Assembly: GCF_009914755.1 (NCBI RefSeq)
Contig: NC_060935.1
DNA: 64,000 nucleotides
Direction: 5' to 3' (one strand)
Origin: the human T2T-CHM13v2.0 reference genome, Homo sapiens
Shown piece after piece: positions 1 through 64,000 of the stretch. Both the position numbers and the translations under genes were made by a program. Position 1 is the stretch's first letter; each line of letters opens with the position of its first letter. Under the pieces are notes generated by a model. That model did not search any database. It saw only the letters and a program-made list of their open reading frames with translations, and was not told where the DNA came from.

Positions 1-1309
1 TCCCAACGTTATCCTACATTTTTCTTTTAAGGGCTCATTGAACATATCATAAGGCTCTATTATGTCCACCAATCTGAGAGGGGAAAAAACAAACAAATCA
101 AGAAAAATCTTGTCTAAATAGTGTGTCATTAAAAGGTCAGAATATAGAACCTTCACAAATGTCACCCTATGTTAAATTATAATGAAGTCACTTATTAGAA
201 AATGTACATGTAAAATAATAATTAAATATAGTTTCTATGAAAAAAATCTCCAAAATAATCATCAAGATTAAATATTAGCCTTGATTCAGATTTTTCTAAG
301 ATAGTCAAAAGAGAATCAGTCTTGAAACACTGGATGTTTATGAATAGACCTTGGTGTGATTATGCACAATGGGATTAATTTTTTTAAATTAATGTTAATT
401 GCAATCAGGAAAAAGAGTCTTCTAAGGAATGAGTGGCATATTGGATGCACAATATGTGAAGATCTAATTTGCATTTACTTCGGTGACATTTCAGGGCTCC
501 TTCATAAATATTTTATTTAAACAAGTGTGTTTTCATCTCTGCGGGACTCCTCTACATGGACCAGTGAGTGGTTTAGTCATGAGGTAATTATCAAGAGGGG
601 AAAACAAAAGCAAATTGTAGTAAAGGCATCACAGGCAGCCCTATGGCCAGCTGCCTCTTTCAAAATAAACAATCAAAAGCACAAACTTTTTGATGTGGGA
701 TAAACTCTCAAGGAAAAATTAAACTGACACCTAAAGGAAATCATCCTCAAATTTTCTATTATGTATAGAGCATAGATGTTGCTTTCACTGAAGTAGCATT
801 GAGGCACTTTTATGTTTGTGCTGCAAGTGCAATTTCCCATATGGTTGGCTTAAAAACATTCATAATCTCTTCCTAACAGGTTGACTTGAGGGAACTAACA
901 AGTTCACACTCCAAAGTGTATAGAGAAAGTGGAGGAGCTTAGTGAGAGGCATAAATGGGGGAGCAATCTCACTTTTAAAAGGACAAGTATGGAGTATGTA
1001 TTTCTATTTTCTGAATGAAGTTTGAATAAAATCACCATTTGTGGAGAAGTTTTCAGTTTTCACTGCAATCTTGGAGCAATAAATGTGCATCACGACTTCC
1101 TTTTCTTTCAAATGTTTATTTGGTGGGCTCTAGGAAGGGCTTTAGACCACATCAAATCCTGAGGACCAGGCTTTGCAGATCTCTTTGAAATCTTCATATG
1201 GCCTTGCACATGTATTTTATCACACAAAAACTTTAAATCAACATTGATAGAACTGCACTTGAAAGAAAAAAAAATCTTCTAGGACATCAAGATGACAAAG
1301 TGGAATAAG

Positions 1310-1460
1310 CAAGGACTTTGGAGTTAGAATCTGACTGCACTTACTACCTTAGTGACCTTGAGTAAAATATTTAACTCTTCATTTTATTCATCTATAAAAT
1401 GGGAGTGGAAGATTGCTGTAACATTGTGCCCAGAGTAAATGCTCAAATAAATGATCAATA
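1310..1460 (+). mobile_element. MIR SINE fragment
   Basis: MIR core-like 'cacttactaccttagtgaccttgagtaaaatatttaactc...catctataaaatggg'. Confidence 0.7.
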
Positions 1461-1597
1461 AATTGATGTTGTTGGTAGTATCACCTGCCCATGTTTCCTT
1501 TCAGCCGTGGTCCACAAACATGTATATGTTTTACCATTTGTAATTATTTGTAGGCTAAATTTACTTTCTACTTTTTTGTAAACTTAGCATTTTATTA

Positions 1598-1960
1598 CCT
1601 CTTATTAGCTGTGTGTTCCTGGACAAGTTATTTAACCTCTGTGTCCTCATTTTCTCATCAGTAAAATGTATTACTAGTATCTGGGTTACTAGTTACCCAG
1701 ATAAAATACAGGCTGCCAGTTCAATTTGAATTTCAGATAAACGACAGGGAATATTGCATGGCACATAATTATACAAAACAATCATCTGTTGTTTATCTGA
1801 AATTGAAGTAGAACTGGACATCCTATATTTTTATTTGTGATGCTGACAACCCTATACTAGTACCTATCTCGCAATGCATGCGAAATACCATAGTACCTGG
1901 TATATGCTCATAGTAATTACACGTAGTAAATGCTCAATAAATACTAGCCATTATTTCTAT
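1598..1960 (+). mobile_element. MIR SINE interrupted by MER53
   Basis: 'ttattagctgtgtgttcctggacaagttatttaacctctgtgtcctcattttctcatcagtaaaatg' resumes after 1862 as 'cctatctc...agtacctgg...gtaaatgctcaataaatactagc'. Confidence 0.75.
1680..1854. mobile_element. MER53-like palindromic hAT MITE with 8-bp TSD
   Basis: Arms 1716-1747 and 1786-1817 are reverse complements (28/32); right end 'gacaaccta'-like; TSD TACTAGTA at 1672-1679 and 1855-1862. Confidence 0.8.
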
Positions 1961-2799
1961 TATTATAATTTTCCCATTGTTAACACTTATTATTACGTAA
2001 TTATTATTGTTGTGATGACTATGTATATTCCAAGAATGGGTATACCTTTTTTATTTAACCATTCTTTTGAGGCTATTCTAGCTTGTAATTTTTTTTTAGT
2101 GTGAATAATGTCTTGTATTTATAGTCCCCTGTTTCCTTTTGGGAAAATTTTTTCATGATAAATTATAAACAGTGAGCCCTAATTGCTTTCTGGTAGATCT
2201 ATGTTAGTTAGTCCTGCTACATGTCAACAGTAAATCCGCTAGCATTAGGTGTATAATGTGAACAAAAGGTTGCTAATTTAACATGGTTTAAACAGCTGCT
2301 TAGTTGTTTCAATTTGTGTTTTTTTTGTTGGTAAGACTGAATATTTTTTGTTTTGAACCTTCTTATATTTACTCTTAAGTGAATTTTTTGTGTTCTCTAC
2401 CACATTCTCTATCATGTACCAGTTTATTTTTTGAGAATCTTAATGTTTTTTTCTACCAATTTCCATTAATTAGAATGTAAATATTCTGTCAAATTAGCTC
2501 ACAGAAGGAATATTGTATAGTGAATGAGCTCAGGTTGTCTGACTATAATCAACCCATTATATTAAAGTGTCTTTTGAAATTTCAGGGGTGGTTCAATAAA
2601 TAGGGATTCGTTGTAACACTATTTTCCAATGCAAAATGCTGCATTTATTTATAAGAAATATGAAAAAGTTGTTATAATTTGAATCTCTTTTTCTTTATGT
2701 TTTCTTTCCCACTCCAACCTACCCCACCCTACCCTTGTGCAGCTGTTACTTAACCATGTTGAATTGATCAATCTTTTCTAGTTATAATTAAGTTAAATT

Positions 2800-3230
2800 C
2801 CAAAAACATTTATTGAGGGCCCCTTAAGTGCTATGTACAAGGTTGGGCATCTGTCATTCAAAGATACATTAGACATGCTTACTGCCTCTATGGAATTGAC
2901 ATAAAACAATAATGGCAATTAATAAAATCAAGAAGGGAGATATCTACTGGATACAGTACAGAAAAAAGAGGAGAGAAGTAATTAGCTGACTTGAGTGGAT
3001 CTGCAGAGGCTTCCTACAGAAGTCTATTCTTGGGCAGAAGAGTTTGTCTGGAACTAGTTGGTGGGAAGAGCATTCTAGGAATTTACAAAGGTCCTAACAC
3101 AGAAGAGGATGGATCCTGGGTAACAGTAAGTTGAGTGTGTGTTGGCAATGTTGAGAGATGGATCTGCTCTAGTAAACAATGGTCAAATCAGATCACGAAA
3201 GCCCCTGTATGCCATTGCCAAAAACCCACT
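2800..3230 (-). mobile_element. L2 LINE 3' fragment
   Basis: Begins with reverse-complement L2 tail 'aacatttattgagggcc...gtgctatg', followed by purine-rich decayed L2 sequence. Confidence 0.6.
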
Positions 3231-4079
3231 GAGGACTAACTGGAGCACTCTGACACAGAAATCTTGAAAGAAGTACAATTTATATCATAAGCCCAAAGCA
3301 AAGCACACCAGGAGATTTCAGTTCCATGAATGCAGCTTCTGAAGTCTTCCTGGTTCCTTATGGAAAATATACTCAGGTTACTGGCAAATATGTTCTTTCT
3401 GTCCAAGGTAAGGTCCTAACAGATTGGAATCAATGAATGGAAGTTTACCCATTTTAGATCCCCAACATATCACCCTGAAACCCAACTGTAATTACCTTGA
3501 ATAGTTGTAAATACTGCCTTTAGCAAGTTTAGTCATCTGGTTCAAACATCTGGATTCCAGATATAATTCCTGACTATGCCAACAGTGACATCTTGCTTCC
3601 TTGCCTGGTTATTTAGTAATGAAAAAGCAGTGTGTTCAGCTGCATTGTAACTATCCAGTCTGTGGATGTGCACAGTCTGTTTTCTCTGAAGTTATAGGGC
3701 CCAAGAGGGAATACGCATGGCAGGCCTGCCTAGTGCCCACCAAGCCACGCTGTAGAGATAGTTCTTTATTGTGTGTACAGGGTCTGCCAATTAACAGGCA
3801 TAATTTTAAAAAATAATTGAATTGAATGCCCTTAAGTGGGTCACAGGCTGTCCATTTCTAATATCTGCCTCCTCGTCCCCACCACATACATGTACACTTT
3901 GCTTATCACATTTTTGGGACATGCCTGCCTATTGAAGACATCTTAGTTTGTATCAGCTGTAGCACTGCAGAACCATTAAAAGAGTTTACGCTGAAAATTC
4001 AGGTGAGTTTTATCCCTTAATTAGGTATTCTGGAGACAGGATAAACATTGATTGGAGAGGTTATAGTAGGGGATGCCAG

Positions 4080-5760
4080 TTATTTGCTCACCATATATTT
4101 ATTGAGCATCTACTAAGTACCAGGCTCTATCCTAGGTATGTACAAATGTAGATACCTAGACACAGTATTGTACATACAGTAGGGAATGAAACAGAAAATT
4201 AAAAGTTTGCCCTCATGAAACTTACATTTTGGGAAAATGATAATAGGTACATAAATTATATTGTATGTTAGATAGTAGTAAGTGCTAAGGGAAAAAACAA
4301 GGCATGGAAAGAGATCAAGACATAAAGACTAAACTGGCACCACTGAGAAGTTGACAAATGAGTAAAGGTCAGAAGGAAATGTGGGAGCAAGATACACACG
4401 TAGCAGGGGGAAGAGCGTTCCAGGCAGGAGAGCGGCGGGTACAAAGGTCTCAAGGCAGGAGCATGCTTGACGTGTTCAGATATTAGCCAAGGGTTAGTAT
4501 GACTGTAGTGAGGTTGGCAAAAAGAGAGTAGTAGTAGATGAGGTCAGAGAGGTGATGGCAGACTGATTGTAGGCCTCTATAAGCCATTTTAAAAAAGTGA
4601 CTTTTACTTGCAGTAAGATAGGAAGCCATTAGCAAGTTTTAACAGAAGAGAGATAACATCTGACTTAGGAAGAGAAAGGATCACTCTGACCAGCACATAG
4701 AAAACAGACTATAGGAGGGGAAGGTTGAAGTTAGGGAGAGGAGTTATAAAGCTGTTGTAATCATGTAGGTGAAAGATGGTGGTGGCTTGGACCAGAGTGA
4801 TAGCAGTGGAGATAGTAGGAGGTGGTCAGATTCTGGGTAGCTGGAAGGTGGAGATGACAACATTTACTAATAGATGGATATTGAGTGTGAAAGACAGAGA
4901 GGAGTCAAGACTAAGACTGTGGCCTGAGCAGCTAGGAGAATAGAGTTGTAGGAGAAGTAATTTTGAGGGGAATGACCAGCAGCTCAGTTCTTGATGTGGG
5001 ATATTGGAAATGCTTATTAGTGAGCCCAGTGGGGATACAGACTAGCCGTCTGGATATATGAGCCTGGAGTTTGGGAAAGATGGCTAGGCTGAAGGTATAA
5101 ACATGGGAGTCATCAGCATGTATGTGATATGGGTCTGGCTGAAATTATCTAGGAAGGCACAGTGAATGGGAGAGTGAAGGGGACCCGCACTAAGTTCTGG
5201 AACTGTCCAACGGTAAGAGGCTAGAGAGAACTTGAGGAACTACAAAGGAAGATTAATGAAGAGAGACTAGAAATGAAAGAGAAAATCCAAGCAAGAGTGT
5301 TGACCTGGAACCCAGGATGAAGAAGAAGGTGATCAAATAAGAAGGAATAAGCAGCTGTGTCAAGTGCTACTGTTAGGTCAAGCAGAATGAAGACTGGGCA
5401 CTCACCATTGCAGGTAGTGATGCAGGGGTCATTGGAAGTAATGTTGACAAGCATTTTTGATAGAGAGGTGGGAACAAGAGCCTGATTGGCATGGCTGTAA
5501 AAGAGATTGAAGGGAGAGGAATTGGGGCAGTAAAGACAGAATAGTCTTTTAAGTTTTTCTGCTGACAAGAGCAAATAAATGGCATAGTAGTTGCTAGTGA
5601 GGGAAGTGAGATCAAGGGTTGTATTTATTTATTTATTCGTAAGTTAGGAGACTTAACAGCACCAAGGTGAAGGGAATGACTAGTACAGAACAAAAAATCA
5701 TGATATAGGATAAAGAGGGGAGGATTGCTAGAATGATATCCTTGGTTGAGAAGTTGGGTA
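4080..5760 (-). mobile_element. L2 (L2a-like) LINE, ~1.7 kb from 3' end into RT
   Basis: 3' tail 'atatttattgagcatctactaagtaccaggc'; minus ORF 5221-5574 contains 'LVNITSND...VFILLDLTVALDT', a decayed RT motif (VTNDL...LILLDLSAAFDT). Confidence 0.85.
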
Positions 5761-5844
5761 CATTTCCCAAAAGTTCAGTGTAGGCATTTAGGCACCAAAG
5801 GCACATAGATGATATTTAAAACCAAAACATCTAGATGAGCTTAC

Positions 5845-6188
5845 TGTCTTAGTCCATTTGCACTGCCCTAGCAAAACTACCATAAGCTGGGTAGCTTATG
5901 AACAACAGACATTTATTTCTCACAGTTCTGGAGGCTAGAAAGTCCAAGAGCAAGGAGCTGGCAGATGCTGTGTCAGGTGAGGGCGTGTTCCTCATAGACA
6001 GCACCTTCTCTCTGTGTCCTCACATGGTGGAAGGGGTTTCTTTCATAAGGGCATTAATCCCATTCATGGGGGCTCTGCTCTCATAGTCTAGTCACTTCCC
6101 CAAAGGCCCCAACTCTTAGCATTATCATACTAGGGATTAGGTTTCAACATACAAATTTGGGGAGGACACAAACATTCAGATCTTCACA
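5845..6188 (-). mobile_element. MLT1A-type MaLR solo LTR with 5-bp TSD
   Basis: TG...CA ends; 'atttatttctcacagttctggaggctagaaagtccaag'; TSD CTTAC at 5840-5844 and 6189-6193. Confidence 0.9.
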
Positions 6189-6193
6189 CTTAC

Positions 6194-7700
6194 CAAGGGG
6201 TGAATAAAAATAGAAAAGAAGTCAAACAACTGGTTAGAAGTCAGAGAAATGTGCAGGAACCAATAAGGAGACTGAGAGGGACCAGAAAGTAACGTGGAGA
6301 AAAATCAAGAACATGATGGCTTGGAAATTAAGAAAGTATTCCTACGTGGAAGGAAGGATCCCCTGAGTTAAATGCCCCTGATAGGTCAAGTAAGATGACA
6401 ACCAAGAACTGACCATTGCATTTAATAACATGGAGGCTAATTGGTGACCTTGAACTGAATGATTTTGGGAGTGGTGCCTCAGTGGAACTGGTGAAAGTCT
6501 AACTAGAGTCTTTCTAAAAGAGAATGAGAGGAGAGAAATTGAGAGAAAAGAGTATAAGCCATTTTTTGGAATTATTTTGTGAAGGGAGAGGAGAGGAGAA
6601 ACTGATTCAAAGGATGGCTTTTAAAGGAAAGACAAAATAACTGTATGTTTGTATGCTGGAGAGAGGGAAAAATGATGTAGAGGATTAAACTGCTGGAGTG
6701 ATGTGCTGAGTAGGTTGAGTAGGTGGGTTTTTCAACAACAGTTTGTTTATTGTCATGAAGTCAGGGCAGAATATATGGGCACAGGTGGGCAGATGTGGTT
6801 TGGGAATCTTGCAGAAGTTTGCCTTCTGATTGCTCTTGTATTCTTGGTGAAATAGGAAGCAGCAAGGTTATAAGCTGAGAGTGAGGATGGTTAGGAAGTA
6901 ATGGCAATTTGAAAATAAGAGAGTTATAAATGTTTAGGAGAGTGGAAGAGCAAATGGATTAGGGAAGGAAGTGTAATTGCCAGGCAATACTAAGCACCTG
7001 CTTGAAGTTGGCGATCATGAATTTAAAGTAATTTCCATCAGCATAGGTGTGTGTGTTTCTTCCATGTTCAGCTCTTTTTTTTGCAGGCATGGAAGAGAGG
7101 GAAGTTTGTGTTTAAGCCGGGGTTGTGTGTATGAGAACAAGGAAAGAGTAGCAAAAGAGTTGAGGGTATGTAGAATAGATTGGAATGATTGATTCTGAAA
7201 TTTCATTGGAGTAAGGAGAGAAAAGCGGATATGTAAAAGGATTAGGGATAGTGAAGACGTGGTAGGATTAATGGATTGTAGGTCCTGGAGGGGTGGAATG
7301 CTTGTTGAGAATGCAGTGAGGAGAAGGGGGCCAGAGAATGAGATGTTTGAAATCAAGATTCTGGAGGAGCTGCAACTGTTGACATGACCACGTCCAGGAC
7401 ATGATCATGAGAGGCATGATGGGGAGAGGGGGACAAATGATTGAAGACAGGAGCTCAAAGAACTACAGGCCCAGGGTTTTGGAAGTGTTATCGACATGGA
7501 TATTGGCTTTGCTGAGAATTATGACAAAAGTAGTTTTGGAGAGAGTGACAGTAAGCGAGCAACTGGGCTCTCCCAGGAATGTGGGGGAAGCGACCTGAGG
7601 AATGATAGATGTCTGCAACAAGGATGGGCAGTTGTGGTGTAGTGGTGTGTTCAGACAATATGAGATTTAAAGCTGGGTGTTTTTTAAAGAAAACAGCAGC
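6194..7700 (-). mobile_element. Second L2 LINE copy (ORF2 remnant)
   Basis: Repeats the RT-region signature 'aggtcaagtaagatgac...ctgaccattg' (~6383-6418) also seen at ~5375-5410; purine-rich decayed L2. Confidence 0.75.
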
Positions 7701-10700
7701 AGGCAGTAAACTATTAATTTTTACTTAAGCAGAAGTGTTGAAGGAATATTTTAAGTCAGTAGAGATGCCTTAAGAGATATTTAAGAGATAAAATAATTAG
7801 TACAATGATATGAAATAGAGAGAGATCCTGATTCCCAATTTTTTTTGCATATGTGCCTGGAAAGATGTGCTTATAACTTATTAGGTTTACCATAGGAAGT
7901 CAAGCACATTTTGTGGGAAAATAATGAGATTGATTTTAAACACATTAAGTTTGGGATGTGTATGACATCTCATGCAGATGTCCAGGGCAGTTGACTGGTG
8001 GAAAACTGGGAAGAAGTTACTGGAAATAAGGAGGGTGAAAAGCGATTGAATGTCAAGGCCCCTTGCAACTCAAAGATTTTTGTAAAGTGGTTCCCAGTTC
8101 CAGGTATGCATCAAAATCAGTTAAGGAACTTTTGAAGACACAACTGCCCTGTCCCAAGATTGACTAAGTCAGCCTTCAGGGGTGACACCTAAAATACCTC
8201 TACACAGCTAGGGTTGCAAATGACTTGCACTTACGGCCTTCGTGGTTTACAATTACTTTTTACAGCCCCTTGGTCAAAATAAATGCTCAAACTGTCTATG
8301 TAAAACTTTTATAAAATATTAGGCAAGGAAACCCAAACTCGAAAATGTGTTTACTATCTATCATGGATTCTTTTTTTTTTTTTTTTGTAGCCACAGTGAA
8401 TTATCTCAAATTATTTGTAAGTACAGCTACTATTGGCACAATTACTAATAAATTCTGTAGAAAATTTAGCTGTAGGATGTAACTGTAGTGTCCTAGCCCT
8501 AAGTAAAATCATGGTCTTCTTTATCGCTAGGCAAGTAATATGATTATCATTTGTTCTTATTTTAGGATAACCATACGGTACATAAACCCTGTGAAAACTC
8601 TAACTAGGCCATGAGGTTAGAGAATAACATGGTTGCTTGATTCCTGTAGGCTATAAATCATCCTAGCCAATATGCTCACTTCTTGTCAGAAAAACCTGTG
8701 AAACAGAGAAAGAAGCTGGACAAGAATGAGGAGGCCACATTAGAATCACTTTTAACTTGGGATTCAGAGGATCCCAAGTTAAACATATTTCCATTCTTAT
8801 TTTTTTAGATAATATGGATGTCAATTGTTGGCATAGCTGAGCTAGCTCTGAAGGCTTCCCAAATTATTTCAGAGGGAATGAGAAAACAGTGCTGCTTGCT
8901 CTTCTTTAATCTGTTCCACCGTGACTGCTACTTTAGATTTAATATAACTGTAATATCCCGAATTTATAGGTCATCCTTCTTCTGGGGCTTTTAAAGTACT
9001 TTGTGTGTATTACTTTAATTTTGAGGGAACTCAGATTCATCATCTTATGGAATCTATTTCAGAGGGAATCTACAAAGAGAACTAGAAAGTCCCCCAAAGT
9101 GTTTCTTTTTTTTCTTCCAGATGCCTTTGGTAGGAACATTCATTGATTCTAACTCCACACTGCTTTAGAGGCCATTTATGTGTGGATTACTGTAGGCTGC
9201 TCTGGGGGAAAATCTAATCCCCACAGGTTCAGTTAGAGAGGATCCACTCTGCACGCTGATAAAGATTAAAACTGCAGCTCTTTTCGATTACATTGTCTTC
9301 TTTTTTTATCTTTTAATTTTTGTATTATCTTATGCTTCAGTAATTCAATCACATCTGCCTTCCCAGTGCCTCAGTATGTGGAAACTGGGAAGTTAAATTG
9401 GGCAGAGTAACAAAACAGGAGCTCTACTTCATATGCCTTTGTTGTAAAATGTGATGTCTTAGGGTTTGCAGTGGTGTCCCATAGTGCTATAGACAATCAT
9501 CAGATTTGACCCAGGGAAACTCCTGGAGAAAAGTGAGTAGTAAATAGTGGCCTTAATGATGCAATCAGAACATGGGGGATTGTCAGAAGAGGATCAGAGT
9601 TAGCTTTGTAGTACTTGATTCCTTAAATGTTTAGGAAGTAGTTTCATTAAATATAGTAAAACATTTGTCTACTGATTTATATAGTTTTTAATCTTCTCTT
9701 TTTCCAAAACCTCATGCTAATTAAATTAACATTCCTATAAAAAACATACTGAATACAATATATATCATTAAGTGAGACTTATTTTAGGTTCATAAATAGT
9801 ACAATAAACTGTAAAGACTTAGAAGTCATAAACTTTTACTTTTCATTAATGAAGCAATATGTGAATATATAAAACCAAGTTTGTTATAACTTTATAAATT
9901 AGAAAAATTAGAATTATGTTGGAGACTACAATACTTCACTGATAGAATACATCAACTAGACTAAATACATAGAGGATAGAAGTTATAGAGTTAAAATAAT
10001 AAAGAAAAATCATGTTCACGAAACATTTAAAAAATTAATCAGCACATGATTAATTTTTTAGACATGACAATAAAAAGGAAAAGTTAAATCCAACAGGTAA
10101 AAATCGCATGGGCCACATTTACTGACCATAAAATAATCAATGAGAGATTAAGAAGTAACAATAACAATGCCAAAACTCTAAACACTTAAAAATTGAACTC
10201 TTTCAGAGATCTCTTGAGTTAAAAAAAATCAGAAATGGACACTGAAATTATAGACATTGAGAATACAATGGAGTATAACCAAAGCTATATCTAGATGACA
10301 ATTTCTAATTCTCAGTTGTTAATAGCAAATAAATACAGCAATAGAAAAAAAAATGCGTTGAAGTTAAGAGCCTAAAAATAGAAAGGTAAAGCAAATCAAA
10401 AGAGGAAAAAAAATAAGAGCAAAGCATCAATAAAACCAAAAGAAGAAATTACTGAATTAGAAAGTGAAAAATCCCAAAGAAGCAGTGTTAATAAATAAAA
10501 CCCAGGTGTGTCTTTCTGAAATAAAAAATAAATAAATATTGTGCTATTCCGATCAAGGAAAAAATGAGAAAACACAAATATAAAGCAAAAAGAATAAGAA
10601 AGAGGATTTAATAACAGATACAGAAGACAATAGAAAGCACAAGAAGATGGCATACATGCCAATGATGTAGAAATACAAATTGAGTGGAAGTCATAAACAT

Positions 10701-11419
10701 CTCAGAGTGAGTATAAAAATATTTAGAAGAAATTGAAAGGTAGTCAAAGAACTTTCTGTGTAAAAAGGTATAGGCCTAAATATTTTTATAGGTTAAGTTT
10801 AACAAAATATTAAGTACTACATCAGCCCTCTTATTTGTCGGAACCACAAATAGTCATTACAAATTTGTTTTAAGTTGTCATTGCAACAAAAGTTTTCAGT
10901 GAGCACAAGAATTAAAGGTCATCAGCACTTCCATTAACAATTACTGTTAATACTTTTACCAGAAGTGGAATTGCTAGGCTTATGCACGTTAAATATTTTG
11001 ATATAAAATTATCAAATTGTCCTCTAGAAAGGTTTAACAATTCATATACTGTAAAAACTATACTGTGGCATAGAAAAAATATGGAAGGCATCCTAATTTA
11101 CTTTGTGAGGCTAGTATCACACTAATATCAAATCTGACAAAGACAATAGTAAAAAAATCTTGATACCAATCTCAGTTAAGCATATAAATATATTGTAAAT
11201 AATAGAAAACAAATACAGCTTTGTATTAAAAATACTGATGTACTGTAACCTGGTAGGGGTTTAAGACTACAGGAATGGTAAAGCACTAGGAAGCCTAGTA
11301 TTACAGTAATAGGTTTTTTGGTTGTTGTTTTATATATATAATTATTTTAACTTTTGACGATGTATGCAACATAAGTCACAAACTTGACACATTTTTCTCT
11401 ATCTCCAGTCATTCTCTGG

Positions 11420-11875
11420 TTTTAAAAATATAACTTTATCGAGACGTGTTTTACATATTGTAGAGTTCACTCTGAAAGTGTACAATGGAATTATTTTTTA
11501 GTAAATGTATGAAGTTGTGCAAGCATCACTATAAATCAGTTTTAGAACCTTTTCAACATTCCAGGAAGTTTCCTCATATCCATTCTCTGTTAATCCCTGC
11601 CTCAGGAGACTACTAATCTACTTTCTGTCTCTATTAATGTGTCTGTTCTAGACATTTCATATAAATGGAATCATACAATATGTGATGTCTTCTGTGACTG
11701 GGTTCCTTCACTTAGCATAATGTTTTTGAGGCCTGGCTATATCATAGCACGTGTCACTAGTTCTTTCCTTTTTATTACTGATTAGTATTCCATTAGATGG
11801 ATGTATTTCATTTTATTTATTCATTTACCAGCTGATGGACATTTGGCTTTTTTCCAATTTTGTGCTATTGTGACA
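11420..11875 (-). mobile_element. L1MB/L1ME 3' end
   Basis: 'actactaatctactttctgtctctat...ttctagacatttcatataaatggaatcatacaatatgtg...cttcacttagcataatgtttttgagg'. Confidence 0.85.
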
Positions 11876-12149
11876 TGGCAATATAGTATCTGGTAAAGAC
11901 AGCATTTCAAATCAGTTGGGGGGGTGGGAAATGGGCTATTCAGCAAATGGGGTTGAGATAATTGAGTAACTATTTGGGAAAAAACATTATATGCCTGCTC
12001 CTGAAATTTTTCATGTGGTTTAAATTTTACAAATATAACTGCTAAAATTCCAAAGGAAATTATGTGATAATCATTTTATCATCAGAATACTGTATAGATG
12101 ACAGCAAAACAATAACAGCAGGTTAGACACAGAGGTAAATTTTTAAAAT

Positions 12150-12572
12150 TCTTTCATGTAAAGAGACCTAGGAGTAGTCTGCCCAGGTCTGAGAGTCTCT
12201 AGGTAGTCTTAAGATTCAGGTTCTTTCTGTCTTTCTATGTTTGCCTTCTTTAGTGCATTACTTCAAATTCAAAGTCACATCATGGGCTAATATGGCTGCT
12301 GGAATTCCAGCACTTACATTTACATCCCTGAGAGAGACAAAAACCTCACTTTCGACCTGAGTCTACTCTTCTAGAGTAACCTTTCTCGAAGTCCCACTCT
12401 ATACTTGTGCTTTCATCTCATTGATCAGAATTTAGTCATATTGCCATCCCTAGCTACAAGAAGGTTGAGAAATGTAGTCTTTTAGCTTGATAAATTGTCA
12501 CTTCAAATGCAATTTAAGTTGTTATTTTGGAAAAGGGGAAAAACAGATATGGGGTGGCAACTACCAGTGTCT
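12150..12572. mobile_element. MLT1J/K-like MaLR LTR
   Basis: 'atggctgctggaattccagc...catctcattgatcagaatttagtcatattgccatccctagctacaagaaggttgagaaatgtagtc'. Confidence 0.7.
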
Positions 12573-13534
12573 GTGATCTTTGTAGTAGGTGAAGCCTTCC
12601 TTAGCGTGACCCTAAAGCCAAAAACCATAAAAGACAAGGTTGACAGATTCTGAGAAGCACAACAGCAGGAACATTTTTATTTTGCAAAGTTCATTATCAG
12701 CAAGACAAACCAAAAATGGGACAAAATAATAACAATGAATGATAGAGAATTAACATTCTTAAAGTGTACTGCTGAAATACATTAATTAGTAAGACATTTG
12801 ACTGTCTGTGCCTTTTGGAGAGAGTGTATCAATTCTTTGGTAACTCCTTAAATGTACAATAATACCATATTGACAATGTTTATTCTTATTATATAAATAT
12901 ATATTTTAAACCATGTTGACCTTTTAGCAAGAAGGTACATTTTTTTGTATGGGGCATTATTATTTTAATTCTCTCCCCTCAAGGGCACATTTTAGGCTCA
13001 TCTGTTAAATGCAGCTCATAAACGCTGTTATAGGCTGTTTGATTTAGGACAGATTCAGCTAGATTACCTGAATACTCAATTAACTGCCACAGTGAGAATC
13101 GTTTGCTTTCAGATCGATAAGAAGATCAAATCAGTAGCCATTCTCAGTTCAGTGCTTCATCAGGAAGTGAATTAAAGCAAACCCATTAGTGGTCATTTTT
13201 CTAAATGCTAATCAGTGAATTTCAAATTCTAGAAAAAAAATTGCATGTTTTTAGTGGTTATTATAGATGAGTATCTTGAACTGAGTTCAGGACTTCAGGA
13301 CATTGAAAGGGGGCCTGGTTTCTAGCCATATTACTTAGACAACAATAATTCTTCACAGCTTTCTGTTAATATCTTCTGATTTAACAGGCAAGTTGGAGCC
13401 AAGTGGCCTTTGGCTATTTGGTATCCTTGGTAACCACTGTTAGATGATGAATTGAATTAGTTAAAATTAATTTCTTGTGAAAAGCTGCTTCCATGAGAGG
13501 ATACTGACTTTGATGTTTAGATGCACAAGACACA

Positions 13535-13536
<2 letters not shown>

Positions 13537-13574
<38 letters not shown>
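13537..13574. repeat. (CA)19 microsatellite
   Basis: Pure CA run. Confidence 0.97.
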
Positions 13575-13576
<2 letters not shown>

Positions 13577-14026
13577 ATGTGGAGAGAGTGTCATCAGGTG
13601 TGGAGAGTTTTTGCAGGTAACTGCAAAGCCTAATAAATGTAAAAGTGAGAAAGACGAAGGAAGACTGCAAAGGGCTCTGCCTCTAAGAGCTGTGCTTCTG
13701 CTTGGAGAGGGAAGACTTATATAAATAAAGGAATCTGAAGCATAATAGTCACTATTATTTGGCTGGTGAAGTAGCCTTTCTTTTCTCACATCTGCGAATG
13801 TTAACTGTCATGACAAAGCTATTTTATTGTTATAGAAGTTTGGGAAAAGATGGAGAACACATTTTTTCAATATAAAATAATATAATATATATTTTGGCTC
13901 CAAGCCCACTTTTGATGTCAATTTAGGTAGCATTTTTCTTTCATCCTGATAGGTGCCTAACCTGAGGACCATATCTGCTACAAACTCTGCACTCCCAGAA
14001 GTTAACATTTTTAGGGTTATTGCTAG

Positions 14027-14576
<550 letters not shown>

Positions 14577-14769
14577 TGTGCTTGCTCTTGGATGAACTAT
14601 AAGGTATAGATATTTAGAGAAAAAATGCAGAAGCTGAGCTGTAAGAAGGTAAATCAGAGCTTCATGTATAAATTGGACTCTTAGAGTCTTTTACCATTGA
14701 ATCTGCTTTTGTTCTACATTTAAATACTTCCTAAATAAACAAGAGCAGCACATATCCTGGGCAGTCCAT

Positions 14770-14965
14770 GTAAACTGAATTCAAAGACTGCCTCACCACT
14801 TAATAGTTGTATAATCTGGGGAGAATTACCTAACTTCTTGGTGTCTTAATTTTCTTATCTGCAAAATGAGGATAATAATGCTTATAGGGGAACTGAGGGC
14901 GTGAGTAAGGTCATGACTTTGGGACACAGCATGCCGTTTAGAGATCAATTAGTGTTAGTTCTATT
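14770..14965 (+). mobile_element. MIR SINE
   Basis: 'ccacttaatagttgtataatctggggagaattacctaacttc...ttttcttatctgcaaaatgaggataataatg'. Confidence 0.75.
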
Positions 14966-15229
14966 ATTAATCCCCTCAGTGGAAGCCTTTTTAATGTTTC
15001 ACAAAAATCGGCATAACTGACTTCTGTCCCATTCTTTATTTTTGCTTTCTTTTACTTCCTCCATTAATCTCTTTTCTTTTCCTCCACCCACCTTCTAGTG
15101 CCCTTATCCATTATTGTTTTCTCTCCTCTTTTTTCATCTTATCCCCTCTTACTTCATTTTATCCTCCAGACTTTTTATTGGTGTTTTTTTTTTCCTTCTG
15201 CATACCTTAAGTGACAATGTAATGCAATC

Positions 15230-15955
15230 TAGCTATTCACTCATCACGTTTAACAGGAACTTACCATGGACTGGTCACTGTCCTTGGTGCTGGGGTTGTG
15301 AAAAAGAAAGACATGATCCTTGTCCTCAAGGAGATTACCTTTTCGTGGAGGATACAGACAAGTAAACAGGCAATTGAAACTCAGTGCAATAAGGGAAAGT
15401 GTGGTTTGATCTGGGAGCACATAGGAGGGGCACCTATCCCAAACTTGGAGGAAGTGGTGTCAAGAAAGGCTTCTCCAGAGAAGAAATAAATAAGCTCTGA
15501 AGTGTCATGGGAATGAGTGTTCCAGTAAAGCATTTGGAGGAAGAGTTTCTAGTAAACAACATGTGCAAAGGTTTAAATGCTTGAAGTGGCATGTGACCTT
15601 AGGGACCCTCAATGAGTTAGGATTGGTGGAGTTGAATTTGGAAGTTAGAGTGGGGGGTTGTTGATGTAATGACAGTTAAAGTCAGAGAGGTAAATAAGGG
15701 TCTTGTGGGTCATGTTAAGAATTTACATTTTATCCTAATCTTAATAGTTATCTATCTTATGATAGAATCTATAGAACATGAAATGCAGTAGGAGAGTGGT
15801 ATAAAGGAAATCTAAGGTTTCTGATTTAGGCAGCTGGGTCATATAAAATGCAGAAGTAAGAGCAGGTAGAGGGAATGAGAAAGAGAGACTGAATTGGGTT
15901 TTAGAAATGTGTATTTAAGGTATGTAGTACCTGTAGTTGTAAATATGGGCCTGAA
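15230..15955 (-). mobile_element. L2 LINE 3' region
   Basis: 'attcactcatcacgtttaacagg...cactgtccttggtgctgggg...agacatgatccttgtcctcaaggag'. Confidence 0.75.
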
Positions 15956-16482
15956 ATGAAAAAAAGAGTTTCAAATCTTATTTTGAAATTTGATAGTGAT
16001 TGCATTCATTATTCTATACTGAGGTTTTTTTTTTTGTTAGTGTTTTTGTTTTTTGTTTGTTTGTTTTTTGACTGGTTCTTCTGAATGTCCTTACATTTTG
16101 ATGGGCATAGTTAAGGAATTATGGCCCAACTATATGTAGCCAAGAGAGCAAAGTTTAAGAAGAACATAGTTAAAGTGCGAGAGAGAACCCAGTATTTATT
16201 TCTTCTGAAGGCAATTAGGAAAAAATCAGGAGTGTTTACCCTCTGATATCACAAGAGTTGCTTAAAAGAACTTGAAGATTGCTGCTAAGTGAGTCCCATG
16301 GCCAGGACATGGCCTAATGGTAGTCTGAGGGAAGTGTATGAATGAGGTTTTGGGGTGAGTGATAAGTAAGAGCTTGTCCTACATAAACTCAATCTCCAGT
16401 ATTAGAGAGGTCTCCAAAGCACCTAATTTCATTGAATAAAATAAAATTATTACTGGATTTATTTTAAAATCTTTGGAGTTTA

Positions 16483-16774
16483 CAGCAAACTAACACAGGA
16501 ACAGAAAACCAAACACTGCATGTTCTCACTCATAAGTGGGAGTTGAACAATGAGAACACATGGACACAGGGAGGGGAGCATCACACACCAGGGCCTGTCA
16601 GGGGGTGGGGGACAAGGGGAGGGAGAGCATTAGGACAAATACCTAATGTATGTAGGGCTTAAAACCTAGATGACAGGTTGATAGGTGCAGCAAACCACCA
16701 TGGCACATGTATACCTATGTAACAAATCTGCACGTTCTGCACATGTATCCCAGAACTTAAAGTAAAACAAACAA
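16483..16774 (+). mobile_element. 5'-truncated L1PA (L1PA7/8-like) 3' end with 17-bp TSD
   Basis: 'gcatgttctcactcataagtgggag...ggtgcagcaaaccaccatggcac...cagaacttaaagta'; TSD aaaatctttggagttta (16466-16482) / aaaatgtttagagttta (16775-16791) at a TTTT/AAAA site; G-rich 3'UTR tract 16601-16623. Confidence 0.95.
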
Positions 16775-17018
16775 AAAATGTTTAGAGTTTATATTTATTT
16801 CTGGCTTGTATGCTGTTTGAGATAAAGTCTTGTGACAAGTTTATTACCTGCTGTGCTATGTAGAACTGCCTTTGATTAGTCAGAGCCTGACTTTTCTTTT
16901 CCTTCCAGTGGAGCCCCCTCATTAAGGCATTTCAAGCTTAGTTGACTAAATTCATGTTTCTGTAATACACATCAGTCATGATTCTACACTCTTTCCTTAT
17001 ATCTGTGTGAAGTTCATC

Positions 17019-17352
<334 letters not shown>

Positions 17353-18034
17353 TAGTTTCTTCCTATACAGCTGGGCCCTTCTCTTCATCACTATGCAGGT
17401 CTTCCTTTTCTTCACTTCTCACCCAACCTGATGCATAGAAATGGACCTCAGCTTGAACTTTTGGAACTGATGCTGTATAGTATAGATGGAAGAATGAGGA
17501 GTTTTCCCTTACAGGATGCAGCAGCCACACATAAGGCCATCTGCTCAGAAAACCTAGCAGTGGGTCCCCAACCTCTTCCTCATGGCCACGTTCCTCAGTC
17601 AACAAGCATTATTTGAAGTTTTGGTTACAATGTTTTCCATCACACCTGATTCTTCACACAGATTTTGGGAGAGCTTCCTGGAAGCCACAACCCACTGGAG
17701 TGAGGAATGCTAGGTGATCTAGTATCTCCATCCTGGCCTTGTAAAGTTTGGGTTGTTGGTTGGAATTAGTTCTTGCACACCAAGACTGCACAGAGCCAGC
17801 TAGCAGAGTGTGCAGGGCCTCTGAGCCAGTTCTGGGTGTGCTCCTTGTCCACCAGCCCTGCTCCAGCAGATTCTCCCTGACTAGCCAGCTATGAACTTTG
17901 CCAGTGTAGTTATTCTCTCTACTACCTCTCCCCTCTCCAAATGGTGTCTTCCTCTTCACAGCCACACTGCTCATAAAATAGATTTCCTCCCCCACCTTCT
18001 CCAAACCACCTTAGTCCAATTCCCACACCCACCA

Positions 18035-19950
<1,916 letters not shown>

Positions 19951-20623
19951 CCATCGAGATAGATTTCTGGCTGAATTCTGGTCATTGTCATCAAGTTATG
20001 GCATAAAATTACATTTCCAAAATCTGAAAAATATTAGTGTAATCTGCAAAATGTGAATTCATTATGTGCTGTGTGTTACTGAACATTGCATTGTTGCTTT
20101 TCAGCAAGTGCTCATGTCTTACTTTCCCTGTTGTCCTATTAAGTTCAAAAGTCGACTTAACAAAATCTAAACAGAAAAAAGAGAATGGGGGAATAGGAAC
20201 AAGAGAAGATTACATCCATTATTTTTTGTCTTATGAATTTGAAGCATTTTCTCAAATGTGAAGAAAAGGGCACTTTTTCAGCAGTAAAGTAATTGTGTTT
20301 TTATTATAAAGTGTATTATGTTAGGCATGTGGGCAATATGACTCAATGAATAGTTCTTCAGGATTAGTGTATGCCTAGTTGAAACTTAATGCTCTTTCCC
20401 TCAGCATGCATGTAGGATCTGAATTTTCACTGTGAAAGCAAATGCTCCTGTTGGAGACCTTTATCATCAACTTGTTGGAATTCATGCCTAGAATATTTTA
20501 AGTTGAACAATTCTATCACAGTGGCATGCATAGATTGCTGAGAAAGGCACAGTGCTAATGATGCTGTAGACATCTTAAAAGCTAGGAATGCTCCATGTAA
20601 TGTAGATGGCAGAGAAAATGAAG

Positions 20624-21108
20624 TGTGCCAGTCTGTTTTCTGTTGCTTATAACAAAATATCTGAAACTGAGTAATTTCTAAAGAAAAGGAATTTATTTTT
20701 TACAGTTATAGAGGCTGGAAAGTCCAAGGTTGAGAGGTCACATATGATGAGAATCTTCTTGCCAGTGGGAACTTTCTGAAGAGTCCCAAGGTGGTGTAAG
20801 GACCCAGAAATTTCTGATCTTCTTCTACATCTAATTGCCCTGGGTCGAGGCAGGGTATCACAGGGCAAGGGGGCTGAGCATGCTAATGTGTTAGCTCAGG
20901 CCTCTCTTCTTCTTATAAAGCAATCACTTCCCCTCCCATGATAACCTATTAATCCATTAGCCCATTAATCCATAAATAACAAATTCATTCATGAAGACAG
21001 AGCCCATATCATCCAATCACCTCTTTTAAAGGCCCCCACCTCTCAATACTACCAGATTGGTGATTAAGTTTCAACATGAGTTTTGGAGGAGACATTCAAA
21101 CCATAGCA
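20624..21108 (-). mobile_element. MST (MSTB/C-like) MaLR solo LTR carrying a 49-bp foreign insert
   Basis: 'ttacagttatagaggctggaaagtccaagg...ccaatcacctc...aagtttcaacatgagttttggagg...cattcaaaccatagca'. Confidence 0.88.
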
Positions 21109-21649
21109 ACCAATCCCAAACTGAGGTAAGTGAAGCTGCACAGTGGTTTTAAAACTGTTTTACTGAGCCCTAAGATTCTGCAACATTGTCTTGGGGCCAC
21201 CTACAGGTGGACTTAAGAAGTGAAACTGAAGCTGCCCCTCATTCCCACTGCAAAGAGCAGTAACTCTGGTACCTGGTTTAAAGAGGGTGGTTCTTTATTA
21301 CATTTTACTTGATATTTGACTTGATTTAGTTGAATATAACTGTTGTTGTGTTCTATAATACGGAGAAAATTTTGAATGAATAAAACTAGGTATAGTTTTA
21401 AGTAGCAAGATTCCGAGTAGCTTAAGAGGATTAAAAAACAAGGAAGATATTTTAGATTCTCACATTCTAATTCTTACAAGTGGAGAAGAAGGGGAGACTG
21501 CGTTAACTTGGAAACTAATACTGATGAGCACAAATGTAAAGGGTTATGAGCACACAAATGAAGGGTCCATGCACTACACCTAGGAACTTTAAGGAGGCAT
21601 ATTCTGTGAAGATATTTTCAGGAGTGCTGATACCCAGAAAGAATTGGTG

Positions 21650-22050
21650 TTTTGGAAACATCTAGAGAATAGTCAAAAATGTATGTTAATTTATGTTTGA
21701 ATCAGGAAGGAAGATATCTCTCTGCCTAGGGAGAGGGAGTAATGATAACAGATGCCAGAAAACATCCAACAGAGGCAGGAGCAATGCCAGCAGATAAAGT
21801 TGGGGAGCTGGCCCAGTTCTCAACAGTGGAGGGTATGTGGACCCTAGAAACTCAAGGCTTGTGAGCTTGGTGTCCATCTCTGGCAAAGTCCTAAGCCAAT
21901 TTAGCAGATGGTTTGAGAGCACTAAGGAAAGATGCTGGAGAGTTAGCTTAGTAAAACAAAGTCTTGGTAAACTTCCATGCTTCTCTTATTGATAGAGTCT
22001 GTCTTGACTTCAGCAATATTTTTATTGGGCAGTTTATGATAACCAATATG
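21650..22050 (+). mobile_element. L3/CR1 LINE reverse-transcriptase remnant
   Basis: 21840-21893 translates DPRNSRLVSLVSISGKVL (CR1 DPGNYRPVSLTSVPGK); downstream 'RVCLDFSNIF' (YLDFSKAF). Confidence 0.75.
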
Positions 22051-22269
22051 TCTTTTTTTCCGTTGAGAACAAAAAAACTGACTCAAGGAAAGAATAGGAG
22101 GGGTGAAGCTCATGCCAGAGAAGCAGGAAGATACTTCCTTATGGGCAGCTTGATGGAGCCACATAGAATCTGCTTAAGGCAGCGGGAAGCTTAGATAATC
22201 TACCAGCTCTAGGTGCAGAGTGTCCCCTAATACTGCATTTCCCCAACTGAGAACCATGACCACCTCCCG

Positions 22270-22408
22270 CCTTCAGAGATACTTTGGGGTATTTATTTAA
22301 AATGCCCCATCCAGAATCATGATCTCTGGAGGCATAGCCCAGGAATCTATACTTTTAACAAGCTTCCCAAATACTTACCAAGCACATATAAATTTTAGAA
22401 CCGTTGCT
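22270..22408. mobile_element. MER5-type hAT-Charlie MITE fragment
   Basis: 'gcccaggaatctatacttttaacaagcttccca...ttttagaaccgttgc'. Confidence 0.65.
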
Positions 22409-22764
22409 TCAAAGATAAGATTATTTGCTGTGAGGAAAGCTACCCAGTTAGAGAAACAGAGAAAGTCTTTAGTTGTTTCATAAGCAGGTTCATTTTTTAT
22501 ATATGATTGTGACCCAGAAATTTCTGATCTTCCTCTACATCTAATTGCCCTGGGTCAAGCCCAACCCAAATGCCATCTGGTGACAGCCACTTATGCTGCA
22601 AAAGCAGAGCTGATGAGGCAAATCTTTTGAGTAGTAAAATGGGATTTTGCATCAGGTAAAGACCTTAGGTGAAGAGCAATGAGGCATACTGAAAGAAACT
22701 TAGTTCTACACAATTCCTTGAGAAACTCAGTCTCCATGCTGCCTGGATTGGGGGCAGGGATGTA

Positions 22765-23770
22765 TCAGTACATCTGTAAACAACTAATTCTCCAGAATAG
22801 AAAAGGTATGCATAAATATACACGCATACGTTTATTTTAAGTGTTACTCATATAAATGCTGTGCGGTGCACAATTCATAATAAAATACACATTGCATTTT
22901 ATTGATTACATTACAATTGATTCTCACAGAATGCTTTTCTTGATTTTTGTCAAACTCCTGTATCCATAGCAACCTTAGGTTGCAGCTGACAAATGAGTGT
23001 AGGCCCAACAAGCCTGTTGGTTGATAGCTTCATTTATATGAACAAGTAAGAGGAAAGTAAAACAATGACACATGTCAGAACTTCACTTATTCATCAATAA
23101 TCTGAGCAACTTCTTGAATCAGATAATAGTTTTTTAATATTGGAAGAATATGTCCTCAATATTTTGTGCTGTTTACAAAGTAATGTCTACAGACAAGACA
23201 CACTTTTCATCTGTTATTTACATTTTCTCCAGCACTATCGTAAGACTTTCATAAAACGTCACTTTCAGAAGACCTTAACAAAATAATAAATAAAACCTTG
23301 GTTTGTGGTGTTTGCAAGTTTTGTGGTATAAGTGCTCCCAGCCTGGCTGTTTTCAAGCTACCAATAAGATATTGCTGACCGTGGAGCTGGGAAGAGATGT
23401 GCAGTAGTGCATCAATATCTGGTATTTCCAGGTGGAGAAGAAGGGATACTATAGATGTAAGTACTATAGATGTAAGTAAGGGATACTATAGACGTAAGTG
23501 GAGAAGAAGAAGATACTAGAGATGTAAGTAACACTGAGAGCATAGACAATAAATTGTAGTTAAATGAGTAGGAAATGATAACTTTTGAGAATCATCTTTG
23601 AATATCACCTTTGACTTTTGAATATTACCTTTGTTTTCAGCATAGTTTATTGAATTTTACATTTATATAATTTAGTTTTTCATGGTGGCTGTGTTTAATA
23701 ATCAGCTCTCAAAATTCCTGAAAATTTAAGTTGATTCTTATGAGCTTCTGTGAGCTGAGTCTAATTCACT
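22765..23770 (-). mobile_element. MER63 (C/D-length) hAT-Blackjack DNA transposon, ~1 kb
   Basis: 'ttcaagctaccaa...gctgggaagagatgtgcagtag' and 'tggctgtgtttaataatcagctctcaaaattcctgaaaatttaa' are the reverse complement of the recalled MER63 left end. Confidence 0.75.
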
Positions 23771-25612
23771 ACTGAATGGGCAGATTTTCTGAACTCACAG
23801 ATATGTGACGGGGTTATATCCCTGCTTTTATGCAGGAGCATATGTATGATACTCAGGCACATTTCTATATTTGCATAAAAATGCAGCTCCTCTAAACCAG
23901 AGCATAACAGTATCATGTCTGACAAATGTGTCCTGCCCCTGGGCATCACAATGAGAGGAATTCCTAAACAGATGAGATCAGATCCAATAGAACAGGTTTC
24001 CTCTGTCATGTCTGGGAAACTATTTATGACTCATACTCTTTGCCAGCTCTGTGTTTTGCATCAGTAGATATTCTGACATGTAAAGGTACCCCTCTCATGT
24101 TGCATCCTACTGATTTCAGCAAAACTGTTTTTGATACCTTGACACTTTCTACAAGCCCTTCAGAATACAGTGATGTTATGATATTACTGCTTTTTACATT
24201 TCCACTTCCTTTCTTCTACACCTGTTCTGTAAAAGGGTATTCAGTTTGCAATTAAAATTCGATGGCAGCCTAGCTGTGGCCATGAGAGTAGATTTTTGGA
24301 GCCATTTACACAAAGTCAGATATAGAATTTATTTGATGTGTAAAAATTTTTGGAGCTGAAAGTTTGAGACTATCTGCCACATAGAAATTTATGAGGATTT
24401 GAGCCACCACTTTTGTGTAAATTCTTATTAAAAACAGACAGTGCTGTGCAAGGTTGTTTCTTGGATAGAATTTTTGGATGGTAATAGAATAAGCTATATA
24501 CTTCTAGTGCACAATTATTTTCTCTCTTCCTGTTTTCTCGCTGTTATGCTTGTAAGCAAATTGTTAAATAAGTTCATTCTGCTCCCCAAGAGCATTTCCA
24601 GAAGTGTCTTGGAACTTCCCACTGTAGGTACCTGGGCTCTATCAGTATTTTCTGTACTGACCTTTGTAATTATGACACAGGGGATACTTAAACAGAACTT
24701 TGCTTGCCAAACAAATATAAACACAAAATTGCTTTAAGTTGCTAACTGTTCTTCCTGCTGTGGACATTGGCCATGACCCAGCAACTTGGCTGCTATTTCA
24801 GCCATAAGAGATTTTCTGTAGGTCCTCAAATACTATCTCAAGTAAAAATTCTTATGGAGTCCACTCATTCCTGGTTAGGGTAAGAAAACTTTTCTCCTAA
24901 TAATGTAATAAAATTTTACTTTATAAAATGAAAATAAGCAACATTCTTTCATATTATAAAGAACATAACATAAAACCAAATAATCTTTTGGCTGAGAGGA
25001 AATGCCAAACCCATTTCAGAACATTTATGTTATTTTTCCATGCTCTCTTCAAGCCAAGTTGATTGCATACAAATCTCCTAAGGGGATGTGCAACTGATTC
25101 CATGGTCCTGGCTCAGGGCAAAAAAAATGGAACCATGACTGAGGGGTTTTATAAAATATCCTTTGCCCAGGTAAATATGGAGGTGTGAGTTCACAGAGAC
25201 AGTCAGGTAGACAGATGTCAGGTTAGGAACTCCAGGCTCCAAGGTGCTGATGACCAGCAGTACCTAATTACAGCTCCTCTAGTGTGCACCTCTCTGAGTA
25301 CTGTGTGCACGCTTGCCAGCCTAGAGGTGTCTTCAGTGGCCATCGGGGTCCTCCAACCTGGAGTAGCCTGTAGGCAGCATGGTGGGAAGTCCCTGAGAGG
25401 AGAAACATTCTTAGGTGCTGTCCTGTGCTTTCTGGCAGTTGTTTCCCTTGAGACACAGCCTCTTTTGATCCCTTTATGGATCCCTGTGAGTCAGAATTTG
25501 GAATGTTTCAGCCTCCTAATTTAAAGCATGTTTTCTTTAAATTACATTTAACTTCTCTACATTTTATAATTTTTAATAATAATTATCCAAGTAATATATG
25601 CACCGTGTTAAA

Positions 25613-25691
25613 ACACACACACACACACGCACACACACACACACACATTACCAAAGGAGAGAGAGAAACAGAGATTGAGAGAGAGAGAGAG
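25613..25691. repeat. Compound (CA)n and (GA)n microsatellite
   Basis: Interrupted CA run followed by GA runs. Confidence 0.9.
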
Positions 25692-25832
25692 AAAGCTTTA
25701 ATTTAGAATGGACCTGTGGGTCCACTCCCAGAGGCAACCATTTTTATTTACCCTTTTCTAGTTTTAGGTTTCTGATAATTCCCACTATTCTGTAAATAAT
25801 GTACTTTAATTTTTGGTTTACCAACTTTAGAT

Positions 25833-25850
25833 TATATATGTATGTGTGTG

Positions 25851-25886
<36 letters not shown>

Positions 25887-25920
25887 GCCTAACATATATA
25901 TTTATATATATGTTATATAT
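25833..25920. repeat. (TG)n(TA)n(CA)n compound, self-complementary microsatellite
   Basis: tgtgtgtg-(ta)n-cacacaca seen directly. Confidence 0.9.
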
Positions 25921-26899
25921 GTTAAGCTGAATACTTACTAAGAAGCAGCTATTTTTGCTCCCAAACTGAATCAAATGCTTTGTAAGACTCAGTGAAGTTA
26001 TTTTTAAAAATGCTGGTAAATTAGGATGGAGAAAAACTGTGAAAGATTGAAGACAGTGGTAAAAACCTAGAAGGATTTTCTTCTCAGATTGCTCCACAAA
26101 TATTTTTAATTTCTTATTCTACTTTAAGGAAATGCAAGTTGAACACACAGACAAAACTGCATTATGGGTATTTTTTTATGTAAAAAGCCAACACAAAAAT
26201 ATAATCAGAGGACCCATATTCAAAGAAAAGAACATTACCCTTTGTCAAAAGCTCAGTTAATGTTTTCAGTAAAAATAAAATATTTACATTAAAATAAAAT
26301 AAGGTTTAAGCGGAGGCAGTTTTTGGTTTAACTGACTTTTTCAATTAACTGATCCCAATCGCATTAGCCAAGAAGACTTTTTAATATTAGAGTACAGTGG
26401 TTAAGAGTAGCCTTCAGCAAATTATTTCACCTTTCTGTGCCTAGATTCTTTATCTGTTAATTTGTAGTAATCATGGGTTTTCATGATAATCAATGAATTG
26501 CCTTATCACATCATTGACACTTGTTAGGAACTCGAATGTGGAGCTATTGTTATTGCTATTACAATATTGTAATTTTGTAAAAAAATTAGTAACTACCCAG
26601 CCTTGAAGTGTGATTGGACCCTCCAAAAAGGCAACACAGTTTTATGCTAATCTCTTGCCACTTGAAGATTTCTGTTCCTTGCATCTAAAGTCTTCACTTA
26701 TCTCCATCAATTATTCAAAATCTTGTCATGTTCTAATTGACTTGGTATTTGGCTATTAACTTTCCTTTATGGTATTATGTGTTTCTTAGGCTATTTTATA
26801 AGATTTTGTATCATAAAATACTTAGGATATTTCATAAACAAGGAAAGCATCTTTTAAATAAAAGCGTATTTCTTCACTATATTGTTAAGTATATCCAGC

Positions 26900-27560
26900 C
26901 TCTTGATCATACATTTTGCATTGAGAAGCCAACTTTCTTATTTTTGACAGTATTCTTCTAGAAAGATACTCTTTAAACCTGCACAGAGCTGAGCCTCAAG
27001 TTACTGCCACTTGAAGGTTAGGTACATTAGTTTCCCTACTTTCTCTTTCTTGAATTCCTTTTTCCTTAATTAGTTGGAGTACATTCTCAAGTAAATTTTT
27101 CAAAAGAGAAACATGGTATGTAAATGTTGAGCCCTTTACATTTCTAAAAATGCTCTTATTTTGTCCTGATATTAAATAATGATTTGGCTAAGCATACATT
27201 CTACAATGAAAATCATGTTCTCTTAGTATATTAAAGGGATTGTTTCATAGGCTTCTAGCATTCTAGATTCCTTAAGAGAAGTCTGAAGGCAGTCTGCTTC
27301 TAGATCTCTTTATAGTCTTCTCTCTCACCTTGAAGTTCTGATATTTCATAGCAATGTGTCTGGGTGTGCTCTCTTTTTCATTCATCTTTCTCAGCATTTC
27401 CTAGGACAGTTAATAAAAACAAGATGTCTTTCATTCTGGGAAATGTTATTTTTTTTGCCAATTTCTTCCCCTCCATTGTCTGTTTTCTCTTCAGGGAGCC
27501 TTCTAGGTTAGTCTTCTATGTTTACTTGCTCCTTTATTGCTTTATCTCTCTTTGCTTCAT
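26900..27560 (-). mobile_element. Old L1ME fragment
   Basis: 'gatttggctaagcatacattcta...cttctagcattc...gagaagtctgaaggcagtctg'. Confidence 0.6.
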
Positions 27561-27870
27561 ATTCTTAGTGTCTTCAAAGACAAAAGTTTACCTCAGAGTA
27601 CTTTAGTATGGGTGAACCTTTTGCTCCCTCCCCTACTTCTCCATAATTTTTTCTCTTTACAAGACACATTCACCATTATTTTTCACCCACTCTATCACCT
27701 AACTATGGAGTTTGGGCATTGAGAAACAAACAAACAAAAACTCAGCATGAGTTTACCTGGACCATTGGGCTTTATTTCCACCTCCCTAAGACACCGAGCT
27801 ATCCCTAGTACCTATTTCATAGGAATTTGGGAGCTAAAGATCAGGCAGGATTCTTTCTCCTTTCCATGAC

Positions 27871-30124
27871 TGTATTAGTCTGTTCTCATGCTGCTGTGAA
27901 GAAATACCCAAGACTGGGTTATTTATAAGGGGAAGAAGTTTAATTGACTCACAGTTCCACAGGGCTGGGGAGGCCTCAGGAAACTTACAATCATGGCAGA
28001 AAGGGAAGCAAACATGTCCTTCTTCACATGGAAGCAGCAAGAAGAAGTGCAGAGTAAAGCAAGAGAAAAGTCCTTTATAAAACCATCAGATCTTCTGAGA
28101 ACCCACTATCATGAGAACAGCATGGAGGTAACTGCCCCATAATTCAATTACCTCCCACCAGTCCCTCCCATGACACATGGGGATTATGGGAACTATGATT
28201 CAAGATGAGATTTGGGTGGGGACACAGAGCCAAACCATATCATTCCAACCCTGGCCCCTCCCAAATCTCATGGCCTCATATTTCAAAACACAATCATGCC
28301 CTTCCAACAGTTCCCTAAAATCTTAACTCATTCCAGCATTAACCCAAAAGTCCAAGTCCAAATCTCATCTGAGACAAAGCAAGTCCCTTCTGCCTTTGAG
28401 CCTGTAAAATCTAAAGCAAGTTAGTGACTTGCTAGATACAATGGGGTCCAGGCATTGGGAAAATACACCCATTTCAAATGGGAGAAATTGGCCAAAACAA
28501 AGGGGCTACAGGCCCTATGCAAGTCTGAAATCCAACAGGGCTGTCATTAAACCTTAAAGTTCCAAAATGATCTTATTTAACTCCATATTTCACAGGTCAT
28601 GCTGATGCAAGAGGTGGATTCCCACAGCCTTGGGAGCTCCACCCCTGTGGCTTTGCAGGGGACAGCCCCCTTCCTAGCTGCTTTCACGGGCAGGTGTTTA
28701 GTGCCTGTGGCTTTTCCAGGCACATGGTGCAAGCCATCAGAGGAGCTATCCTTCTGGGGTCTGGAGGATGGTGGCCCTCTTCTCACAGATCCACTAGGCA
28801 GTGTCCCAGTGGGGACTCTGTGTGAGGGCTTTAACCCCACATTTCCCTTCTGTACTTCCCTAGCAGAGGTTCTCCATGAGGGCTCCACCCCTGAAGCAAA
28901 CTTCTGCCTGGACATGCAGACATTTCCATATATCCTCTGAAATCCCATGTCTTCTGCACACCCATAGGACCAACACCACATGGAAGCTGCCAAGGCTTGG
29001 GGCTGGCACCCTCTGAAGCAATGTCCTGAGCTATACCTTGGCCTCTTTTAGCCATGGCTGGAGCAGCTGAGATGCAGGGCACCAAGTCCTGAGGCTGCAC
29101 ACAGCAGGGGGGGCCCAGGACCTGGCCCAGGAAACCATTTTTCCCTCCCAGGCCTCAAGGCCTGTGATGGAAGGGACTGCCATAAAGGTCTCTGACATGC
29201 CTTGGAGACATTTTCCTCATTGTGTTCATGATTAACATTTGGCTTCTTGTTACTTACGCAAATTTCTGCAGCCAGCTTGAATTTCTCCCCAGAAAATGGC
29301 TTTTTCTTTTCTATCATATTGTCAGGCTGCAAATTTTCCAAACTTTTATGCTCTGCTTCCTCTTGAACACTTCGCCACTTAGATGTTTATTCCACCAGAT
29401 ACCCTAAATTATCTCTTTCTAGTTCAAAGTTCCAGAGCTTTCTGGGGCAGGGGCAAAATGCTGCCAGTCTCTTTGCATAGCAAGAGTGATCTTTACTCCA
29501 GTTTCCAACAAGTTCCCCGTCTCTATCTAAGACCACCTCAGCCTGGACTTCATTGTCCACATCACTATCAGCATTTTGGTCAAAACCATTCAACAAGTCT
29601 CCAGGAAGTTCCAAACTTTCCCACATCTTCCTGTCTTCTTCTGAGCCCTCCAAACTCTTCCAACTGCTGCCTGTTACCCAGTTCCAAAGTCGCTTTTATA
29701 TTTTCACATATCTTTATAGCAGCACCTCACTCTCTGCGGTACCAATTTACTGTGATAGTCCATTCTCATGCTGCCATGAAGAAATACCCAAGACTGGGTA
29801 ATTTATAAAGGAAAGAGGTTTAATTGACCCACAGTTCTGCAGGGCTGGGGAGGCCTCAGCAAACTTACAATCATGGCAGAAGGGGAAGCAACCACGCCTT
29901 TCTTCACATGGCAGCAGCAAGAAGTGCAGAGTGAAGGGGGGAAAAGCCCCTTATAAAACCATCGGATCTCTTGAGAACTCACTCTCTATCACAAGAACAG
30001 CATGGAGGTAACCACCCCCATGATTCAATTACTTCCCACTGGGTCACTCCCATGATATGTGGGGATTATGGGAACTACAATTCAACATAAGATTTGGGTG
30101 GGGACACAGAGCCAAACCATATCA
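27871..30124 (-). mobile_element. Full-length THE1 (C/D-like) MaLR provirus: 3' LTR 27871-28242, internal 28243-29750, 5' LTR 29751-30124
   Basis: Two similar ~372-bp LTRs with TG...CA ends; internal decayed ORF 'MEGSEEDRKMWESLELPGDLLNGFDQNADSD'; TSD atgac (27866-70) / atgcc (30125-29). Confidence 0.95.
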
Positions 30125-31982
30125 ATGCCCATATTAAATTAGTGGCTATTTTTATAAGTCCTTGAGTGAAAAGTTCAGAACCCTGACCAACATCAGTCTC
30201 AGCAATGTCTACTTCTTCTCAAGACAACATTAAGTAATAATTGGATATTATCACCCACACTGGTTTCTCAGCTCACTAGTGGTTGTGGTCTCTATCCTTA
30301 GTTATTCAAAGGCCACAGTAAAAATTGAGTTACTCACTATCTTAGAAGGCGAGAAGGCATTCTCTCATGCTGAAGTTTCTTACTCATAACCTGGCTATTG
30401 CGTCTTCCTCTTGAGATAATCTTCATCCCTTTTTTATGACATGATAAATAATGATGACTTTTAACTGCAACTTTTTCTTTCTTATTTTGGGACAATGAGA
30501 TAATGGCTCTCTTCTAGCTTGTAACAAATTATACAGCAGCAAACATCTAGGAATTCCCAAGACAATATGGAATTTATGAAAAGACAACCAAACACCTTAT
30601 GTTTTTATTGTTTCCTTATTATATATTTATAAGTTTGCTGAAGGAAGTGGCATTATTTAAGCCCTGTGCACCATGTTTTCCAAGTGATAAATAGCAAGCT
30701 ATGTGTTCCCAGTAGAGAGAAGCATCATAACGTCATGGCAGATGGCAGAGATGCTCCCTACACTTAGCTTTATAGGATTATCCAAGGGTCTTCTGACACA
30801 GACTCCTAGAGGCACAATAGTGGGAAATAAGTATGTAACTGTCAGGGGCCTGGGAAACCCTGGGAGGGACCCCAGACTCTTGAGGTGGAGGGGCAGTACT
30901 CCATAGAAGTACTTTGACAGAAGGGTTTGAAAGGGACTATGTACCTGGCTATTGTTGGTATTTGGTAAAACTATGGCATTCTATGTATTTGTAAAAAAAA
31001 AAAAAAACTCTTCATCTACCTTCCCCTTCCTTAGTTGATTTTCTTCTCTTATATTTTTATGATAATGTCTCATCCTTTCTAATACCTCTTATTTCTGTTC
31101 CATTTATTATTATCTAACCCAAATATCTTTCAGAACATCACCCAAATGTCTTCCAGAACTTCATGCCCTTTTGGGCCTGATACATTAGCACTGGATATCT
31201 AGGCCTACTGGATCATTACCCCTTATCTGTCCACAGATAGGAAGGACCCCTGTCCTACTACTTCTTTTGTTTTCCTGTGAGTCCCCCATTGGGGATATGG
31301 TGGAGAATAACATCTTACATAAAATGAGCCATTTTTTTTGGCTTTGCTGTCTTTCATCTGAGCCTACTGCATTTGTCCTCCTTCTCATTTATACTTGTTC
31401 TTACTATTTCTGTCTCCTGATGCTGCTCCTGTTTTCTTTGCCTTGTTGTCTGCTAACCTCTGTTCTGTCCATAGACCACTGTCTGATCTCCCACTAGTGA
31501 TGCAGCCTCAATTTCTTCCACTCTTTCAGGTGTGAGAACCCTGCTCTCTCTATGGCTGCTCTTTGGAGTCTTCATTATTCCTGTCTCCAGTGCTCACATT
31601 TCTGGTATTTAGGGAGGCACTTCTATCTCAAGCCCAGCTTTTTATAGAGAGTGTCTCATGGCAATGCTGCTTGGACCCCTGGTGATACAGGATGCTGATG
31701 GATGCCCAGAAAAGTGTGAAAAGTTCTGTGCATCCTCAGGAGAGCAAATTTCCATCTAGGGCCAGAGGATCTGGAAAATGTTAGTAAAACACCTATTTGT
31801 AGCCCTCTTTCCTGCCTCAGTCTCCAGAGCATCATTTGAGATGTGCTGCAGACTCCCCTCTTTCCTCAGTATTTGTTCAGGAGCTGCCTGAGCGCTCTGG
31901 CTCCTGTTCTTCCATATGTACCTTTGCAAGGCAAAGATCCTATCTAGGGACCAGATTTCAGTAAAATGAGACAACTTGGTTT

Positions 31983-32227
31983 ATCATAGAAACAGAAAAT
32001 AGACCAGTGGTTACCAGGGTCTGGAGGAGGGAGTTAGTATTTAATAGGTACAGAGTTTCAGCATGGGATGGTGAAAATGTTCTGGAGATGGATAGTGGAT
32101 CACCACTACCACAGCACAACAGGATAAATGTAGTTAATTACCACTGAACTATACTTTAAAATGGTTAAAATGGTAAATTTGATGTTATGTATATTTTGCT
32201 ACAATTTTTAAAAACATGAATAAAAAA
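31983..32227 (+). mobile_element. L1MB-type 3' end
   Basis: 'gttctggagatggatagtgg...ccactgaactatactttaaaatggttaaaatggtaaattt'; flanked by acttggttt at 31974-82 and 32232-40. Confidence 0.88.
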
Positions 32228-33544
32228 CTCTACTTGGTTTGAAGAGAAGTGAAGATTACAGAAATGTCTTAGGAAAAACAACACTGCCTGCTCATAGCTA
32301 TAGCTCGGTCCACTGCCTGTTATGCAGAATTTCTGTAACTCAGAGAGGGCAGGCCTGAGGAGAACATTTTTGAAAAGAATTGGTATTCTTTGTATCTTCT
32401 AGTTTGATTTAAGAGTAAACTGTGTTGTAATCTTAAGTATTATTTTTCTTTATTGATCAATGATTTTTAGAACAATTACTACATTTCTTGGTCATATGGC
32501 ATTGTTAATAATCACTCTAATGAGTAAATGCCAATTGCTATGCATGACTACTGATAAAAATTAACAATTTAGAAGAAGCCATCTTATTTTAGTAGCATGA
32601 ATTATTTGCTAAAAGGAAATTGACTTCAAATCATATTATTTGTAGAAAGCTGACAGTTGAATACAAAGACACAATAGCTTATGCTTTTAACCAAATACTA
32701 ATAGTCGAAACCTGACCATGCTTTCAGCACAGACAGATCCGTGATCTGGGGTGTAGAGGTGGGTTTCAGGTATAACAGTACAAGTAGTAAGGAGTTTTAC
32801 ATTGGAACAAAGTCTGTGCTTTTAACCACAGACAAGGGTTCAAGACAGACAAATGAGGAAAAAAATAGGGAAAATTTTGAACCAGGAGTCCACTCTCTAT
32901 TCTGACACTAGGCAACCTTGTAGCTTGGAAGTATTTCTCAGGAGAGACTCTTTTAAAGTTAATATTGACCATAGAAGCAAGACTATTTGGAACTATCATC
33001 AGGCACTAAGAACTTCTGAAGATTCATTTCCCTGAAGCAGTCTGGATGGGCCACTCCAGCCCCAGTTATATAATACCTCGATGAGCAGCAGCTCAATACA
33101 ACATGTTGTGAGGTTAATTTAATACATGATGCTTGTCCCAGAACCAATGCTCCTTCTACTATACTGCTCTGCCTGCGTGGAGTCTTAAATGTTTAGAGAA
33201 GCATGAAACACTGTATCATTTTCAATCATGATGAAAATGTAATCTTAATGCCTATTGTATATGTATATATACTTAAACACACAGCTTCTTTGCCAATTCT
33301 TTTTCCTAAATCACATTTTTAGTGGAGTAAGGAATAGTTATAAAATAGAAATGTTATGTAGCTTAGAATTTTGTAACTCATTAAATTTGAGTTCCTCTGG
33401 TGTGGCAGGTATCTTGCTAAGTTGTAGGAGACACTTTAGAGATAGATTTTCTCACACAATTTGAGAATATGAGATCTGGAAGCCCCTTAATATATAAAAG
33501 CTCATCTCATTTTGTATGTTAGGAAACAACTCAGTCTACAGTGA

Positions 33545-33985
33545 ATCATTCTGAGTCCCAGTGGAAACGGGTGATAGTCAAACTAGGTAATTTGAGGAGA
33601 GTTTAGTACAGGAACATATAACAAAGATATGGTCAGGATTCAAGGAAAGGATCAAAGGATAGTGCAATACTCCAGGGCTAGTAATAGTAGGGAGCCATTG
33701 CTATCCACAGGCCTGAAAGAACCCAAAAAAAAGAGCTGTGGCTTTTAGTAGAGGGACACATGCAATGGGGTGACTTAGCGGGAAGAAAGTTGGAGGAATA
33801 AATGCTATAACTTCACTCATCTGCCACCCTCCAATATCCCTCTAGGGCCTCCTTTTGGTTGAACTCAACAGAATCCAAATGCAAAGGAATCCCTTATTAT
33901 AGTCCATGTAGGTCAGCCTCACAGAGCCCAAAGCTGGGAAGAGAGTGGAGGAGAGTAGATTTGCAATGGTAAATGGAACTTCCAT
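33545..33985. mobile_element. LTR33-like ERVL LTR
   Basis: 'ggaggaataaat...agtccatgtaggtcagcctc...gagagtagatttgcaatggtaaatggaa'. Confidence 0.7.
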
Positions 33986-36659
33986 AGTTCCCTACTGAAA
34001 GACTTAAAATGCAAATGTTAGGACATGGTTTCAGTATTCATCAGATGTTGGAAGAGAGTCTTTGACTCTAAAGGGCAGCACATATAAATGCTGTGTTATT
34101 TGAGTACAGGATATTTTAAGTTTCTAATTTGAAAGAGAAAATATTGTTTTACAATCATAGAATTATAAACTGAAATGCCGAGAACCTGAGCAGCCTGCAG
34201 ATACTCACACACAAAATACATTGGCCCATTGCTCCCAACAGCTCACCAGGACTCACCAGGGGCTCTGCTCCTTCTTTCAAGAACTATGAGAAGGCTCTAG
34301 GGAGTGTCTCACATGTGTTTAAAAACAAGTCTGCACCCAATCTCCAAGTCATTTTCTCATATATCCTGTGTCTTGCTCAACTGCTGTGCTCTGGGGAAAA
34401 AAAAAAAAATCTCCTCGTGTAACTCTCTTCATGCCAACAGAAGCCTGGAAGTCTTCTGCCCATACCAACATAAGTACAGCTAGCAGACAGCATGTATGCA
34501 GTTCTGCTCTCTAAACACATGCATGGCCATGTGTTTAAGGATCAAGGCCTTGTCCTGAAGGTGTCCAGCTATACCTGAGGAAGGCCAGGAAGGGAAGTGT
34601 GCCTAATCCTGGGGTTTGGAGCAAGGACAAACATCCCAATATTGCACCATGCCTTGTGTAGGAAGGTGAAGGTCAAATAGAAGGGAGAGGCAAGACTGAG
34701 TGTGGCTTTCCAATCAATCAAAAAACTCACTTCTTGGAATGGAGAAGTGAGGGGTGAGAGAAGTGAGCAGGAGCATTTAGGGAAAAGTCACTTCTCATGG
34801 AAGGCAAAAATGGGAAGAAACTTTCCCACATTATATATTGCTTTATGAGATTTTTCTAAATGCTCATTCACAAAGGTGATTATAAGCAGCCTTTTGGTCT
34901 TGTTCCACAGGGTAGATGAGAGGTTAAAACATGAATTTGATCAAAGCAAGACAAGATCTGGCCAAGGAAATGACATCCACTGAAGAAGTGTGGAAAAGGG
35001 TCCTGTGGGAAGTGTAAAGATTTGAGCCAATACAGTAGTGCCAAGCTTAAAAAGAATTTCAGCCAACACTATGAAAGCACTGTGACAGGTTTTATACAGA
35101 TGCAAGTGCATAGCCAGGCTAGGAGGAATCTCTTCCCCCATTGTAAAGGTGAGAAATGGCCCAGGAGAGGGTGCAGGCGGCCCAAAGTCTCACAGCAGGC
35201 CACAAAGCTGGTCTCCATTTCCTGAATCCCATTCCCCTCCAACTCCACACAGCCCTACAGGGCAGGTTGGGATCCCACTTCCTGTGGACACACCAGAGGG
35301 TTGTTGACCTCTTTGGCCTGTCCCCAGTCCCTACATGTTCTTGAGTTTCGTTTCACAGTTCTTTTCAGCAAAAAGTCTCAATGGTCTAAAACTCTGCACA
35401 TCAGATTTTCTGTAATTTCACAAGAATCCTAGCACATCTGAGTGTTTCCATTTACACTGCACAGGCCAGAATCCAATGGTGTAGAAAACATTGTAGATTT
35501 TGCAAGCACTTCCAATTATGTGGGTGTAAAATATTTTTAAGTAGATTTTCCCCCAATTAAATAATTTCTGGAGCAATCGAGTAAAAAGAAAGCAGAAACC
35601 CAGTAGCAAACCTAATAATGATTCCTGAACCTTCCTGTTAGGCAGCCAGTGGGGACTCAGGTGCAACAGGGTTATGGACACAAGAACTTAAATCTGGCTC
35701 TTAGGGTATATGGCTCCAGGCTGTCAGTGTCTAGCTTCAGCACCCCTGCCCCATCCGGGCAATGCAGGGGTGGTGATGCCAGTGTGAAGAGGAACTGGTC
35801 ACGCTGATGAGACAGCACTTTGCAAATAGAAGGTATAACAGAAAGTGTTCTCTCAATGCTAATTTTAGGCCAGCTCCTTAGTTAACATAGGCAGAATCAT
35901 CTGGGCAGCCTTCTGAGGAAGGAATCAGAGAGCCAGAAACAGTCATATTTCAGATGTTCTTCCCTCTGTGTCAGTCACAAAAAAAAATTGCATTTAATGC
36001 CATTTGCCAATTTCCATGTTCCAATTCATTTTACTAGCCCTCAAACTTCTTATATTTAAGGCAGCAGAGTGCTCTGTTTACCTGGCTCAGTGTCTTAAAA
36101 ATGGTATGGCCCTGCAGACCCAAGTTAATGCTCCTTAATCCTTGCAATTTTCACCATGAATCAGAGCTAAGAGAGCCACATACATGTCTGCTGCAAGAAT
36201 GAAAAGCAGGAATGGCCCTAAGTTTTAGCCTTCAGTTAATTAGTACTCACTGACTTATGGTCACTAATGAGAAGTATTATAGTGGTTTTCGTCTTAGATA
36301 CAGACATTGTTGTGTACTGCAAGTCATATGGCAGTTTCAGAAGAACCACATAATATGAGAGCTATGCCCAAACCTGTTGTGATAGAGGAAGATCACTGAG
36401 GGGCAGTGACCCAAGGTCACAAAATATAAATGATGGCAAAGCTGGTCTTAGGTCACTTGGAATATACAAGCTGTTTCCCAGGGACACCATGTAAAGCTCA
36501 GCAAGTTGTGCCCTGTGCAACTTGCATGGCCATAGAAAGAAGCCCTCACTTTCTCTTTCTCCTGCTGAAGTCTTTTGGCCCCATGACAGATGACCTGGGT
36601 TTTATATTTGTATAAGAGAAGTAGTAATAAGTAGGATTTGGCTCACTCCTCATCTATGG

Positions 36660-38438
36660 TGTCTAAGTCTATTTGGGCTACTATAACAGAATGCCATGGA
36701 CTAGATGGCTTATAAACAGTAGAAAATTATTTCTCACAGTTCTGGAGACTGGAAAATTCAAAACCAAGGCACCAGCATATTTTCTGTGTCCTCATATGGT
36801 GGAAGGAGCGAGGGAACTCTCTTAAGTCTCTTTTATAAGGATGCTTATCCCATTCATGAGGGCTTCACCTTCATTACTTAATCATCTCCCAAAGGCTCCA
36901 CCTCCTAATACCATTATATTGGATGTTGGGATCTCAACATATGAATTTGGGGGGGACACAAGCATTAAATCTATATCATTCCACTGCTAGCCACCCAAAA
37001 TCTATGTCCTTCTTAACTGCAAACTACATTCATTACATCCCTAAAGCCCCAAAAGTTTTACCTCATTCCAGCATTAACTCTAAAGTCTAAAATCCAGTCT
37101 CATCTAAATATTATCTAAATTAAATATGGATGAGACTTAAAATATGATTTATCCTGAGGCAAATTGCTCTTCCAGCTGTGAACCTGTGAAACCAAACAAG
37201 TTATGTGCTTCCAAATACAATGGTGAAAAGGCATAGGATGGACATTTCCATTCCAAAATGGAGAAACAGAAAAGAAGAAAGAGGTAACAGGTCCTGGGTA
37301 AGTCCAAAGTATAAGGCAAACTCCATGAGGTCCTAAGGCTCAAAAATAATCCTCTTTGGCTTAATATTCTGCCCCCCAGGCTCACTGGGACTGAGGGCCT
37401 GCCTGGGGCTGTGGCTCTGCCCCAGCTGCTTTGCCACATGGCCCACACACCCACACATCTGGGCAGCCCTTTCCCCATGGTTCTCAGTTCAGTGGGGCCA
37501 TTTCGCCTATTGAAAGGAAGACAATTGCCATCCCTTTTGAAACCAAGGAGGCAGCCCTGATGATCTGTGAGTCTTCTTCAGGATTCTTGATAAATAGTGA
37601 ATGTTCTCAGCTGAATAGCATTGTGGTCCCATCCTGTAAAATCCAAATCTGACAGCCTTCCTTCGTTCCTTCTCTTTTCCTTCCCCTTTGGTTCAAATTG
37701 GCAGTTTCTCTGCTGGGGTGGATGATTAAGTTTGTGGTTCATACCTATACTAATCTCTTAAATAGTCAGTTGGCCACACTGTTAGTGTTCTCTTCCAAAC
37801 GTGGGTTCTCATTTTTTGCAATGTGGATAGACTGAGAATTTTCTAAATCTACAAGTTCTCATTCTGTTTTGCTTAACAATTCTTTCTTTAAGTCATTCTG
37901 TCTTTCATTTTACTATAAGCAGCTAGGAGGAGCCAAGCTGCACCTTCAAAACTTTGGTTAGAAATAGCTTCAGCTAAATATCCCGTTTCATTGCTCCCAA
38001 CTAAATATCCTGTTTCATTGCTCCCAAGTTCTACCTTACACAAAACAGTAGAACATAAACACAATTCAGCAAAGTTATTTGCCTTTTTATAACAAGGATC
38101 ACCTTTCTTCCAGTTTCTAATAATATGTTCTTCATTCCTCTCTGAGACTTTATCAGAATGGTCTTTACTGTTCATATACTACCAACATTCTGGTCATGGG
38201 CACATAAGTATTCTGCAAGAAGCTTGAGGCTTTCTCTACAGCTCTCCTCTTTTCTTTCTGAGCCTGCACCAGAATTGCTCTTAATGGTCCATTCATGGCA
38301 GTGTAAGCTTTTTCAAGCATGCACCTCAAAATTCTTCCAGTTTCTACCCATTACATAATTTCAAAACTGCTTTCATATTTTAGGTATTTATTTGTTTCAA
38401 CAGCACCCCCATTTCTTGGTATCAATTTCTGTGTCTTA
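36660..38438 (-). mobile_element. MLT1A-type MaLR: one LTR (36660-36978) plus internal region (36979-38429); second LTR essentially absent
   Basis: LTR 'ttatttctcacagttctggagactgg...ctatatca'; internal region parallels the THE1 internal ('cattccagcattaact', 'cagcacccc...ggtatcaatttc'); minus ORF 'SERNEEHIIRNWKKGDPCYK' is a MaLR ORF remnant. Confidence 0.88.
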
Positions 38439-39764
38439 TGAAAAGGCCTCTCTGAACTCCATGTATTGGTTTATGTATGCCTGACTTCTAGGCTATAGTA
38501 GTACTCTATAAATTGCAACTAGCACTCTTGAAATTTTCTTGATTAGTAGTTCCTTGAGGGCAAGGATTCGTTTTATTTATTTTATATCCCTAATTCAATA
38601 CTTAGCAAATATCAGGTACTCAATAGGAGCTCCTTCTCTTGTCCTCAGTAATTCAGTTCAATAAGCACCTTTTGAGCACCTGACATTGGTTTGATGCCAG
38701 GCCATTTTTTAAAGCTGCAGGAAGCCTCAGTATTTAGTAACCAAGGTGATTATTTATTTGCAATAAGTCTGATATGGAGCAGCCAAATCCTGAGATACCT
38801 CATGAAAAAAACAGAAACAATAACTTACATTCAGTGAGCACTTCTACCTTCCTAAATATTCACTAAACCCCTAAGAGATAGGTACTATTATTATCCCAAT
38901 GTTACTTTGACAAGACAAGATACAGAAAATTTATCTATGGTTACACAATGTTAAAATGCATATCTTGACTGTATAATTCTATAACCTGTGTTTACAGCTA
39001 CTGTGCTATGGTGCCTGAAGTATAATTAAATAACAATGTTTTGGCAATATTGCATTTCCCAGACAACTTAAGTTCAATCATTTAAACAAAAAGTATCTGA
39101 TTTAAACTAGAATCTATTACATGCTTCTTATTCAAGATGTTGCAGGATCACCACTCAGGATGCCCTCTGGCCTGTTGAGGTGTGTATGGATCTAAGTTCT
39201 CCTTCACTGGATAGTTCCAGAATGTTATGATGCTTGAACTCAACAATTTCTCCTCCTTCCTCTCCTCTTCTTCCTCCTTCTTCTTCCTGTGTCTCTTTCT
39301 TTTTATTTAAATATACTTTAATTTTTAGAGAAGTTTTAGTTTCACAGGAATATTATCTTTTTAAATTGCAAAAGAGAGACACATTCATTTTATAAAGTTT
39401 AAAAATACAGAAAATAAGATATTAAATAAAGGCTTTGTATTTACGTGAAAGGGATATTGATGAGGTAATTGTGGCATGAATTGTTCTGGATTATCAGTAA
39501 GATTTCATTGTGTTCATTCTTAATACAACGTTTCCTCATTGGTTCAGCAAAATCTGAAACACTTAACATCAGAGCTGTCTGGTCCCACCTGTTTCCACTC
39601 TCTAATTACATTACCACCTTCCCTACAAAGCACCATTGATATCCTCAAGTTCTCCATGGGCTGATTTTCTAACTAAATTTCCCAGTATTATATTTATTAG
39701 CCCTCCCCCTGACACACACACAATCATCTGAGGATCAGGAAAATGTCTTGTATTCTGAACCACG

Positions 39765-39765
<1 letters not shown>

Positions 39766-39825
<60 letters not shown>
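39766..39825. repeat. (TG)n(AG)n compound microsatellite
   Basis: Direct inspection. Confidence 0.93.
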
Positions 39826-39826
<1 letters not shown>

Positions 39827-39949
39827 TCAGATTTATTCAGAGTTGAGATGCTTGCTAAAAATGGAGACTCTGGACCTCACCCAAGACATATTAAATAAGA
39901 ATATCTAAGATTGAAGTCAGAGATTCTGCCTACCAAAATATGTTTTATT

Positions 39950-41200
39950 TTTACTTTCCATCAGGAAATTGACAAGCATATTTAAAAGTAGAGAGGTTAA
40001 TATAATAAACTCCATGTACTCAAAACTCAGTTTCAACAATTATCAATTCATAGTCAATGTTATTTTACCTATAATGTGAAGCAAATTGTGACATATCATT
40101 TGACTATTTCTGTATGTATTTAGAACACATAACCACAATACAATTATCATACCTAAAATAATTAACAATAATCTCTAATATTATTACATTTTTAGTTCAA
40201 AACATTTCTTGTTTTGTCAATGTGTCTTAGTTGTATGGTGTTTTAAACCCAATCACGTAGCTGGTCCAGGCCGGACTGGCCCCTCTCTAGGCCTGTTGCT
40301 CAGCTCGCATGCTGGGACTTCCTTCCACCAGTCTTCCAACTTCAGTACAGTTTTTCCTGTACACTGTGTTTTCTGCCTCATTTTAATCTCCTACATTCAT
40401 CCTCAAGTAACTTGCTATGATAAATACATTGAAAATAATTTTTCTGACTTGTTTTGAAAGATGACTTTTTCAGCCCTCATGCTTTATTGATATCATGTTT
40501 GGGTATAGAATTCTAGTTTGAATGTAATTTTTTCTCAGAAGTTTGCAGGCATTATTCAATTATCTATGGTTTCTGGTGAAAATTCTGATGCCACTATGGT
40601 TCTAATTTCTTTGTTATTTTTTCAAATTCATTTTGTCTCTTAAGTTTTGTGACTTTCTCTAATCTTCATGTTTTGAAATTTCACAATAATGCAATTAAGG
40701 TAGTGATATTTTATTATAGATGCTCAGCGGACCCCTATCAAGTTGTCCTTCGGTTCTAGGGGACTTTGTTTTTTTCTTTGATGACTCTCACCTTCATTCT
40801 CTCATTCTCTCTGTCCTCACTTCTGGAAAATTTAAATATTAGACCTCCTGGATAAATACTCTACATATCATATCTTTCATTTAAATTTCCCAAGTCTCTG
40901 TTTTGTTTGGTTTTGTTTTTCTCGGTCTACGTTCAGGTACCTGTTCCTTGACTTTGCTTTCTATTTAATTTTTCTTTTATTTCACCAATCACATTATTTT
41001 ACTTCTAGATCAGATTGGATCTCAAGGGTGTCTTTTTCTGGTTACTGCTGCAGTCACAATTCTCACCCTTGGTTGCTGTTTTATAAATCTCGGTACATGA
41101 ATTAATTTGCCTCTTGCATTACTGTAATTCCTTTCATGTCAGGGGCCATTTATTCTGATGGCTCAGCTTGGTTACCTCTTTTGAGGTGTTGATTTGCCCA
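39950..41200 (-). mobile_element. Old L1ME fragments
   Basis: 'tttcaacaattatcaattcatagtcaat', 'gggtatagaattctagtttg...gaaattctgatgcca'. Confidence 0.6.
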
Positions 41201-42679
41201 TTTCTTCCATGGTTTTTCTTTTTTTGTCTGTTTATGTGTTCTTCCTGGCCCTTCACAGTTTAGGAAGACAACCAATTTTTCTCATCCATGTGAGTATGTG
41301 GGCTTAAATTTTTTACTTGTTGGCCAGTAATCACCGTCACTCTAATACAGGTTCACTTTTTTTTTTTAATGCTTGCAGGAATCCTCTAGTATTACAGGTG
41401 TCCAGCTGGAATGTCTGCTGGGTCTAAGGTGTCATGGGTGTCTTCTATCTGGTGTGCTAGGGATGTTGCTACAATGCATCACGTCTTATGGCTAGAGCTA
41501 ATAGCCAGTAGAAGAGGTTTCTGACAAACAGGCGTGATTACAGGGCATCTATGCCACATCTTCCCTGGGAAGAATACACTCCATGCAGCTCTGGGTATAG
41601 TTTTATGCACGGTCACCCCCAAAACAGCAATACTTTTAGGGATTTGGATCAGAACTGGTTTGCCATTTGCCTCTTTTCTTCCTTGAGGGACTATCTGGCT
41701 ATTACCTCAACTCTTGGATAAAAGCACTAATTATGCTATTCCTGTTCTTTAGAAAAATTATGTCACGACTATTTTTAATGTCATATATTTTTCAATTTTT
41801 AAAATGAGATATACCATAAATGACAATAATATATCTCATGAACACATGTAAAAATTAATAATAAAACAAATGGTCATGTTTCTACCACCTAACTTAAGAA
41901 ATAACATCTTGTGATTCTAAGCTGATGCTCCCTCTCCATTTTTGGAGGTCATGGGTCTGAGGTGGGAAGTATGGCCTTAGTGATTCCAAAGTAGCTTTCT
42001 AGCACCTCTTTCTGAAAAAAACAAGAGAAAGGTAGAAATGTACTATCTAGAAGGCATACTCAGCTATTTCTAAACAGAAGTCTAGACAATTATGCTTGGT
42101 GTCTGGTGTGGCTGTGTAGGTCACTACTGGTGTTTCCTATAGGCATTTCTCTCTGGACCACTGCTAACTCACACAGCACCTTTGTGTAAATCAGAAAAAA
42201 AGCCACTCCTGCCATTTGCTACAATTTAAAAAATAACAATATGCACAACAATCTGTAATGACTATGACTGTAACTGGTGCCCCCTAGAGTTTACAGGCCA
42301 CAACCCGCACAACCATAATTCAAGGTAGACGTAGCAGATAGTACAGGCCTCCTCAGATGGGCTTCATCACTTACTGAATGCCTATTGTGTGCCAGGAACT
42401 CTTTTAGATTCTTGGCAGTCAGTGTTGAGATGGACAAGATCTCTGCTCTTCTGGATCCCCCACGACTGGACTTCTGAGCAGGCTGTTTTGTGAGTGCATG
42501 AGCTGTAGTCAACTAACAGGCTGGAGTTGTTCTTAAACTGGGTCAGGGGTCCTATGGTTACTAGTTAAAGTGAGGCAGAACTTCAATTTACTTAGCATGC
42601 TATCTATGCCAAGTGAATCCTGAGAGGTCATGTTGTACTAAGCTGATGAGTTCAGAGGTCACATGGGGTTCTTAAGTTT

Positions 42680-42812
42680 ATGATGACCCTACATCCTAAT
42701 TTTCCCTGGACAATCCTAGGTTAAGTATCTTATCCCCATGTAATTATTAATATAACCCCTTTTCTCTCCTAAAAGTGTCCTAGCTTTGGACAGTAAATTA
42801 TATGATCACACA
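42680..42812 (-). mobile_element. MER94 hAT-Blackjack MITE
   Basis: 'gtaattattaatataacccctttt...aaaagtgtcctagctttggacagtaaattatatgatcac'. Confidence 0.75.
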
Positions 42813-42829
42813 AATTACCTTTTTTTTTT

Positions 42830-43230
42830 TTTCTGTGCCAACATCCCTTCAAAATCCTAGTGACTTAATACACTAAATATTTAGGTTTTGCTAATGGATC
42901 TGTGGATCAGCTGTAGCTTTGCCCCAGGTTGTCAGTCAAGTTTAAGTTTACTCCTTATTTTGGACTTTGGGCTAATGCCACAAGTCTTCTCATTATGGCA
43001 GTCAGGCTGGAAGATCAGCTCTTATCTGAGAGCTCTTTTCTCATGCAGAATGTGGGAGCACAAGGGACCTTTGCTTCAAGGTGGCATGGGCCATATTCAC
43101 TCGTATTTCATTGGCCAGAGCAAGTCATATGCCCAAGACCAACACTGGGGATTGGGATTTATGCTTCTCCCTTGGAGAGGAGCCCTGTGATAGGGCAGAG
43201 TGACTAATAACACAGTTATCTCATCACATT
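42830..43230. mobile_element. Old MLT1 (H/I-like) LTR
   Basis: 'tcctagtgacttaa...atttcattggccagagcaagtcatatgcccaag'. Confidence 0.6.
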
Positions 43231-44699
43231 CCTAAATCCTACGGCCTCCCAGTGTGCCCCTTCTCCAGCCTTTGCTGGTGGTGGTCTCCTAGCAGTGTCT
43301 GTGTCAGGACAGAGCTGAAGTGATTAACAGAATGTAGAGAAGAAGTTTTGTCTCCATTTAGACTACAGAATGTATTAAGAGATTTCACTGCTATGTGGAG
43401 CCTATTTTGTGTTGGAGAGGGCGGGGATTGATGTTTGCAGCCTGATTACCTGGGACAGGGTTTCCTCCTTCGTGGTCCCCCAGCACTATCACCCATCACA
43501 GAAGTCTGCACCAGCATATTGTCTACTCTCCTGTGTGAGCGGTCAGAACCAGGTGGACTCCGGGGTCAATCCATGCCCTCCCCACCTCATGTTGGGCTCT
43601 TTGAGGTATAGTTCCTAGCCCCTTTTACTTTGACCCCACTGACTCCACTCCCTATCCCCCATCCCTGCCTGTTGCTCTGCACCTGGGATTTTTAATTTTT
43701 ATTTTCTCTCAGTCTCCCTTCATTTGCCTGTGTTAAATGTTCAACAGTAATTGGCTTTTCTTTTAAAACAATTCCAGATATTCCTCAAAGTTCCTGGTTA
43801 ACTGATGAATTGATGATGCCCTTTCTTATTTTCCATTGCTTATCCCATTTCTGCGGGATTTGAGGAGACAAAAGTGAAAAAGATTTGCAGAGTTACCCAT
43901 ATTGAAACTTCAACCCCAGTATTTTCAAACAGAGATATAATATTGTTTCAGTAGAAGGTGAAGATTGATTGGGCGGCAAAGAGGAAGTATGTTAAATCCA
44001 TCAACAGTCCTGGCAGCTGGCTTTCTTTTAAGAGCAATTTTTGATAAACAGTTTTATCAATTCACAAGAATGACCAAGTACCTTCAGAGTCATATTAAAA
44101 AGCAGGTGGGTGGTAGTTGTTCAGCTTGACTCAGTAGGTAAGTGACTTGCAGGAGGGGTTCCCATGCATGCTTCAGCAGAAATACAGCTTTGTCACAGAT
44201 CATAGTATGTTGGCAGTGCTGTGCATAGTTGAAATTGTGAGTACTATTTAGAACTCACAATTAGTCATTTACTAATTTCTAATTTTCTCCTTCGTTAGAA
44301 TATGAATCTGTGAAGACATGGCGTGCGCCTATCATGTTCCTCATTATATCTCTAGAGCTTAGCGTAGCACTTGGCATGTAGTAGGCATTCAGAAAACTTT
44401 GGTTGAAGCAATGCAAATATTAATGATGGGCAGTAGAGGCAAACCCTGGGGAGAATCCTTGGGGCTCCAGAGTGTAATGAAGCACTGTAATGACAGGCAG
44501 GGTTGTCCTTTAAAATAAGGATTTTACAGCCACCATAATGCCAGAAATGCATTCAGATTGATGCTCAGCCTCCTTGGTTCTACTGTAGCCTGGGGCAGAA
44601 GCCTGGAGGGGGTGAAATGTTTTGAACCTTAGGGGCATAGTCACTGGATACTGAACTGCCAAGACTTGCTGATGCCATGGGGCTGTGGTCCATGATCCA

Positions 44700-45138
44700 T
44701 GTAGCAGATGCTGTCATTACCTGCCATGTCCCCTTACCACTTCATTGTGTGCCTGTTGACCTCCAGTGCAGCCTCTGCATTGATTTCAGTGTGGGATTTT
44801 CCTGGCCACTGAAGCTTACTTTGTTCATCTGGGCTGCAGGTTTCAAATGATGGGAATTTAATGCCCTTTGAGAAATGCCCTCTAATTAATAACTAAAGAG
44901 AGCTAATGTGTAATACCTTGGATCCCTTGCCACTTAGGTGGGGTATATCTGAGGTGTATTAAGCCTCCATAGCAGGTTTAACCTTTACTCCCTCACTGTA
45001 GGAACTGGCTTGATAATGTACCTTTTATTGGCTTCCTTTTCTGGATCACTTCTCCTGTGTTTCCTTCTCCTTCTAAATAATGCTTTTCCCTTTAATACTT
45101 GTTTTAGGGTATGCTACTGGGGAAACCCAAACTACAAT
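44700..45138 (+). mobile_element. LTR16-like ERVL LTR
   Basis: 'tgtagcagatgctgtc...ggaactggcttgataatg...ccttttattggcttcc...ctggggaaacccaaacta'. Confidence 0.7.
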
Positions 45139-45739
45139 ATTCTATCCTGCGTCCTGAGGACTTATCACTGAGTGGGGGTTGTTCTTGAAGCTGCAAAATT
45201 CACAGAAGATTTGAGCTTCATTTTGCTTAGAACCTTAAAAGTTAATAGGAAAAATAGAACCAAAAAAGCACTCTAGTTTCTCGTATTTTAAAAAGTTATG
45301 ACTTACACAATTCCCCAATTATATTATACAGCTCTCTGAGATGACAGAATAATTGTTAAGGACATTTGAAACTGCCCTGCTCAAAAAACATTAATGATTG
45401 GTGCTGCCTGTAGGATAGAGTCTCATTTAACTTGAAGGGCATTCTAGTCCCCATGAATATATCCATTTTCTTGCCATAGCAGGCTGTTTATTGTTTCTAA
45501 ACATGGCTTGCATGCTATGGTACCTCCTCTGTGTTTCTGCTCACTGGTCCTCTGGTTTGTGTATGAATTCTCATTGTCACCGTCCCAGAATTAAGTAACC
45601 CAGCCATGCGCCCCAGCATGGCCTTCCGCAGTCGGCTCCCAAGGGATGAGTGGATGAGAGGGTCATTCTGCCCACGCTGTGCAATGGGTGGGCTTGAGGG
45701 GAATGACCACACTGACCTTTGATCTTTGCTTCTTTGCAG

Positions 45740-46091
45740 ATATCTCAGTGAGCCTGCTGACCCTTGTGGTCACTGCCTGTGGTCTCGCTCTCTTTGGCGT
45801 GTCTCTCTTCGTATCTTGGAAACTCTGCTGGGTTCCGTGGCGAGAACGAGGCCTGCCCTCTGGTAGCAAAGACAACAACCAGGAGCCCCTTAACTACATG
45901 GACACAGAGACCAATGAGCAGGAGAACAGTGAGGACTTCCTAGACCCTCCCACGCCCTGCCCTGACTCCTCCATGAAGATCAGCCACACCTCCCCTGACA
46001 TTCCCCTCTCCACCCAGACGGGGATCCAGGAGAACTGTGCCCATGGCGTCCGCGTGCAGCGCCAAGTCACAGAGCCAACCTCGTCGGCCCG
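45740..46091 (+). CDS. SYT9: Synaptotagmin-9 coding exon 2 (352 bp): transmembrane helix and start of cytoplasmic linker
   Basis: Translation (D)ISVSLLTLVVTACGLALFGVSLFVSWKLCWVPWRERG...MKISHTSPDIP...RVQRQVTEPTSSAR matches the SYT3/6/9/10 class and is recognised as SYT9. Acceptor tttgcttctttgcag|A (AG 45738-39, phase 1); donor CG|gtcagt (GT 46092-93, phase 2). Exon number is from recalled gene structure. Confidence 0.96.
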
Positions 46092-46279
46092 GTCAGTAAT
46101 GCCTTCTCCTTTCTGAATGCAAGGAAGGACCACCCCATTCCCCTCTCTGGCAACAATAGCACTGATAGGTCAAGGAGCCTGTAACCTTTTAGATTTCTGT
46201 TCTGTATCAGAGACATGAATATGGGAAAACTCCATGCTTCCTACGCCCTCCTTGGTCTCTACTTAGTTCATAAAAATAA

Positions 46280-46960
46280 TAGTTAACATCATTAAGACAG
46301 CATGTGTGAAGTACTCTATAAGAACTTTATATTCATATTTTATTATAGCTCACAACTTAGCATGAAATGTATACTATTATCATTCTTATTTTACAGCAGA
46401 AGAAACTTAAGTCAAGGCGATTAAATTTTTTAAAAAGCTGTATATGTAAATACCCAGGTCAGGATTTGAACCCTGGTTCAACCAACACAAGAATCTGAGC
46501 TCTTAACCACCCTTCCCTGCTGCCCTCCTACTGCTTTAGAATTTATTCCCTGTGCATCTGACCTATCCTAACAGTCACACACAGGCTCTCTTCAGACTCC
46601 GCCGTGTGGCTGGAGGTCTTTGTCCGTCTCCAGCCTTTGGAAGGCTTACAGAGTACCGATACCTAGGTCACTCTCTTTTCATTGTCTGGATGCTTTATGC
46701 TCTTCAGCAGTAGAGAAATAATATAATGCAGTGAAAAAAGATGCGGTCTCTCAAGTCAAATGAATTGGCTTTACTTACATGTGTGACATTGAACAAATTA
46801 CTTAAACTCCGTATCTGTCCATTTCCTCTTCTTCAAAAGAGGAGTAGATAGTACTGATTTGTAGGTGGTTTTAAGAATGAAATGATGACATGTGCTTGCA
46901 CAGGTCTGGCACCTGGTAAATGTTCCAAAATGTGAGCTGCCATTTTGCTGTTAGTATTGC
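46280..46960. mobile_element. Two MIR SINEs (~46280-46510 minus, ~46720-46960 plus)
   Basis: 'ttattttacagcagaagaaactt...ggatttgaaccc'; 'gtgtgacattgaacaaattacttaaactc'. Confidence 0.7.
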
Positions 46961-49049
46961 TATTATGGCCTCTCCCAAGGCTCAGATGTTGCACAAAAGT
47001 GTGTTTGAGGCTAAGCAGCCAGTTCTAAATCACTGGATATAAAAACTCATTTTTGATAAGATATTTCAGGAAAAGAGACTCAGGAAGCAGCTTTCTTTAG
47101 AATGAAAATATTGGCCTGAGTGATGGCCAGAGAAATAGCATGTGCTGTTATTTGGAAGGTATAAACACAATTTGGAGGTATTTTTTAAAAATATTTGCTG
47201 TTTGTTCTCCAGAAACAGAAATAAGACTTTACCCTTTTTATGTTAATCGAGTTTATCCTAGAGGCTCCACTCATTCTCATTAAGTGGGATGGAATATGCC
47301 AGTTTCTAATTTGATTGTTTCAGAAACTTATTTTAGCATCATTTTCAATTCTGAATCAAAGAGCCAAATCTAAAATATGCCTCTGTGAGGAGATGGGTAG
47401 TTGTCTGCCGTTTGATTTAGAAGAAATCCTCAGATTTTATCACTAGGATTTATCTTCAGATTTAAAACTTAAATATAACTAGAGCTCTATTTGATGCTGT
47501 CATAGAGTTCATGCAATGTGCAGACTTATAATAAAATCCTTTCAGTATTTCAATAGCTAAAGCCTTTTAGATAGAGTCTCCATTGAAATTTCCATTGAAA
47601 TTGCCCCCTATTTGGTTCTACTCTGCATGTAACTTTTCTGGTCTGAGTTCCTCCAATATATGGTGGTAGTACTGTGATCTTGCTAGATTTGATCTGGGGA
47701 CTCTGCCATAATTCTAACAAACTGATAGCAATGATGCCACTATAATTATCACAATATTTATACTGGGAAAGTATATAAATATACTGCATAGCAATAAGGA
47801 TTTGCTTAAAAAATAACTGTTATCACTACTGATTTGTAGAAATTGGGTAGAAGGAAAAAAATTAAAAGGGAGAGTGAAGGAATTATCCCTGTAAAATGCA
47901 CTTTGTGTTCAGATTTATTTTAGTTTTGAAGGCATGCAATTACATTATCTTTTCTGATGGCAAAAATCAAGTTTAGCAATATCTGAACTACTATAAGAAA
48001 ACTACTCTTTTCTAGCTGCATTTGACCTAATACTGACAATTTGCATTTTTATGCATTTAAAACATTCATACCTAAGTTACTACTGACCTAGTTTTATGGG
48101 GTCTGTCTGGAAATATATATCCTTGTCTCAGGATCTCACCACAATAAGAGCAGTACATGGTCTTCTAATTCTTTGAGGATTGTGTTGCATCATGAGAAAA
48201 TGCACACACACATACACACTTTTTGCTAACAAAAAGGAAAAAGAGAATGAAATTTCCTTTATGCCTCAAAGCATTTTTAACATTCTTCTTTAACATTTTC
48301 GATACCCATATTTGGGGAGGGGAAAGGTAAGCTTTGCTGAGAAAGCTCTAAACAGTCTGCTTTTCCAGTTACTGTTTCTTCTCTTTTCTTTCTCATTATG
48401 TTCTTTACTTTCTCCCTGCCGACACCGTCTTACTGCTTCCATCCTGCAGCCATTATCACCGTCTCAGGACAGCCATGATCACAGTCTCAGGGTTCCCAGT
48501 GCACGAAAGACACAGCCTCCATATAAAGGTGTCTTCAGGATCCTTGTGATTGGCACAGTTTCTGTCACACCATTGACATCAAAAATCTCAACCTCACCTG
48601 GCCTCTTCGGCTTGGATGTGTTCTTGGATATGTTTGGCTGACACAGTGCCTTTTTGAAATGTCCTAAAGATGGGCTTTGTTTTATCTTCTAAGAATGTTT
48701 CTGGTCAGAATGACTTTCTGTTGTTCTTTCAAGATCAAGCATGTTCGGTGTCTAGTTTCTTCAGTGACTATTAGTACCATCCAAAATTCCTGTCAATTCT
48801 TTTTGATTTGAATGAAGTCCCTTTTGTACAGTGACTCAATATGCTGGAAATGTGGATGTTTCAATTTTCTCAGAATTTTTTAATTCCAGAGCTTTATAAA
48901 GTTCTCTACTCCAAATGTATGAAAATCCCTGGATCCCCAAAATAGAAGGAACCTTGAAAGGCCATCTAATCCATTTCCTGATTCATGTCCTAAGATGAAA
49001 GTTCATCCTATTTTTCTCAAGCCTTCTCAAATGTCTTATGTAACACTTC

Positions 49050-49655
49050 AGTTTTTCAAAAATTTCAATTACCACACCACAAACCCCTTATCAGGTCTAT
49101 TAAGGCCCTGCATTTTAATACTGCCACAGTCTGCTTCCAACAGCCTCACCTTATGGCCAAGGCCACCATGTTGCAGAACCCTAGGGGACTATTTTAACAT
49201 GAACTCAATAGGAGACTGCCTGGAAGAAGCTTGTTGTACTGCAGCTGCACTAGCCTCTCTCTTAGTTCCTTCAGCATCCCAAGCCCCTTCCTGCCTTGAG
49301 GTCTTCACACGTTGTTCCCTCAGCCAGGAATGCTTTTCCTTTTTTTGTCCTTCTTGGGACCTTTACTTCCCTTACACCCTAGCTGAAACATCACCTTCTC
49401 AGAAAGTTCTCCCCGGCCACTCCATCTGAAGTCTGTGTTCTGTCCCCCACTCCTTCCCACTTTAATTCTCCCTCGCATTGCCTTGTTTTCATGCCTTCAC
49501 AGGATTAAATTATTTTAAGTGATTCTTTATTGCTTGTACTCCCCTCTAGACTGAGTTCTGTGAGCTCAGAGACCACATCTGTTTTGTTTCTTCCTGTCTA
49601 TCCAGCCCCTAGCACCACCTGGCACATGGAGGACTTTTTTCCATGAATGACTGAC
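49050..49655 (+). mobile_element. L2 3' region
   Basis: 'ctagactgagttctgtgagctcagagaccacatctgttttg...tatccagcccctagcac...cctggcacat'. Confidence 0.75.
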
Positions 49656-52600
49656 AGAATACATTGGTCAATATCAGGCCACTTTTCTCATGCTCTTCTG
49701 ACAAGAATGACAAAGGGCCAGAAGTATAAACTGAGCAGAGCCTGTAATAATGGTGTGAGGCTGGCGGAAGGCCATTTGTCCCAGGTCTCACATTCATTAA
49801 GAGCCCCACATTAGGTTTTTGACCTTACCTCTGAATTAAGCAATCCGTAGAGTTACAGAAATATGCTGACAGAATTGAAAGAGGAAGATAACCATCACAC
49901 TCTAAATTTAGGTCCCATGACTGGCCACAACTCAAGTAAATAGTACACAAAAATTGAATGTAATTATACTATGAGTAGCACATTTCTATTAAGTTATATT
50001 TTTGTGTGGTGAGAACATTGGTTCAATGTAAACATCTAAAACATAATTTTTGAATTATAGTTATTTCTTCAGATTTAAATTAACTGCTTCAAAAGTGGAA
50101 GTTGCCTAGACCTATCTCAACTTCCACGAGACCCCGAAATGATATGTAAATGAGTGTTTTCTCTAGTGGGATTAAATTATCAGAAACTATTATATCCATA
50201 GCATTTCTATATTTACTCTAGACACAGATATCAAGCATTTGCTATGGCAAAATTCAATATTAGGTGGTGGCAATAAAGAGAGAAAAAATATATAACCATG
50301 CCCACAAAAGACCCACAGCAAGAGCACCAATTATACACACTGAAGTGCTCAATTTGTTCTTTAGAAGATTAATCTGGAAAGAATGCATAAGATGCATGGG
50401 ACAGTGGTGAAGATTGGATGTATACAGGGGCCTGTCTGAGGGCCTGAACTCAGCTAGGATCAATGGGAATGAAAAGAGACATAAGACGTGAGCTACTGTA
50501 GAGAAAGTTTTGGTGAACAAAGGCTCATCTTAGTTATGGAGGATAAAGTATTCAAGGTTTCAAATCCGTTTAACTTTGGAGGGAGTGGGAGGAAGCAGGT
50601 CTTGCCTCAGTGTATCCACCTACCCTTGACAACACACCTCCACTGGCCCCAAGGCCTGATGCCTGTCTCGTCATTATCTCACTTATGCTGGAAACCCTTG
50701 AATCTTCAGCCCAAGAAAGCCTCAGATTTTCACTTCCTCCTGCCCTTGTAGTCTACTAACTGTGTCTGTCCCTATCCAGGATTTCCCCTTCTTCTGTGTC
50801 TGCCTGTGGTTCAGGAAAACCTAACTCTCTCTTCTTCATCACCAGGGGAGTTTTGAAGAAAAACATCCTGTCTCCACCATTTCCATAATTCCCTGCCTTG
50901 ACTTGAACATAGGAAAGAAACCAGTAACATTTCTGAAACCACAATTTGCTTCTCTCTTTTTTCTCCTTGGATCCTGAAGCCTTGTAGACACTGGTGCCCG
51001 AGAACCAGGGAAAGGACAGGTCAGGTTTCACCTCTGAGGTGGGCCACTGCAGTGAAGGAACATATATTAGGGTGCACTTGTTCATGGCTTCACATGAAAG
51101 CCCGCGATGGAAGGGGTGTTGGGGATATGAGTGCTGGCTTGTACAGAGCCTGGACTCAGAGATGCAGTGGGTGTATGTGAGGGACTCTAGAAAAAGCTGC
51201 TGGGGCAGAAGAGCTGAAAGTCCCATTCTGCTAGAGAGGTAGGACCAAGATGCAAATGGATTTAATGTCCTTATTGACGTCTACAGCATCCGCTTGAGGT
51301 GGCTCAGAATGAGGCCAAGTTAAGTAGGCAAGCCCAGCTCAAGTATCATCTCCTTCATAAAAGTTTCCTCAGCCAGAGGCCTTTCTCCCTCTCATCTTCT
51401 GGTGGGGGAACCATCTCATCACCCGCCTGGACAGCCATTTTCTTCAAGATGGTGACTACATTTTGCCTCTCTGCACCTTCCACCCCATTTGACACTGCTT
51501 TGCAAATTCGAATTTGTTGAATTGCCATTACGTCCTGTCTCTTAAGATCTGATCGACATAGTTGGCTTTTCGGGTGATAGTTTAGGGACTAACCTAGAGC
51601 TGGGACTAGTTAATTCACATCTGAGGAAAGGAAAGGAGGAGAAAACCTTGTACCTCTGGGATTCTGGCCTTTCCTGAACTATGGCTGCAACTCAGCACAA
51701 GACTCAGGTTTCTCCAGGCGTGAAAGTATGTTTTTGAGTTTGTTTTGGGAAATCTACTTTGCACATTTTGTTAATTATCTTTGAACTCAAGCTTTCCACA
51801 GGTTCAACTGCTATTCTTCCCACTTAGGTCTGGGGTAGCCAAGTCTAATCTTTATTTTCTCTTTGTTGTTTCTTCCATGAGAGGAAAACAGCTTTTGCCC
51901 ACCCAGAGAGAGAATGGGAGGTGGATGAAGCTGAGAGTTCCAACCCCAGCAGCCAGCTTCTCTACGACAGCATTAGGGTGTGGCTTATTAGTAGAGGAGA
52001 TCATCTCTCAACTTTCCTTCTGACCCACTGTCGTTGGGGTCCACTTTTTTTCATTCACTGTGCACATTAAGTCCTGAGAACACCAAAATACGGGACTCCC
52101 CAGACCTACTCAGAGGACTGTCTGCTTCAGTCACAGATCTCTCTTTGCCAAATTCCTACACTCCCTCAATGTCATTGTCCTTGTCAGTCAGTGGCTTTGA
52201 AATTCTAGACCCTTGCCCTGGGAGCCTCGCATTTACTGCACTCAAAACCACCTCCATTAACCATTTAGAGCCACCTCACCTGGGGTGGGGGAGGCTCAGG
52301 TAATGGCTCTATATTCCGTATCTTTCCTACCTCTTGCTTTGGGCTTGCGTTTTCTTCCCACCTCTGTTTGAGTAGCCTATGAGAACTATAGAATATTGAT
52401 TTTCCATTTCCTCCACCCCCTCTTCTCCTTTACGCCCCTGGGGCAGTCTCCCTGCTCCACTTCCTTATTTTCAGCCCCCAGACCTCCAGAGGTTATACAG
52501 GGAGGTTATGAGTTACCCTGGTTCTCTGGCTCTTCTAAGCTTCTCTCTTCTTCCGTGCCTCTCCCCGAACTCCAGTAAACTCTAACTCTCTTCTGAATGG

Positions 52601-52810
52601 AAATTGAAAGAGATTGAAAGGGAGCCCCAGGAGTGAGAACCTGTCATGCCCAGTTACAGTCTTCGCTATCTGCTTTAAGCCACTACCTTACAGTTAGATT
52701 CAACTGATTTCCCAAGAGTAAGTGTGATTCTGAATGGAGGGGAAAGTGTTGGGAATGAAATTATCATGTAAAATGTTTCAGTAGATAATAGTATTCATAT
52801 CTGTGACTGG

Positions 52811-53134
<324 letters not shown>

Positions 53135-53145
53135 CATAACTGTGA

Positions 53146-53446
<301 letters not shown>

Positions 53447-53717
53447 TGTGATTGGTTTTTAAGAGGTCAGCTGTATTGGGAATTTTTGGAGGGATTCCTG
53501 TGCAATTGGGTTCTCAGGGAATGGGATCTTTCTTCAGTCTTTGAACTACATCAACAACCCCCGCCTCCCTGCTGGCAATCCACTTTGGTTAGGAAGAGCT
53601 GAGCATGTGGGACAATTTATCTTCAGATTTCATGTCTAAGAAAATGTACATGTAGAACAGAATATGTCACACTACTAAGTAGCCAAATCCATGTATTTTA
53701 AATTAAAATTAAAACTA

Positions 53718-54119
<402 letters not shown>

Positions 54120-56095
54120 TCAAAGGGAAATTGTAATGCACAGTCTGCCCAGCAACCATCTGCGGAGCAGCAGAGTGACAGGGCCTAGGGCTGACATGAG
54201 ATTATTGTCTGGGACTGGATTGTGTAGACACAGAATTGTTGGTCCACCACAGACTCATCTGGAGGAGGAGCATCCAGTGGATATTGAGGATGCACTTTTA
54301 TCATGTAAACAGCACCACTTACTAGACAGTACCCAGAAGGGTGGGAACTGATGCAGGACCCAATTATGGACATTTTTTGAAGAAAAAATGTTTCTTTTGT
54401 AAAGAAAACTCAATAGCAGAGGGAAATAGGGCTGGCACCAGCCTATTCTGACCTCTGCATATGGCAGGTTACTTTCTGCTGCCTCCCAGTCCTTTCTGCC
54501 CACAGAGTCCAGTAAAGTGAGACTCAAGCTCTATTCTAGCACTACATTGGTTCCACTTCTGGACAAGGGAGTGATCTGGCTGCACTAGCTCAGAAAGCCA
54601 GTTTTAGATGCTTAACAGCAACTCCTGCCTTCCCTCCCCCGCCCACCCACATCATAAAATACAGAGAAACCTTAAGAGTGTGGATTTCTCTAAAAGAGAT
54701 TAAAATCTCCCTTCAGCAACTCTCAGATCACAAAGTTTTTGTGCATGTGGGAATGTATGTGACTGGGCTATGTCTGCTTGCTATGGACTGTGTTAGATGT
54801 GACAGGTACCAGTGACAGCTCTGTGACGGTACTCTTGTCATACCAGGTGGGTGATTAGTGATTAGGAGGCTATTTTAGGATAAAGAGGAATGCTCAGCAT
54901 AACAATATCTGTGGTGACAAGGGAGAATACTTTCAAACGTGTCTGGGGGTCCCTTAATTCCATTTTTACGTCTTTATTTCATTGTCTGAAGAAAGGAAGA
55001 GAAGGGCAAATTCAAATGTTTACTCTGCCTCTCCAACTGTTTACCAATCCCTAAGAGACATCCCAGCTGTTCTCTTTCACCTTCTAGTAAAGAGGCTATT
55101 TTAATTAAGGTTGTTGAGCGAATGCATACAATACAATATAATGACTCTAAACTCTGAGCTAAAAACAACAAAAGTAACCTTAAAAACAACCTTGTATGTG
55201 ATAACTACTTCTCTCAACTTGGGAAGACACACACAGATCAGACAGGCTTTAAAGAGAATTTTAGGGAAACTTCTAACCCAAACCAATACACTTACAGGGT
55301 GAAGAAGACTATACTACAGTTGCAAATATTTAGTTTGGAGTATCAGTATCCAGCCATCTCCAGTTGAATCCCTACATGCATTTATAGTAGCTCATCTTTA
55401 ATTTTTGAGCCATTAGTGTTTATTTCAGAAATAAAACCTGTCCTCTTGATCACTAATCACCCATGTGTACAGCAAAAGCACAATCCCAATTATGTCACTT
55501 CTACCTGTCAGAGCCACCACAATCCACTGCATGCAGACACATCCCAGTCATATACATTTTTGCATGAGCAAAAGCTGTGTTCTTGTGATGAAATGATTTG
55601 ATTTGAACCAGTAAGAATTTATATCCTTATAAAGCTATAAGCCAGTGGCAAGAAATTCTGTGTAATTTAGAGAAAGATTCATTCTTCTTAAGGCAACACT
55701 TGGCTATTTCAATTTCAGAATTATATTATATATAAAGTTGAATAATTTTATTTTTAAAGCAGTTTGTACAAATCTTTACATTCCACCAGAGGAATAAGCT
55801 TCTTTAATGGCATATTAGACAGTTTAGGAACTATATTAAACCTTTAAAGCTCTGAGGTCACATGTTACTAGGTTCATTTCCTGATACCAAGCCTCAGTTG
55901 TGAGCTTCAAGCCTTACGGAGCAGCTTACTCACACTGATGAGCATTTTGAATTTAGGCCACACACACACAAAAAAGGCCCACAGATCTAAGCTCCTGACA
56001 AAATATAACAGTCTACCTACATCCCAGGCAAAAGTTTCTGAGAGACCCATAGCTAATAAGGTTATAACTTTGTTCTGTGTTGCTCTTCATTCAAG

Positions 56096-56642
56096 GCATA
56101 ATTCAATCCGAAGACAACTCAACTTGTCAAACCCGGACTTCAATATCCAGCAGCTTCAAAAACAGGAACAGTTGACTGGAATTGGTAGAATTAAACCAGA
56201 GTTATATAAGCAGAGGTCATTGGATAATGATGACGGGAGACGGAGTAACAGCAAGGCTTGTGGGAAACTGAACTTCATTTTAAAATATGACTGTGACTTA
56301 GAGCAGCTCATAGTGAAGATTCACAAAGCTGTCAATTTGCCCGCCAAGGACTTTTCTGGGACTTCAGATCCTTATGTCAAGATCTATTTGCTTCCTGATC
56401 GGAAAACAAAACACCAGACTAAAGTTCACAGAAAGACCCTGAACCCTGTGTTTGATGAAGTGTTTTTATTTCCGGTTCCCTACAATGACCTTGAAGCACG
56501 GAAGCTTCACTTCTCTGTGTACGACTTTGACAGGTTCTCTCGTCATGACTTAATCGGCCAAGTGGTGGTGGATCACTTCCTAGACTTGGCTGATTTCCCC
56601 AGGGAGTGCATCCTTTGGAAGGATATCGAATATGTCACCAAT
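56096..56642 (+). CDS. SYT9: Synaptotagmin-9 coding exon 3 (547 bp): linker and C2A Ca2+/phospholipid-binding domain
   Basis: (R)HNSIRRQLNLSNPDF...CGKLNFILKYD...KAVNLPAKDFSGTSDPYVKIYLLPDRKTKHQTKVHRKTLNPVFDE...YDFDRFSRHDLIGQ...WKDIEYVTN; all five C2A aspartate ligands present. Acceptor ctcttcattcaag|G; donor AAT|gtgagt (56643). CG (exon 2) + G gives an in-frame Arg codon. Confidence 0.97.
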
Positions 56643-59600
56643 GTGAGTCCAGCATTTCTTCATTTTTGTGGTGGGGGGCATCTTGGTTAGCAAGGAAACA
56701 GATTACTTACACATTATCTTGAGGACAAAGTGTAAAATTCCTGTCAATGTACATGTAGCAGTTATTTCAGAACCTCCTTGTACCTTTTCAGAAACAGGGT
56801 TTTAACAATATTGATTTTGAAGTTTCCAAGCATTATTCCATGAAAACAATATTAAAGAATAACATTCTCTCTTTTCTACTTTCAGATTCTTAGGTAGCCC
56901 CTAAGAGACAGCAGGTGTTATCTGTCCTCCGTACCACATTTTCTTTAGAGCTTTTTCAGGTTGTTTGTGCTGAATGGAACCTGGCATTCTATTAACTGTA
57001 GTCTGCAGCTAAGAGACCATTACCTGACTCTGACAGCAGTAGGTACTTACCTGTCTTCTGAGGTTGGCTCAAGAGCATTTCCCATGATTGGATCCTCAGC
57101 TTCAACCCTACCAGTGGGAGTGGTTGAGAAGAGTTGGCAACACATTTTTAAATGTAAAACTCACAAAATCCAAGTTACAAGGAGGGAAGTCTGAAAAGAA
57201 ACTATAGATAATGGCAAAACTAATCTATCGACAGTCACATCCAATTTAGGGCTCAGGAGAGAAGTCAAAGGTGCTATGTAGTGGTACCATACATCTATGT
57301 CTACATTTTAAACACAAGATTTCAGAGGTGATATTTCTACTCCATTTATATCCTTTTCATTATCCTGCAGAGGTGTGTTGGCATTCCAGAAATAGAAAGG
57401 AAAATTGAACATTCTTAGGTAACTCTGATATTTTAAAGCCACTTGTTTCTTTCACCTGTCCAAATTCCCTGAGATAACTTTGTTAGCTCCTCTTCCTGGA
57501 TATGAGCTATTCTGAGGCCAGCGTAGCTCTCTTTCTCTGCCATGGCATCCAAATGGACCAAGCACCACCGTCTTTATTCAGCTCAGACACTGATTCAGCT
57601 TGAGTCTGGAGCCTATTTAGTGAAAGACTAATCTCTGCCTAATGACCAAATACCTGCACCAGTACCCTCTTATCCTCAGCCACTTTTATGAACTAGGGAC
57701 TCACCCATGCTCTGATTGCCCTGTGGGACACCTTCTCTCCACATGCCACAGGGTTCCAGTGCCAACTTTGTGCTGCTATCCAAATAAACAAAATGTAGCA
57801 TGGGAGTCTGCTGGCCTTTATCATAATCATGAGGAAAGAAAGAAAGGAGTTGGAGCTGGATAAGGTGCAGAGAATAGCAGTTGATGAAACCAAGGTGATT
57901 TGGGATACTGGGGAAGGAATAGGTCTCTTTATCTTAAAAGATAATAATACACATAAACCCAACAATGGATGCTGGGGAAAGCAAGGCTTGTCTCCCAAAT
58001 CCCAACTGACAAAATCAGGAAGCAACATGAGAAGGTTTAAAGAAACAAAATGGGAAGGCTGCTTATACAAAGATACGAATGGCTCAGGCATCACCCCCCA
58101 CTGGGGTATTTACTAAGTCTCCCTGGTTATGGGAGCTGAGACACTGCCAGCTGCAGTGAGGTGCCTTGAACTTAAGTCTCATCTCAGGTATGGTAGGGAG
58201 GTGTTGGTCACACCATCTAATGAGACATCAATTTATACTTTTTGACAAATGGATTCCATAAAATAGCTGGAGAGGTTATTAGAAAGTTCAACGAGGATCT
58301 TGCTGAGAGTTGCCTTTAGAGACTTTGTGGTGAGAGCAACGTTGACTGTGCAGTGGCTGATACAAATCTGGATAAGGCTGATGATCCCTGGTGGGAACGA
58401 CTCCTAGGACAGGTTCCTGTGGAACAAGAATATGGAGTGGCAGGTGATGGAGACCTTCTGGCCCTGAGATCACTGCCATTTCAGCATTCTCTTGGGAGTA
58501 AGAGTTTCTTTTCCATTGTTGGAAAATCCTGGATTTCCATAGGGTTAAGGAGAATGTGAAATTATTTATCAGGGAGGAAAACCAATAAAGCTACAGGCTT
58601 CAGATTTCTCAGTTGTTTCCTCAGGCAAACAATAAATCTTCTGAGCATTGATCTAAGCCTTTGGATGGCCACGGGAGAGGGTAGGTCCTGTCAATGGAAT
58701 TACAGGCTATTTCATAGTCTGCCATATTATTACATTCCATTTTAAAAAATGTTATTTGGGGTTGTGGGTTTTTTTTTTGTATAGAGACTGAACATAAAGA
58801 GCTGAGATTTGCCATGATTCTCTTTTTATAATATAGAATGTATATAATATAGTAAATATAATAAATGGATTAATGAAGGAAAAATTAAATGAACAGGCCT
58901 GAACCCACCATTTAGTTGAAGAATAGAACATTACTTCTATTGACCCTTGAATTGTCCTCTATTGCATTCCCTCTCAGTCCAGCCCTGCCAAGAGAAAACC
59001 ACTATCTTTAATTTTACTTATATCATCATATAAAAAATATATATGCATATACATATGACAATATGGGTTTGGGTTTTGTCTATTTTGGCATTTTATTGCT
59101 CTTCTTTGACTAGCTTTTTTTCTTTGGTCAACATTGATTATGGCATTTAGTAATAGAAATAAGCAGAGCAGCTGTGGCTTATGTATCTTCATTGCTATAT
59201 AATATTCCATTGTATTAATATTAATATATGACAAATTTGCATTCTTGTACTGATGACATTCAGGATGTTAGTTTTTCTGTGATTCTGAATAATATCGCAG
59301 AGATTTTGTACACATCTTTTGGTTCACATATGCAATCATTTCTCTAGAGTTTATCCCTGATAGAGGTAAGGTATACATGTGTTCAGCTTTTCTAGATAAT
59401 GACAGTCTTTTTCAGTCATTTGCACGTATCACAAATTGATCCTTCCACTGTTGAAATGTGATGATCCCTAGTGTTCCACTTTCTCTCCAACTCTTGCAGT
59501 TGCCACACTGATCAATGTATGTGTGTGCATGTATGCAAAATGATATATTATTGGCATTTCTTCAGTTGTCCGGTTTGACCATCTCTTGATATGTTTATTG

Positions 59601-59999
59601 GTCATTCATGTTTTCTTTCTTGTGAAAATTCTTGTTCAGCACTTATTCTTTTGTTTTCCTTTCCTTGTTGATTCACATAGGCTTTTTAAGCAGTTGGGAT
59701 GCAAATCCCTTGTTGGTTATGTGTTTTACAAACATCATCTCTCAGTTTATGGCTGTCTTTGTATTCACTTTATGGTGTCTTTGATAAATAGAGGTTATGT
59801 TTGGTGCAATAAAATGTATCAGGATTTTCTGTTGTAAATTAGCGCATTTGTGTCCTACTTAAGAAGTACTTCCTTACCCTATGTCAGGAAAGATATTTCT
59901 CCTATGCTTTCTATTAGAAGTGTTAAGGTTTTGTCTTCCTCAATTATGATTTTAATCCATCTAGAATGGAAATGTTTACATAGTGTTATATAGGCATCA

Positions 60000-60378
60000 T
60001 ATATCAGTCAACTTGGGCTGCCATAACAAAATACCATAAACTGGGCAACTTAAACAATAGATATTTATTTCTTAGAGTTCTGGAGCCTGGGATATCCAAG
60101 ACCAAGTTTCAGCAGACTCCATTCCTGGTGAGGCTCTCTTCCTGGCTCACCTTCTCACTGTGCCCTCATGTGACAGAGAGAGGGAGAGAGCTCTGGTTCT
60201 AGTCTCTCTTCCTCTTCTTATAAGGATACTAATCCTACAATGGGGGCCCCACCCTCATGACCTCATGTAAACCTGATTACCTCCCAAAAGCTTCATTTCC
60301 AAATACTGTCACAATCACACTGGGGATTAGGGTTTCAATATATAAATTGGGAGGGACAAAAACATTCAGTCCATAACA
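60000..60378 (-). mobile_element. MLT1A0/B-like solo LTR
   Basis: 'gggctgccataacaaaataccataaactgg...aacattcagtccataaca'. Confidence 0.88.
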
Positions 60379-60963
60379 TATCCATATTTATTTTTCTATA
60401 TGGGCAAAAAATTTTCTGGCATATTTTCCCAATAATATGCACTGTATGCTCTGTCCTATGTAGATTTCTGTATATGCACAACCTGTTTCTGGATTCTCTT
60501 TTCTATCCACTGGGATGTTTAACTATCTCTATGAATAGCACAATTTGCAAATTACTATTGTTCTATGATAAGCCTTAACATCTGGAAGGGCAAATCATCC
60601 AGCCTACCTCTATCTTAGTTCAACCTTGGCTGGTACTTGACTTTTCTCACACATTTTAGAATCACATTGCCAAGTTAAACACCCTCTCTGGTATTTGGAT
60701 TTGTATGAAGTCTATTGATTAATTCATGAAAATTTTATATCTTTTGTGATATTGAGTCTTTCTACACGTGACCATAGTATATCTCTCCATTTACTTATTC
60801 TTTTACTTATTTCTTCTTTAAAGTTTTTTATTCAAAGCCTATAATTTTCTACGTTAAGATCTTGCATGTCTCTTGTTAGATTTATTGCTAGGTACATTAC
60901 TTTTTGTTCTTTTAAATGTTATCTTCTCTAAAATTTCATTTTCTAACTATTGCTAGTGTATAG

Positions 60964-61314
<351 letters not shown>

Positions 61315-61865
61315 TAGCTATGTATATTTTGTGGATATATTCATATTAAGAATGTTTTACTCTATTCAGAGTTGAGTAAGCCTTTTTATCACACGTAATT
61401 GTTTTATCGTATGCTATAATCCAGTGAGGTTTTTTTTACTCCTTTAATCTGCTATTTTGGTCAATTACATTGATTGATTTTCTAATTTTGAGCCAATCTT
61501 ATATTCCTAGAATGATCCACACTGATCTTGATATAGTACATTTTCTTTACACTGCTGAGTTCAGTTTGATAATATTTCATTTAGCATTTTATTTCTTCTG
61601 TGCTCATGAGTGATGCATGTAATATGCTGTCTTGTACTGTCCTTGTCTGGCTTGGAATCGAGGTAATTCTTGCTTTATAAAGTTAGTTTGGGGCATTATT
61701 TTGGATGCCTGCTATTTGTTCCTGCTCAGTGTCCCTGAAGGCTTTGGGGTTTTTGTGTATCTTTCTTCAAACTGGAAGAATGCCCCTAGTTTCTGACTTC
61801 TCCTTAGGTTGAGACAATGAGAAAGGGAGGAGAGTGGGGTCAGGATATTCATTCCCCTATTTCTT

Positions 61866-61941
61866 CTTTTTTTTTTTTTCTTTTCTTCTTTTTCTTTTTT
61901 TTTTTTTTTTTTGAGACTGAGTCTTGCTTTGTCGCCCAGGG
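61866..61941 (-). mobile_element. Extremely 5'-truncated Alu (28-bp body plus ~47-bp tail) inside an LTR33-like fragment
   Basis: 'gagactgagtcttgctttgtcgcccagg' at 61913-61940; TSD ctatttctt at 61857-65 and 61942-50. Confidence 0.88.
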
Positions 61942-62969
61942 CTATTTCTTGAGGTATCTGTAGGCTGGCAATAACTTTCAACTGAAAGCCACAGCTCTGG
62001 AATATGCCTTTATTTTGCTTTTATTCTTAAAAGATTGTCTGGGAATAACAATTTGGGAGCACAAAACTGAGTTACTTTGATTTTGCCATTATAAAACTAT
62101 CATTTCATTGTCTTCTGACCTCCAATTGTTTTTGAGAAGTTGACATTTGGTCTAATATATATTCCTTTGTATAGGAATAAAACCGTAATTACCACAGACC
62201 CCATAACACTAGCTCAGTGGTAATTTGGGTATGAATGTTTTAAATGCATAACAATGCGAATTGTCAGTATTAAGTCAAATGCAGCTAGAAACAGTAGTTT
62301 TCTTATGGTAGTGCAAGTTTGTATTAATGGTTAGAAACTGGCTGAGGGGACTTTTGTTTCTTTTTTACACAAAGCAAGTCTAAGACAGGCATGATGTTGG
62401 GGATAATATCTGTTTAATAAGCAGGGGAGAAGTTCTGTGTTGTTTATCCTTTAACGATGTGACTCTCAGGCTCTGCAGTCCTCTGAATGCCAGAAGCTAA
62501 GCCACCAGAGACTCACATTTACCTCCATTCAAGCTCCAGCTGCAGAGTTTACTTACCTCTGTGGATTAATGCTTTCTTGTTGTTTCTGTCCACTGAAAAA
62601 TTCTCTTTCTGGTCCGTCAGCTCTGCTACACATTAAGAAGAATTTTTTAATCTAGTATTTTTACCTGAAGGAGTTTCTGTGAGTATTCAAACCTATTGCA
62701 AGAAACACTGCTATATGGCTCAAAGCTTATTTTTAAAAAGCCATTTTGCTTATACTAACTGAGTAGTAATCTGTGTATTATATATTTGTCTTTCAATTGA
62801 GTAGAACTTTAGAGGTCCTTCAATCTAGCAGATAAAGCTGAGATGAATGGCCATTAGGACATTCAGCTGAGGTTACATAGCTGAATAATAGCCAAATCAA
62901 AATTAAGACCAAGTTTTTTAAATAACCATTTCAGTCTGTGCAGGAAAAGGTGGCTCAAAATGATCATAT

Positions 62970-63270
62970 ACACTGGTTTACTTCTCCTTGCCCTCTTTAC
63001 CTGGCTAACTCCCACTAAGCTCTTAAATCCCAGCTTATGTGCCATTTCCTCAGAGAACTCTTTTTCTGAGCCCTGGACTAGTGTAGGTTTTTCTGGCATT
63101 TGTTTCCATGACACTCTGTATTTCTATCATTACTCATGCTTCTTTTGTGTATTTGTTCAATTTTCTTTCTATAAGTGCAAAACCCACATTTGGTTTGCTT
63201 CCTGCTGGGTGCTCAACCTCTAGAATGGTGTCTGAAAGTTAGATATTTAATAAGCACTTGCTGCATAAAG
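62970..63270 (+). mobile_element. L2 3' fragment
   Basis: 'cctggctaactcccactaagctcttaaatcccagctt...ctagaatggtgtctg...taataagcacttgctg'. Confidence 0.65.
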
Positions 63271-64000
63271 TGAAACTCCTTATGAGGGACTAATTTGTTG
63301 AGTCTCTAGGGACTGCTTGAGTTGGAGGCTGTTATGCAGAACTGAACTCATAAACTAATCTTTTTAAAAAAATTCTTTGTTTCTCCAAGGAGAGTGTGAG
63401 TTTTATAAATGTTGGCACTCAAATAAAAATTAATCCTCATGCTTTCCTATGAAAGAACAAAACGGCAATTATTGAGTGTAAAAATGATGGTGTAATTAAA
63501 CCTCTCAACTACTGAAGCCAGATCAATAATAGTACAATACATCTTTGTGAGGATTTTATCAGTCAGCAAGAGAGAAGACAGCATCAAGGGGGAAGGTCAA
63601 AATTTCGGAGACTATGAGTCCAGTGTTCTGGGTTAATGTTGTCTGTCAGGACGATCCTCTTGGCATTTTTAGTATACCCCACTTACTAGTGGCTTTCTGA
63701 AAAAGTAGGCATTAAGCACTTCAGGAATCTCTTTCTTGGTGGTTGGCTTAGAAACTGGTTCGGAGACTGTCTCTGGGAGCTATGATCACCTCAGTTAGAC
63801 TCTGATTTGGAGAAGATGCCACAGTTCTCATGTAATGACAGTAGAAGTAATGAATTTCCCTCTATGCCAATACAGATTCCAGTTCAGAAGAGGCAAGGAC
63901 ACAGTTTACAACAGCATAGACTTTCTTTTAATGTTAAGAACTTAAAACTCTTATTTCAGCAAGGTTTGTTATTTTGTAGTGACTGATTTGGAGACTTTCC

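What the first reader, a model, noticed from the sequence alone, without database searches (positions are those of the whole stretch)
47984..62315. ~122-bp inverted duplication of apparently non-repeat sequence bracketing SYT9 exon 3 (47984-48106 vs 62194-62315)
Seen: the reverse complement of 62194-62315 aligns by hand to 47984-48106 at ~111/123, with 11 substitutions and 1 gap (e.g. 'ctagctgcatttgac.taatactgacaatt.gcatt.ttatgcatttaaaacattcatacc'). One copy is in intron 2 and the other in intron 3, 14 kb apart. About 5 of the differences would still pair as G-U in the sense transcript. I do not recognise the sequence as a TE. The downstream copy sits right after a decayed L1M-like stretch, suggesting it is the inserted, templated copy. 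Inference: in pre-mRNA the arms could form a ~120-bp duplex enclosing the C2A exon, promoting back-splicing, frame-shifting exon-3 skipping (547 nt is not a multiple of 3) or ADAR editing. That would be an Alu-independent, locus-private RNA structure switch.
Basis: partly seen in the sequence, partly recalled or inferred. Interest (0 to 1): 0.8.

Follow-up and report, generated by a model that had tools for sequence, protein, structure and literature searches.

The report
Private inverted 123-bp duplication in SYT9
Two inverted copies of one 123-base stretch, found nowhere else in the genome, lie in the introns on either side of SYT9 exon 3; they look like an old copy-and-paste repair scar, and nothing yet shows that they affect splicing.

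Summary
Window 47984-48106 (+) and 62194-62315 (-) match at 111 of 123 columns (11 substitutions, 1 gap; 5 differences are G·U in the sense RNA). Homology stops sharply at both ends. These are the only two copies found in the whole assembly, and both sit in single-copy sequence. They are therefore not two insertions of a repeat family but one local inverted duplication, roughly 20-90 Myr old. Neither arm has a poly(A) tail or a convincing target-site duplication, and neither matches an Rfam family or folds on its own. The best fit is a templated insertion or template switch during DNA repair or replication. Which copy is the daughter cannot be told. The arms could form a duplex of about -173 kcal/mol around the C2-domain exon 3. 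However, a stronger and nearer inverted Alu pair also brackets that exon. A second private inverted pair (207 bp, 90%) lies elsewhere in SYT9. No paper found reports a SYT9 circRNA or RNA editing. Verdict: real, mildly unusual, probably neutral; the proposed function is untested.

The parts
47984..48106 (+). Upstream arm of the private inverted duplication. It lies in SYT9 intron 2, 1,892 nt after exon 2.
   Evidence: It is single-copy apart from its partner. No Rfam match. No fold of its own: z -0.35 sense, -0.45 antisense.
62194..62315 (-). Downstream arm, the reverse complement of the upstream arm, in SYT9 intron 3.
   Evidence: Both flanks (61944-62193 and 62316-63300) are single-copy. No Rfam match. 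z 1.14 and 0.78.
56096..56642 (+). SYT9 exon 3, 547 nt, enclosed by the arms. It encodes a C2 domain.
   Evidence: Coordinates come from the hub's annotation. AG at 56094-95 and GTGAGT from 56643. Open frame. PF00168 C2, E 1.5e-30.
53688..53978 (+). Alu in intron 2. It can pair across exon 3 with the Alu at 61014-61318, or within intron 2 with the Alus at 52881-53437.
   Evidence: the repeat finder pairs I1-I5 and I7-I9. Energies. Orientation census.
61014..61318 (-). Alu in intron 3, the cross-exon partner of the Alu at 53688-53978. It competes with the private arms for bracketing exon 3.
   Evidence: Rfam SRP/Alu-type partial matches at L002 341-619.
52881..53437 (-). Two Alus in intron 2, inverted relative to the Alu at 53688-53978. 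They are within-intron competitors of the cross-exon Alu pairing.
61868..61943 (-). Heavily 5'-truncated Alu (about 31 nt plus a poly(T) run on the + strand) with its own target-site duplication CTATTTCTT (61857-61865 and 61942-61950 as reported). It is independent of the arm.
   Evidence: Sequence. Many 88-98% matches to query positions 541-624.
62166..62324 (.). 7-nt direct word TTTGTAT at 62166-62172 and 62318-62324. It brackets the downstream arm plus 21 nt of extra sequence on one side and 2 nt on the other. It may be a weak target-site duplication or may be chance.
   Evidence: There is no poly(A). My estimate is that a shared 7-mer between two 36-nt AT-rich flanks is not improbable by chance, so this is not counted as evidence.

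Best explanation
The two arms are a single, fixed, locus-private inverted micro-duplication. About 123 bp of unique SYT9 intronic sequence was copied once and pasted in reverse orientation 14 kb away in the neighbouring intron. This happened some tens of millions of years ago. The likely route is a templated insertion at a DNA break or a replication template switch, meaning a 'class 2'-like patch without retrotransposon hallmarks. Which arm is the parent is unknown. The pair is most likely a neutral scar. In the pre-mRNA it could in principle form a duplex of about 120 bp that loops out exon 3. That effect is inferred only, and it would have to compete with Alu pairings and with ordinary co-transcriptional splicing.
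For: Shown:
- Identity is 111 of 123 with sharp ends.
- The 3.1-Gb assembly holds only two copies (2 candidates, 2 scored; two searches found the partner and nothing else over the arm).
- The core pattern gave 2 exact hits plus 7 hits at 3 mismatches, against 3 for the reversed control.
- The same tool found 68-72% identical copies of an old repeat at 61430-61692 (474 candidates, 40 scored), so it can see old families of about 260 bp.
- Both arms sit in single-copy DNA.
- There is no poly(A), and no flank repeat of 9 nt or more of the kind the neighbouring truncated Alu shows.
- There is no Rfam family and no self-structure.
- The size lies within the 73-414 bp reported for experimental templated sequence insertions, and the absence of a target-site duplication and poly(A) matches 'class 2' (PMC5110952, parts 1-2 read).
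- A second private inverted pair with sharp ends (207 bp, 90%, 1,063 bp apart, only 2 copies genome-wide) lies elsewhere in SYT9. This points to a recurrent mutational process rather than something special to exon 3.

Inferred:
- Age: JC distance 0.096 (95% range 0.047-0.174). With recalled primate rates of 1.0-1.2e-9 per site per year, this gives about 40-48 Myr (range about 20-87 Myr).
- Neutrality: 5 of 6 transitions being G·U in the sense strand has a one-sided p of 0.11. It can also be explained by strand-biased mutation.
Against: - No outgroup genome could be consulted, so an empty site, the polarity and the junction structure of the event were not seen.
- Reported templated insertions mostly come from distant loci. 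Here the donor and acceptor are 14 kb apart in cis, which fits a local template switch better than the RNA-patch model, so the exact mechanism is open.
- A 123-nt query cannot detect family members diverged by more than about 25-30%, so an ancient repeat origin of the parental sequence is not excluded. The 90% identity of the two arms still needs a recent shared ancestor.
- Neutrality is not shown. The arms have no competing partner anywhere in the genome. The only inverted Alu that could pair across exon 3 within 10 kb also has closer partners within its own intron, so the private pair could matter more than its modest energy suggests.
Confidence: 0.7

Rival explanations
1. One reading: the arms act as a functional reverse-complementary match. 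In SYT9 pre-mRNA they pair over about 120 bp, bring the exon-3 splice sites together, and measurably promote exon-3 back-splicing, frame-shifting exon-3 skipping and/or ADAR editing.
For: - Predicted duplex energy is -173 kcal/mol in the sense RNA against -160 in the antisense. The longest helix counting G·U is 38 bp (from the positions).
- Neither arm has any other partner in the genome.
- The locus is Alu-poor, with 31 Alu-like blocks in 240 kb. The one Alu able to pair across exon 3 within 10 kb has closer within-intron partners. By the published competition model that favours linear splicing for that Alu (PMC11263572, passages read).
- 5 of 6 transitions keep G·U in the sense strand.
Against: - There is no RNA evidence of any kind. 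Two circRNA searches returned 12 papers (SYT9 + circRNA) and 0 papers (circSYT9 variants); none of the 12 had both terms in its title or abstract. I read the SYT9 passages of two of them, and neither concerned a circular SYT9 RNA.
- The search SYT9 + A-to-I returned 3 papers. The SYT9 passage of the one I read concerned ac4C, not editing.
- The arms lie 8.0 and 5.6 kb from the exon, and the loop is 14 kb.
- A stronger inverted Alu pair (-409 kcal/mol) lies 2.1 and 4.4 kb from the exon.
- Transcripts that end in the alternative exon 56886-61080 (hub annotation) never contain the downstream arm.
- The G·U excess is not significant (p 0.11).
- A similar private inverted pair elsewhere in the gene argues for mutational origin without selection.
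Confidence: 0.12
2. The arms are two independent insertions of the same interspersed repeat (a transposable element or small-RNA retro-copy) that happen to be inverted.
For: Each arm has sharp ends. NCBI masking in the hub's table is incomplete, so absence of a mask says little.
Against: - At 90% mutual identity the family would be young and should have many similar copies, yet the whole assembly holds only these two.
- Both copies cover exactly the same 123-nt segment.
- There are no poly(A) tails, terminal inverted repeats or convincing target-site duplications.
- There is no Rfam family and no stable fold.
Confidence: 0.03
3. L1-mediated retro-insertion. A piece of SYT9 pre-mRNA was reverse-transcribed by the L1 machinery and inserted, either as a class 1 templated insertion or as a chimera formed by template jumping from the neighbouring truncated Alu.
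For: - Read on the minus strand, the downstream arm has the sense of the SYT9 transcript and the same orientation as the truncated Alu at 61868-61943.
- A 7-nt word, TTTGTAT, flanks the arm plus 21 nt.
- L1 ORF2 acting on non-L1 RNA is documented (PMC5110952).
Against: - There is no poly(A) at either arm.
- The truncated Alu has its own complete 9-nt target-site duplication and is separated from the arm by 250 bp of single-copy sequence, so it was a separate event.
- The 7-mer is offset from the arm ends and is within chance expectation for AT-rich flanks.
Confidence: 0.05
4. The arms are the breakpoint duplications of an old 14-kb inversion made by staggered breaks.
For: Staggered-break inversions leave inverted duplications at their two ends (recalled from the Drosophila inversion literature; no paper read here).
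Against: The enclosed segment carries exon 3 in the same orientation and reading frame as the rest of SYT9, so the segment is not inverted. An inversion followed by a re-inversion would be needed.
Confidence: 0.02

Closest known systems
Class 2 templated sequence insertions (TSI/TSIP; Onozawa & Aplan review, PMC5110952, parts 1-2 read)
   Same: A short stretch of unique, transcribed, intronic sequence is present as an extra copy while the donor stays intact. The size, 123 bp, lies within the reported 73-414 bp. There is no poly(A), no clear target-site duplication and no L1 target motif.
   Different: Reported cases are mostly templated from distant loci or other chromosomes and are thought to pass through RNA. 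Here the donor and acceptor are 14 kb apart in the same gene and inverted. The event is old and fixed, not polymorphic. Junction microhomology or filler could not be assessed without an empty site.
Replication template-switch events: short-range template switching in great apes (PMC7954356), templated inverted insertions at breaks (PMC11724301), and FoSTeS/MMBIR (recalled). For the two papers only the search listing and the start of the abstract were seen.
   Same: They produce inverted copies of nearby sequence and create new hairpin-forming potential. The cis proximity and inversion fit a switch to a template that is close in space.
   Different: Described short-range events involve tens of bases over short distances. 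This one copies 123 bp over 14 kb, and its sister pair copies 207 bp over 1 kb. The larger MMBIR events usually involve kilobases to megabases.
Inverted Alu pairs (IRAlus) and other reverse-complementary matches flanking circularised exons (PMC11263572, passages read; PMC8330042, abstract read; Zhang 2014, Liang & Wilusz 2014 and Ivanov 2015 recalled)
   Same: Complementary sequences sit in the two introns flanking one exon. The duplex is much longer than the 30-40 nt I recall as sufficient in minigenes.
   Different: The sequence is not a repeat family member, so it has exactly one possible partner. It lies much farther from the splice sites (8.0 and 5.6 kb). No circular or skipped product is documented for this exon.
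Mouse Sry flanking inverted repeats that drive circular Sry RNA (recalled; not read here)
   Same: A locus-private, non-transposon inverted duplication brackets an exon.
   Different: As I recall, the Sry arms are tens of kilobases long and nearly identical, and the circular RNA is observed. Here the arms are 123 bp at 90% identity and no product is known.

Membership tests
Interspersed repeat / transposable-element family | Many dispersed genomic copies at a divergence consistent with the copies' mutual identity | tested here: not met
   One search found 2 candidates and both were the arms. Searches found only the partner over the arm. One search gave 2 exact hits plus 7 at 3 mismatches, against 3 for the reversed control. 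Positive control: the old repeat at 61430-61692 gave 474 candidates.
Interspersed repeat / transposable-element family | Terminal hallmarks: poly(A) plus target-site duplication, terminal inverted repeats, or LTRs | tested here: not met
   One search found only 5-mers at the upstream arm and an offset 7-mer at the downstream arm, with no A-tail. The same script recovered the 9-mer target-site duplication of the control Alu.
Class 1 templated insertion (L1 ORF2-mediated) | Target-site duplication of at least 5 bp at both junctions, a poly(A) tract after a poly(A) signal, and a TTTT/A target (PMC5110952) | tested here: not met
   No poly(A) at either arm. The only flank repeat longer than 5 nt is TTTGTAT, offset 21 nt and 2 nt from the arm ends. 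About 10% sequence decay could hide a short target-site duplication but not a 10-40 nt A-tract entirely.
Class 2 templated insertion (break patch) | An extra copy with the donor intact, no target-site duplication or poly(A), and a size of tens to hundreds of bp | tested here: met
   Both copies are present. No retrotransposition hallmarks. 123 bp against the reported 73-414 bp.
Class 2 templated insertion (break patch) | End-joining signatures at the junctions: microhomology, microdeletion, non-templated bases | not testable with these tools
   This needs the empty site from an outgroup genome or a polymorphic allele, and no non-human eukaryotic genome was available. In the present-day sequence the first bases outside the arms do not match between the two copies.
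Reverse-complementary match that drives exon circularisation or skipping | Complementary sequences in the two introns flanking the exon, able to form a stable duplex | tested here: met
   The duplex is -173 kcal/mol against -16 and -20 kcal/mol for each arm alone.
Reverse-complementary match that drives exon circularisation or skipping | An observed back-spliced or skipped product that depends on the match | not testable with these tools
   No RNA data were available. The literature searches found none. Supplementary tables of circRNA atlases were not searchable.
ADAR-edited long dsRNA | Clustered A-to-I sites within the arms | not testable with these tools
   The search SYT9 + A-to-I returned 3 papers. 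The SYT9 passage of the one I read (PMC12723240) concerned ac4C, not editing. No editing database was available.
Small structured RNA gene or retro-copy (snoRNA, miRNA and similar) | A match to a curated RNA family, or a fold more stable than shuffles | tested here: not met
   Rfam at E up to 10 gave no match overlapping either arm, in 13 weak matches in all. z-scores were -0.35, 1.14, -0.45 and 0.78.

The most novel reading that the evidence does not exclude
A primate-lineage templated insertion created a one-partner, non-Alu intronic duplex around the C2A exon of a neuronal calcium sensor. Because the arms have no competitor anywhere in the transcriptome, they form reliably in SYT9 pre-mRNA. 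They then set the ratio of linear mRNA to circular or frame-shifted exon-3-skipped RNA, and they attract ADAR. This would be a lineage-specific splicing control born from a DNA repair scar. The second private inverted pair in the same gene would hint that such scars are a general, overlooked source of long-range RNA structure.
Probability: 0.07. Interest if true: 0.55.

Novelty: new member of a known kind. Interest (0 to 1): 0.25.

Why it matters
If the pair is only a scar, it is a clean, datable example of a small inverted duplication made in cis. Together with a sister pair in the same gene, it suggests that such events are fairly common and under-annotated, because repeat maskers do not flag them. 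If it does pair in RNA, it would be an unusually tractable test case for long-range intronic duplexes. It has one partner only and no Alu ambiguity, and it encloses an exon whose loss shifts the frame of a synaptotagmin. Deleting one arm would therefore give a clear answer about how far apart complementary sequences can lie and still influence back-splicing.

Tried and rejected
- **Chimeric retro-insertion with the adjacent Alu or L1.** Rejected. The truncated Alu has its own 9-nt target-site duplication, and 250 bp of single-copy DNA separates it from the arm. The old repeat ends near 61692. I recognise it as L1-like only from memory; ORF listing did not settle its family, and I did not pursue it.
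- **Longer, decayed homology beyond the arms,** including a GGAA(A)TATATAT word seen by eye on both inner flanks. Not better than shuffles.
- **Small RNA gene or retro-copy.** No Rfam hit and no fold.
- **Staggered-break inversion.** Rejected because exon 3 is collinear and in frame.
- **More sensitive genome searches with a DNA alignment or a covariance model.** Not accepted by the tool for this genome. A 24-nt pattern with 3 mismatches was used instead.
- **Literature.** Searches for SYT9 + circRNA (12 papers, none with both terms in title or abstract; SYT9 passages of 2 read, neither on a circular SYT9 RNA), circSYT9 variants (0 papers) and SYT9 + A-to-I (3 papers; SYT9 passage of 1 read, not about editing) gave nothing relevant. 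Supplementary circRNA tables were not searched.
- **Polarity of the duplication from flank features.** No decisive feature.
- **A 52-bp match of 62089-62140 to chromosome 3.** It lies beside a high-copy repeat there and is probably an old repeat fragment. It gave no evidence for a composite patch.
Full report
**Observation**

Window 47984-48106 on the + strand and the reverse complement of 62194-62315 align at 111 of 123 columns. There are 11 substitutions (6 transitions, 5 transversions) and one single-base gap. Five of the substitutions give G·U in the sense transcript, one gives C·A and five give other mismatches.

The arms are 14,087 nt apart. They enclose SYT9 exon 3 (56096-56642). Exon 3 has AG and GTGAGT splice signals, an open frame and a Pfam C2 domain at E 1.5e-30. 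The exon begins 7,989 nt after the upstream arm and ends 5,551 nt before the downstream arm.

Homology is confined to the arms. Word-7 blastn of 45000-51000 against 59000-64000 gave nothing else below E 0.03. Local alignment of the 80-nt flanks was matched or beaten by 236 of 1000 (inner) and 977 of 1000 (outer) dinucleotide shuffles. A self-comparison of the whole 64-kb window listed 35 non-self pairs. This is the only long pair outside NCBI-masked repeats; the other unmasked pairs are 62 bp at 82% and 46 bp at 98%.

**Is it a repeat family?**

No. Searching the window's own 3.1-Gb assembly with the upstream arm gave two candidates and two matches, the arm itself and its partner (E 8e-39). 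Longer queries around each arm again found only the partner over the arm:
- 46100-50000: 6 matches, four of them weak and outside the arm.
- 61320-64000: 43 matches from 474 candidates, 40 scored.

The flanks of the downstream arm are single-copy. The query 61944-62193 gave 2 matches, itself and a 52-bp hit on another chromosome. The query 62316-63300 gave 2 matches, itself and one weak hit.

The tool can see old families. In one search it returned copies of 68-72% identity for 61430-61692 and many 81-98% hits for an Alu tail at 61860-61943.

A 24-nt stretch that is identical in both arms, searched with up to 3 mismatches, gave 9 hits: the two arms exactly and seven with 3 mismatches. The reversed control pattern gave 3.

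A 123-nt query cannot detect relatives diverged by more than about a quarter. But two members of a family that old would not be 90% alike, and a family young enough to be 90% alike would have been found. So the arms share a recent private ancestor.

**What the arms are not**

- Rfam at E up to 10 gave 13 weak matches in the two 3.1-kb loci. None overlaps an arm, and the better ones are Alu-derived.
- Neither arm folds better than shuffles on either strand: z -0.35, 1.14, -0.45, 0.78.
- Neither arm has a poly(A) tract.
- The longest direct words shared by the flanks are 5-mers at the upstream arm and one 7-mer (TTTGTAT) at the downstream arm. The 7-mer is offset 21 nt from one end of the arm and 2 nt from the other. 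The same script recovered the 9-nt target-site duplication of the neighbouring truncated Alu.

It does not hold. The old multicopy repeat covers about 61430-61692; I recognise it as L1-like only from memory. Next comes a 5'-truncated Alu on the minus strand (61868-61943) with its own target-site duplication CTATTTCTT. Then come 250 bp of single-copy sequence before the arm.

I considered a chimeric retro-insertion, because the downstream arm read on the minus strand has the sense of the SYT9 transcript and the orientation of that Alu. The Alu's complete target-site duplication and the unique spacer make these separate events. Which arm is the daughter cannot be decided from this genome alone.

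**Origin and age**

The features are:
- one extra copy of unique intronic sequence;
- an intact donor;
- sharp ends;
- no retrotransposon hallmarks;
- a size of 123 bp.

These match what the templated-sequence-insertion literature calls class 2 events. Those are break patches without a target-site duplication or poly(A), and experimental inserts measure 73-414 bp (PMC5110952, parts 1 and 2 of the text read).

The difference is that those inserts usually come from distant loci and seem to pass through RNA. Here the donor and acceptor lie 14 kb apart in cis and are inverted. That points rather to a template that was close in space, either a replication or repair template switch or the locally tethered transcript. 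Papers on template switching were seen only as search listings, so the comparison rests on my own knowledge of that field.

The Jukes-Cantor distance is 0.096, with a 95% range of 0.047-0.174. With recalled primate rates of 1.0-1.2e-9 per site per year, the event is about 40-48 Myr old, with a range of roughly 20-87 Myr. This is an inference, not a measurement.

**How special is it?**

I fetched 240 kb covering the whole SYT9 gene and compared it with itself. This gave 1,335 non-self hits, and 12.6% of bases were covered three or more times. Three pairs of at least 80 bp and at least 85% identity looked private:
- this one;
- an inverted pair of 207 bp at 90%, 1,063 bp apart (L024:2422-2628 / 3691-3897);
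- a 147-bp tandem duplication at 95%.

The second inverted pair also has only two copies in the whole assembly and sharp ends. Two private inverted micro-duplications of similar divergence in one gene suggest a recurrent, ordinary mutational process. The sample is too small for a rate.

Thermodynamically, yes. The sense-strand duplex is predicted at -173 kcal/mol, against -16 and -20 kcal/mol for the arms alone. The antisense duplex is -160 kcal/mol.

The pair is not the only bracket around exon 3. The Alu at 53688-53978 (+) and the Alu at 61014-61318 (-) are complementary over about 255 nt at -409 kcal/mol, and they lie 2.1 and 4.4 kb from the exon.

That Alu also has two inverted partners 240-800 nt away in its own intron. 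Under the published competition model this favours linear splicing (PMC11263572, passages read).

The locus is Alu-poor, with 31 Alu-like blocks in 240 kb. The next downstream Alus are at about 73.4 and 74.3 kb in window coordinates. So the private arms, which have no competitor anywhere, are one of only two candidate cross-exon pairings within 10 kb.

Against a real effect:
- the distances of 8.0 and 5.6 kb and the 14-kb loop;
- the transcripts that end at 61080, before the downstream arm (hub annotation);
- the lack of any RNA evidence.

The literature gave nothing. The search SYT9 + circRNA found 12 papers, none with both terms in its title or abstract; I read the SYT9 passages of two of them, and neither concerned a circular SYT9 RNA. 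The circSYT9 variants found 0 papers. The search SYT9 + A-to-I found 3 papers, and the SYT9 passage of the one I read concerned ac4C. Supplementary circRNA tables could not be searched and might hold an exon-3 circle.

The excess of G·U-compatible transitions (5 of 6) has a one-sided p of 0.11. It could equally reflect strand-biased A-to-G mutation in a transcribed region (recalled) and one CpG decay at 48042.

**Verdict**

The feature is real and private to the locus. It is best read as a fixed templated inverted duplication, a new instance of known kinds (templated insertion or template switch; non-Alu intronic complementary match). It is most likely neutral (confidence 0.7). I give the functional reading about 0.12 for any measurable effect and about 0.07 for the full 'lineage-specific splicing switch'. 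Decisive tests are outgroup alignments for the empty site, and RNA data (back-splice and skip junctions, editing clusters, duplex capture) followed by deletion of one arm.

Noticed in passing
L024:2422-2628 and L024:3691-3897 (chr11 of the assembly, window-equivalent 176422-176628 / 177691-177897, outside the window): A second private inverted pair inside SYT9: 207 bp, 90% identity, 1,063 bp apart, with sharp ends. Only these two copies exist in the whole assembly. No exon was evident in the spacer from the ORF listing, but exon positions there were not checked.
   Followed up: partly
chr11:7505896-7506186 of the assembly (window-equivalent 189896-190186, outside the window): A tandem duplication of 147 bp at 95% identity that looks private within the 240-kb SYT9 region. 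The genome-wide copy number was not checked.
   Followed up: no
window 61868-61943: A severely 5'-truncated Alu on the minus strand (about 31 nt of the Alu 3' end plus a long interrupted poly(T) on the + strand), flanked by the 9-nt target-site duplication CTATTTCTT.
   Followed up: yes
window 61430-61692: An old interspersed repeat with hundreds of genomic relatives at about 68-72% identity (474 candidates, 40 scored). It is L1-like by my recall only. The family was not established (one search was uninformative).
   Followed up: partly
window 62089-62140: A 52-bp match at 87% (E 7e-7) to one place on another chromosome (G000:C3:183944509-183944559). There it lies directly beside a repeat with 5,090 first-look candidates. 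It is probably an old repeat fragment. The origin is unexplained.
   Followed up: partly
window 48039-48046: The upstream arm contains ATTTGCAT, the reverse of the POU/Oct octamer (motif recalled from memory). The downstream arm has a CpG variant at the same place, the difference at 48042 / 62258. This is consistent with CpG decay creating the motif in one copy. No binding evidence was sought.
   Followed up: no
window 22511-22556 vs 20801-20846, and 36708-36769 vs 5894-5955: Two further short repeat pairs outside the NCBI-masked stretches: a 46-bp direct pair at 98% and a 62-bp direct pair at 82%.
   Followed up: no
window-equivalent -26000 to 214000 (L004-L027): The SYT9 locus is Alu-poor: 31 Alu-like blocks in 240 kb, 17 minus and 14 plus. 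By my recall the genome average is roughly one per 3 kb.
   Followed up: partly
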